DNA from: Torpedo marmorata
Taxonomy: Eukaryota
Direction: 5' to 3'
NCBI GenBank assembly: GCA_977017645.1
Contig: OZ360221.1
Span: 136,834,001 to 136,898,000 of the forward strand
DNA: 64,000 nt
The notes beneath the pieces were generated by a model that searched no databases, had not been told where the DNA came from, and was given only the letters and a program-made list of their open reading frames with translations. The position numbers and the translations under genes are program-made. This document shows, in pieces, positions 1-64,000 of this stretch. Position 1 is the first letter of the stretch. Each line of letters opens with the position of its first letter.

Positions 1-1778
1 CCCTTAGAGAATCAGAGCGGAAAACTGTGTGTGGAGCCTAGAGAAATGGGGGAGATATTGAACAGTTTCTTTTCTTCGGTATTCACCAAGGAGAAGGATA
101 TTGAGATATGCGAGATAAAAAAAGCAAATTGGGTAAATATGGAGAATATAGGGATTACGAAAGATGTAGTGTTAGGGCTTTTGAGGAATATAAAGGTGGA
201 TAAGTCTCCGGGACCCGACAGGATCTTCCCCAGGACCTTGAGAGAAGTAAGTGAAGAAATAGCAGAGGCTCTGACGGTGATTTTCCAAAGGTCATTAGAG
301 ATGGGGATAGTGCCGGAGGATTGGCGTATTGCGCATGTGGTTCCGTTATTTAAAAAGGGTTCAAGGAGGAAGCCTGGCAATTATCGGCCTGTAAGTTTGA
401 CGTCTGTGGTAGGTAAATTAATGGCGAAAGTTCTCAGAGATAGTACTTATAAATATCTGGATAGGCAGGGTCTGATCAGGAACTCTCAACACGGATTTGT
501 GAGCGGAAGGTCCTGTTTGACCAATCTGATTGAATTTTTTGAAGAGGTGACTAGGAATGTGGATGAGGGTAGCGCAGTGGATGTTGTCTATATGGACTTC
601 CGTAAGGCCTTCGATAAGGTTCCGCATGGAAGGTTAGTTAGGAAGGTGCAGTCTTTAGGTATAAATTCTGAGATAGTCAAATGGATTGAACATTGGCTGG
701 AAGGGAGAGGCCAGAAAGTGGTAGTGGATAATTGTCTGTCAGGTTGGAGGCCGGTGACCAGCGGTGTGCCTCAGGGATCTGTATTGGGCCCATTGTTGTT
801 TGTTATATATATCAATGATCTAGATGATGGGGTGGTAAACTGGATTAGTAAATATGCAGATGATACTAAGATAGGTGGAATAGTGGATAATGAAGAAGGT
901 TTTCAAGGATTGCAGAGGGATTTGGGCTGCTTAGAAAAGTGGGCTGAAAAATGGCAGATGGAGTTTAATGCTGATAAGTGTGAGGTGCTTCATTTTGGTA
1001 AGAAGAATCAGAACAGGACATATGTAGTAAATGGGAGAGCATTGATGAATACAGAAGAGCAGAAAGATTTAGGAATAACGGTGCATCGTTCCCTGAAGGT
1101 GGAAACTCATTTGAATAGGGTGGTGAAGAAGGCATTTAGTATGCTGGCCTTTATCAATCATTGCATAGAATATAGGAGTTGGGAAGTGATGTTGAGATTA
1201 TATAAGGCTTTGGTGCGGCCTAATTTAGAGTTCTGTGTGCAGTTCTGGTCGCCAAATTATAGGAAGGATATCAACAAAGTGGAGAGAGTGCAGAGAAGGT
1301 TTACCAGAATGTTACCTGGGTTTAAGAATCTAGAGTACAAGGAGAGATTGAGCAGATTAGGTCTTTATTCTTTGGAGCGTAGAAGGTTGAGAGGGGATTT
1401 GATAGAGGTATTTAAAATTATGAAAGGGATAGACAGAGTGGATGTGGATAGACTATTTCCATTAAGAGTAGGAGAGATTGAAATAAGAGGACATGAGCTA
1501 AGAGTTAAGGGGCAGAGGTTTAGAGGTAACATGAGGGGGAACTTCTTTACTCAGAGAGTGGTAGCAGTGTGGAATGAGCTTCCGGGAGAAGTAGTGGCGG
1601 CAGAGTCAATTTTATTATTTAAGAAAAAGTTGGACAAGTATATGGATGAGAAGGAAGTGGAGGGTTATGGGCAGGGTGCAGGTAGGTGGGACTAGATAGG
1701 AATGTTTGGTTCGGTGCAGACTGGAAGGGCCTAATGGCCTGTTTCCGTGCTGTAATTGTTATATGGTTATATGGTTAT
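1..1778 (+). mobile_element. CR1-clade LINE, young family A; ORF2 RT and 3' UTR (runs off the left edge)
   Basis: Uninterrupted 554-aa RT frame 31..1695 ([20 protein letters not shown]); 3' tail of TATATGGT repeats; interrupts the 3' end of an L1 ORF2. Confidence 0.95.
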
Positions 1779-4700
1779 TGGTAGAGCATCTGATTTTTTC
1801 CAAAGTTAAACATGCCATCATATCGGATAGCCTTTGAGTATGAGGAGGAGGGACAGCATCTTTCCATTTCATCAGTATTGAACGTCTAGCAATAAGGGAA
1901 GCAAAGGAGATTACATGGGATTGAGAGACTGTTAAATTCAAGTCAGTTATCTTATTAATAGCACTGCTACAAATAGGGCAATTAAGGGATTTGGTCTCAA
2001 ATTTACATTAAGGACTAAAAATAAGGTACGTAAAATATCTTCCCAAAAAAGGGAAAGAGAAGAAAAAGACCAGAACATGTGTAATAGAGTACCTTCTTCG
2101 GTCCTGCACCTGTCACATTGAGAAGAAACGTTGGAGTAAAATTTAACCAATTGAACTTTAGAAAAGTAGGCTTGATGTACTACCTTAAATTGTAAAAGTG
2201 AGTGACGGGCACAAAAAGAAGAGGTATTTACTAATTTTAAAATAGAATCCCATGTAATATCCGAAAATAAAAGCTGAAGATATTGCTCCCATAACTTTTT
2301 AATTTTATCTAGGGAATTGTCCCTAGATTTAATAATAAATCATATATAGCTGATATCAGCTTTTTTGGATTCGGTTTAAATTTATAAATCATCCCTATAG
2401 TATTCATATAATTGTCCTGAGAAGTCTCAACAATAACAAATTTAAAAACTCCTAATTTGTAGGTGTCTAAAGAAGTGATGCTTGGGTAGATTGAATTTAG
2501 AAGATAGTTGTTCAAATGAAGCATAATTATTATCAATAAATAAATCTTGAACAGACTGGATACCAAACTTAAACCATTCACTAAAAGCCGAGTCTTGAAC
2601 AGAAGGTGAGAAAAAAGAATTAAATAATATAGGGCTAACAAGTAAAAATCAATGATATCCAAAAGATTTTCTAAATTGAAACCAGATTCTCAAAGTATGT
2701 TTAACAACAAAATTATCGGTAAACTTAGAAGCTGAAAAAGGTAATGGCGCTCCAAGTATCGAAATAAGAGAATATTTTTTAGTAGAATTAATTTCTAAAT
2801 TAATCCAATTTGATGCGTCCATTCTATCCTTATAATGAATCAAAAAAAATATACATCTAATATTAGCTGCCCAATAGTAAAATCTAAAATTAGGTACTGC
2901 CAAACCACCTTTCTTTTTCAGATTTTGTAGATAAACTTTACTAAGACGAGGATGCTTATTTTTCCAAATATATGAAGAAATAATTGAGTAAAGTGAATCA
3001 AAAAAAGTTTTAGGAACAAAAACAGGAACAGCTTGGAAGATGTATAAAAACTTAGGTAAAATGTTCATCTTAACAGCATTAATTTGCCCAATTAAGGACA
3101 TTGAAAGAGGAGACTATTGAGCTAAAGACTTCTTAATATAATTCAATAAAGTAAGAAAATTCTCTTTAAACAGATTATTGTAATTTTTAGTAATAGTGAC
3201 ACCTAGATAATTAAATTGATTTTTAACTATTTTAAAAGGAAAAACAGTATAGAGTATAGGGAACCAGAAGATTTCAATACAAACAGCTCACTTTTCTGAA
3301 GATTTAGTTTATACCCTGAAAATTGACCAATTTGGTGGAGCAGTGACAAAATAGATGGGATCGAATGATCAGGATCTGAAATAGACAACAAAAGATCATC
3401 CGCATATAAAGAAACCTTGTGAACACTTCCACCTCTTAAAATTCCAAAGATTTCACTAGATTGCTGAAAGGCCAGGGCCAATGGTTCTAATGCCAAATTA
3501 AATAATAAAGGGCTATGAGGACAACCTTGCCTAGTCCCACGGCAAAGATTAAAGGGTTTGGATTTTAAAGAGTTAGTAAAAATTGAAACAACAGGAGATA
3601 AATATAACAATTTGATCCAATTGATAAATTTAGGGCCAAAGTTAAATTTTTCTAGCATTTTAAATAGATAGTCCCATTCTACCCTATCAAAGGCCTTTTC
3701 AGCATCTAGGGAGATAACACACTCCGAAGGAGAAACAGGAGGGGAGTAAAAAATGTTTAATAAATGACGGATATTAAACTGTGAGTAGCATCCCTTAATA
3801 AACCCTGTTTGATCTTCAGAAATAATAAGAGGCATAATGTTATCCAACCAACAAGCCAATAACTCAGACAGAATCTTAGCATCAGCATTCAAAAGAGAAA
3901 TAGGCCTATAAGAGGTACAATCAGATAAATCCTTGTTCTTTTTGGGGATAAGTGAAATTGAAGCTTCATAAAAAGTAGCAGGTAATTTCCCAACAGTAAA
4001 AGATTCAGAAACCACTGAATCTAAATAGGGTACCAAAAATTGTGAAAAAGTTTTATAAAACTCAGCTGGGAGACCATCGGGACCGGGAACTTTGCTGGAT
4101 TGTAAAGACTTAATTGTTGCAGCGATCCCCTCAGAGGAGACAGGCTTATCCAACAATAACTGGTCTTGTGAGGAAAGCAAAGGAACAGTCAGCTTATCAA
4201 AAAATTTCTCCACACAGATTGAATCTTTAAGAGATTCTGATTTATAAAGGTTGGAATAAAATTGTCGAAACACTTCATTTATCTTTAAATGGTCAGTGGT
4301 AATCATCCCATTATCTTTACGAATTTCTGGAATAATTCGCTTAGCAGTGAAGCCTTTCAATTGATTAGCTAATAACTTTCCTGTTTTATCACCGTGTACG
4401 TGGAATTGAGATTTAATCTGCAAAAGTTGAATCTGAATAGGATAAGTAAGAAGTAAATTATACTTTGTTTTAAGTTCGACCCTTTTTTTTATAAAGCTCA
4501 GGTTTCAAAGTCGCAGCATATTGTTGGTCTATTAGTTTCAATTGATTGGCCAATTCATCTCTCTCCAAATTAGCTCTCTTTTTAACATTAACCATAAAAG
4601 AAATGATTTGACCTCTAATATATGCTTTAAAAGAGTCCCATATTACCAAACCAGAGACCTCCAAAAAGGAATTTGTTTCAAAGAAGAAGGCAATGTGATA

Positions 4701-7390
4701 TTTAATAAATTCTAAAAAATCAGGATCTGACAATAGAATAGAGTTCAAACACCATTGCTTAGTAAATCTAGGTAAATTCAGAATATTAATTGATAGAACA
4801 ACCGGAGAGTGGTCAGAAATTAATATGCTCTCATATTTACAAGAATGAATTAGTAGAATTAATTGTTTATCTGCAAGAAAATAATCGATTTGTCAATATG
4901 TATGATGTACCTTAGAAAAAAATAATTCCTTATCATTAGGATGAAAAAATCTCCAAGTGTCTATAATGCCACACTGTAGCATGAACGAGTTAATAAGCAT
5001 AGCTGACTTGTTTAAAGTGGCAATTTTAGGAGACGAATGATCAAGTGTAGGGTCTAACCAGCAGTTCAGGTCTCCTCCTATGATCAAAGAATATAGATTT
5101 AAATCCGGTAAGAGAGAAAAAAGCCATTCAAATAAATTTGGATCTTCAATATTAGGGCCGTAAACATTAACAAAAACAAAGAATTTATTATAAAGTTTAC
5201 CGGATAAAATCAAATAGCATCCATTAGGATCAGCAATTACATTGTGTTTAGTAAACGGAATAGATTGGTCTATCAGTATTGAGACACTTCTAGACTTAGC
5301 CATAAATGTGGAATGACATAATATATATGATATAAATGACATAATATATATAAATGACACTTGCTTATTCTTGGCTCATAATTTCAAAGTATCATCTTCC
5401 CATGCGTGAGCTATGATATTCCAAATTATTATCCCTTTAATCCAATAAATTCAATTCCTTGGTATCTACTTTTATCTGTTTTAATTCGTTAATTAAGCTT
5501 ATAAACATTTTACATAGTTTCTCAATAAAACTTCCATATAGTTGAATAATAAAGCATTTATGGTATTTAAGAGATACAAAAATATTTAAAGAGATGGAAG
5601 TGCTGTCCTTTCCAAAATCTCAACAAACGAAAGGTATCAGATAGACAAATATGAGTCTCTTGTAAAATAAGTATCCCTGGTTTAAATTTTTTAACATGTG
5701 AAAATATCTTACATCGTTTAATAGGATGATTCAAACCACAGACATTCCAGGAGATTATCTGAATATTTTTAGCCATCAGAAAATGTAAAGTCTAATATTA
5801 GAAGAAAAAGTACAATATTGAGATCAATATAATTAATAAGCAGTAACATTATAAACACTGTAAGGGTAACAAAGCAGCTGCATCTTTGCAACACCAAAAC
5901 AACTTCACATATGAAACCCAATCTACAACTACTCCCGCCCCTCCCCCAAAAAGCTATTCCAAGCTAACCTTGAAAATAGCAAGCAAGCAGAAAAAATCGA
6001 ACCTCCCCCATCTCTCTGTTTGGCAGCACTCCTAGAAATTAAAAAAAAACTAACCATGCTTCCATAACACACTAGTTTTGACTAAGTAGGAGACCAAAAG
6101 GTCAGAAAACAAATACATCTGTAACTGAACTTAGAATTTTAAACAAAATTTAAAAAGCTTCAAAGGAATAATCTAACACTGAATCGCAACTAATGAATAA
6201 TTATTAATTCAGAAAAAGGGGAATAGGACATTAACAGTCCTATAAAAAAATAGAAACATGTAAAGAAAAATGAACTTTTTCTCCCAACTATAAAAGTGGT
6301 CAACCAAAAAAAATCTGAAATTTCCAAAGAAACTGGTATACAGTAAATAAACGACAAGCAAAAGTTAAAAAATAACAATTAGAATGAATAACAGTCAAAC
6401 CTGGAATAACAACACTTTACTGAATAGCTGGGGCAGAAGGAGGTTGTTCCAGAAATTGCTGAGCAAGCTTAGGAGAATTTAGGCACTTCGTAGATTTGTC
6501 CGGCAAGGTGATTCGCAGTCGAGCTGGAAAAAGCAAGGATGGTTTAAAACCACCTTGGTAAAGCTGAGACATGACTTCTTTATACTGAGTACCTTCCTTC
6601 GTGATCTCTGCAGGGTAGTCTTCAACGTTCCGAATGCTCTGTCGAAGATATTGCAAAATCCCTCTTCACCGGGATTCCCGTATAAGTTGATCTTTGATCT
6701 GAAATCGATGTAGGCAGAGAATAATTGAACGAGGCTTGCCGCCAGGAGCTGGTTTAGGAACTAGCGATCTATGCGCCCTCTCAACGTTTGGTACGGTAGG
6801 CCGCAAATCTTGACCAAACACCTCACGGAGAAACTCAGCAAAGAATTTGGTAAGGTGGCCGGATTCAGTTTCTTCTCTCAGCCCAATAATTCTTAAATTG
6901 TTCCTTCTGCTCCTGTCCTCCAAATCTGTGACTTTCTTCAGTAGGATAACATTGGATCTGTTTAACTCAGTATTATCTCATTGTAAATCGATAAGCTGGG
7001 CTTCCAAAAATTCAGCTGAATGTTCCAGGTCCTTAATTTTGGTGTCGTGGATTTCAATAACAGTCTGTAGTTCATCCAGTTTACTTGTAAGCTGAGCAAT
7101 AGATACTTTAATGTCTTTACCATCATTTTTAGATTCTTTAACGTCCTTTCTCAGGTCTTTGATGTAAGCCAGAATAGTAGAAATCGTTTCCCCAGAAACA
7201 GTGATTTCTTCTTTTTTTCCCAGCTTTAGCAGCTTGTGTCGCCATAATAAACTTATTTAAGAAGAAGAAAAAAAAAAAAAAGAAAGAAAAGAAGTAACTT
7301 TGGAAAAAGGTATGGAAGCTGGAGGAATTAAAAAAAGGTTAGGAGCAGCTAATAGAAGCTGATACCCCATGGGCTGCCAGCAGGGACTCT
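1779..7390 (-). mobile_element. L1-clade LINE, near full-length and decayed (5' UTR, ORF1, spacer, ORF2 EN-RT-Cys)
   Basis: ORF1 from ATG at 7245 (coiled coil, EDRSRRNNLRIIGL, L1 RRM-like). ORF2 from 5776 ([49 protein letters not shown]) with many frameshifts. Confidence 0.93.
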
Positions 7391-7820
7391 CATAATCTTA
7401 TACACCTCTATTAAATCGCCTCACATCGTCCATCATGTCAAAGAGAAAATCCCTGGCTTGTTCAAAATTTTCTCATTGACATTTTCTCCAATCCAAGCAA
7501 CTTCCTAATAAATCTCGCCACCACATCCAAAACCTCCATATCAGTCCTATAATGAGGTGAACAGAACTGAACACAACGCTGTAAGTGTGGTTTAACCAGA
7601 GTATTCTGGAGCAGCAACATTACCTGTGGCTCATGAACTAATGAAGGCCAGCACACCATACACCTTCTTAACCACCTATCAACCTGGATCACAAGATCTC
7701 TCTGTTCCTCCACACTGTCAAGAATCCTGCCATTAACTATGTACGCTGCCTTCAAGTTAGACCTTCCAAAGTTCATCACTTCACACTTCTCTGCCTAACT
7801 CTGTATCCTGCCTATATACT
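7391..7820 (-). mobile_element. Old CR1 fragment (RT C-terminus), host of the L1 insertion
   Basis: Degenerate FGRSN..EEQRDL..CVQFCSPHYR peptide. Confidence 0.8.
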
Positions 7821-8699
7821 GTTGTAATCATAGCCTATTATATATTACATTTAGTATTTTACATTGTATCAACTGTAGTGTTACTTAGATTCTGAATGTT
7901 GCGGTTTGATGAGTCTTACCCCAACTGGATGGTTCAGTGCTGAATATAGGTGTCAAACATGACTTAGAGGCCTTCTGCCAACATGACATTTTAAATCTGC
8001 ACGAAGAGTTGGTGTAACTTGATTTATCCTGGACTTATTGTATCCTTGAACTTCTTCAATCTTTGTTTTGATAGATTTTGTGAGAGTTATCACATCAGTG
8101 CAACTTTCAGGCTATAATCTGCTATAGGTTGATAGAGATGGGCTAAAACCAAGCGCAACAACCAGAGGGTTAATCTGGCTGAGGTTTGAAGTGTGTCCAA
8201 CCAAATAATGCCAGTATTTCTGGGCTAGAGGACCTAATGTTGCATTAATGTTACAAGAACAGTGGTGAAATAATAGCCTAGATTTTTGATGCTGGTGTAC
8301 CCTGGAGTATTTACGGAAAACTAGGCACACACAATACATGAAGTGATAGCAGTTTTAAGCATTTGGACTTCTCCAATTGACAACTGTTTTGGATATCAAT
8401 TGGCAAAATGCTTCTCTGACTGCAGTGTTTGAATGACTATTCCATTGGCATCAGAAAACAAAATGTCTGACAATAATGAGTGCACATATTGGGCTGGATG
8501 GTTGGAGAGTGGTTCCCTGCAGGACTGTTGACTATCTGTAGGTCACCTGTCCATTCATTTTAGACTTCTCTATCGGCTCTGCATTGAGTCTGGGGGATTA
8601 GCCTGTACAGCTGAATAGCATTCCAGATCCATCTTCAAATTTTCCAATGACACCACAGTCGTATGCCAGATATTAAAATAGCAATGAGATGGAATAAAG

Positions 8700-8860
8700 G
8701 AAAGAGATTGGAGGTCCACTGGCATGGTGCCAAGATGACTTCAGGAGAGGGGAAGAGTCCACATTAACAGCACTGAAGTCGAAAGAGTAGATAGCTTCAA
8801 GTTCTTAAGAATAAATATCTCTAATGACCTGACTTGGGACAAACATGTTGATGCAATGGT
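8700..8860 (+). mobile_element. Degenerate Rex1/Babar-like RT fragment
   Basis: Encodes a VERVDSFKFL.INISNDLTW.KHVDA-like peptide, as in the Rex1 copies at 27-28 kb. Confidence 0.6.
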
Positions 8861-9052
8861 GTACCCCACACAAGTCTTAAATACATCTAATGTATGTGAT
8901 AAAACCTTTACCTGGTTGGAAATTGATCACCGCTTCGAATACTATTTTATAGACAATCATTTACAGCATTATTTTTGCATGTATTACAATTATTTTAAGT
9001 GTGCAACATTATTTCGCTTAAAGCTTTATTACCTGTGCAGTGAGATACTTAC

Positions 9053-9157
9053 TTGTAAGAAATATGTAACAAATGAAATTATTCCAATGATAAAGAACAG
9101 GAGAGAATAAAGATTAGCTTCTTTCCTGATCACATTAGGGTCAGTTTTAGTGAAGAC
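9053..9157 (-). CDS. ABCB5: ABCB5-like exon (TM8, [18 protein letters not shown]...YFLQ)
   Basis: cctag acceptor, gtaagt donor, 105 nt. Confidence 0.93.
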
Positions 9158-12100
9158 CTAGGAGAATGAAACAAAATCAGTGAACTTTGAGAGATTAAAT
9201 TGTACTGCAAGAGATAAGCAAGGTGCAGGAGAAAGATCTTGAGGGGCTAAAGGTTTATGATTTACCATTATAATCTATTGATGAGCAATTGATAAAAAAA
9301 TTGCACACTTACACTAATAATCTTTGCAAATATAATGCAAAAGGCAGGATGAGTTCCTCCATTGATAGTTGCAGCTAGGACTCCCACAGTTATGGCTGGC
9401 CATTCTGACTTATTCAGCTTGAATAGTTTTAGAAGTGAAACTTCTCGGAGCTTTACTTCCTTTTATGAAAAATGACAATAATAAAACAATCTGACTTATA
9501 CAGTATCTATACTGTAAACTCCAATAATCCATATCCTAAGATTTGGAATGACCTTCCGGCATCTAACCTGGCAACCCTTTGAGAAATTTACTTTTCAAAG
9601 AAACCTCCTCTGATTCTTCTAAATACTGTGTCCGCCTACTGATTCATCCAGGGAACATGGATAAAACTCCTCTGCACTCTCTTCAATGCAACCAAATCCT
9701 GAAGGGCAAGTCAAACCTTGAAGACCTTTATGAATGGTAAAGCAAGGTTTTGTAGGCAAATGGCCTTCCTTTTCTTCTATTCCTTAAGTTCTTACATATG
9801 ACAACTTTATTACCATAAATGGAACCCAAAATGAATTGATCTATGAAAGAATGCCAAGATTTTTAGCCCAGAAAATCTGTTGGCAATCAATAGCATGTCC
9901 TGCTCTTGGAGCTGCCAAGGCATTTCCAGCAGTGAAACCTTGGTGGTCTCTATCCATGGGGACATTAGGTCCTTGGTCTTTGCTGATTATGTCCATGTGG
10001 GCAAAGAGCATACATTTTAGGAAGGGCAAACTGAAGCCTTGCAGGTTAGTATAGATCGTCAGTGGTTCAGCCTTTTAATTATGATGAAGCTCCACTGTAG
10101 ATATCACATAACAACCTGATCAAAAATAACTCATGAATATAAAAATATATCAATTATAATCAACACTATAAAATAATTTTACTTATTTAATAGGATGGAG
10201 AGTACCGGTATATGTGACATTAAGTTTGTATTACCTCCATCTTACTTTCCTCCAATTTAGTTTCATTATGGGATATACTCTTTGTACTTGACAAGTTGGA
10301 TAATGTACGCTTGCAGGGAGGATATTCATTTTCATCTGTTGCTGTTTCATCATCTGATTCTTTTTCAACTTTCTCTGTACTTTTAAATTTCTTCCCAGAT
10401 ATCAAACAAACAAAGTAGTTATAATTAATGATGACATGGCCTTGTTAACTGCCAATTGGGTTGTACATTATTTTTCTGAACAGAAGCCATTTAAATAGTG
10501 ATTTCATTGGGACATTACAATGATATAAACTCTCGAACATAGAACAGTACAGGACAGAATAAGTGTCTTCAGCCCAAGATGTCTGGACTGAACATGATGC
10601 CCAAATTAAAATAAAACTCTTCTGCTTACACATGACACTCTATTCCTTGCATATTCATGTGTCTATCAAGAAGCCTCTTAGATGTTACTGTTTCATTTGC
10701 TTCCACCAGTACCCTTGGCAGTCCATTCCAGGAACCGACGATGCTCTGTCCCAAATATCTGCTTTAAACTTTTCCCTCTGCCTCACTTTAAACGTTAGTC
10801 CTCCAGTATATGATATTTGCAACCTGACTGTCTAACCTATCCATGGCTCTTATAATCTATCAGGTCTCCACTCAGCCTCAGATGCTCCAGAGAAAACAGT
10901 CCAAATTTGTCCAACTCTCCCTATATCTCATATCCTCTTATCTAGGCAGAATGCTGGTGAATCTCTTCTGTACTCTTTCCAAAGCCTTCACATCCTTCCT
11001 GTAGTGGGTGAACAGAATTACACACAATACTCCATGTGCAGCCAAACCAAGTTTTACCTAGTTGCAACATTTTATTCTTATACTCTGTGCCCCGATTAGT
11101 GAAGACAAGCATGTCATATACCTTTTTTTTTATCATGCTGTTTTATGGTCACTTTCAAAGAGCTATGGACTTGGACTCCCAGATCCCCCTGCACACCAAT
11201 ACTTTTAAGGGCCCTATCATTAAATGTATGCATTCCCCGTACATTTGACCCCCCCAAAAAGTAGCAACTCAACACTTATCTGGATTAAGCTCCATCTGTC
11301 ATTTCACTGCACATATCTGTAACAGATCTATATTCTGTTGTATTCTTTGATAGCCCTCTACATTGTCCACAACTCTAATGATCTTTGTGTTATCTAAAAT
11401 CTTACTAACCCATCCGCCCACTGTTTTATTCAAGTAATTTATATATTATATATCACAAACAACAGGGGTCCCAACACTGATCGCTGCAGACCACTGGTCA
11501 TGGACCTTCTGCTAGAATAACACCCTTCCACCCTTTGTCTTCTATGGGCAAGCCAATTCTGAATCCAAACCATCAATTCACCGTAGATCCCATGCATCTT
11601 TGTCTTCTGAATCAACCTTTCAAATGCCTTACTGAAGTCCACGTGGACAACATCCACTATCCTACCATCATCAATCACTTTAACAAAAACTCAATCAAAT
11701 TTGTAAGATATGAGCTGTACCACACAAAGCCATGCTGTCTTTCCATAATCTGACCATACCTTTCTAAATGTCTGTATTCCTATCCTTTAGTATCCTTTCC
11801 AATAGTTCCCAACCAGTGGTGTGAGGCTCACCAGTCTATAATTTTTGATATCATCCCTATTTCCCTTCTTGAACAAAGGAAAAAACATTAGCTACTCAAC
11901 CAGTCCTCTGGGATCTTGTCTGTTGCTACTGAGGATGCAAAGATCTTTATCAATGCCCCAGCAATTTCATCTCTTGCCTCGGTTCAATAACCTGGGATAT
12001 ATCCCATCAGGCCCTGGGGTCTTATCTACCTTAATGCTCTTGAAAAGAACAACTAAAAATAAAGTTTTGCCCAATATATGCTGATGAAGTGTTGACAGCT

Positions 12101-15100
12101 AGATAACCACATCTTCCAAAATTACAAGATTTCAAAATTATTAAAATTGTTTTTGAAACTTCCTGGGATTCAGTAACATTTAAAAACAATTTAAAAAGCA
12201 ATTCAATTGTTACATTTAAAAAAAATATTAAACATTAAAAATTATAACTCCTAAGAAAGTTACAATAATTAAACATTTCAGTATACTGTACTCATTAATA
12301 CTCATCTTGGGTAACTTGCAGCAGTTTTCTCCAGTAAAATTAATAGAATGACTGAACCTGTGCCAGGTCTAACCTGCCACCAATTTGGTGGCCAAATTCC
12401 CAACTGGATCTCAAATGGAGTCTAGTGGTGGAGTGTTTTTGAAAAAATCTTATCCACTACCAAGCAAGTAGTATCAAATTTTGAACATCAAACTGCTATT
12501 GCTCTCAGGAAGATCTAGCCAGGTATCTTGCCAGATCTACCTCATTGACAACCCAGATATTTCACTCCTTTCTTTATAGTCTTGACCTCTTAGAATATTG
12601 TAATAAATATTTTATATTTTTTTAAAAACCCATACAAGTTCATTAAATAATAATCTGGCATATTCAAGTATTATTTTAGCTACTCTAAATTTCCTTTGGA
12701 TTGGCCCCTATATATTTCATATTTTGAGAATATGCAAGAATAAATTGTGATTTATTGTTAATAGCTTTATGAATTCAGAATATCTTTTGAATCTAGCAAT
12801 TCTCTACCTAATCCATCTTGTATCTGATCAGTGTTTCTGAACTTTTTGCCCAGTAATCCTGTGCCAGATCCCTTTGCTTACCTCACTAAACTTGACTATT
12901 CTATATAGCGATTTTAACTTTGGTGGATTCTTCTACTTCTCCATGTTTATGTTGAAATCATGCCCAATTTCCAGTATTTCCAAATTATTCTTTGCTCAAT
13001 CAGTTATATTTGTTCCACTTATTTGTTTAATTTGAATTATTATTTGCATTTGCGGAATTGTCTAGTAATGCTGAATTAATTTTGGATTTTTGATAATTTT
13101 GAAATGGTTGTGATGGACCTTGCCCAGAAGCTTAAGCAGACCTTATGGTTTGGGTCAAGACAGCTTGGATTTTGAGAGAAAACTCAGTATTTCTCTATGT
13201 TAGAAGCTCAGGATTTACACTTATGTGAGCATGACATGGAAGTGTCAAGTTGGATGGCCTCTCTTTGCCAGTCTTACCTTGACTCCACTCAACCTGGAGT
13301 CTACCAATTGAGCATGAAGCAGAGGAATGGTTAGGATCAAGACGAACATCAGGTAATATACAAGCCCTTTGATTTATTTGCTTAGTTTATAACTCATAAT
13401 AATACAAGATGAGTCCTTTAGCAAAGGAAATAGTACCTGTGCTTTTACAAGTGAATGGTAAATTCCATAATTTTGCATCAGTTCTGCATGTGTCCCCTGT
13501 TCTACGAGAACTCCATTTTGAAAGCTTGCTATCATATCTGCAGTCCTAATTGTGGACAGGCGGTGAGCAATAATGATTGTAGTACGTCCTTTACTTGCCT
13601 GTGGAAGTTAGAAAAGCATCATGGCAACAATTACAAGATTTTCATTATTTTTTAAAACATAATTGCTCATGTTAAATTTTATAATTTGATTTAAAAAGGT
13701 AATACTTGCAAGAAAAATTACAATCAATTGTTTCCTTGCCATTTTCTGGGAAATAAAAAAATGGACCCTTGCCTACATTAACCACATTTCGAAAGAAAAT
13801 AACAACAAAGCAAATAAAATGAATTTTCATGGGATGTTCTTCTGAGTATTAGCCAAAACTTTGCACAAACAGGGTACATATGTCTTTTTTTGTCTCTTCC
13901 TCAAAATTATATGATGTGAATCAGAGGGGGAGGGAATAAAAAGGATACCATGTGAGATTTTTAAGGAGATGCTCAATGGACTAACTGTTTATCCTTCCTC
14001 GCACATTTTTTTCTAGTACCTGTTTTCATTATGTTTAGTAGTAAACACTCATGTCTTTTCCGCAGGCATATCTTACAACCCGTATGCACCAGAATAAATA
14101 TTAATTAACAGTATTATGAACTCCCGTTTCATTTAGGGACTGTCACTTTAAGGGTTAACAAATCAAGCTACAAACATGCACAACTGTGGAGAGACTGGGG
14201 TGGCAACAATCAGGTATGGACTATGCCCAAAGTTGATACTTTGAAGAGAAGAGAGGAAATGTGCTGCTTTTCCAGGGACACAGGTGGGGAGAGTCATGTG
14301 ACCAAAACTTAAAGGAGCAGCTCACTTTGGGATAAGCAGCTCTCTCATGAACACTGAATTGGGGAGACTCTGTGTGGTACTGGACAAATTGTCTTATTCT
14401 CCCTGCCAGGGGAATAATTATTGAACCCCACCATGACCAAAAGAAAGGTAATTTTGAAGGGGAATTATAGAACCACACCATGACCAAAGAAAAGGTCACT
14501 TTGATTGACCCATATCTGGGTAAAGGATTTGGATTGTGACTATTGTGATGGTCATTTCAAACAAACCCGTGCCGGGGTTTTGGAAGTATTGTGGAAGTCA
14601 CACATTTTGTTTCCCCTACGAAAGGAAAAGGGGAGTTGTGGCAATCGTTCGTGAGAAAGGACATTTTTCTGGAAGCAACTCGACAAGGATTTGTGAGTTT
14701 TCAGCAGTCTGGTCGCTCAGTCTCTCCCACCTCCTTCGTGATTACTTCTTTGCATCAGTTTAAGAGTCTTCATTTCAGGAGGGATCCAGTTATAAAAGGA
14801 TTCAAGGTGGACCAGATGGATCACAACATTAACTTCTTTGCAGATTATGTATTGTTATATCTAACAGACCCGGCTGAGTCTTTAACCAAACTGCAGACTA
14901 TACTGGAGGATTACGGTATGATTTCAGGATATAAAATAAATTTAGACAAAAGTGAAATCATGCCACTGACAAAATTTGACTATAAAAAATATCAACAAGG
15001 GAGTTGCTTTAAATGGCAACCGGAAGGCATTAAGTATTTAGGGATAAGGACTGATAATTTACAGAAATTATATAAACTCAACTACCTCCCGATGCTTGGA

Positions 15101-16385
15101 AAGATTGAGGACGATTTACTTAGATGGAGAAGCCTGCCCATCACATCAGTGGACAGGGTTAACTGTATCAAAATGATGGTGATGCCGAAACTGCAATACC
15201 TTTTTCAATCTTTACCTATTCCTTTGCCAAAAACCTTTTTCAAAACACTTAATGAATATGTAAGACAGTTTATTTGGAATGGCAAAGTCTCCACAGAGTC
15301 TACATGGAAAAGCTGACGTAGGATTATAAATTGGGGGGCTTGCGACTACCAGATTTTAAGAAGAATTACTTAGCAGCCCAGTCGAGGTTTCTCTTGTCCT
15401 TTTTGAGGAGGGTGAATCACCTTCATGGGTTTTAATTGGACTAACTACTATAGGGGATAAAATAGCTAAGGACTTTATTTACAAATGGAACACCAAGTTA
15501 ATATCCAAAAGAACGAACAACCCTATTTTGAAACATATGATTAAAATTTGGCAAGAAATCAATGAGTGTATTGGGGGAAAATTTGGAATATCCCCCAAAA
15601 CACCTCTGTTTCAAAATGAACTTATACCCATGATTTTAGGTAATAAAATATGGAACGTTTGGTATCAGAAGGGTGTTTGATATATTGAAGACTGCTACGA
15701 CAAGGGACAGCTTATGTCCTTTGAACAACTCAAAGATAAATAAGATTTGTCTAATAGAACCTTTCACTGTTTTCTCCAATTAAGATCCTTCTTGCGAGAA
15801 AGGTGGGGTCCTGCAATGACCCCACCTATAAGCAACGAGGTAGAACAGTTACTTCGACTGGGAAATGCACTCAAAATTATATCCAGAAATATATTTTGTG
15901 CTCCAAAGTGAAAGCCCTAAGCCGGGTATACATAGATCGAGGAGAGGTGGGAGTCGGACTTAGGTACGACAATTCAGGAACGTTGCTGGTCAGATTGGTG
16001 TAGGAATAGTATGACGATGGTTATTAATGCTAGATATAGATTGGTCCAATATAATTTCTTGCACCAACTATATCTCACACCACAAAAGTTACACAAATCA
16101 AAATCTGAAATATCGGAAATGTGTTTCAGATGTGGTGGGGAAATTGGAACTTTCCTGCACTCCACTTGGTCCTGTGCAAAGGTACGACCCTTTTGGTATG
16201 ATATATCTAATACACTAACCAGAATTACGGGGGTAGCCTTTCCACTGGTCACTCAGTCTCTCCCACCTCCTTCGTGATTACTTCTTTGCATCAGTTTAAG
16301 AGTCTTCGAGTCAACACTAGATTTCTAAGACTGACTTTGGAATGACGTTCCAGAATTGTGCCTAAGCTGTAATGGTTTGGGTATT

Positions 16386-16423
<38 letters not shown>

Positions 16424-19400
16424 GTATATTCGCGCATAGTTGGGGATTAAGTTTAGTTAAGTTACTTAAGGTGTTATAGTATTAGTAGTTAGTAATAAAA
16501 ATAGTGTTTTAAAAATAACACTGTCTTGGCGAATTTCTATTGCTGCTGGTCTGAGACGTAACAACAGTAATATTTAACTACACTTACAAATGATTTTCTT
16601 TCTTTTACTTGATATCATCAGCTATTGCATTTATCTAAAATTGGCTTGTACCTTATCTAATGCAGCTTGAACCACAGCTTCACTCTCAGTATCCAAGGCT
16701 GAAGTGGCTTCATCTAACAACAGGATTATAGGATTGCGCACCAGAGCCCGAGCAATTGCAATTCTTTGTTTCTGTCCTCCACTTAGTTGTGAACCTCTTT
16801 GCCCAACAAGGGTATTGAATCTCTGCAAAAAATCACAAAATAAAAAATAAAAAAATGATCGGTTCTTCACTGTGCAAAATACTTTGCTTCACACAGCTCG
16901 TTACTGTTGGGCCAAAATGTCATCTAGTCACCTTGGAAAGAAGAGAACAAGAAAAAAGTGCAAGCTGCAAGGCTGCTTGGATTGAGATTCAGCCCAGAAA
17001 TATTTTTCATTAAATTTCTCAGTTCACTGATATCATCAAAAAGACATGCTCAGCAGAAATTGAGTATTTCCTAGCAGGAAGATCAATTAGGCAGTGGCCC
17101 TGTTCATTAAGGTCAAGGCAACTTCTTTAAACATTCAGGGATATGCAAAATCAAAGAATTAAAATAAATATTCTAAATAACACTGTAACTTGGTATATAT
17201 TTTTATGAATCACAATTCTCAAATGTTCTATCATAATTCATCCTGCAGACACAAAATTAAGGAATTTTACCATCTCCTACGCCCCCCCTTAATTATTTTT
17301 TATGGGTATAACAGTCACTTTTCCTTATCCATCTGAGCACATGATTGAAATTCATCATTAGATACATATATTCATTTTCCAAGCACAAGATAATCATTCT
17401 GCCACCTGACAGTGGTGGAGCAGAACTTTCCATTCATTAGTGGCTTCTCTGCCTGATATTGTTGGAATTCTTGGAGGCAAAAATAACCACATCACTGCTG
17501 AATAGTTGGCCCAAAGCTGCTCCTGTTCCCAATGGAGGGGAAAGACTCAAAACTTTTACTGGAATTAACCTTCACCACTTAAAGTCATGCTTTATGGTAA
17601 TTCTCATTAAGCTGGTGGAAGACATATTGTATGGCTTTCTGGAACACCTCAGCTACAGTGGTGTAATATTTATGCCAGGTATCTTCTGAGGACTTAACAA
17701 GTGTGAATGCTAGCTGCTTCTCTTTACTGTTAAAATCACATGATAGCACCACAAAATCAATCACTGCTACACCACATATGACATAAACAGGAATGCCAAT
17801 TGAAAACTTACCAAATTATTTTATACAAAGGTGGGCTGGTGACAAAAACGAAGACTGATAGTCTCATATTCATTTGGTGCCAGCAATCAAAAATAACTTT
17901 CTCCACATTTTATACTATTCTTCACATATAAAAACACACAAGGAAACATAAACATGTTTCGATGAGGAACATATTTCTTTAAAGGTTTAATCATTTTCCT
18001 TACCTCAGGAAGTTTCATAATAAAATCATAAGCATTTGCTTCTTTTGCAGCCCTCTCGATTTCTGCATCTGAAACATCTTCTTGTCCAAATTGTATGTTC
18101 TCAGCAATTGTTGTAGCAAAAAGTACAGGCTCTTGGCTGACCACACCAATGAATTTTCGCAGATGTTTGATATTTAGTAACCGAATATCATGACCATCAA
18201 CTGTAATCTGGCAACAAAGAAGAAACATACAAAATAATAAATTTGATTTATTGAATTACAAGACTAGATACAGCATTGTAAGTTAATGGATGAGATTAGT
18301 ATATTTGGCTTATTTTTCCTCTTGGTTTGTGATTGTGGTGATGGCTTTTATCATAATCTTTCGGCTCTTCTGGGGAAGATGAATTAGAAGGCATACTTTG
18401 TTAAATTGAGATGAATCTCAACTTTGCATCATTGTATAAGACAGGTTATAGAAAATTGTGATCACAGTTTATATCTCTCTCACACTTTTATTTTGACTGA
18501 ATACAAATCATATTTTAAATTACAGAACAACCTCAAAATAATGTGCAGTTTTGGATATCCCAAGGGAATTATCATTTGGCCAATGACAAAGATTGAAGAA
18601 TATTAGTTTCGCTTATATTGCAGTTAGCTTATAAAATGGGGTTAGAATTATTCCCCAAAACCTGGGTTGAATTGAGGTTTCACTGTGTTTAAAATGTTTC
18701 TGAATCTATAGAACTGTTCTTTATCAGGAATCTTTAATGTTATGTGAACAGGTAAGGTTTCCAGTCCTCCAGAGTGTTCTGCAATCTCCAGATATAAAAG
18801 CTCATCATTTGGACTCAGCTCCAGGCAAGCCAGGACAAAAATTTTTAAAAAATCAATCCTAAAAAAAATCTGGGCTCTACTGTAGGTTAAGCACTAACTG
18901 GCCATTCCTAACTGACATTGAAGGTTATGGTGATCTGTTGCAGTCCTTCTGGCAAAGGTACTCAACTGTGCTGTTGGAAACTGAGTTGTGGAAAGAGGTG
19001 GGATTTAAAGCCAGGTTGATAAAGCATCAGTGATATATTTCTAAGTTGGGATGATGTAGATGGTACGTACTGTGAGGTATGGCAAATGGAATGAATGTTC
19101 AGGTGAATACCAATCAAGCTTTGTCCTGGATTGTGTCGAGCTTGAGTTGCTGTAGCTGAACTCACCCAGATAAGTGGAGAATACTCAAAGGAGTCAATTA
19201 GATTCCTGGCAGGAGGCTTAATGATGTTGAATGATGAGTTACCTGCTCTGATCTGCTCCTGCGGCAACAGTATTCATGTGTCTGGTCCAGATGATTTTCT
19301 GATCAGTGGTGACCTTAGGACGTTGATGAGGGGCTCAACAATGGTAACACCACTGAATGTCAAGTGTTAAGCCATTTATTTTAATTCTTCAGAATCAGAA

Positions 19401-22400
19401 TCAGAATTTATTGTCATGAACAAGTAATGAAATTCGGTGTTAACATAATGAAAGAATTTCAGATATTTGTTGCATTTTTAACTAGTGCATCAGAGGATCA
19501 GGTAGATGAGATGAAGGGATTTGGGTGATAAATGGGTGAGGGGTGAGGGTATCAGGTGGTTCATGTGATCAACAGGAGACAGGGTCGGCGCCAGTACAAG
19601 TCTTAGCAGGGGGCATTAGGGTAACCGCGGGGGGGACACAATCTGACCTTCGAAAACTCACTCAGCAGGGGGGGGGGGGTGCTGCCCTGCGCATGCCTGT
19701 GAGCTTCCCACACAAAATACACAGCACACAATAATCACACATATACAAAAAATATATAAAGTAAAAATACAGAGCTACCAGCTACCTACCTGCTTACCAT
19801 GAATCTCATCCGTGCGCCTCCCTGACAGGTGGCCGGTAGGAAGGCAGCGCAGGGGAACAGTTTCCATCAGCGCGGAGACCGAGGCCCGTTCGACAGGCCC
19901 TCGGCACCGCAGGGTGGATGCGATGCCGCGGGCCACTGCGCGGACCCTTCCCGCCCCGTGCTCCTCACTCATTACCCCCAAGGATTTCTCCTGTTTTGAT
20001 CGTCAACTTGCCATGATGCATTGCGGGCGACAGGCATGCACGTTTCCCTGACACTGGCACTGGCAGAGTGGTTCCAGCTGCGTGTGGGATTATGGGTAAC
20101 GAAGACGGCCAATGATCCCGCTGTGATGCTAGACGCTAGGGTAGGCTGCGGGTCACAATTCCTCATTTGGGGGGCAATGGCAGCGAGCAGGTGGGGGGGG
20201 TCACAATACCTCGTTTGGGGGGGGGGCAATACCCACGAATGCACCCCCCCCCCTTGGCGCCGACCCTGACAGGAGATGGGGTTTACTTGAGTATTGTGAG
20301 CCTGGCAGGCAATGGTAGTCTCTACAGTCGGGAGACAGTCTGTAGAGGTGACAAGTAAATACATTAAAGGCACTCTTTCTGAGATGATTTCCAAGTGCTA
20401 GGTGAGGACCTGCTCAGCGAGACATTACTTTCAATAGGGCAGTTGCAAGGCTGGTGTTGGGCTGCAAGTAACTAATGAAAGATGCACTTTGGATCAATAT
20501 GACCCAAGTTCTCAGGTTAATGCAGTGAACATGTTACTTTAGGACTGATGTCAGTACATGCTTGCATAATGCAGGAAATAGCTCATCTGTGCCTCCGGGG
20601 TATTTCACAACAGGATGCACTTGATCCAACATATATAGTGGTGTGACTCGACCTGTTAAACTACATAATTGTTGCTTACGTTAAGAAAAATTGATTTCAA
20701 AAACACAGCACAAAGAAAGGCACCACGACCTAACACAATCTCTATGCAAATTGTCACAATTACAACTGAGATGTAACAAATTAGGGTAATTTCAAATAAT
20801 TTAACATGATAGATTATTTAATTCTTTTTCAGGTTCAATTTGAAGTAAGCTTTTCACAGTTAGAGAACACAGCCACTGCCGAAATCCTCACCGTTCCTTG
20901 TTGTGGATCATAAAATCTCTGTAGCAGCTGAATGGTGGTGCTTTTTCCACAGCCACTGCTTCCCACCAAGGCCAATGTCTGTCCACTGTTAATCTTCAAA
21001 TTTAGACCTTGTAAAATCTACAGAAAGAATTACAGCATAGGCATTCTGAAGATGATTTGTCAAGGTTTTTAAATTGATAGTAGCTGTAAAGCTGGTGTTG
21101 GAATCACAATGTTACTGATTGAGCTTGCAACTGAAGTTGCTTCAACATCCTTAATTTTAATTAAAGGCTGGGATAAACACCAATGCACAGGATGGGGCAC
21201 TGTAGTCCAGTTTGTATGGTAATGCCTCAGTACATACTTTCACTCTGCTTTCAACATAATGCCTGTTTGATAGAGTTTTCAAATTATTTATTACATTTTC
21301 GAGAACTGATGCTGTATTCCCAAGCAGTAGAACTGGCATATTTCAACAAAAATTATCCTCAATAAAACAAGTGTGAGGCAGGTTTGCAAGTGCTGCATAG
21401 GTGGGTTTAAATTAGATTGGTGGCTGGTGGGATCCTATGCTGGATAGAGGCAGGTGAGAGGTTAGAACTTGATATGGAGGGTGATGAGAGAAAGTTTAGT
21501 GGACTGGAGAAAGGCATAGAGCGAGGAAGGATGGTTGGTTTAAATAGCACCTATTTTAATGCTAAAAGCTTGTCAGGTAAGGTGGATGAACTTAGGGCAT
21601 GGGAAGTGGTAGTCATTAATGAAACCTGGTTAAGGGAGGGGAATGACTGGCAGCTCAACATTACAGGGTACAGGTGCTTCAGGAAGGACAGAGGTGGTGG
21701 TAAAAGAGGATGGGGTGTTGCGTTATTGTTTAAGGATGATGTCACACCAATGATCAAAGGTGACATCTCAGATGGGTCAGCTAATGAGCGATATGGGTGG
21801 AGCTGAGGAATAAGAAAGGCATGATAACATTCTTAGGAGTGTACTATAGGCACCCCAATACAGGAATTAGAGGAGCAAATATGCCAGGAGATTGCTGCTA
21901 ACTGTTGGTCAAATAAGGTTTTCATGGTAGGGAATTTTCACTTTCCAAATATTGACTGGGAAAGTCATCATGCGAAAGGTTTTGATGGTGTGGAATTTGT
22001 CAAATATGTTTAGGAATAATTCCATGTTAATTTATCTATACTTACTCTTGCCAACTTTCCTTTCCATAAAAATTTCCTAATAATAAATTTTAAATCTTTA
22101 AAAAATTTATTTGGAATACCATAAGGAATCGATTGAAAAAGATATTGAATTCTTGGAAAAACATTCATTTTAATACAATTTACTCTTCCCATCAAAGTTA
22201 TAGGCAAATCTTTCCAAAGCTCTAAATCTTTTTTTATTTTCATAAATAGAGGAATATAATTTAATTTATACAAATTCTCTAATTTTGTATCAATTTTAAC
22301 TCCCAAATATTTAATACTCTCTATAGTCCATTTAAAGTCCGTAACTTCTTTACATCTAGTATAATCCCCTTGAGATAAAGCCAAAATCTCACTTTTATCT

Positions 22401-25400
22401 GAATTAATTTTATATCCTGATATCTCACCATATTCTGTCAATATAGTGGCCAATTGTTGAAGTGATGTAGCATATTTCGTCATATATATTAATACATCAT
22501 CTGCAAATAGACTAATCTTATGTTCTTCCCTACCCACTTTTATTCCCATTATATTTATATCTTCTCTAATCATTTCTGCTAAAGGTTCTATTGCCAAGAC
22601 AAACAAAGCAGGTGACAAAGGACATCCCTGTCGTGTTGATCTTGATAACAAAAATTTTTGCGATATTTGTCCATTTGTAACTACATTAGCTGTAGGTTCC
22701 TTATATATAGTTTTAATCCAATTTATAAAATTATCTCCAAATCCAAATTTTTCCAAAACTTTAAATAAAAAATTCCACTCTACTCTATCAAATGCCTTCT
22801 CTGCATCTAATGTTACCACCAATGGTAAATCTTGTTTCTTCTTATATATATTAATCAAACTTATCAATCTAGCTATATTATCTTTCGAATATCTATTTTT
22901 AATAAATCCAGCTTGATCTGAATGTATTAAATTTGGTAAATACTTAGCTAATCTATTTGCTAAAATTTTTGCCATTATTTTATAATCAACATTTAGTAAT
23001 GAAATAGGCCTATAAGACTCAGTTTTCAACACATCTCTATCTTTCTTTGGTATAACCGTAATTATAGCATTTAAAAATGTCTTCGGTAATAAATGAGTTT
23101 CAGTAACTTGATTCAATACCTCCATATATAAAGGTATCAGTAAATCTTTAAATTCTTTATAAAATTCTACTGGAAACCCGTCATCCCCCGGAGATTTGCC
23201 ACTTTTCAACGTCGATATTGCATCAGTAACTTCTCTCATCGTAAAAGGTAAATCCAAAGAATATTTACTTTGAACATTCAGTTTAGGTAAAGTAATTCTA
23301 GATAAAAATCTATTAATCTTCATATCATCATGATCAATCTCAGATCTATATAAATTCTGATAATATTCTTTAAAAGACTCATTTATTTCTTGTGGCTTAT
23401 AAGTTATTTCTCCAGTATTTCTCTTCCTTATAGCATTAATAGTTTTAGAAACTTGTTCTTTTTTTAATTGCCATGACAAAACTTTATGGGCCTTTTCCCC
23501 TAATTCATAATATCTTTGTTTTGTTCTCGTTATCAACTTTTCAGTCTTACGTGTTTGCAATAAATTATAATGTAATTTCCTCCTTACTAAACAATTCCTC
23601 TTAAGAATAGACTTATTTCTCTGTAAATCCTTTTCCATAAACTCAATTTCCTTCTCTAGTTTTTCCTCTTCTTTCAAATAATCTGTTTTTATCTTTACTG
23701 AATAACTTATTATTAAACCTCTTAAATAAGCTTTCAAAGCTTCCCATACCATGAATTTATCATTAACCAAATTATTATTTATTCTTAAAAATTCCTGAAT
23801 TTCTCATCTCATATATTCACAAAAATCCTTTCTTTTCAATAAGAAGGAATCAAATCTCCAATTATATACAGTTTTTTCCTTCTCTGGAATTATACATGTC
23901 ATTAATAAAGGTGAATGATCTGAAATTATTCTTGCTTTATAAGATATCTGTGTTATTCTATCCTGAATTTGCGAAGATAATAAAAACAAGTCTATCCTAG
24001 AAAAAGAATTATGTCTAAATGAATAAAATGAATAGTCTTTCTCTCTAGGTTTCAACTTTCTCCAAATATCCACCAAATTCAAATCCTCCATCAAATTAAT
24101 TATCTTTTTGACTATTTTTGGTCTAGCAGATGTTTTCGAAGTTTTATCCATAATTGGATTTAAATAACAATTAAAATCTCCACCAATTAAAATATTCTCT
24201 TTAGCATCTGATAAATGTAAAAAGGCATCTTGAATAAATTGTTCATCATCAGGATTTGACACATATAAATTCATAAGAGTCCAAAATTCTGAATAAATTT
24301 GACAATATATCAAAACATATCTTCCTGCCGTGTCAATCACTGTCGATTGTATCTTTAAAGGTAACTTTTTATTTACTAAAATAGCTACTCCTCTAGCCTT
24401 AGAATTAAATGACGACGTTATAACATGTCCTACCCAATCTCTTTTCAATTTTTGATGTTCAATATCTGTCAAAATCCGCTTTTACCATTTTCTATGGATA
24501 ATCAGTTACTTAAGTTATGGTTTTTAAAGGGAATTAAGACTTTAAAAGATTTATTACTTTCCAGAGGTTAAAAGAAATTTAATATATTAGATAATACAAT
24601 GTTAGTTTATTTTCAAGTTAAAGCTTTTTTGATTGAGAGATTAGGGAATGAATTAACAGTACCAAGACAAAATGAATTGGAATTATTAATTACTAAAGTC
24701 AATGTTAACAAATTTATATCACAAATGTATAAGTTGTTTCAAAGAAAGATGTCTAAAGTAGGAGTGCATAAGTCTAGATTGAAATGGGAATTAGATTTGA
24801 ATGTTAATATAGATGAAAATCATTGGAAAGATTTATGTAAATTAAGTATGACAAAAGTCATTAATGTGAGATATAGATTAGTACAATATAATTTTTTTCA
24901 TCAATTGTATTTGACACCTAAAAAATTGAAGAAATTTAATCCAGCGTTATCAGATATGTGTTTTAGATGTAAAACTGAAATAGGATCTTTTGTACACTGT
25001 ACATGGTCATGTCCAAAAAGTCAAGATTTTTGGTTGAAAGTTAAGAATTTTTTAGAAAGAATTTTTAGTGTTGAAGTTGCAATGGATCCTATGTTATTTT
25101 TATTTGGAGATATTAAAAAATTTAGTATTAGACATAGATTAAATATGTATCAAGTAGAATTTTTACGTATAGTATTAGCAGTTTCGAAAAAATGTATAGC
25201 TATTACTTGGAAATCGGATGTTGATTTAAATCTAGAGCGATGGCATGCAGAGTTACGGTCATGTATACCATTAGAAAAAAATACTTATAACTTACGAAAT
25301 AAATATCATTTTTTCTTGAAAATTTGGGGCCCATATATGAGGATTATGGGTTTAACATTGTAAATTCTCTGGATATCAGATCCGCCGGCGAAATAACCTC

Positions 25401-28400
25401 TAAGATATATTAGTTTTTTAAGCTTATTGACTCCTCACTCTATTTTTCTATCTTTTCTTTTCTTTTTTCTTTCATTATTTTATTTTATTTTAAATTTAGA
25501 TTAGGGGGATATAGGGGCTAGGGAGGGGTGGGTGGGAAGGGGGGGGAGAAAATGTAATCACATGTATTTTTTAAGAACGATATGCAAAATTATTTTATGT
25601 AATGTGTGATTTAAAAATTTAAATAAAATATAAAAAAAAAATATATATATATGTTTAGGAATCTATTTTGCTTCTCTTTCTCTGACTGTGAGAGGCGCTT
25701 CAGGCAATTTCTGCCGATGGCGAATCTATCTGCCTTATGGCAGACAAAAACAAATTTTGTGTAATATTGCACTGTCTTTATTACCTTACAATAAATAATT
25801 TGAATCTTGAATCCTGAAAGTTTCCTCTGGCATTATGTAGAGGGTCTTACATAGAATAGTGTTTTGATCTATCTTGGGAAATTGAGAAGGGATGAAGTGT
25901 TTTTGGATGAGCATTTGGGGACCAGCAACCATTGTTCTATTAGGTTTAAGATAGTCATAAAGAGAGACAGGGTGGAACCACAAGTTAAAATTCAGAATTG
26001 GGGAAGGCTAACTTTGAAGGTATAAGGCAAGAACCATCTTAAGTTAATTAGAACAGGTTGTTTGAAGGAACATTAGAAAAATGGGATATTAAAAAATCAG
26101 ACATACAGCACGATAACAGGCCCTTCTGGCACATGAGCCCGTGCTGCCCAAATACACCAATTAACCTATAAACCCCACACGTTTTTGGAAGGTGGGAAGA
26201 AACCAGAGCACCCAGAGGAAACCCATGCAGACACATGGAGAATGTACAAACTCCTTACAGACAGCAGCGGATTCAAACGGATGTTTTTAAAAAGTGTGTT
26301 GACAAAAGTCCAGGTCATGCACGTACCTCTTAAAGGGAAGGGTCAGACATGCAAGTATTGGATGATAAGGGAAATTCACTCTTTGGCCAAGCGCAAGAAG
26401 GAGGCATGGAGCAGGTATAAGCAGCTGGGATGAAGTGTATATCTGGATGTTTCAGGGACTGAGGAACAAGGTAAAAAAGGAAATCAGGAGGACAAAAAGG
26501 GGACAGGAAATCGGTCTTGCAGATAATATTAAGGATAATCTCAATGAAATGTTATAAGTAAGCTTTATATCTTAAGCAAAACTCTGTGCACTCCCAGTGA
26601 ATGGACTTATGGCTCCCAATACAATCCTTTATTTTCCTTATCTACTTTGGAGTTTCCAGAGGTTCCTAGGAGTCAGATGAGTTGCTGCATTTTCTCAAGA
26701 AATGTTTGAGAATATAATGAATCATCTCTTCTGTTCACTTCATAGTTTTAAAGCAAAAATAGATGAAAATGCAAATTCTGCATGGTTGATGGTTTTCTGA
26801 GACAGAGCTATAACCATGAATTATATTTAAAAAAATGATTGGGGCCACATTTACTGTTTTGTTATATTGATTAAAATAAAAAAAATCAAATCCTCATCGT
26901 TGACTGTAATTGCATTTACATGAAACTTACTGAAAATGAGAGTGGCCTTGGCTATTATCTCTCCAATTGCTCATTCCTCTGTCTAATGATTACTTAATCA
27001 GTTGTAATCCAATATATATATAAAATTATCTCCCAAGCAAATGTCTTTAGAATAGGCAGATGCTACAGAATCAGAATCAGAATTTTATTGTCATGAACAA
27101 GTCATGAAATTCAGTGTTTTGCGGCAGCATCATAGTGCAAACATACATATTATAACCATCTTACGACATTACTATATAAAAAATATATATAAATAATAGT
27201 GCACGAAAAGTAAGGCAGTGTCTTTGGTTGATTGATTATTTAGGAATCTGATGGCAGCGGGGAAGAAGCTGTCCTTGTGCTGTTGAGTGCTCGTCTTTAG
27301 GCTCCTGTACCTTTTTCCTGATGGTAGCAGAGTGAAGAGGGCATGGCCTGGATGGTAGGGGTCTTTGAGGATAGAGGCTGCTTTTTTAAGACACCGCCTC
27401 ATGTAGATGTCCTCGATGGAGTGAAGTCTAGTGCCTGTGATGCCACAGACCAAGTTAACAACTTTCTGGAGTTTATTCTTGTCCTGAGAGTTGGCACCTC
27501 CATACCAGGCAGTGATGCAACCAGCCAGAATGCTCTACATGGTACACCTGTAGAAGTTTACGAGAGTCTTCGGTGACATACCGAATCTTCTCAGACACCT
27601 CACAAAGTATAGCCTCTGGCGAGCCTTCTTTGTGATTGCATCAACGTGGAGGCTCCAGGATAGATCCTCCGAGATGTTGACACCCAGGAATTTGAAGTTC
27701 TTGACCCTCTCCACTACTGAGCCCTCGACATGACTGTGTGGCCAGGCACAATTCCAATGCCATCTACAAGTTTGCCGATGACACCACAGTTGTCAGCAGA
27801 ATCACAAACGGCAATGAGGAAGCGTACAGGAGGGAGATAGATCAGTTCATTGAATGATGTAATGGCAACAACCTTGAGCTCAACATCAGCAAAACCAAGG
27901 AGATGATTGTGGACTTCAGGAGGAAGTCAGGGGAACACGACCCAGTCCTCATCGAGGGCTCAGTAGTGGAGAGGGTCAAGAACTTCAAGTTCCCGGGTGT
28001 CAATATCTCCGAGGATCTGTCCTGGAGCATCCACGTTGATGCAATCACAAAGAAGGCTCGTCAGCGGCTATACTTTGTGAGGTGTCTGTGGAGATTCGGT
28101 ATGTCACCAAAGACTCTCGTAAACTTCTACAGGTGTACCGTGAAGAGCATTCTGGCTGGTTGCATCACTGCCTGGTATGGAGGCGCCAACTCTCAGGACA
28201 AGAGTAAACTCCAGAGGGTTGTTAACTCGGCCTGTGACATCACAGGCACCAAACTTCACTCCATCGAGGACATCTACACGAGGCGGTGTCTTAAAAAAGC
28301 AGCCTCTATCCTCAAAGACCCCTACCACCCAGGCCATGCCCACTTCACTCTGATTCCATCGGGAAAAAGGTACAGGAGCCTAAAGACGAGCACTCAATGG

Positions 28401-31400
28401 CACAAGGACAGCTTCTTCCCCGCTGCCATCAGATTCCTGAATAATCAATGAACCAAAGACACTGCCTTACTTTTCGTGCACTATTATTTATAATTTTTTA
28501 TAGTAATGTCATAAGATGGTTAATATGAATGTTAATTGCACTATGATGCTGCCGCAAAACACTGAATTTCATGACTTGTTCATGACAATAAATTCTGATT
28601 CTGATTCTGATTCTGATGAGGAGTGGGTCATGTTCCCCCGACTTCCTCCTGAAGTCAACAATCATCTCCTTGGTTTTGCTGACGTTGAGCGCAAGGTTGT
28701 TGTTGTTACACCATTCAACGAGCTGATCTATCTCCCTCCTGTACGCTTCCTCATTGCCGTTTGTGATTCTGCCGACAACTGTGGTGTCATCGGCAAACTT
28801 GTAGATGGCATTGGAATTGTGCCTGGCCACACAGTCATGGATGTATAACGAGTAGAGTAGTGGACTAAGCACGCATCCTTGGGGGGGGGGGGGGTGGGGG
28901 GCGCCTGTGTTGCCAGTAAGAAACAAAATAAGCTAAATAAACATGAAAACTATAAAACAAGAAATTATCTTTAGCCTGGTGTGTTTTGGAATGGTATTTG
29001 AGATATTTGCTGAATAGTTTAGTTGAAATACAATCAGTAGTATATCTGCAATCTTTGGGGCTAATTCACTGTTTTTCAAAATATCAGTCAAGCTATACAT
29101 ACATTTTTATCTATGCTGCTAACTCATGAAAGAGTTTTCTCCAATCAACTATTCTTATAAACCCATTAAAGCCAGAAAAAAATAAACAGATTCATGTTGC
29201 TTATCAATGCAAAACATTCACACATTTTCCTACCTTTGCATCTGCTCTTGATGGGTAGTCAAAATACACATCGTTAAATTCCACAATCCCTTTAATTTGA
29301 TCAGGCTTGTATCCTTCCTCTGAGAAATTGTCTATAGCAGGTTTCTAAGAGAAAAACCAAACAAGATTATCATACAATATTGTACAGAAACTATATTTTA
29401 GACTTTCTTTTTATGGTGGAATGGAAATTTATATTTTAAAAATATTATTGAATTTTTAGAAAAATCAAAGCAAAATTGCACTGCAAGAGAACAGTGCAGA
29501 CAACAGAAAGAGAAATAGACAACCAACATACTTATATTGCTGCCAAACTGTATACTCTAACATCTATTTTCTTCTTAGTGTCAACAGCTGCTTAGATCTG
29601 TAGCACTGCTTATTAGAGGTATTCTTGATCTTACACTTTTCAATATACAGTATCAGCAAAATTACATTCTCTGAAGTTTCACTCTGGTTGACCAGCAGGG
29701 AAACATTTATGTTTTATGGTTTATCTGCCAGTATTTTGCAGGGTCAAGACAATAATAAGATTCTTCCTAGGTCCACAGCTCTGTGGAACCATTGAATTAT
29801 CCCAGTCTTCCTTCTACAATCTATGGAATTTTAATGTTAATGCCGACATCCCCTAATCACCAATTTAACTTATTTTTACTTTTACCCTTTCCATTCTGAC
29901 AAGGCCATGTCTGTAATCCTTAGTTTTTTGTCTCAGTATCTCTTTTTTTTACACAAAGTATGAGGAAGATGAGGGTTATTTTTTAAACAATCAAAGTTAG
30001 ATTTTCAAAAGCTTGACCAACAATGCCTGCCACATGAGTGTTTTTTAAAATATCAGCTCCCTTCAATAACTTCAAGAATTGTTCCATCCGAAAGTTCACG
30101 ACTTTCCAGCTATAGTTAAAGCTGAAATTGTGATGTTCTTTTCTTGAGTAACCTTTAGTTTAACTATTTTTGAGTTCTGGGTAATCCAGCACAATTTATG
30201 TTAAACATTAATGTTTAAATAAAAGGAAGATGCACAAACTTGAGTGATGTATTTTAATGACATTTGGAGAATTAAAATAATCATATTTACCTAAAAGTTC
30301 TGAGACTTTTCTTGGTGCTCAGAGCTAATATTTTTCATTTATTAGATACATTAATATTACAAGATATAGGAACAGAACTACCCCATTTGGCACATTGAGT
30401 CTTCTCTGCCATTTGATCGTGGCTGATTTATTTTTCCCTCTCAAACCCATTCTCTGTAAACCTTGACACCCTTTCTAATCAAAAACATAGCAACTTCCGC
30501 TTTAAATATACTCAGTGACTTGGTCTCCACGGCTGTCTGTGGCAGAATAAACTCCCTCTGGCCAAAGAACATACTCCTCATCTCTGTTCTAAATGGATGT
30601 ATTTTTTTTCTAAGGCTGTGCCCCCTTGCCTTAGACTCTCCCATTACTGGAAACATCCACTCAAAATCCACTTTATTCAGCCATTTCAATATTTTGTACA
30701 TTTCAATAAGACGGCCACCCTCCATTCTTTTAAATTCCAGTGAGTACAAGCCCAAAGCAATCAAACGCTCCTCATATGTTCATCCTCTTATCCCTGGAAT
30801 CATTCTGGTAAACCTCTTCTGAACTCTCTCCAACACCAGTAAATCCTTCCTTGTGAAGAATTAATAACCATACAATTTTCTTTTCTTGCAATATTAATGT
30901 AAATCTAATAATAATGTTTAAATTTGCATATTTTTATCTCTGATATTATAAAATCCGATAGCAAAATTTAATGCCATTTGTCTTTCTAGAATGCATTGCT
31001 GGGGGTGGTGGTGGAGGCTGGTACAATGGGGACATTCTAAAGACTCTTCAATAGGCACATAGATGTAAAAAAAATAAAGGTTTATGGATGTGAGGTAAGT
31101 AAAAATTAGATTGTTGTGACATAGGGTAAGATAGGATGGCACAACATCGTGGGCTGAAGGCCTGTACTGTGCTGTCATGTTCTATGTTCTATATTTGAAT
31201 CAATTTCTGGCTTTTAAACTTCATGGCCTCTCCAGTGTTTCCATCACTCTTTCTAAAATCATGAAATTAGATTTGCAGTCTGCACATCTTCCACAGAAAG
31301 ATGGAGCTGAATAAATGAACATGCTTAAACCAACAAATCTGTTAGATGGAAATAAAAAACAAATACTCTTCTATGCATTGTGCTTCTGCATTATGACCAA

Positions 31401-34400
31401 AATACACAAATGCTTTTTTTCATCATTCATGTAAGAGTGATGTAAAATCTTTTTCAGCTGTTGTCATTTAATATGTAATGTCTTAGCATACAGCACAGAG
31501 AAACAAAATTTATCATTTTCTTCTTTACCTCCTCGAGAATTTTATATATTTCAAACGCAGCTCCTCTTGCATTAGAGAATGCTTCAATATATGGTGCAGT
31601 TTGACCAACAGAAAATGTTCCAAAGGTGACACAGAAAAATATCTAAAAACACAGATGAAATACGTTAGAAGCATGGCATATACATTTCAGATATAATTTT
31701 GAAGGATTCAAATTCTGGAGAGGTAGGATTATTACAATTTGGGAAAAGTGAAAATATTGGATGTAATTTGCAACTTTGTAGGAGATAGAAAACGAGCAAT
31801 GCTGGACTGTTATACGAGTTATTCACACTGTCAAATTTTCCTTTACTTAAATGAGGGAGAGCTTATCTGGCAGAGTGTGGAATAGTTGGAATCTCTGCTA
31901 CCTGTTAATTATCCTTGCAGATATTTGTAATAAGTTTCAATTATGAAAAAAACTTCTCCAAAGTTGGAAAATCTTGCTTCAGTCAACCCATTTTCATTTT
32001 TTGTAAAGCACATTATAATGAAAGGCTGCCATTCCCAGCAGTTGATATTGCCATCTCCACCCTCCTGTTAAGGTTAAGGCAATAATTCTCTTTTGGGTGG
32101 TATTCAAATACTTAATGGAGCCCATGTAAATAAGCAGACATGTTCAGTCTTATTCATAATACTCCTCCCAGTTGAAATGGTGGCTTAGTCGGTTCATTTG
32201 TGAAGTAAAGTTACATGGACAAGTTTGAAAAATGTTCCTGAGAACCATGCAGTTTTAATGTGACATAAACTAGCAAGCTGATCAGTGGAGTTTGGAGACA
32301 TGGAAATAAAAATGGTGTGTTCAAAGGCTGCTGATTCTTCATTAGCCATTTTGTACTCTCGCACAAAAATAAAATCAAATTTACTGAATTTTAAATTGAA
32401 GAGCAAGTGGGGTCTACTTATTTCCCTTATCCGACTGTCTATGAGCCACATAGCAATTGCAGACATACAAGGATGACCTATAAACATTTCTTCCTAATTC
32501 ACACATCCTGGTATTTGTAGAACAGCATCTACCATCAACATTAGGGCATGGAAAAGCAAAAGCACTTTAAAAATATTTTCACAATAAGCAACTGAATAAG
32601 AAACATTTAGAATAACCTTATAAGGTATTAATCAAACTGCAAAGTTGCTTTTGATAATTATTGAGCTTACAGTCAGGACTGTTCCAATGGTGTATCCAGA
32701 GTTCTCAAGGACCAATGTAGATCCATACCAAAATCCAATTCCGTATGATCCAAATATTATAAAATAAGCAAACCCAACTGAGAGATTGGATGCAATGGCC
32801 TTCTTTATTCCAATTTTTTTGGCTTTTCCTAAATTCCTATGGTACCTTTAGAATACATCAAGAACAGAAAATGATTTATTCAAGAACTGAACTATTAATA
32901 CCCTTGATAGCTATCAATGTTCATTGTGCAAACCTTTCAGTTTCTTTCTTTTGGCCTCCAAAGGCAACTACTGTTCTGATCGCCCCCAACACTTCTTCTG
33001 CAACTTCTCCGGCTTTTGCATAAGCTGACATCTCCAGGTTAGTGAATGAGACTGTGAGCTGAACATAGAAAATATTGAAACTAGATTTTGTCTTACAATA
33101 TTTATCTTGTCATAAATTGTAAATAATTCTGAAGATAAAGTTATGTTGAAATAATGAAATTGATAACCTGCATGCTAACAATCTGAACACCATCCTTCCA
33201 AATTTAAGGAACGGGATTGGATCCTTAAAAACGAGATCACTGCTCCAATATTCAAACTAACTGTTTAAAATTTCAGCACATACATTGACAACATAGGGGC
33301 TCAACTGTCACGATTTCTTGCCATTTTATGAGATCAGAGCTGATCAGTTTTTCAAACCCTTGCCAGCTTCCTCTTAAATCCTTCACAAATAAAACATGTC
33401 AATCTCAATTTTTAAATTAAACATTTTCTTAGCCTGAAAAATTTGTGTGCAGAACTGGTTCTGGCTGTCATCCTGAAGAGCCAGGTTCTAAGATTAAAAG
33501 TGATGTTTCCTTCTTCTTTGCTCCCCATCAGGTCAATAGTATCTATCTTCTCAAATCAATTAATTTTATGAAATATCTCATGTAAAATATGATTTCATTT
33601 TCTAAGCACAAATACAATCTAATCTATTTAACCTGTCCTTACAGTTTAATTATTTAAAGTTTAAAGCTTAATATCATTCTAATAAATTCATAGTATCCCC
33701 TTCAAGTCCAGTCTACATCACCCGAGGTGAATGTGGTACCCAATATACAGTCCACGTATGAACACTGTGGAGTAACACTGATCATACCTTGTAAAAATTG
33801 GAAAATATGAATGGTAACTGTTCATTTGACATCTATCTTTTAAATTTAGAATAAATTAAGTCATCTATATTAATACATAAATATTTTCATTTTACAAAGT
33901 GTTGTCATTATTTAATAGTTCACTTGTATATTCAAATGAATAGACATGTAAGATTACATCAGGCACCCCAACAAGAGAAACACATTTGTTCAAAGCAGAC
34001 AAACAATCTGACATTTTATGATGACTACCTATCCCAGGATAGGAAAGACCATAATTTTTAAGAGATGCTGTGAAATGTCAGAGGTGTGCTTATTCTCCAA
34101 ACATAATATCACACTGCAGCAAAATGATGGCTGAAGAACGGAAAATTTGTTTTACCTGTCAAAATAATGATTGGGTTCCACTGCTGAGATGCAGAAGTGT
34201 GAGTTTGTTTGGAGCTCCTTATCTAGTATGAAGAACCATTTTAGTTCAAGGACATGTCTACCCTGGTTTCACCTTCCCTGTCAAATTGCAAATGATCCAT
34301 GCCATTTTTTAAACAAAGAGCAGGGGACACTTTTAGTGTATAACATATAACCCTCATCTAATATTACCACGACAAATTAGTTATTTTTATTTCAAAATTT

Positions 34401-37400
34401 TTGCATCGCTGCTATGCACAAAGTTAGTGTTATGTTTGCTTATATTTTAACAATGACTATTTTGATATAGTTAATTAGAACCAGAGTACCATAGAACATT
34501 ACAGCACAGAAACAGGCCCTTCGGCCTTTCTAGTTCGTGCGGAACTATTATTTTACCTAGTCCCACTGACCTGCACCCAGAACATAGTCCTCCATACCTC
34601 TCCCATCCATGTATCTGTCCAAATTCTTCTTAAATTTTAAAATTGAGCCTGCATTCACCACTTCAGCTGGCAGCTCGTTCCACACTCCAACCACTCTCTG
34701 TGTGAAGAAGTTCCCCCTAATGTTCCCCCGAAACCTTTCCCCTTTCACCCTGAACCCATGTCCTCTGGTTTGATCTCACATATCCTCAGTGGAAAAAGCC
34801 TACCTACATTTACTCTGTCTATACCCCTCATAATTTTAAATATCAAATCTCCCCTCATTCTTTGACGCTCCAGGGAATAAAGTCCTAACATGTTTAACGT
34901 TTCACTGTAACTCTCTTCCTGAAGTCTGGAGAACATCCTAGTAAATCTTCTCTGCACTCTCAATCTTATTGATATCTTTCCTGTAGTTAGGTGACCAAAA
35001 CTGCACACAATACTCCAAATTTGGCCTCACCAAAGTCTTATACAACTTTGCCATAACATCCCAGCTCCTATACTCAATACTTTGATTTATGAAGGCCAAT
35101 ATACCAAAATCTCTCCCTACAACCCTATCTACCTGTGACGCCACTTTCAGGGAATTATGTATCTGTATTCTCAGATCCCTCTTTTCTACTGCACTCCTCA
35201 GTGATAGAATGTAAAGAAAGGAGTTAAGCATTTTGAGACGAAAGAAGGACTTGGGTGCCTGTGTATTGAGGGGAGAAACAGACAGATGGGAACCATTAGC
35301 TGCCTGTGGAAATTTAGCTGTCTGACATACCAGAAATACTGGGAGGAAGATAGTGGTAACCATATAACCATATAACAATTACAGCACGGAAACAGGCCAT
35401 TAGGCCCTTCTAGTCCGCACCGAACCAAAACTCCTCTCTAGTCCCACCTACCTGCACCCTGCCCATAACCCTTCACTTCCTTCTCATCCATATACCTGTC
35501 CAACTTTTTCTTAAATAATAAAATTGACTCTGCCGCCACTACTTCTCCCGGAAGCTCATTCCACACCACTACCACTCTGAGTAAAGAAGTTCCCCCTCAT
35601 GTTACCTCTAAACCTCTGCCCCTTAACTCTTAACTCATGTCCTCTTGTTTCAATCTCTCCTACTCTTAATGGAAATAGTCTATCCACATCCACTCTGTCT
35701 ATCCCTTTCATAATCTTAAATACCTCTATCAAATCCCCTCTCAACCTTCTACGCTCCAAAGAATAAAGACCTAATCTGCTCAATCTCTCCTTGTACTCGA
35801 GATGCTTAAACCCAGGTAACATTCTGGTAAATCTTCTCTGCACTCTCTCCACTCTGTTGATATCCTTCCTATAATTTGGCGACCAGAACTGCACACAGAA
35901 CTCTAAACTAGGCCGCACCAACGCCTTATATAATCTCAACATCACTTCCCAACTCCTATATTCTATGCAATGATTGATAAATGGCAGCATACTAAAAGCC
36001 TTCTTCACCACCCTATTCACATGAGTTTCTACCTTCAGGGAACGATGCACCGTTATTCCTAAATCTTTCTGCTCTTCTGTATTCATCAATGCTCTCCCAT
36101 TTACTACATATGTCCTGTTCTGATTCTTCTTACCAAAATGAAGCACCTCACACTTATCAGCATTAAACTCCATCTGCCATTTTTCAGCCCACTTTTCTAA
36201 GCAGCCCAAATCCCTCTGCAATCCTTGAAAACCTTCTTCATTATCCACTATTCCACCTATCTTATTATCGTCTGCATATTTACTAATCCAGTTTACCACC
36301 CCATCATCTAGATCATTAATGTATATAACAAACAACAATGGGCCCAATACAGATCCCTGAGGCACACCGCTGGTCACCGGCCTCCAACCTGACAGACAAT
36401 TATCCACTACCACTCTCTGGCCTCTCCCTTTCAGCCAATGTTCAATCCATTTGACTATCCCAAAATTTATACCTAAAGACTGCACCTTCCTAACTAACCT
36501 TCCATGTGGTAGCTTATCGAAGGCCTTACTGAAGTCCATATAGACAACATCCACGGTGCTACCCTCATCCACATTCCTAGTCACCTCTTCAAAAAATTCA
36601 ATCAGATTGGTCAAACAGGACCTTCCGCTCACAAATCCGTGTTGAGTGTTCCTGATCAGACCCTGTAACATCCCATACTAAGCTGTTTCTGCTAAAAAAA
36701 GCTGTTCAAGGTTGTTTAAAATAACTATGTCTCCCTCACAAAAGGCCTTCTGAGATTTTGCAGAGCAAAGCAAATTAGAGAAGAATTGATTAACTTGTTT
36801 TCGAGAATCGATCATTTTGTTTATGACAAAACGACTAGTGGTATCAGGGCAGCTGCAGCACAGGGCATAAAATGAGTTGGTTGCTAAGACAACTGCATTC
36901 CTGCTTAAGATAAATTGGATTCCAAGGCTACCCTGTGCTAGTCGAGAAGGATAGTTATGTCTCTCTTCTAAGATGCTCTGTGAAAGTTTACATTTATGCT
37001 TATGTATACTTTTTGACCAATCCTGTATAATTTTGCCCACCTTTTGAAAGTATAAAAAACCGTGTCTCTTTTGTCTTGTTGGAGACCTCTGATGCAGCCT
37101 CTTTGAAAGTGCAGAAGGAGAGATCTCCCAGGTAGCTTGCTATTCAATAAACTGCTTTACTTATTTACTGCATTCGTCATGCTGTGTGTTTTGTTACAGC
37201 GGGCAGCGATCACACTTTGGCAAGCCAGCCAGCAGTGGGAAGAAGGGGGTTAGGCATTTTGAGACGAAAGAAGGACTGGGTGCCTGTGTACTGAGGGGAG
37301 AAACAGACGGATGGGGATCATTAACTGGCTATTGAAAATTAGATGCTTGTTAATACCAGAAATACTGGGGGAGAAATAGTATAACAGTCTGCTAGCTGCT

Positions 37401-40400
37401 TGTTTGAGATAACTGTTCCAAGGTTGCTCGAGATAATTATGTCTCCATCACAGAAGGCCTTGTGAGAGTTTGCAGCAAGCAAATTGAAGAAATTGAATTA
37501 ACTTGTTTTAAGGAGGCAGCTAGTCGGTATCAGGGCAGATGCGGTACGGGGCATAAGATGTGTTGGTTGCTAAGACAACTACATTCCTGTTTGAGATAAC
37601 CACATCCAAGGCCACCCTGTGCTAGTCACAAAAGATAACTATGTCTTTATACCAAGACGCTCTGTGACAGTTTGCATTTATGCTTATGTATGCTTTTTTA
37701 TGCTTATGTATGCTTTTTGACCAATCCTGTAGAATTATGATTAGGTCACTATGTTGTGTTATGGACCATGACTAACCATTTGGACTGCAGATGGTCAGCA
37801 GGAAGGATGAAGTCTTTTGGAGTACACACTGGGACCAGGAACTGAAAGAGTTAACTTGCCCAGGACTTGGTGTACCCAGAGAGAGAGAGAGACCAGAGAG
37901 AGACAGGCTGTGGAAAAGATACTTTGTTGCACTTTTGCAAAAGCAGGTGCAGACATCTGCAAAAAGCAGGCAGTTTGGAGTTGCAAAGGCTAGAGAACAC
38001 AGCAAAATCCAGGCTTGTGCATCCCAGAGAAAAGGCTGGAAGAATAGCACATGGCCTCCTGTCTCAGAGAAATCCTGAGTTAAAGCAACTTTTGTGGAGA
38101 ACAGGCGTGAGATCAGCGAGACCAGCTGTGAGATCCAAGCACACGCCTCAATCAGTGGTATACTGATTTGGAGTCACAATCCTCGTGAATCTCTACCAAA
38201 AGGGAAAGTCATCAGAGAAGAAAAAAACAAGCCAAGTATTCGTAAGCATAAACAGTCATTGTCTCTCTCCAACGTTCATTGAAAAGTCCTTCTAGCAGCA
38301 CACAGAGCTGAATTTGGAACCTGAACTTAGAGAGTGAATTTTTGTGGACTGTATTATATATATATATTTTTTATTTTTATTTTATTTAAACTTTTAAATC
38401 ACAAAATACATAAGATAAAATATAAAATTATCAAAATACATGTGATATATTTTCACCCCCCCACCCTCCCTCCCCTCCCCAACCCCCCCATCCCCACTAA
38501 TCTAGTAAATATAAAATAAAAGTAAAAATAGAAAAAAGAAAGGAAGAAAAAGATGGAAAAAGGGGAATATCATCTATAAACTAATTCTATTATGGAGGTC
38601 AAATGTGCCAGTAGATCCGATATCCAGAGATCTTCAGATCCTTAAACCCACAGCTCTCATATATGGGCTCCAAATTTTCAAAAAGAAATGATATTTATTA
38701 CGTAAATTATAAGTAATTTTTTCCAGAGGTATACACGAACGGAGCTCTGCATGCCATCTTTCTAATCCTAAATCTAAGTCAGATTTCCAAGTAATAGCAA
38801 TGCATTTTTTCGAAACAGCTAAAGCAATTCGTAAAAATTCTACTTGAAACATATTTAATTTCTTTTTAATACTAAATTTTTTAATATCTCCAAATAAAAA
38901 TAACATAGGATCCACTGGAAATGTAATATTAAATATTTTATCTAAATTTTTTTAAACTTTCAACCAAAAATCTTGAATCTTTGGACAAAACCATGTAGAA
39001 TGAACAAAAGAACCTTCCTCATTATTGCATCTAAAACATAATCCTGATAATGTCGGATTAAATTTCTTTAATTTTTTAGGTGTTAAATATAATTGATGAA
39101 AGAAATTATATTGTACTAGTCTATATCTAACATTAATAATCTTCGTCATACTTAACTTACATAAATCTTTCCAGTGATTTTCATCTATATTTACATTTAA
39201 ATCTAATTCCCATTTTAATCTTGATTTATGCAATCCTATTTTAGGCATTTTCCTCTGAAACAACTTATACATTTGAGAAATAAATTTATTAACATCTCCA
39301 TTAGTAACTAATAATTCTAATTCATTTTGTCTTGGTAAATCTTTCCAGTGATTTTCATCTATATTTACATTTAAATCTAATTCCCATTTTAATCTTGATT
39401 TATGCAATCCTATTTTAGGCATTTTCCTCTGAAACAACTTATACATTTGAGAAATAAATTTATTAACATCTCCATTAGTAACTAATAATTCTAATTCATT
39501 TTGTCTTGGTAAAATCAAAGCATAACCTAATTTCTCAGTCAAAAAAGCTTTAACTTGATAATAAGCTAAAAATGTATTATCTGGTATATTAAATTTATCT
39601 TTCATTCTTTGAAACGTAATAAATTTTCCAGCTTCAAAACAATCATTTATCTTCTTAATACCTTTTTGAAACCAAATTTTAAGTAACTTATTATTAACAG
39701 TAAATGATATAAGTCCATTTTGATATAATGGCATATTTGAAGAAATTTAATCCTCTTCCACCTATCTCTTTATCCATCTTACCCCATATTTCTAACAAAT
39801 GTTTAATAATCGGTGAATTTTTCTTTTTTAATAATATTAATTTAGAATCCCATTTATAAATAATTTATTCTTTAAAATTTTCTCCTATATTATTTAATTC
39901 TATTTTAATCCAAGCAGAAGATTTAGTTAAATCAAAAAATTCATTAACAAATTTCAGTTGAGCTGCTTTATAATAATTTTGAAAATTAGGAAATTGCAAT
40001 CCACCCATCTCATAATTCCAGGTTAACTTTTCCATACTTACTCTTGCTAACTTTCCTTTCCATAAAAATTTCCTAACAATAAAATTTAAATATTTAAATT
40101 TTTTTTCAGGAATTCCAAAAGGAATTGATTGAAAAAGATACTGCACTCTTGGAAAAATATTCATTTTAATACAATTTACCCTTCCCATTAAAGTTATGGG
40201 TAAATCTTTCCAATTCTCTAGATCTTTCTTTATTTTCACAAATAATGGTAAATAATTTAATTTATATAAATTTTCCAATTTTGTATCAACCTTAACCCCC
40301 AAATATTTAATTCCTTCTTTAGCCCATTTAAATTGTGTAATTTCTTTACATCTAGTATAATCACCCTGAGATAAAGCCATTATTTAACTTTTATCAGAAT

Positions 40401-41594
40401 TAATTTTATACCCAGATATTTCACCATATTCTCTTAATATAATAGATAGTTGTTGAAGTGATATAATAGATTTTGTCATATATATCAATACATCATCTGC
40501 AAACAAACTAATCTTATGTTCTTCCATACCAACTTTAATACCCACTATCTTAGGATCTTTTCTAACTAATTCAGCCAAGGGTTCTATCGCCAAAACAAAT
40601 AAAGCTGGTGACAGGGGACATCCCTGTCTCGTAGAACGTGTCAAAGAAAATTTTGGCGATATTTGTCCATTTGTAATTACTTTAGCTAATGGTTCTTTAT
40701 ATATAGTTTTAATCCAATTTATAAATGTATTTCCAAAACCAAATTTTTTTAATACCTTAAATAAAAAATTCCATTCTAATCTATCAAAAGCCTTTTCAGC
40801 ATCTAATGTTACAATTAATGGTAAATCTTGCTTCTTTTTATGCAAACTAATTAAACTAATTAGTCTAGTTATATTATCCTTTGAATATCAATTTTTAATA
40901 AAACCAGCTTGATCTATATGTATCAAATTTGGCAAATATTTAGCCATTCTGTTTGGTAAAATTTTTGCCATTATTTTATAATCTACATTTAATAGTGAAA
41001 TAGGTCTATATGATTCAGTTTTTAATACATCTCTATCCTTCTTTGGTATAACTGTAATTATAGCATTTAAAAATGTTTTTGGTAATGAATGAGTTTCCGT
41101 AATTTGATCTAATACCTCCATATATGGAGGTATCAATAAATCTTTAAATTCTTTATAAAATTCTGATGAAAACCCATCATCACCCGGAGATTTACCACTC
41201 ATCAGCGAAGAAAAAACTTCACTAACTTCCCTCATTGTGAAAGGCAAATCTAAAGAATCTCTACTCCGAATATTCAATTTAGGTAATACAATTTTAGATA
41301 GGAATCTATTAATTTTAGAATCATCTTGATCAATCTGCGATTTATATAAATTCTGATAATAATCTTTAAAAGTTTCATCTATCTCTTGAGGTTTATAAGT
41401 TAATTCTCCAGTATTTTTCTTCCTTATAGCATTTATAGTTTTAGAAACTTGTTCTTTTTTTAATTGCCATGCCAAAACCTTATGTGTGTATTATATTTTT
41501 TTGACTGACTTGTTTTTATGACTGACCTGGGGTTTTTGGGGAAAGTTTTTCCATTTTTACATGAGGGTTTGGCACAGACTGTAATGGTCTGGGC

Positions 41595-41639
<45 letters not shown>

Positions 41640-44600
41640 ACACAGACACACACACACACACACACACAAACCTTTTAGATAAGAATAGTGTTTATAGACG
41701 TTTATAGTGGGGTTAATTGTTGTGAAATTATATGTTTAATTGTCTTTAATAAATATAAATTTCAATTTTACCCATTTACATTGCGTCTTCTGTCGTTGCT
41801 GGTTTGATTTTGTAACAAAATTGGGGGCTCGTCCGGGATTTGAAGCAAAATCCATCTTGGTAATTGAAGGAATCCCAGTTTGGTTTAAGACATTCCTTTT
41901 GTAAAGCTAATTAAAAGCTAGTGTGTGTGTAACGAAAAACCAGCAACAATGGATGTAGAACATTTTTTGGAATCACCTGAACCTGATACTTAAAAAAAGG
42001 CAAAAAAGGAACAGTTAGTAGCTATAGCAACAGGTTTGGGCATTGCTTCAGTGAAATCATCTATGAAAAAGGCAGAGATTGGGAGAAAAATTGTCAAATA
42101 CTATATAAAATAAAAAAGGTTTGAGGAGAGCGTGTTAGAGCAGTTTCCCAAGGGTAAACCTTCTGATAACATACAGTTGGAAATAAAGAAATTGGAATTG
42201 GAACAAAAGAACAGCGAATTGGAACAAAGGAAATTGGAATTGGAGGCAGCCAGGGAACAAAAGAAATTAGAATTGGAGGCAGACAGGGAACAAAAGAAAT
42301 TGGAATTGGAATTGGAACTAAAGAGACACAAGAACGATGAAAGAAATAGGAGATATATGCTGGAAAAGATAAAGTTGGAAAATGAGGGGAGACAAGAAGA
42401 GCAACAAGATCAAATTCGTCATCCTGTTGAGGGGTTTTTGGCTAGTAGAGAAGTTAGGTTGGTTCCTCCATTTGAGGAGGCAGAAATAGATAAGTACTTC
42501 CAGCATTTTGAGAAGATGGCTGTGAAATTAAAATGGCCACAAGACCAATGGTCTCTTATGTTACAAAGTGTAATTAAAGGAAAAGCTCAGCAAGCTTATT
42601 CTACTCTTACCACAGAGCAAGCTGCTGATTATGAAACGGTGAAAAAGGCTATTCTCCAGGATTATGAGTTAGTTCCAGAGGCTTATAGACAGAAGTTTAG
42701 AAATTTTAAAACATCAGCAACCCAATCTTACACAGAGTTTGCCTATGAAAAGGTTGTGTGTTTTGACCGGTGGTGCTCATCTAAGGCAGTAAACAATGAT
42801 TACAAACAATTGAGAGAATTGATAATAATCGAGGAGATAAAAAGGTGTGTTCCTGAGAATATTAAGGCATACTTAGATGAAAAGGAGGTGAAAACTTGGC
42901 AAAATTCAGCTAAGTTAGCAGATGAATATGCTTTAACCCACAAGCCTAAGTGGACGTCAGTTGAATTTTCCAAAAGGTCACGGTGGATAATCAGAAGCAA
43001 GTGGAAAGTAAATTTGGAAGTGGTGTTAAGGAAAGGGATGAAGGAAAGTGGAAAAGGGAAAACCATTCGGGTCCCATTTGCCACTACTGTAGGAAGGCTG
43101 GTCATATGATAGCAAGCTGTCCAGTGTTGATAAAGAAGAGAGAAAAGGATGCAACACCTAATGCTTGTATTCAGAGTGAGAAGAGGCATAACACCTAGGA
43201 AGGAGTTAAATTTACTGACAAAGTTAAAGATGTATTTAAACCTTTTGTGACTGATGGTTTTGTTTCAGTTAAGGCAGGATCAAAACAAGTGCCAGTGAAA
43301 ATCTTGCGAGATACTGGAGCTGCTCAGTCACTTGTGTTAGATAGTGTCTTGGAATTTTGTGAAGCTACTGACACCGGTGACATAAATTTAATTAAAGGAA
43401 ATGGTGGTGATGTTGAGTCCATTCCTTTGCACAAAATAGTATTGGACTCAGACTTGGTGGAAGGACCTTTTATAATAGGAGTGAGATCAGAGTTGCCAGT
43501 AGAAGGAGTCTCACTGTTGCTGGGCAATGACTTGGCCAAGGGTAAAGAAGTTCCTGCAGTGCGAATGACCACTAAGCCAGTCATTGATAAGTCAGAGAAA
43601 GACTCTGATATTTATCCGGCATGTGCCATAACCAGGGCCATGTCTAAGAAAAATGTCACTGTAGAGAAGGCAGTGGAAAATAACTTGGTGAAAGAAAAAG
43701 ACAGTGATAATCAAGAAAACCTGGAATAGGTTGAGCAATCTCCTATGTTACACCCATACACTCACTGATAAGACACCTAAAGGCACAGATTTGTCACTAT
43801 CCCGACAGGAGCTAATAGCAAGGCAAAAGGACGATCCTGATCTTGCTGAGGTGAGGGATAAGGTTCTCTCTGAAGAGGAGATTAAAAAGGTGCCAGTGGG
43901 TTATTATGAAAAAGATGGGTGTTGATGAGAAAGTGGAGACCATGTGATGTTCCTGCCAATGAAGAATGGGCAGTAGTGCAGCAGGTTGTGATCCCTTAAG
44001 TATATAGGGATGCAATAATAAATTTGGCTCATAGTAAAACCTTAGGTGGTCACCTTGGGGTGAAGTAAACTATAAAGAAGACAATGAAACAATTTTATTG
44101 GCCCAGATTGAGAAGGGAGGTTGTAAGTTTTTGCCGGGCCTGTCACACTTGTCAGGTGGTTGGTAAACCTAATCAGAGTCCCCCGGTGGCACCCTTGCAA
44201 CCTATCCCTGCTTTCAGTGAGCCTTTCTCGAGAGTAATTGTGGACTTTGTTGGCCCATTGCCCAAAACCAAAGCGGGGAATGAGTATTTGTTAACAATTA
44301 TGTGTGCAGCCACCAGATTTCCAGAGGCCATTCCTCTGAGAAACATTAAAGCAAAGGCAATTGTAAAGGCTATGGTAAAGTTTTTCACCTTGGTAGGTTT
44401 GCCAAGGGAAATTTAATCAGATCAGGGCAATAATTTCATGTCAGGCGTTTTCCAACAAGTGGTTGATGGACTGGGAGTTAAACAGATTGTATCCTCTGCG
44501 TACCATCCAGAAAGTCAAGGGGCCTTGGAGAGGTTCCATTCGACTTTGAAAAACATGATTAGAACCTATTGTTGTGAAAAGGAAAAGCATTGGGATGAGG

Positions 44601-47600
44601 GGGTTCATTTGTTGTTATTTGCAGTGAGGGAATCTGTCCAAGAATCACTTGGTTTTAGTCCATTCGAGTTAGTTTTCGGACATGAGGTGAGAGGTCCTTT
44701 AAGATTATTAAAAGAACAGTGGATTAATAGTGATGTGCATTTAAATCTGTTAGATTATATTTCCAAATTTAAGGATCAGTTGAATAGGGCTTGTGAGATG
44801 GCAAAGGAGAATTTAAAGGCCACTCAACAGAGAATGAAGGTTTGGTATGATCGAAAGGCTAAGATGAGAACTTTTAAACCTGGTGAGAATGTATTAGTTC
44901 TGTTTACCATCCATTCAAATCATCTTAGAGCTAGATTTTCAGGACCCTATAGCATTAAGTCAAAAATTAATGATGTCACCTATGTCATAGAATCACCTAA
45001 TCGCAGACGAGACACACAGGTCTGTCATGTGAATATGATTAAGCCATATTTTGAACAGGTGCTGCACAAAGGGACTGAAAATTTACCAGAGGTACTGGTT
45101 ATTGACAGGGGTAAGGAGGAGACAGATAAAACCAGTTTCAAAGAGGGTCATGGGACTGTTAATTCTCTGAGTTATGTAGTAGGACAGGGGAAGTTGGCGC
45201 CAGTAGAGGTAAAGGTTGTGACTTTTTCCAAGTTCCCTGTTCCAACTGGTAAGAAAACTCTGAGGAGGTTACTGGGAATGATTGGCTACTACCGCAAGTT
45301 ATGTAAAAACTTTGCTGATCTTGTGCTCCCTCTCACAAATTTTCTTAGAAAGAGAGAAAAATTTGTATGGTCGACAGGTTGTCAGGAAGCATTTGTCAAA
45401 TTGAAAGCCAGGTTATGCCACCAACCTGTGCTTAAGTCACCTAATTTAGAACAGCCGTTTTCTTCAGCCGTGGATGCCAGCGATGAAGCTGTGGGCGCGG
45501 TGCTGTTACAGAAGAAGACCATCCGGTATCCTACTTCTCGAAGAAGTTCAATGATCATCAAAGGAATTATTCAACCATAGAAAAAGAGTTGTTGGCTCTT
45601 GTGTTGGCTCTACAACACTTTGATGTGTATATCTGTACAGCTCAAAAACCACTCATAGTGTATACTGACCATAAAATTCATTGGTTTTTCTTTGTAAAAT
45701 GAAAAATAAGAATCGACGGTTGTTGAATTGGAGTCTAATTTTGCAAGAATATGATTTGGTAATAACACATTTAAAAGGGAAATATAATGTAATTGCTGAT
45801 TATCTTTCTTGATGTTAAACTTTATCAATGAAAATAGTTCATATTTTGTATTTGTGGATGAACATTGTAGATTATGTTTATATTGTGACACCTCAATTCA
45901 TTTCCAAAATTTTTTCTTGCAGACCAAAATTTTCTTTGTGGGTGGGAGGTGTTATGGACCATAACAGACCATTTGGACTGCAGACAGTCAGCAGGAAGGA
46001 TGAAGTCTTTTGGAGTACTGTTATGGACCATGACTAACCATTTGGACTGCGGACGGTCAGCAGGAAGGATGAAGTCTTTTGGAGTATACACTGGGACCAG
46101 GTACTGAAAGAGTTAACTAGCCCAGGACTTGGTGTACCCAGAGAGAGAGAGAAAGAGAGAGCAGAGAAAGACAGGCTGTGGAAAAGATACATTGTTGCAC
46201 TTTTGCAAAAGCATGTGCAGACCTCTGCAAAAGGCAGACAGTTAGGAATTGCAAATGCTAGAGAACACAGCCAAATCCAGGCTTGTGCATCCCAGAGGAA
46301 AAGGCTGGAAGGATAGCACATGGCCTCCTGTCTCAGAGAAATTCTGAGTTAAAAGCAACTTTGTGGAGAACAGGCGTGAGATCAGCGAGACCAGCTTTGA
46401 GATCCAAGCACACGCCTCAATCAGTGGTATACAGATCTGAACTCGCAATCCTTATGAAAACACAAGAAGGGAACGTCATCAGAGAAGAAAAACAAGTATT
46501 TGTAAGCATAAACAGTCATTGTCTCTCTCCAACGTTCATTCAGAAGTACTTCTACCAGACACAGAGCTGAATTTGAAACCTGAATTTAGAGAGTGAATTT
46601 TGTGGACTGTATTATTCTTTTTTTTTGACTGACTTGTTTTTTATGACTGACCTGGGGTTTTTGGGGAAAGTTTTTCCATTTTTACATAAGGGTTGGGCAC
46701 AGACTGTAATGGTCTGGGCTTTACACACACACCATTTAGATAAGAATAGTGTTTATAGATGTTTATAGTGGGGTTAATTGTTGTGAAATTATATGTTTAA
46801 TTGTCTTTAATAAATATAAATTTCAATTTTACCCCTTTTGCATTGCGTCTTCTGTCGTTGCTGGTTTCATTTTGTAACAAAATTGGGGGCTCGTCCTAGG
46901 ATTTGAATCAAAATCCATCTTGGTAATTGAAGGAATCCCAGTTTGGTTTAAGGCATTCCTTTTGTAAAGCTAATTAAAATCTAGTGTGTGTGTAACGAAA
47001 AACCAGAAACAATGGATGTAGAACATTTTTTGGAATCACCTGAACCTGATACTTTAAAAAAGGCGGAAAAGGAACAGTTAGTGGCTATAGCAACAGAGTT
47101 GGGCATTGCTTCTATAAAACCATCTATGAAAAAGGTAGAGATTGGGAGAAAAATTGTCAAATACTATATAAAAGAAAAAAAATTTGAGGAGAGCATGTTA
47201 GAGCAGTTTCCCAAGGGTAAACCTTCTGAAAATATACAATTGGAAATAAAGAAATTGGAATTGGAACAAAAGAAATTAGAGGCAGACAGGGAACAAAAGA
47301 AATTAGAGGCAGACAGGGAACAAAAGAAATTAGAATTGGAGGCAGCCAGGGAACAAAAGAAATTAGACACGGAATTGGAACAAAAGAGATTAGACTTAGA
47401 GCACGATGAGAAAAATAGGAGATATGAGCTGGAAAAGATGAGGTTGGAAAATGAGAGGAGACAAGAAGAGCGCCAAGATCAAATTCGTCATCCTGCTGAG
47501 GGGTTTTTGGCTAGTAGAGAAGTTAGGATGGTTCCTCCATTTGAGGAGGCAGAAATAGATAAGTACTTCCAACATTTTGAGAAGGTGGCTGTGAAATTAA

Positions 47601-50600
47601 AATGGCCACAAGACCAATGGTCTCTTATGTTACAAAGTGTAATTAAAGGAAAAGCTCAGCAAGCTTATTGTACTCTTACCACGGAGCAAGCTGCTGATTA
47701 TGAAATGGTGAAAAAGGCTATACTCCAGGCTTATGAGTTAGTTCCAGAGGCTTATAGACAGAAGTTTAGAAATTTAAAAAGATCAGCAACCCAAACTTAT
47801 ACAGAGTTTGCCTATGAAAAGGTTGTGTGTTTGACAGGTGGTGCACATCTAAGGCGGTAAACAATGATTACAATCAATTGAGAGAATTGATAATAATCGA
47901 GGAGATAAAAAGGTGTGTTCCTGAGGATATTAAGGCCTACTTAGATGAAAAGGAGGTGAAAACGGCAAAATTCAGCTAAGTTAGCAGATGAATATGCTTT
48001 AACCCACATGCCTAAGTGGACGTCAGGTAGAATTTTCCAAAAGGTCACTGTGGATAATCAGAAGCAAGTGGAAAGTAAATTTGGAAGTGGTGTTAAGGAA
48101 AGGGATGAAGGAAAGTGGAAAAGGGAAACCATTCGGGTCCCATTTGCCACTACTGTAGGAAGGCTGGTCATATGCTAGCAAGCTGTCCAGTGTTGAAAAA
48201 GAAGAGAGAAAAGGATGCAACACCTAATGCTTATATTCAGAGTGAGAAGAGGCATAACACCCAGGAAGGAGATAAATTTACTGACAAAGTTAAAGATGTA
48301 TTTAAACCTTTTGTGACTGATGGTTTTGTTTCAGTTAAGGCAGGATCAAAACAAGTGCCAGTGAAAATCTTGCGAGATATTGGAGCTGCTCAGTCACTTG
48401 TGTTAAATAGTGTCTTGGAATTTTGTGAAGCTACTGACACCGGTGACATAAATTTAATTAAAGGAATTGGTGGTGATGTTGAGTCCATTCCTTTTCACAA
48501 AATAGTATTGGACTCAGACTTGGTGGAAGGACCTGTTATAATAGGAGTGCGATCAGAGTTGCCAGTAGAAGGAGTCTCACCGTTGTTAGGCAATGACTTG
48601 GCCAAGGGTAAAGTAGTTCCTGCAGTGCGAATGACCACTAAGCCAGTCATTGATAAGTCAGAGAAAGACTCTGATATTTATCCGGCATGTGCCATAACCA
48701 GGGCCATGTCTAAGAAAAATGTCACTGTAGAGAAGGCAGTGGAAAATAACATGGTGAAAGAAAAAGACACTGATAATCAAGAAAACCAGGAAAAGGTTGA
48801 GCAATCTCCTGTGTTACACCCATCCACTGATAAGACACCGAAAGGCAGAGATTTGTCACTATCCCGACAGGAGCTAATAGCAAGGCAAAAGGGCGATCCT
48901 GATCTTGCTGAGGTGAGGGATAAGGTTCTCTCTGAAGAGGAGATTAAAAAGGTGCCAGTAGGTTATTATGAAAAAGATGGGGTGTTGATGAGAAAGTGGA
49001 GACCATGTGATGTTCCTGCCAATGAAGAATGGGCAGTAGTGCAGCAGGTTGTGATCCCTAAAGTATATCGGGATGCAATAATAACTTTGGCTCATAGTAC
49101 ACCCTTAGGTGGTCACCTTGGGGTGAAGAATAATAAGGAAGATAATGAAACAATTTTATTGACCCAGATTGAGAAGGGAGGTTGTAAGCTTTTGCCGGGC
49201 CTGTCACACTTGTCACGTGGTGGATAAACCTAATCAGGGTCCCCCGGTGGCACCCTTGCAACCTATCCCTGCTTTCAGTGAGCCTTTCTCGAGAGTAATT
49301 GTGGACTGTGTTGGCCCATTGCCCAAAACCAAAGCGGGGAATGAGTATTTGTTAACAATTATGTGTGCAGCCACCAGATTTCCAGAGGCCATTCCTCTGA
49401 GAAACATTAAAGCAAAGACAATTGTAAAGGCTATGGTAAAGTTTTTCACCTTGGTAGGTTTGCCAAGGGAAATTCAATCAGATCAGGGCAGTAATTTCAT
49501 GTCAGGCGTTTTCCAACAAGTGGTTGATGGACTGGGAGTTAAACAGATTGTATCCTCTGCGTACCATCCAGAAAGTCAAGGGGTCTTGGAGAGGTTCCAT
49601 TCGACTTTGAAAAACATCATTAGAACCTATTGTTGTGAGAAGGAAAAGGATTGGGATGAGGGGGTTCATTTGTTGTTATTTGCAGCGAGGGAGTCTGTTC
49701 AAGAATCACTTGGTGATAGTCTATTCGAGTTAGTTTTCGGACATGAGGTGAGAGGTCCTTTAAGGTTATTAAAAGAACAGTGGATTAATAGTGATGTGCA
49801 TTTAAATCTGTTAGATTATGTTTCCAAATTTAAGGATCGGTTACATAGGGCTTGTGAGATGGCAAAGGAGAATTTAAAGGCCACTCAACAGAGAATGAAG
49901 GTTTGGTATGATCGAAAGGCTAAGATGAGAACTTTTAAACCTGGTGAGAATGTATTAGTTCTGTTTCCCATCCATTCAATTCATGTAAGGGCTAGATTTT
50001 CAGGACCCTATAGAGTTAAGTCAAAAATTAATGATGTCACCTATGTCATAGAAACATCTAATCACAGACGAGACAGACAGGTCTGTCATGTGAATATGAT
50101 TAAGCCATATTTTGAACAGGTACCACACAGAAGGTCTGAAAATTTACCAGAGGTGCTGGTTATTGACAGGGGTAAGGAGGAGACAGATAAAACCAGTTTC
50201 AGAGAGGGTCATGGTACTGTTAATTCTCTGAGTTATGTAGTAGGACAGGGGAAGTTGGTGCCAGTAGAGGCAAAGGTTGTGACTATTTCCGAGTTCCTGT
50301 TCCAACTGGTAAGAAAACTCTGAGGAGGTTCCTAGGAATTATTGGCTACTACCGCAAGTTCTGTAAAACTTTGCTGATCTTGCGCACCCTCTCACAAATT
50401 TGCTTAGAAAGAAAGAAAAATTTGTATGGTCGACAGGTTGTCAGGAAGCACTTGTCAAATTGAAAGCCATGTTATGCCACCAACCTGTGCTTAAGGCACC
50501 TAATTTAGAACAGCCGTTTTCTTTAGCCGTGGATGCCAGCAATGAAGCTGTGGGTACGGTGCTGTTGCAGAAGAAGAACGAAGAGGACATTGACCATCCG

Positions 50601-53600
50601 GTATCCTACTTCTGCAAGAAGTTCAATGATCATCAAAGGAATTATTCAACCATAGAAAAAGAGTTGTTGGCTCTTGTGTTGGCTCTACAACACTTTGATG
50701 TGTTTATCTGTACAGCTCAAAAACCACTCATAGTGTATACTGACCATAATCCATTGGTTTTTCTTTGTAAAATGAAAAATAAGAATCGACGGTTGTTGAA
50801 TTGGAGTCTAATTGTGCAAGAATATGATTTAGTAATAACACATATAAAAGGAAAAGAAAATGTAATTGCTGATTGTCTTTCAAGATGTTAAACTTTATCA
50901 ATGAAAATAGTTCATATTTTGTATTCGTGGATGAACATTGTGGGTTTTGTTTATATTGTGACACCTCAATTAATTTCCAAAATTTTGTTCTTGCAGACCA
51001 AAATTTTCTTTGTGGGTGGGAGGTGTTATGGACCATGACTGACCATTTGAACTGCGGACGGTCAGCAGGAAGGATGAAGTCTTTTGGAGTACACACTGGG
51101 GCCAGGTACTGAAAGAGTTAACTTGCCCAGGACTTGCTGTACCCAGAGAGAGAGAGAGAGCAGAGAGAGACAGGCTGTGGAAAAGATACTTTGTTGCACT
51201 TTTGCAAAAGCAGGTGCAGACCCCTGCAAAAAGCAGATAGTTTGGAGTTGCAAAGGCTAGAGAACACAGCCAAATCCAGGCTTGTGAATCCCAGAGAAAA
51301 GGCTGGAAGTATAGCATATGTCCTCCTGTCTCAGAGAAATTCTGAGGTAAAGCAACTTTTGTGGAGAACAGGCGTGAGATCAGCGAGACCAGCTGTGAGA
51401 TCCAAGCACACGCATCAATCAGTGGTATACTGATCTGAACTCGCAATCCTTATGAAAACACAAGAAGGGAATGTCATCAGAGAAGAAAAACAAGTATTTG
51501 TAAGCATAAACATTTATTGTCTCTCTCCAACGTTCATTCAGAAGTACTTCTACCAGCACACAGAGCTGAATTTGAAACCTGAACTTCGACAGTGGAATTT
51601 TGTGGACTGTATTATTCTTTTTTTGACTGACTTGTTTTTATGACTGACCTGGGGTTTTTGGGGAAAGTTTTTCCATTTTTACATAATGGTTGGGCACAGA
51701 CTGTAATGGTCTGGGCTTTACACACACACACACACACACACACACCTTTTAGATAAGAATAGTGTTTATAGACGTTTATAGTGGGGTTAATTGTTGTGAA
51801 AGTATATGTTTAATTGTCGTTAATAAATATAAATTTCAATTTTACCCCTTTTGCATTGCGTCTTCTGTCGTTGCTGGTTTGATTTTGTAACACTATCCAA
51901 ATACCTGTATATACAATCTCTTAGAACACCGTCCAATAACTTACTTACTACTGATGTCAGGCTCACTGGTCTAAAATTTACTGGGTTAATTTTGGAGCCT
52001 TTTTTAAACAATGAAACAACGTGAGCTACCCTCCAATCCTCCGGTGCCACACCTGTGGCTAAGGACATTTTAAATATTTCCGCCAGAGCCCCTTCAATTT
52101 CTACATTAGCCTCCCTCAAGGTCTGAGGGAATATCTTGTCAGGCCCTGGGGATTTAACCACCCTGATTTGCTTTTAGACAGCAAGCACCTCCTCCTCTTT
52201 AAACTCTATAGGTTCCATGACCTCACTGCTTGTTTTCCTTACTCGCTTAGATTCTGTGCCAGTTTCCTGTGTAAATACTGATGCAAAAATGCAATTTAAG
52301 ATCTTCCCCAGCTCTTTTTACTCCATACATAGCCGACCACTGTGATCTTCAAGGGGACCAATTTTGTTCCTGACTATCCTTTTGCTCTTAATATACCTGT
52401 TGAAACCCCGAGGATTTTCCATCACATTGTTTGCCAAAGCAACCCCACGTCTTCTTTTAGCCTTCCTGATTTCATTCTTGAGTTTTTCCTTGCATTTTTT
52501 ATACCCCAAAAGTACCTAATTTGCTCCATGTTGCCTATACCTGCTATACACCTCCCTCTTCCGAACCAGATCCCCAATATCCCTCAAAAACCAAAGCTCC
52601 CTATGCCTGTTTACTTTGCCTTTAATCTGAACATACAAACTCTGTACTTTCAAAATTTCACCTTCGAAGGACTTCCACTTACCTACCACATCCTTTCCAG
52701 AAAACAACATCCCAATCCACAGATTCTAGATCCTTTCTCATTTCCTCAAAATTGGCCTTTCTCCAATTTAGAATCTCAACCCGAGGCCCAGACCTATCCT
52801 TCTCCATAATTAACTTGAAACAATGGCATTATGATCATTGGACTCAAAATGTTCCCCTGCACATACTTCTGTCACTTGTCCTATCTCGTTCCCTAATAGG
52901 AGATCCAGTATTGCATTCTTTCTGGTTGGTTCCTCTATATATTGATTCAGAAAACGTTCCTGAACTCTTTTGACAAACTTGAAGCCATCCAGCCCTTTTA
53001 CAGTATGGGAGTCCCAGTCAATAAGTGGAAAGTTAAAATCTCCTATGATTACAACTTTATGTTTCCTGCAGCTGTCTGCTATCTCTCAACAGACTTGCTC
53101 CTGCAATTCTTGCTGACTATTGTGCGGTCTATAATACAACCCCATGAGTGTGGTCATACCTTTCCTGTTACTCAGTTCCATCCATATAGCCTCAGTGGAT
53201 GAGCCCTCTGGTCTGTCCTGTCTGAGCACAGCTGTGATATTTTCCCTAACAAGCAATGCCACTCCTCTCCCTTTCATTTCCCCCATTCTATTGCGTCTGA
53301 AACAACGGAAGCTCAGAACATTGAGCTGCCAGTCCTTCCCCTCCTTCAACCATGTTTCACTAAAGGCCACAATGTCATAATTCCATGTGCCAATCCATGC
53401 TCTAAGCTTGTCTGCCTTTCCTAGAATACTTACTGCATTGAAATGGATGCACCTGAAAAAAAAAATCCATCACGTATAACCCTTTGACTTCTGACGTTCA
53501 TGTATTCTTCACTTCATCTTTTTCCCCCTCCACTCCTCTATCTGCTCTGGCACTCTGGTTCCCATGCCCCTGCAAATCTAGTTTAAACCCCACCGGAGCA

Positions 53601-56600
53601 GCACCAGCAAACTTTCCCGCAAGGATAATCGTCCCCCTTCAGTTCAGATGCAAACCGTCCAGTCGGAAGAGAGCCCAATGATCCAAAAACCTGAAGCCCT
53701 CCCTCTTACACCATGTCTTTAGCCAAGTGTTAAGCTGCATTATCCTCCTATTTCTAACCTCACTAGCATGTGGCATGGGTAGCAATCCTGAGATCGCAAC
53801 CCTGGAGATCCTGTCCTTCAACCTACCATCCTGGATTCTCGATCTCTTCCACAGAACCTCTTATCTGTCCCCCTAACTATGGAATCTCCTATCACTACAG
53901 CTCACCTCTTCTCCTCCTTTCCCTTCTTAGCCACAAGGTCGGACTCTGTGCCAGAGAACTGACCGCCGTGGCTTGTGCCTGGTAGGTCATCCCCCCAACA
54001 GTAACCAAAATGGTATACTTGTTATTGAGGGGACCGGCCACAGGGGTGTCATGCACTGGCTGTAGGTTCCCGTTCCCTCTCCTGACTGTCACCCAGCTAC
54101 CTTTCTCCTGCCTCCTAGGTGTGACAGCATCCCTGTAACTCCTGTCTATCACCCCCTCTGCCTCTCAAATTATCCGGAGTTGATCCAACTCCAGCTCCAA
54201 TTCCCTAACTTGGTTTGGCTATAAGTTCTCTGAGATATTCTCAGGACCTGAACACTCCATATAAATGTACATTCTTCTTAATTTGTGACTTTTTTATTCT
54301 TAATTCAAATATATTTTTAAAATTCTTTATTCTTCTCCTTAATTAGTAATTTGTTTGCAAATCTATTATTAAATAGGGCAATGTTGTTCCTCAGAACTAC
54401 TTTTTGAACAGCTTGCTGCATTTTTGACCCTATTTAATTTATTTAATCCTATTGCCTGTCAAGTAAACTGCAGAAAACCTGTAGTCACACCAGCTTTGAT
54501 TGGGAGCTATTTGAGATAGGAGTGGCAGTTCATTCACTAGAGTTTTCTGCTACTGATTGATCAATGGAAAGTGGTTATCTGAATCAATCACATACATTGT
54601 ATTTAGGGGAGACTGAAGACTAAATATAGATTTACCAAGTATGGAGAGGAAGGGAAGGTCAACACACATGGCATGGTATAATATTGTGACCAATATAGGG
54701 AGTAAGGATTCCCTGGCAAAATATTGAATCTTCAAAAGCACACATGGACAGGAAATGCAAAATAATAAATCATCCTTATTATAGGAGTTGTGATGTCCTC
54801 CTTGGAGAAGATGCTGATACTGAAAACAAACATTTCAAAAAGCTGAGAAGCCACTAAAGTAACAAACTCATGGATATCTAAGTATTTATTTATGTTTGTA
54901 TCATATCATAAGTAGATTCAAAATATTTTATTTGCCTTCTGTATTGTACTGTTTATATAAAACATTTTTTTCAAAATTATTTGGTCTTTTCACACCAACC
55001 TTGGACCACAGTATAGCTGATAATGCAAGGAGGGGACTGGCAGCCAGAATTACCAGAGTCAGCTTCCATCCTTTAGCAAAACCAATAATTATGCCTCCTG
55101 CAAATGTTGCCAGATACTGGAACAACAGTCCAATCTTATCACCGATTCCTTCACTTATCTTGTTTACGTCACTAATCAATGAAAGAGCACAATACATTGC
55201 ATTCCAATTAAAATGTGAATTACAACAAGGCTCTTTACAACAAATAAAAACCAGTCTAAAAATGTATCATTCTCACGCTGTTAGACGTGTGCTGAGTTGT
55301 CCAACTGGGTTAACATCAAACCAGCCAATATCCTTTCTCATTAGAGCATGAAAGAATGCTTTTCGTAGTTTTCGTGTCTGCCTTGCTGAACTCAGAACCC
55401 AAAAGGAAACTTGAATGTAAGCGCACAGCAGTGAACCTGCTCCAATTGCGACATAGTAATAGGAAAATCTAGAATGGAAACAATTAATATTTCATTTCGG
55501 AATCAGCTAAAGATTCTCATCTATAGAGATAGTAGTACCCAAAGTGTTTTAAAAAAAAATCTTGGTATCTTGTGGAGTGAGGATGTAATCTTTGATAATG
55601 AATGTAAATGAATCTCTCAGAACAGCTTTGAAGGTTCTGTGCAATAATTGAGGAAATTAATGATATATCTGCCAACTGTGCAATCATTTGGTCGGGCGGG
55701 CCTACAGGAGAGCGTGTAGGGGTTAATTGGTCAAAGGCCAATAAATAAGAGGGACAGGGAGCGGCCCAGCGAGTGAGTGGCACAGCAAAAGAGTGGGTCT
55801 TCTAGGCTTTGGCTCATCAGGCTTCGGCGAAAGCAGGCGAGGCGAAAGGTTGGCTGTTTTATTAGCCCTTCCGTTACATTAAAAGGCTGAGCCATGCCTA
55901 TGGGGTTAGTGCTCTGCTCAAGTTGCCAGATGTGGGAGCCATGGGTGACCTCCACCCACCCAAAGGACCATATCTGTGCCAGGTGCGACGAGGTGGGGTT
56001 CCTTAGGGGCCGAGTTGGTGAACTGGAACTCCAGCTTGATGACCTTAGGCTCATCAGAGAGAGTGAGGAGTTAAGCGAGAGGACCTTAAATCTTCCCACA
56101 GGGCATACCTGCAAGGGATGTAAAGGGACACAAGTATTAAAGAATAAAATTAAAGAAATGGAGTTGCAGCTTGATGATCTGCGGCTTATCAGGGAGAGTG
56201 AAGAATTTATAGATACGACGCTCAGGGATGTGCTTACCCCCGGATTGGGGGGGTCAGGTAAGTGGACTACAGTCAGGGGAGGGGGGAGAGTTGTTAGCTC
56301 TGTGGTGAGCACCCCGGTGGCCACTGTTCTTAGCAACAAATATACTGTATTGGATGTAGTTGGGGAAGATAGCCTGCCAGAGGTTGGGCCAAGGGAGCCG
56401 GTGGTGCGGAAAGGAAGGAAGGGGAACAAAGTGGTTATTGGGGACTCCATTGTCAGGGGAACAGACAGAAGGTTCTGTGACCCTGACAAGTGTTCCCGCA
56501 TGGTGTGTTGCCTCCCAGGAGCCAGGGTGCGAGATGTCTCGGATAGGGTTCAGAGTATCCTGGGGGGGGAAGGTGAACGGCCAGAAGTCTTGATACACGT

Positions 56601-59600
56601 GGGCACAAATGACGTGGATAAGATGAAGGAGGAGATCCTGAAGAGGGACCACCGTGAGCTCGGAAGGAGGTTAAGAAGCAGGACCTCCAGGATTGTAATC
56701 TCGGGGCTGCTACCTGTGCTGTGCGTGGGTGGGGGCAAAAATAATAAAAGCAGGAGGTTAAATGTGTGGCTGAAGGAATGGTGCAGAGTGCAGGGATTCA
56801 GGTTCATAGACCATTGGGATCTCTTCTGGGGGAGACAAAACCTCTACAGGAGGGATGGTTTACACCTGAATACAAAGGGGGCCAATATACTAGCAGTTAC
56901 GTTTAATAATGCTGTTGGATTTGATTTAAACTAATTTGGCAGGGGGAAGGGAACGGGACTGATAGGGAAGCAGATAGGAGAGTGAATATAGGGGTGGATC
57001 CGATAGACGGTGAAACCATAAGGAAAAAGGGAACTAAAAGTGATAGGAGAATAGGGGCAAGTGCATCAGGAACAAAGGTGGAGGAAGAAGGGAGATATGG
57101 TATCAAGGTATTGTATATGAATGCACGGAGTGTAAGGAATAAAATGGATGAGCTTGAGGCGCAAATGGCAATGGGAGGTTATGACATTATCGGAGTTACG
57201 GAGACATGGCTGCAGGAGGGACAGGATTGGGAAATAAATGTTCCAGGGTACACGTCCTACAGAAAGGACAGAAAGTTAGGAAGAGGTGGTGGGGTAGCTC
57301 TGTTGGTAAGTAATGAAGTTCAGGCATTTGAAAGGAAAGACATTGAAACAGGTGGGGTAGAGTCTGTTTGGATTGAATTAAGAAATTGCAAAGGCATGAA
57401 GACCATAATGGGTGTCATTTACAGGCCTCCGAAAAGTAGCTCAGATATAGGAAGTAGTATAAATCAGGAATTAAGAGTGGCATGTCAAAGTGGTAGCAAT
57501 ACGGTAGTTATGGGGGACTTCAACATGAAGGTGGACTGGGAAAATCAGATGGGGGCAGGAAAACAAGAGAGTGAGTTTATAGAATGTCTACGAGACACAT
57601 TCATGGAGCAGCTAGTGGAGGAACCTACCAGAGGGAAGTCGATTCTGGACTTGGTGCTGTGCAGCGACGCAGAGTTAATTAGTGACCTCGAAGTAGGGGT
57701 GCCATTAGGGAATAGTGACCATGGTATGGTTACTTTTGATTTGCAATTGGAAAGGGAAAAAGAAAGGAAGTCGGAAGCATCTATACTGAGGTTAAATAAA
57801 GGGGATTATGCAGCTATGAGGGAGGAGCTAGCCAAAATAAAATGGAAGATACACTAGCTGGGAGGACAACTGCGGAAAAATGGCAGGTATTTTTGGACAT
57901 TTTTCACAGGATTCAGGACAAATTCATTCCAAAGTGGAGGAAAGGCTCAAGGAGATGCAAATGGCAGCCGTGGCTAACTAATGAAATCAAGGGCATTATC
58001 AAGTCCAAAGGGAGTAAATATAAGATAGCGAAGCAGAGTGGGAAGCTAGAGGATTGGGAAACCTTCAAAGAGCATCAGAGGGTAGCTAAGAAAGTCATAC
58101 GAGAGGGAAAATGAAGTACGAGAGGAAATTAGCAAGTAATATAATAGAGGATAGAAAAAGCTTTTTTAAATATGTGAAGAGGAAGAAATTGGTTCGGTCT
58201 AAAATTGGGCCATTAAGATTGGAAAAGGGTGGAATTATTACTGGAAACAAGGAAATGGCTGAGGAATTTAACAAGTACTTTGCATCTGTCTTCACCAAGG
58301 AGGATATTGGTTATGGTCAGTTAGGGGGTAGTGGTCATGCAGTATCAAGAGACTTGGGGAACTTTCCTGGGGAAGTAGGGAATCTGATAGATATTCGGAT
58401 CCAGGAGCAGGAGGTTGTGAGTAAATTGTTGGGACTGAGGGCTGATAAATCCCCAGGGCCTGATGGGCTGCATCCCAGGGTGCTTAAAGAGGTTGCTCTG
58501 GAAATTGTGGAGGCACTGGTCGACATTTTCCAAAGCTCCATAGATTCGGGGGAGGTCCCTGTGGATTGGAGAGTGGCTGATGTGGTGCCGCTTTTTAAGA
58601 AGGGAGGGAGGGAGAAAACGGGAAATTATAGACCGGTCAGCCTGACGTCAGTGGTGGGGAAGATATTGGAATCTATCATAAAAGGAGTAATAGCAGAACA
58701 CTTAGACAGAAAAAATAGTATAAGGGCTAGTCAGCATGGATTTCTTAAGGGTAAGTCATGCTTGACTAACCTTCTGAAATGTTTTGAAGATGTGACAAAA
58801 AGGGTGGACTTGGGAGAGCCAGTGGATGTGGTGTATTTGGACTTCCAGAAGGCCTTTGATAAGGTACCGCACGGGAGACTAGTGGGCAAGATCAGGGAGC
58901 ATGGTATTGAAGGTAAGGTGCTGACATGGATAGGAAGTTGGTTAAGAAATAGGAAACAAAGGGTTGGGGTAAGCGGGTCTTTTTCAGGATGGCAGGATGT
59001 GACGAGTGGAGTGCCGCAGGGATCGGTGTTGGGTCCTCAATTGTTTGTCATTTATGTAAATGATTTGGATGATGGGATTATTAATAACATGAGCAAATTT
59101 GCAGATGACACTAAACTGGGTGGCGGTGTAAAGTGTGAAGAGGATGTCAGGAAAATGCAGAGGGACTTGGACAGGTTGGGGGAGTGGGCTGAAGAATGGA
59201 AGATGAAGTTCAATGTGAGCAAATGTGAGGTTATCCATTTTGGGGGCAGTAATAGGAAGGCTGAGTATTATTTAAATGGAGACAAGCTAGGGAGTGGGGA
59301 AGTGCAGATGGATCTGGGTGTACTTGTTCACCGGTCACTGAAGGCTAACATGCAGGTTCAGAAAGCTGTGAAGAAGGCAAATGGCATGTTGGCTTTCATA
59401 AAGAGGGGATTGGAGTATAGGAGCAGAGACGCCCTTCTGCAGTTGTACAGGGCCCTGGTGAGACCCCACCTGGAGTATTGCGTCCAGTTCTGGTCTCCAA
59501 GTTTGAGGAAGGACATACTAGCTATAGAGGGTGTGCAGCGCAGATTTACAAGGTTAGTTCCAGGGATGGCAGGGTTGACATATGCTGAAAGGTTAGAAAA

Positions 59601-61927
59601 ACTGGACTTATATCCGATGGAGTTTAGAAGGATGAGGGGGGACATGATTGAGGTATACAAAATTATCAAGGGGATAGACAGGGTGAAGTCAGATTACTTG
59701 TTCCCAATGATGGGAGAGACGAGGACTAGAGGGCATAGTTTAAGAATACAGGGAAGGCCCTTTAGGACGGAGATGAGGAAAAATTTTTTTACCCAGAGAA
59801 GTGTGAATCTGTGGAATGCTCTGCCACAGAGGGTGGTAGAGGCAGATTCACTGATTATGTTCAAAAGAGAGTTAGATAAGACTCTAGTGGGCAGAGGAGT
59901 TAAGGGTTATGGCGATAAGGCTGGTAAGGGGTACTGATAGTAGTGATCAGCCATGATCTGTAAAATGGCGGTGCTGGCTCGACGGGCCGAAGGGCCTACT
60001 CCAGCTTCTATTGTCTATTGTCTATTGAAATTCCTGTGATGGTACTTACTCAGCCATTTGTTCTTCAAAGGGTATCTCATCACAGTCTGTTTGATTTACT
60101 GTAATAAATCATTAAAAAATACAATTTTATTGCAGAGAAGCAATTTTATTTTGCTTATTCAACATTGATATTACCCATAGAATTGCTGAAGTAGTGGTCA
60201 TGGACCAACAGTACAATCAAACTTTGAATTCAGAAATTAGAAATCACGGGCAAACTGAAGCCGAAATGAAAGGTCAAGGAATGAAATCAATCAAGGACAA
60301 CTGGTTGGAGGAGATTGGTGGAGGTTAAGGTATTGCAGGCTTGAAAAAAGAATCCATCCATTGTAAGTAAATGTTCCAACATCTACTCATGGAAAGGCAT
60401 CAGGAATCATAAAATCTATTACAAGAAAATGTTATAAAACACATTTATTTTCCATTTTCACAATATTTGCCATTCCATGAATTGTAGCTTCACTGTGCAT
60501 TTTGTTACTCATCAATGAGTCCTATCATATTTACAGCCAGACATAAATGTCATGTTCTGTTTGATGAATGATTGAAAAAGTTTATGATTAATCCATTTAA
60601 CGTTTATTGCAGAAAACACCTCATGAAATAAACCTGTCATGCTTTTGTGCAGATAGTATACCGCTTGTTACCTAACATGCCATAATTGTACAGTAACTTG
60701 GGTGAAGCTGACAAATTCAGCATTGGAACTTTAAAGTGAAATTTCAAGATTGAAGAACATGACTTATTCATCCCCTATGATAAACTAATCCCAGTGACTC
60801 TCAGTTCTCTTTCTGTTAAGACATCTAATATTTTATTGCACTTTTAAGACATTTTTTCCTCAATAAATTATTTCATGTCCATTGTTCTTTTGGAGTTTGA
60901 TGTCCTATCCAACCAGTTTTTTTGGTAGCATTCTGATTTTTAATTTAACATATTTGAAGTAATGAGCTACTCATTTTGTACTAGTGACCTTACCACTAAG
61001 TTGACAGGCAACATACTGTAAACATACTATTTATATCACTTCAAGTGTTCAACACTTAATTTTCTTTAATTATTTCTATTCTTATGATTGACAACAAAGA
61101 CAGCACCAAGAATCCCACATAAAGGACCATCTACTCACATGATGTATTGGCAGACTGTGCCTGGCATATGAAGCCATTTGTCATATCACCGAAAACAATT
61201 GATAATAGTGGAAGACACATTCCATGAGCCACTGCTGCTATGATTCCAACTATCATTAGTAAAATGTCCATGCTATCTGCAAAACGAAACTTAGAAGATA
61301 TGTGAAAGAGATGAGTTTTCAATTTTTCCTTGTTTAAGCTACGTAAAAACAGTCAGGCAAAATACCAAAATGTAATGCATGCATATTATGCCAAACAGAA
61401 GTGCAGGAAGATGCAAATAATCCATTTATCCCACTGCTTTCTCTATGTGTTTCCCTACTTAAATGAATTGCTGCCGTGATGTGTGCTTTTTTTCTCTCCT
61501 TTTTGATGATGAGAGTTCATAATGCTAGCCAGAAAAAAAGTATATTAAATTGATTAACATGAATATTTTGTCACCTTGGTCAATATTGGAAAGACCCCCA
61601 AGGCATACAGTATATCTTCTTGTTCCCCATTTGAGTAAAGAAAAAAAAGTTCCTGTCTAGAAAATAGATTTTTCTTTTACAAGCATGGTCAAGTACTGTA
61701 ATTAGAGGGAAACAACTCTGAAAACACATCAAGTCTTTGTGTACAGTCTCCAGTCCAGAAGGCCAATGCCACTTTGCAAACACTTGTTGCTATTTCGCAA
61801 AACTCAAATTTTGTCTCACCTGGAAACTACAGAGCAATGAACTTTGATTTTCAAAAATAATTCACATACCATCTGAAGAGGGCTAACTGATTGTACTTTT
61901 TGAGATTTCCTTTCATCTTTGTGCTTC
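9053..61927 (-). CDS. ABCB5: ABC transporter subfamily B full transporter (P-glycoprotein family), ABCB5-like; partial multi-exon gene (16 exons: TMD1, NBD1, linker, start of TMD2)
   Basis: 16 exons with GT-AG boundaries and compatible phases join into one frame of about 739 codons. Walker [10 protein letters not shown]-loop VSQEPVLF, signature LSGGQKQR, Walker [14 protein letters not shown]-loop IAHRLST. ABCB5-type residues: [66 protein letters not shown]. Paralog call is from remembered sequences, not a tree. Confidence 0.88.
9313..9459 (-). CDS. ABCB5: ABCB5-like exon (TM7, [21 protein letters not shown]...IIFAKIIS)
   Basis: taaaag acceptor, gtaagt donor, 147 nt; the most ABCB5-diagnostic exon. 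Confidence 0.93.
10235..10390 (-). CDS. ABCB5: ABCB5-like exon (charged linker, [15 protein letters not shown]...SKME)
   Basis: Open charged frame at the expected position, gtaata donor. The acceptor (ggaag) gives 156 nt in phase 0/0 but is weak, so the 5' boundary is uncertain. Confidence 0.7.
10530..12045 (-). mobile_element. Old degenerate CR1 LINE (RT to 3' tail)
   Basis: [12 protein letters not shown] and [11 protein letters not shown] remnants; gaacatagaacagtacag tail near 10535. Confidence 0.85.
13437..13598 (-). CDS. ABCB5: ABCB5-like exon (H-loop, [16 protein letters not shown])
   Basis: ccacag acceptor, gtacta donor, 162 nt. Confidence 0.95.
14071..16563 (+). mobile_element. Solo LTR-like element (Gypsy/Gmr1-related) interrupted by an L1 fragment
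   Basis: Ends (CA)n..AATAAA..ttgctgctggt..GTAACA like the Gmr1 LTRs at 41817/46879/51892. Left boundary is approximate and no TSD was found. Confidence 0.6.
14772..16244 (+). mobile_element. Internal L1-clade ORF2 fragment (RT end to Cys domain), no 3' UTR or tail
   Basis: [39 protein letters not shown]; flanked by 63-bp direct repeats 14709-14771 and 16245-16307. Confidence 0.9.
16652..16822 (-). CDS. ABCB5: ABCB5-like exon (ABC signature and Walker B)
   Basis: ttgcag acceptor, gtacaa donor, 171 nt, [15 protein letters not shown]...DEATSALD. Confidence 0.96.
18004..18207 (-). CDS. ABCB5: ABCB5-like exon (Q-loop of NBD1)
   Basis: gccag acceptor, gtaagg donor, 204 nt, [19 protein letters not shown]. 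Confidence 0.96.
18950..19370 (-). mobile_element. Highly decayed CR1-like LINE fragment
   Basis: Resembles the RT C-terminal region of a CR1-like LINE; recognised by pattern only. Confidence 0.4.
19390..19440 (-). mobile_element. Severely 5'-truncated Rex1/Babar 3' end
   Basis: cagaatcagaatcagaatttattgtcatgaacaag matches the tail at 27066 and (reversed) at 28616. Confidence 0.8.
19580..20268. mobile_element. Non-autonomous hAT-superfamily DNA transposon (MITE), 689 bp
   Basis: Perfect 14-bp TIR CAGGGTCGGCGCCA / TGGCGCCGACCCTG; perfect 8-bp TSD ACAGGAGA at 19572-19579 and 20269-20276; CpG-rich interior. Confidence 0.93.
20892..21017 (-). CDS. ABCB5: ABCB5-like exon (Walker A of NBD1)
   Basis: tgtag acceptor, gtgagg donor, 126 nt, [23 protein letters not shown]. 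Confidence 0.96.
21380..22003 (+). mobile_element. Old CR1 fragment (ORF1 end and ORF2 endonuclease); continues at about 25816-26560
   Basis: [39 protein letters not shown]; reading resumes at gaaagtttcctc after the nested inserts. Confidence 0.82.
22018..25648. mobile_element. L1-clade LINE with 5' inversion (22018-24472 minus, 24473-25648 plus)
   Basis: EN+RT on the minus strand; C-terminus, G-rich 3' UTR and A/(AT)n tail on the plus strand; 14-bp TSD ATATGTTTAGGAAT at 22004-22017 and 25649-25662. Confidence 0.93.
25663..25815 (+). mobile_element. Short LINE 3' end (Rex-like) with AATAAA and (TTGAATC)n tail
   Basis: acaataaataatttgaatcttgaatcctga terminus; interrupts the CR1 endonuclease region. 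Confidence 0.55.
26097..26278 (-). mobile_element. V-SINE (HE1-like), 5'-truncated
   Basis: V-domain-like core GGAGTTTGTACATTCTCC..GGGTTTCCTCTGGGTGCTCTGGTTTC followed by a CR1-like 3' end (GAAGGGCCTGTT..GTGCTGTA). Confidence 0.85.
27066..28912 (-). mobile_element. Rex1/Babar LINE, 5'-truncated, split by a second copy (pieces 27066-27728 and 28617-28912)
   Basis: [31 protein letters not shown]; (ATTCTG)n tail at 27066. Confidence 0.9.
27729..28616 (+). mobile_element. Rex1/Babar LINE, 5'-truncated, nested antisense in a same-family copy
   Basis: ORF 27903..28451 ([24 protein letters not shown]), AATAAA then (ATTCTG)n tail; the host sequence gccctcga|tgagga rejoins across it. Confidence 0.92.
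29234..29344 (-). CDS. ABCB5: ABCB5-like exon (KPAIDNFS...YPSRADAK)
   Basis: cttag acceptor, gtagga donor, 111 nt, A-loop YPSR. Confidence 0.95.
30360..30850 (-). mobile_element. Old CR1 3' fragment
   Basis: [22 protein letters not shown] peptide. Confidence 0.8.
30985..31195 (+). mobile_element. Old CR1 3' end
   Basis: gggctgaaggcctgtactgtgctgt followed by an (ATGTTCT)n tail. Confidence 0.75.
31529..31642 (-). CDS. ABCB5: ABCB5-like exon (TM6, [14 protein letters not shown]...ARGAAFEI)
   Basis: tttttag acceptor, gtaaag donor, 114 nt. Confidence 0.95.
32671..32845 (-). CDS. ABCB5: ABCB5-like exon ([15 protein letters not shown]...GYTIGTVLT)
   Basis: taaag acceptor, gtaagc donor, 175 nt, FWYG motif. 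Confidence 0.95.
32934..33058 (-). CDS. ABCB5: ABCB5-like exon ([17 protein letters not shown]...KKETER)
   Basis: ttcag acceptor, gtttgc donor, 125 nt, AEEVL.AIRTV motif. Confidence 0.95.
34478..35200 (-). mobile_element. CR1 family B, 3' part
   Basis: [30 protein letters not shown] plus 3' UTR ending catagaacattacagcacag. Confidence 0.9.
35201..37214 (+). mobile_element. ERV-like LTR (about 0.7 kb net), interrupted by a CR1 at 35357-36665
   Basis: GTGAT...ATCACA termini, CCAAT 37017, TATAAAA 37051, AATAAA 37146, followed after 3 nt by a tRNA-Arg PBS. Confidence 0.78.
35357..36665 (-). mobile_element. CR1 young family A, 5'-truncated
   Basis: Near-identical to about 466-1778; same TATATGGT tail; short gtaac duplication at the junctions. 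Confidence 0.95.
37218..37235 (+). promoter_or_regulatory. Primer-binding site, tRNA-Arg(ACG)-like
   Basis: TGGCAAGCCAGCCAGCAG is a 16/18 match to TGGCGAGCCAGCCAGGAG, the complement of the vertebrate tRNA-Arg(ACG) 3' end. Confidence 0.8.
37236..37756 (+). mobile_element. Second, diverged and 3'-truncated copy of the ERV-like LTR
   Basis: Collinear with 35210-35356 plus 36666-37025 (gcattttgagacgaaagaaggac ... ttttgaccaatcctgt); cut by the Gypsy LTR. Confidence 0.8.
38360..41486 (-). mobile_element. L1-clade LINE, 5'-truncated, inserted in the Gypsy LTR
   Basis: RT ([20 protein letters not shown]), Cys domain, G-rich 3' UTR, A/(AT)n tail; 10-bp TSD TGTATTATAT at 38350-38359 and 41487-41496; related to 22018-25648. 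Confidence 0.94.
39162..39513. repeat. 174-bp tandem duplication inside L1 ORF2 (58 aa, in frame)
   Basis: Units start at 39162 and 39336, apparently identical, with taaa microhomology. Confidence 0.93.
41598..41668. repeat. (CA)n microsatellite within the Gmr1 LTR
   Basis: Expanded relative to the equivalent tracts at about 46723 and 51720. Confidence 0.9.
41822..41839 (+). promoter_or_regulatory. Primer-binding site, tRNA-Pro
   Basis: TGGGGGCTCGTCCGGGAT, the 18-nt tRNA-Pro PBS also used by MLV, 4 nt after the LTR end; mutated version at 46884-46902. Confidence 0.93.
46019..51892 (+). mobile_element. Gmr1-type Gypsy LTR retrotransposon, copy 2 (LTR-gag-PR-INT-deltaRT-RNase H-LTR)
   Basis: LTRs 46019-46879 and 51024-51892; gag from 46988, [14 protein letters not shown], integrase [21 protein letters not shown], RNase H AVDAS..IEKELLA..YTDHNPL..ADCLSR; PPT gtgggtgggagg. 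Confidence 0.94.
51893..54215 (-). mobile_element. CR1 family B, 5' part (ORF1 esterase remnant, ORF2 EN to RT start)
   Basis: [47 protein letters not shown], truncated exactly at the LTR end. Confidence 0.88.
55000..55171 (-). CDS. ABCB5: ABCB5-like exon ([12 protein letters not shown]...LWSK)
   Basis: attag acceptor, gttggt donor, 172 nt, GIGDK and GWKLTLV motifs. Confidence 0.95.
55277..55468 (-). CDS. ABCB5: ABCB5-like exon (FSYYYVAIG...DIGWFD...STRLT)
   Basis: ttctag acceptor, gtgaga donor, 192 nt, clear P-glycoprotein homology. Confidence 0.95.
55894..56934 (+). CDS. CR1 ORF1: zinc-finger/leucine-zipper plus SGNH esterase
   Basis: [17 protein letters not shown] zipper, VIGDSIV, HVGTND, DGLHLN motifs. 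Confidence 0.9.
   Translation: MPMGLVLCSSCQMWEPWVTSTHPKDHICARCDEVGFLRGRVGELELQLDDLRLIRESEELSERTLNLPTGHTCKGCKGTQVLKNKIKEMELQLDDLRLIRESEEFIDTTLRDVLTPGLGGSGKWTTVRGGGRVVSSVVSTPVATVLSNKYTVLDVVGEDSLPEVGPREPVVRKGRKGNKVVIGDSIVRGTDRRFCDPDKCSRMVCCLPGARVRDVSDRVQSILGGEGERPEVLIHVGTNDVDKMKEEILKRDHRELGRRLRSRTSRIVISGLLPVLCVGGGKNNKSRRLNVWLKEWCRVQGFRFIDHWDLFWGRQNLYRRDGLHLNTKGANILAVTFNNAVGFDLN
56982..59937 (+). pseudogene. CR1 ORF2 (APE endonuclease and RT), split by frameshifts near 57845 and 58110
   Basis: YMNARS, TETWL, YRPP, MGDFN, SDH; [16 protein letters not shown] in three consecutive ORFs. Confidence 0.9.
60050..60098 (-). CDS. ABCB5: ABCB5-like exon (extracellular loop 1, [15 protein letters not shown])
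   Basis: ttacag acceptor, gtaagt donor, 49 nt, phase 1 to 2 bridges the neighbouring exons; NQT sequon. Confidence 0.88.
61139..61289 (-). CDS. ABCB5: ABCB5-like exon (TM1, [15 protein letters not shown]...)
   Basis: ctaag acceptor, gtgagt donor, 151 nt, P-glycoprotein TM1 sequence. Confidence 0.93.
61870..61927 (-). CDS. ABCB5: ABCB5-like exon (N-terminal, [19 protein letters not shown])
   Basis: tttttttag acceptor, gtatgt donor, 58 nt, ends in phase 0 and joins the FRFAD exon. Confidence 0.8.
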
Positions 61928-62659
61928 CTAAAAAAAATAAATTCTTATGTTAGAGGAAAGGAATGCTACAGTACTTAACTTGCCACAAGGCAACACTTTT
62001 AGCCCACAAAATGTGACTGATAATTACAATCTCACTGCCTAACAATATGGGATGTTCAATTTCACGGTATCATTGTGGGAGTGAAATCATATTTATTAAA
62101 GTAATTTTATAATTTGCAATTGGTAGGCTACAAAGTTGGGTGAAAGATATATTTTGTAATTGGATACTAAAGGAATTAGGGTTAAATTTGGAAAAGGTGT
62201 TAAAAAAAACAATCTCTGCCTTTGCTTTCACCAACTTGATATGTTTTCAATTGATCAGCACTCCACCTGCTCCCAATAAACTATTGACAATCTGACATCC
62301 TTTCATCAAAAAGTTGCAGTATGGAAAGATGCCAACCGACTAGTGATCGATACAATCAGGCTGATTTACTATAGATGCTGCTTGCACAGTTTTTCGGGAA
62401 ATCTGTAACTCCTTCACTGTGGCAGACCAGCAAAGAACCTCTGTGAAGCTTCCTCCCCATTCTGTCTTCCTCTTATGCACACACTCAAATCCCAGATTCC
62501 AGTTGCAGTTTTCCTCTCTTTGAACTCAAGCCAGATCCACTTTCCAAATTATTTTTCCTTTCTCTCTTTCTTCCTATCCTCATGATTCATCCAAATATTT
62601 GCTGCCCCAGTTAACGTCAGTTACAATTCTTTCTACTTTTCCCTTGGACTAATTTTCCC

Positions 62660-63308
62660 AACACACTAATGGCATCGTGAAGAAAGCCCATCAGTGCCTC
62701 TACTTCCTCAGGAGTTTGCGGAGGTTTGGTATGATATAACCCTGGCACATTTCGACAGATGTGTGGTGGAAAGTGTGCTGACCGGCTGCATCAAGGTCTG
62801 GTATGGAAACACCAATACCCTTGAGTCTAAAGCCCTGCAAAAGGTAGTGGACACAGCCCAGGACATCACAAGCAAAACCCTCCCCACCAATGAGAAAATC
62901 TATGGGGAACGCTGTCGTCAGAGAGCAGCAGCAATCATCAAGGATCCACACCACCCAGCACACGCTCTGTTCTCGTGGCTACCATCAGGAAAGAGGTATA
63001 GGTGCCACAAAACTTGCACCACCAGGTTCAGGAACAGCTGCTACCCCTCCACCATCAGACTCCTCAACAAAAAAACTCAATCAGGGACTCATTTAAGGAC
63101 TCTTACTTTTGCACATTATTGTTTGTTGTTTTTTTCCTCTCTGGATTGCACAGTCAGTTGTTTACATTTCTTTTTTTTTTACATGTGTACATTGTGAACA
63201 GTTTTTTTTGCACTGCCAATAAGTGGTAATTCTGCCTCACCCACAGGAAAAATAACCTCAGGGTTGTATGTGATGTCACGTATGTACTCTGACTGAAATC
63301 TAAAATCT
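62660..63308 (+). mobile_element. Rex1/Babar-like LINE 3' fragment (second family), decayed
   Basis: [38 protein letters not shown]. Confidence 0.85.
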
Positions 63309-63590
63309 GGATAATATTAGCATCTTCCTTACCTATATCCTTCAGTTAATATTGATACTCTTCACTCTCCTTTCTAAAGCTTTCAATTCTCTTTCCTCTC
63401 TCCCAGATTGTTTCTCACAAATTCCTCCTTTTAAAATGTTACGATCTTCATAGTTTCAAAACACAATAACACACAACCAAATAAAATAGAAGCAGGAGTA
63501 TTCTATCATGGCAACCCCGCTATTTAAGATGATCAAGGCCAATTTATGCTGGCTTTAACTCCCCTCAGAATCATAGAGCAGTACAAGAAC

Positions 63591-63906
63591 AGGAGAGATT
63601 GAAACAAGAGGACATGAGCTAAGAATTAAGGGGCAGAGGTTTAGAGGTAACATGAGGGGGAACTTCTTTACTCAGAGAGTGGTAGCGGTGTGGAATGAGC
63701 TTCCGGGAGAAGTAGTGGCGGCAGAGTCAATTTTATTATTTAAGAAAAAGTTGGACAAGTATATGGATGAGAAGGAAGTGGAGGGTTATGGGCAGGGTGC
63801 AGGTAGGTGGGACTAGATAGGAATGTTTGGTTCGGTGCGGACTGGAAGGGCCTAATGGCCTGTTTCCGTGCTGTAATTGTTATATGGTTATATGGTTATA
63901 TGGTTA
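63591..63906 (+). mobile_element. CR1 young family A, 5'-truncated (about 315 bp)
   Basis: Near-identical to 1470-1778 with TATATGGT tail; aacag repeated at both junctions; sits inside an older CR1/SINE tail. Confidence 0.93.
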
Positions 63907-64000
63907 ACAGAGAAACAGACCCTTTGGCCTACTGTGTCTATGTTCAGCATTATGCTTTTCTATATTAATTACAAGTGTCTGTATGAATTCCATATCCCTC

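Follow-up and report, generated by a model that had tools for sequence, protein, structure and literature searches.

Gmr1-like elements encode a SCAN capsid followed by protease (PR), integrase (INT), and reverse transcriptase (RT)-RNase H according to bioRxiv 10.1101/2025.03.03.638093, and in the Gmr elements of PMC11117352 gag and pol are fused in a single frame. Semiautonomous families such as wheat RLG_Sabrina/WHAM (partner, Wilma) and RLG_Quinta (partner, Cereba), as well as TR-GAG, are described as amplifying without an RT of their own and are thought to give proteins to a shared particle (PMC9744471, PMC11302176, and PMC13570524). By the criteria set out in PMC9744471, a nonautonomous element occupies dispersed independent loci and has a complete partner with the same primer-binding site (PBS), LTR termini, and activity period. 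For grapevine Vine-1 (Ty1/copia), PMC2576258 reports that the RT domain is absent and that no full-length copy was found, and 15 of the 115 sugar beet families in PMC13570524 carry some RT, RNase H, or INT remnant. The Ty3 RT (4OL8) is an asymmetric homodimer whose RNase H activity comes from subunit B only, the thumb and RNase H of that subunit being modeled to shift ~40 Å for cutting (PMC5371799).

Here, we describe two related units in a window of 64,000 nucleotides from Torpedo marmorata (contig OZ360221.1, positions 136,834,001 to 136,898,000). They have the SCAN-PR-INT-RT-RNase H order and single fused frame described for Gmr1-like Ty3/Gypsy elements of fish, but they have lost ~250 codons spanning the linker, fingers, and palm, and their primer grip is degenerate; the frame amounts to ~1,295 codons, compared with 1,506 to 1,634 for the Gmr elements in Table 2 of PMC11117352. 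Sabrina, Quinta, and TR-GAG, as presented in the papers cited above, are without RT and INT and have gag with or without protease, whereas the units retain INT and thumb-RNase H with catalytic residues, in an animal host. Semiautonomous LTR families in those papers kept gag and dropped the enzymes, while here the polymerase alone was dropped. Vine-1 is reported to lack the 3′ end of its frame; in contrast, the loss described here is internal and in frame. The locus is a shared-LTR tandem of two dead Gmr1-like Gypsy copies, which likely came from a high-copy family lacking RT polymerase and likely borrowing it from a rarer complete relative.

Two units share a middle LTR and have decayed neutrally

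As listed in Table 1, two head-to-tail Gypsy-type units form one tandem, LTR-I-LTR-I-LTR, at 37757-51892. The initial annotation had confined the element to 45040..50891, which is too small; the middle LTR is common to both units. The hallmarks of LTR retrotransposons are present, namely, direct LTRs (~870 bp) with TG...CA termini, a PBS, and a polypurine tract (PPT). The unit 1 frame encodes, in order, a coiled gag N terminus, SCAN capsid, zinc knuckle, protease, integrase, linker, and RT remnant. A 69-bp tandem duplication (45950-46018 and 46019-46087) occupies the 5′ end of LTR2, and the L1 in LTR1 is flanked by a 9-bp target duplication (38350-38358 and 41487-41495). There was no Rfam match within 37000-52500, and the flanks of 37757 and 51892 had no common 4- to 6-bp repeat that would represent an outer target-site duplication. 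The tandem LTR retrotransposons described in PMC5932611 have the same layout, and LTR recombination is given there as a common source of shared-LTR units; compared with those tandems, the outer target-site duplication is absent here, so a later or nonallelic rearrangement was also involved.

Table 1. Features of the tandem element, in window coordinates; stops and frameshifts were counted from the break rows of the unit comparison
Feature	Coordinates	Strand	Remarks
LTR1, 5′ part	37757..38358	+	Begins TG; locally divergent patch near 38165-38235
L1-type LINE inside LTR1	38359..41486	-	Inserted after the element; separate from it
LTR1, 3′ part	41487..41817	+	Terminal CA
Unit 1 PBS	41822..41839	+	4 nt behind LTR1; presumably of tRNA-Pro type
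Unit 1 single gag-pol frame	41949..45818	+	8 stops and 5 frameshifts
Unit 1 INT linker, deletion junction, and degenerate primer-grip remnant	45059..45190	+	Junction just 5′ of 45146
Unit 1 thumb and RNase H	45191..45818	+	
Unit 1 PPT	45938..45949	+	Immediately 5′ of LTR2
LTR2	45950..46879	+	Common to both units
Unit 2 PBS	46884..46902	+	Slightly altered
Unit 2 single gag-pol frame	47012..50891	+	1 stop and 6 frameshifts; domain order as in unit 1
Unit 2 INT linker, deletion junction, and degenerate primer-grip remnant	50120..50251	+	Junction just 5′ of 50207
Unit 2 thumb and RNase H	50252..50891	+	PF17917, E = 1e-31; four acidic catalytic residues present
Unit 2 PPT	51012..51023	+	Immediately 5′ of LTR3
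LTR3	51024..51892	+	TG...CA

Comparison of the units identified 20 lesions private to one or the other and none in common. The pN/pS between them was 0.92 with transition weighting (P = 0.35) and 0.74 unweighted (P = 0.046); the differences between the units are neutral postinsertion decay. Given that the internal divergence (4.9%) approximates the LTR-LTR divergence (4.8 to 6.1%) and that an LTR is held in common, both units probably stem from one event rather than from two independent insertions. It had been argued initially that copies differing by many substitutions yet sharing the deletion imply amplification of the deleted form. This argument fails, as tandem units diverged neutrally, and in view of the weighted pN/pS we rejected divergence between the units as proof of independent amplification. 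Neutral dN/dS among copies had also been proposed as a refutation of such a family; neutrality is indeed seen between the units, yet the test is unfair because every inserted copy decays neutrally and only the stem is informative.

The shared-LTR layout, the neutral pN/pS, and the match between internal and LTR divergence would equally suit a chance in-frame deletion in one copy followed by local (or assembler) duplication, the family at large being RT complete; one-third of deletions are in frame by chance. We consider this quite unlikely, and an assembler duplicate in particular is contradicted by the 4.9% divergence and the private indels.

The RT core is absent in frame from both units

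The RT fingers and palm, ~250 codons, are absent in frame from both units, with a net loss of ~251 codons relative to XP_051888858.1 (P0001) of the sawfish Pristis pectinata, the nearest RT-complete protein among those listed (68% identity in INT). As noted initially, the INT end HVNMIKPY (~45027 and ~50088) leads through a linker of ~30 codons to GH.TV.. (45146 and 50207) and then to thumb and RNase H, in one frame in both units. When P0001 was used in tblastn, the match ended at amino acid 916 and restarted at amino acid 1197 in both units, and the PFGM (1130) and YIDD (1157) of the sawfish protein fell within this gap; an identical gap was obtained with the other four of the five proteins tested, which were chosen from 120 listed. 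Gaps occupied 88 of 100 conserved columns of the missing span in both units, none of seven ORF pieces matched Pfam RVT_1 at E ≤ 0.1, and four RT-core patterns searched in six frames over 37000-52500 gave no Gypsy RT match, the single match lying inside the L1. These results bear out the reported absence of the RT core, including PFGL and YxDD. The last RT motif, initially read after the linker as a degenerate EFG.ATV.YLG.VVG.G, is reliable from GH onward, whereas the preceding F.E may be either RT or linker. That the same junction is in frame in both copies was confirmed, but uninterrupted reading through the junction is no sign of an intact frame overall, and in unit 2 one frameshift falls 30 codons beyond it. 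Neither unit has the complete RT with a YxDD palm that marks an autonomous element.

The remaining domains are kept in both copies as initially described: SCAN-gag, PR, INT, thumb, and RNase H were all recognized, the SCAN-type capsid with an E value of 9e-13 (PF02023). Gag through pol is one frame, with no break common to both units and a terminal stop in common. All 16 catalytic and zinc residues are present in both; the integrase HHCC and DDE are intact, and the four RNase H acids are kept. INT lies upstream of the RT remnant and RNase H in both units, a Gmr1-like order. Unit 1 45146-45514 aligns with Ty3 RT (4OL8) residues 259 to 370, the retained piece starting at about Ty3 residue 259. 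Nucleic acid is required for the Ty3 dimer. In Ty3, subunit B is described as a full-length chain with RNase H between its own fingers and palm (PMC5371799), whereas the piece here is without fingers or palm and a subunit B role is hypothetical. Tentatively, an abundant RT-less family could encode a stand-alone thumb-RNase H that fills the subunit B position, and so provides RNase H, in an RT dimer whose polymerase comes from a rare complete partner; capsid, protease, and integrase would be supplied by the RT-less family as well. If this doubtful possibility were true, the polymerase and RNase H of a Ty3-type RT would be naturally split between genes of two different elements, and the partner would be needed for one catalytic site only.

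An integrase with intact HHCC and DDE although the polymerase is lost could also point to movement without reverse transcription, in the manner of a Ginger-like DNA transposon with its own integrase, and Ginger and Gmr1 integrases are akin. This is extremely improbable, since the 870-bp direct LTRs, PBS, PPT, gag, protease, and RNase H are kept and would be needed only for RNA-based copying; moreover, among the repeats listed, there were no terminal inverted repeats at the element ends.

Probable selection on the stem before the units split

The tally of 20 private and 0 common lesions limits any neutral period before the split to less than ~0.7%. At that bound, ~0.1 to 0.15 changes common to both units are expected at seven conserved primer-grip positions, and three were found (Poisson P = 2e-4 to 6e-4 for at least three and 0.005 to 0.011 for at least two), in a post hoc test that depends on two to three positions. 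The grip aromatic and the grip glycine are each retained in 181 of 183 RT-complete grips, and glycine at the third grip position occurs in 11 of 183. The thumb/RNase H had no common change at 74 scorable conserved columns, while in INT 6 of 178 conserved columns were changed in both units, 5 of them conservatively. The contrast between the grip and thumb/RNase H gave a Fisher P of 4e-4, or 0.007 with the two invariant positions only (72 columns used). Because a useless grip appears to have drifted whereas protein-level selection was maintained on INT, thumb, and RNase H, we infer from the sequences that the RT-less form replicated as a lineage rather than being a single dead copy. A locally duplicated dead copy would hardly gain two to three invariant-grip changes without a common lesion or a thumb/RNase H change.

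Known semiautonomous families contribute gag only, as described in PMC9744471 and PMC11302176, and only two to three grip changes serve to date the deletion along the stem; both points would fit a real and amplified family in which thumb-RNase H, and perhaps INT, were passengers and the frame was kept open only for gag-PR. This is unlikely, in that 0 of 74 columns changed in common and the four RNase H acids are kept, against a drifted grip. Decay of such passengers would, again improbably, have been hidden by youth since the deletion or by template switching with the partner, in a TR-GAG/Sabrina/Quinta-like element. Sugar beet families retain pol remnants called partly decayed in PMC13570524, which would also fit passenger domains, whereas the downstream RNase H here looks constrained.

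Probable occurrence of the RT-less form in sequencing runs

Words of the stretch were found in 19 of 20 listed runs from 14 studies, and no RNA run containing the stretch was among the runs listed. Organisms B to F contained 0.33 to 0.43 of the words, as expected for a family sequence ~3% from the decayed copy described here. Contig depth was evaluated in 4 of the 20 runs (X1, X2, X3, and X5, from four organisms and four studies), excluding X4, X6 to X8, and X9 to X20. In all four, depth was continuous over the junction region, and the linker bin had 0.85 to 1.75 of the depth of flanking bins, which is summed contig depth and not copy number. X1 may be the sample from which the window itself came; relative to the INT median, its depth was 0.63 in the linker bin and 0.51 in the grip bin, the adjoining INT-end and thumb bins dipped alike, and 322 contigs exited the LTR3 end into discordant flanks (agreement, 0.36). 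An estimate of at least ~1,000 copies in X1 was a rough bound built on a guessed single-copy depth and was not relied on. Separately, X5 depth climbed toward the 3′ end; X5 is RNA only by guess, and the rise was not used as evidence.

Long contigs, 86 to 87% alike, stopped matching at 50130 and continued for 259 to 461 letters in X2, X3, and X5, where they made up 3.9%, 0.7%, and 6.4% of local depth, respectively. One X3 contig joined at 50210 with different letters ahead, where a complete RT would enter. No contig among those listed bridged the junction with 31 letters on both sides, and the exact junction pattern had no match in metagenome and viral contigs. The lack of a listed bridging contig, together with the X1 dip to 0.5 to 0.6 of the INT median near the junction, would favor local duplication of one deleted copy; against it, three other organisms have full depth over the linker region, and only minor sequences, 13 to 14% divergent, leave at 50130. 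In several related animals, the RT-less form likely prevails, with an apparent excess of more than 10-fold over the complete relative of the family. Contigs of this minor relative were 81 to 90% alike in RNase H and 86 to 88% in INT; being no closer in RNase H, the relative gives no sign of recent refreshing, which argues against passenger domains renewed from it.

Altogether, a nonautonomous, amplified family supplying everything except polymerase is the best reading of the data. The stem test and the contigs of four runs support the initially proposed RT-less, polymerase-borrowing family, although the argument first offered for it fails. The progenitor would have been one open frame of ~1,295 codons. 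Once the polymerase core was lost, the primer grip, no longer of use, would have drifted, with protein-level selection continuing on integrase, thumb, and RNase H. RNA of the RT-less form would be packaged with or alongside the Pol of a candidate RT-complete relative (~86% identity at the INT end), would use its own PBS and PPT for priming, and would then be integrated. Recombination between LTRs probably produced the tandem, either during insertion or shortly thereafter, and neutral decay followed. INT and RNase H kept under apparent selection would change the view of what dependent elements contribute and would provide a natural test of whether Ty3/Gypsy reverse transcription can draw RNase H and polymerase from separate sources. 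Surveys that require RT, such as that described in PMC11117352, would miss such families even where they dominate the LTR content of a genome.

Relatives in protein collections

In INT and thumb-RNase H trees of 20 homologs of the same architecture, built without a named Gmr1 reference or outgroup, the units were sister to the sawfish protein (0.89 in INT and 0.98 in thumb-RNase H). Their stem was no longer, at 0.231 versus 0.231 in INT and 0.134 versus 0.151 in thumb-RNase H. No RT-less protein of this family was among the 120 matches listed for each protein collection (best identity, 69%), and short proteins searched with the junction region gave no match. We found no prior description of this RT-less family in PMC open access and bioRxiv; it may be present in Repbase, Dfam, subscription papers, or supplements. 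INT-to-thumb fusions from other animals (P0128, P0136, P0139, P0141, P0253, P0273, and P0299) were discounted, all being single-member clusters. Some fusion proteins of this kind have patchy deletions elsewhere, and they are likely gene models spliced over broken copies.

Structure of the tandem

The two RT-less internal regions of the Gmr1-like Gypsy element (units 1 and 2) form part of a larger LTR-I-LTR-I-LTR structure at 37757 to 51892. In each unit, a PBS, presumably of the tRNA-Pro type, lies 4 nt behind the upstream LTR, and a PPT precedes the downstream LTR. Comparison of the left flank of LTR1 with the right flank of LTR3 yielded no TSD common to the outer flanks of the tandem. A Pfam search of seven ORF pieces from both units identified SCAN, zinc knuckle, integrase zinc-binding (weak), core and C-terminal, and RNase H domains, with no match to RVT_1. 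The units thus match Gmr1-like elements, for which the available text of two sources describes a SCAN-PR-IN-RT/RH order within one frame (bioRxiv 10.1101/2025.03.03.638093, PMC11117352).

Components of the tandem structure, in window positions
Feature	Position	Remark
LTR1	37757-41817	split by an L1 insertion with a 9-bp target duplication
Internal unit 1	41818-45949	
LTR2	45950-46879	
Internal unit 2	46880-51023	
LTR3	51024-51892	

The extreme 5' end of LTR2 (45950 to 46087) carries a 69-bp tandem duplication directly behind the PPT, which may have been left by repeated plus-strand initiation or by tandem formation. The N-terminal coiled region of gag (42205 to 42330 and 47270 to 47420) is made of 27- to 33-bp repeats and is the most divergent part between the units. 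Within the L1 that splits LTR1, a perfect 174-bp tandem duplication (39162 to 39509) is either very recent or an assembly slip.

Loss of the RT core

The initial annotation stated that in both copies the RT core is absent and INT runs into the last RT motif, thumb, and RNase H, and our data confirmed this. The best of the 120 listed among 2,336 longer relatives, XP_051888858.1, is a 1,424-aa sawfish (Pristis pectinata) protein with a full RT; its match to each unit ends at aa 916 and picks up again at aa 1197. Four more proteins gave the same gap (five of the 120 listed were tested, including XP_051888858.1). When the units were aligned with 60 of the 74 long homologs, both had gaps at 88 of the 100 conserved columns within the deleted span. 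The net loss is about 251 codons. The retained part starts at about Ty3 RT residue 259, with the primer grip (the final hairpin of the palm), and continues through thumb and RNase H.

Divergence between the units and apparent constraint on their stem

Units 1 and 2 differ at 203 of 4,118 sites (4.9%), and the three LTRs diverge mutually by 4.8 to 6.1%. Over 1,276 codons, a 2.2-fold transition weighting put pN/pS between the units at 0.92 (P = 0.35), compared with 0.74 (P = 0.046) when no weighting was applied; by domain, it was 0.97 for INT and 1.41 for thumb-RNase H. The differences are the neutral decay of units that started out nearly identical. This is expected of a shared-LTR tandem, a form that LTR elements often produce according to the text available (PMC5932611), and the two units are probably one event. 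Thus, the earlier argument that many substitutions together with a common deletion imply amplification of the deleted form does not hold.

The stem leading to both units is informative instead. Unit 1 carries 13 stops and frameshifts and unit 2 carries 7, and none of these 20 lesions is common to both; therefore, the progenitor frame was open, and a dead phase preceding the split, if any, amounted to less than ~0.7%. Both units retain every one of the 16 catalytic and zinc-binding residues checked. Among columns conserved in at least 90% of homologs, thumb and RNase H had none altered in both units (0 of 74); INT had 6 of 178 (5 conservative), gag 4 of 48, and knuckle-protease 1 of 39. At the primer grip, 3 of 7 conserved positions were altered in both; two of the three are preserved in 181 of 183 grips of RT-complete sequences. 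In small, post hoc Fisher tests, the grip differed from thumb-RNase H (P = 4e-4; P = 0.007 with two positions, 72 columns used) and from all other domains (P = 0.002). In INT and thumb-RNase H trees of 20 homologs and the two units, the units adjoin XP_051888858.1, and their stems are not longer than its branch. The simplest reading of these patterns would be that the lineage replicated without polymerase until the grip had drifted, the rest remaining constrained.

Spread of the family in sequencing runs

Words of 47450 to 51130 were present in 19 of 20 listed runs (14 studies). The word share was 0.78 in organism A and 0.33 to 0.43 in organisms B to F, the latter corresponding to ~3% divergence, close to what a decayed copy would be expected to show against its family. 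We aligned contigs of four of these runs (X1, X2, X3, and X5; four organisms, four studies) to 49100 to 52100 at 80% likeness, and all 30 bins were covered in all four. Depth of the linker/junction bin was 1.07, 1.07, 0.85, and 1.75 relative to flanking bins and 0.63, 1.55, 0.88, and 1.20 relative to the INT median, respectively, summed contig depth not being equal to copy number; X1 depth dips over 50009 to 50412. No listed contig of these runs bridged the junction. Deep contigs are 95 to 99% identical to unit 2 (X2 record 9, depth 482; X5 records 25, 26, 28, and 29, depth 845 to 1,096). The bases missing at the three unit 2 frameshifts within this stretch (49132, 50295, and 50364) are present in deep contigs of every run, at 31 to 100% of local depth, so these breaks are not general to the family. 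Furthermore, 322 X1 contigs extend beyond the LTR end into flanks that disagree with one another, and the LTR therefore has many sites. A purely local deletion, confined to this tandem, is improbable. X1 may be the source sample of the window.

X2, X3, and X5 each contain one long contig, 86 to 87% alike, whose match covers the INT end and breaks off at 50130, the contig itself continuing for 259 to 461 letters; their shares of local depth are 3.9%, 0.7%, and 6.4%, respectively. Over RNase H, contigs of comparable depth reappear at 81 to 90% likeness; in addition, one X3 contig joins at 50210, preceded by 24 different letters. We read all of these contigs as a rarer, putative RT-complete relative.

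In X1, low-depth joints within 49588 to 50968 (e.g., 49681 to 50296, skipping 614, and 49588 to 49747) suggest that other derivatives with internal deletions exist. LTR1 shows dense private differences and a 7-bp insertion at 38165 to 38235, and loose contig ends in X2, X3, and X5 fall at the matching place (51432 to 51494), which suggests LTR subfamilies that recombine.

Proposed replication and comparison with known elements

We consider it likely that the family is non-autonomous for one activity. Transcription from its LTR would yield a gag-PR-INT-thumb-RNase H polyprotein; the polymerase of a complete relative would carry out reverse transcription in mixed particles, and the family's own or its partner's integrase would perform integration. 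A DNA-transposon mode is very improbable. For Ty3, the accessible text of PMC5371799 places polymerase and RNase H activities on different subunits of an asymmetric dimer, models thumb and RNase H of subunit B as moving about 40 A to cut, and states that integrase joined to RT stimulates reverse transcription. Because the retained piece roughly equals this moving module, it could conceivably, by analogy, contribute additional RNase H to particles that contain little full RT, a tentative idea; subunit B, however, has its own fingers and palm, whereas the retained piece lacks both. That the domains are mere passengers in a gag-supplying family is unlikely.

As far as the available portions of the sources go, Sabrina, WHAM, Quinta, and TR-GAG have gag but neither RT nor INT (PMC9744471, PMC11302176, PMC13570524); Vine-1 lacks RT through 3' truncation (PMC2576258), whereas the loss here is internal and in frame; beet families keep partly decayed pol remnants (PMC13570524); and many incomplete zebrafish elements are merely noted (PMC8672886). 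Searches of the open-access literature (PMC and bioRxiv) returned no account of any family whose polymerase was lost internally and in frame while INT and RNase H stayed constrained. Protein collections did contain RT-less look-alikes; all were singletons, probably gene-model artefacts. The family does not pass as an autonomous Gmr1-like member; judged by sequence, it is probably Gmr1-like by ancestry and would act as a semi-autonomous partner whose protein set is unusually full.

Surroundings of the tandem

CR1-type LINEs left of the whole nest (36665) and right of LTR3 (51893) share a homologous break point (positions 466 and 464 of the CR1 copy at 190 to 1777, to which the pieces are 96% and 69% identical, respectively). 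Candidate explanations are an insertion hot spot common to both, conversion, or recombination of two sites, and the shared break may in turn account for the absent outer TSD. LTR1 sits in the leader of a second, unrelated LTR-like element (36664 to 37198 and 37413 to 37698; TG...CA, ~535 bp), with a PBS-like stretch behind and an internal repeat 75% identical. Close inverted repeats of LINE-like sequence occupy 27168 to 28839 (561 nt, 93%, 223 nt apart; 225 nt, 94%).
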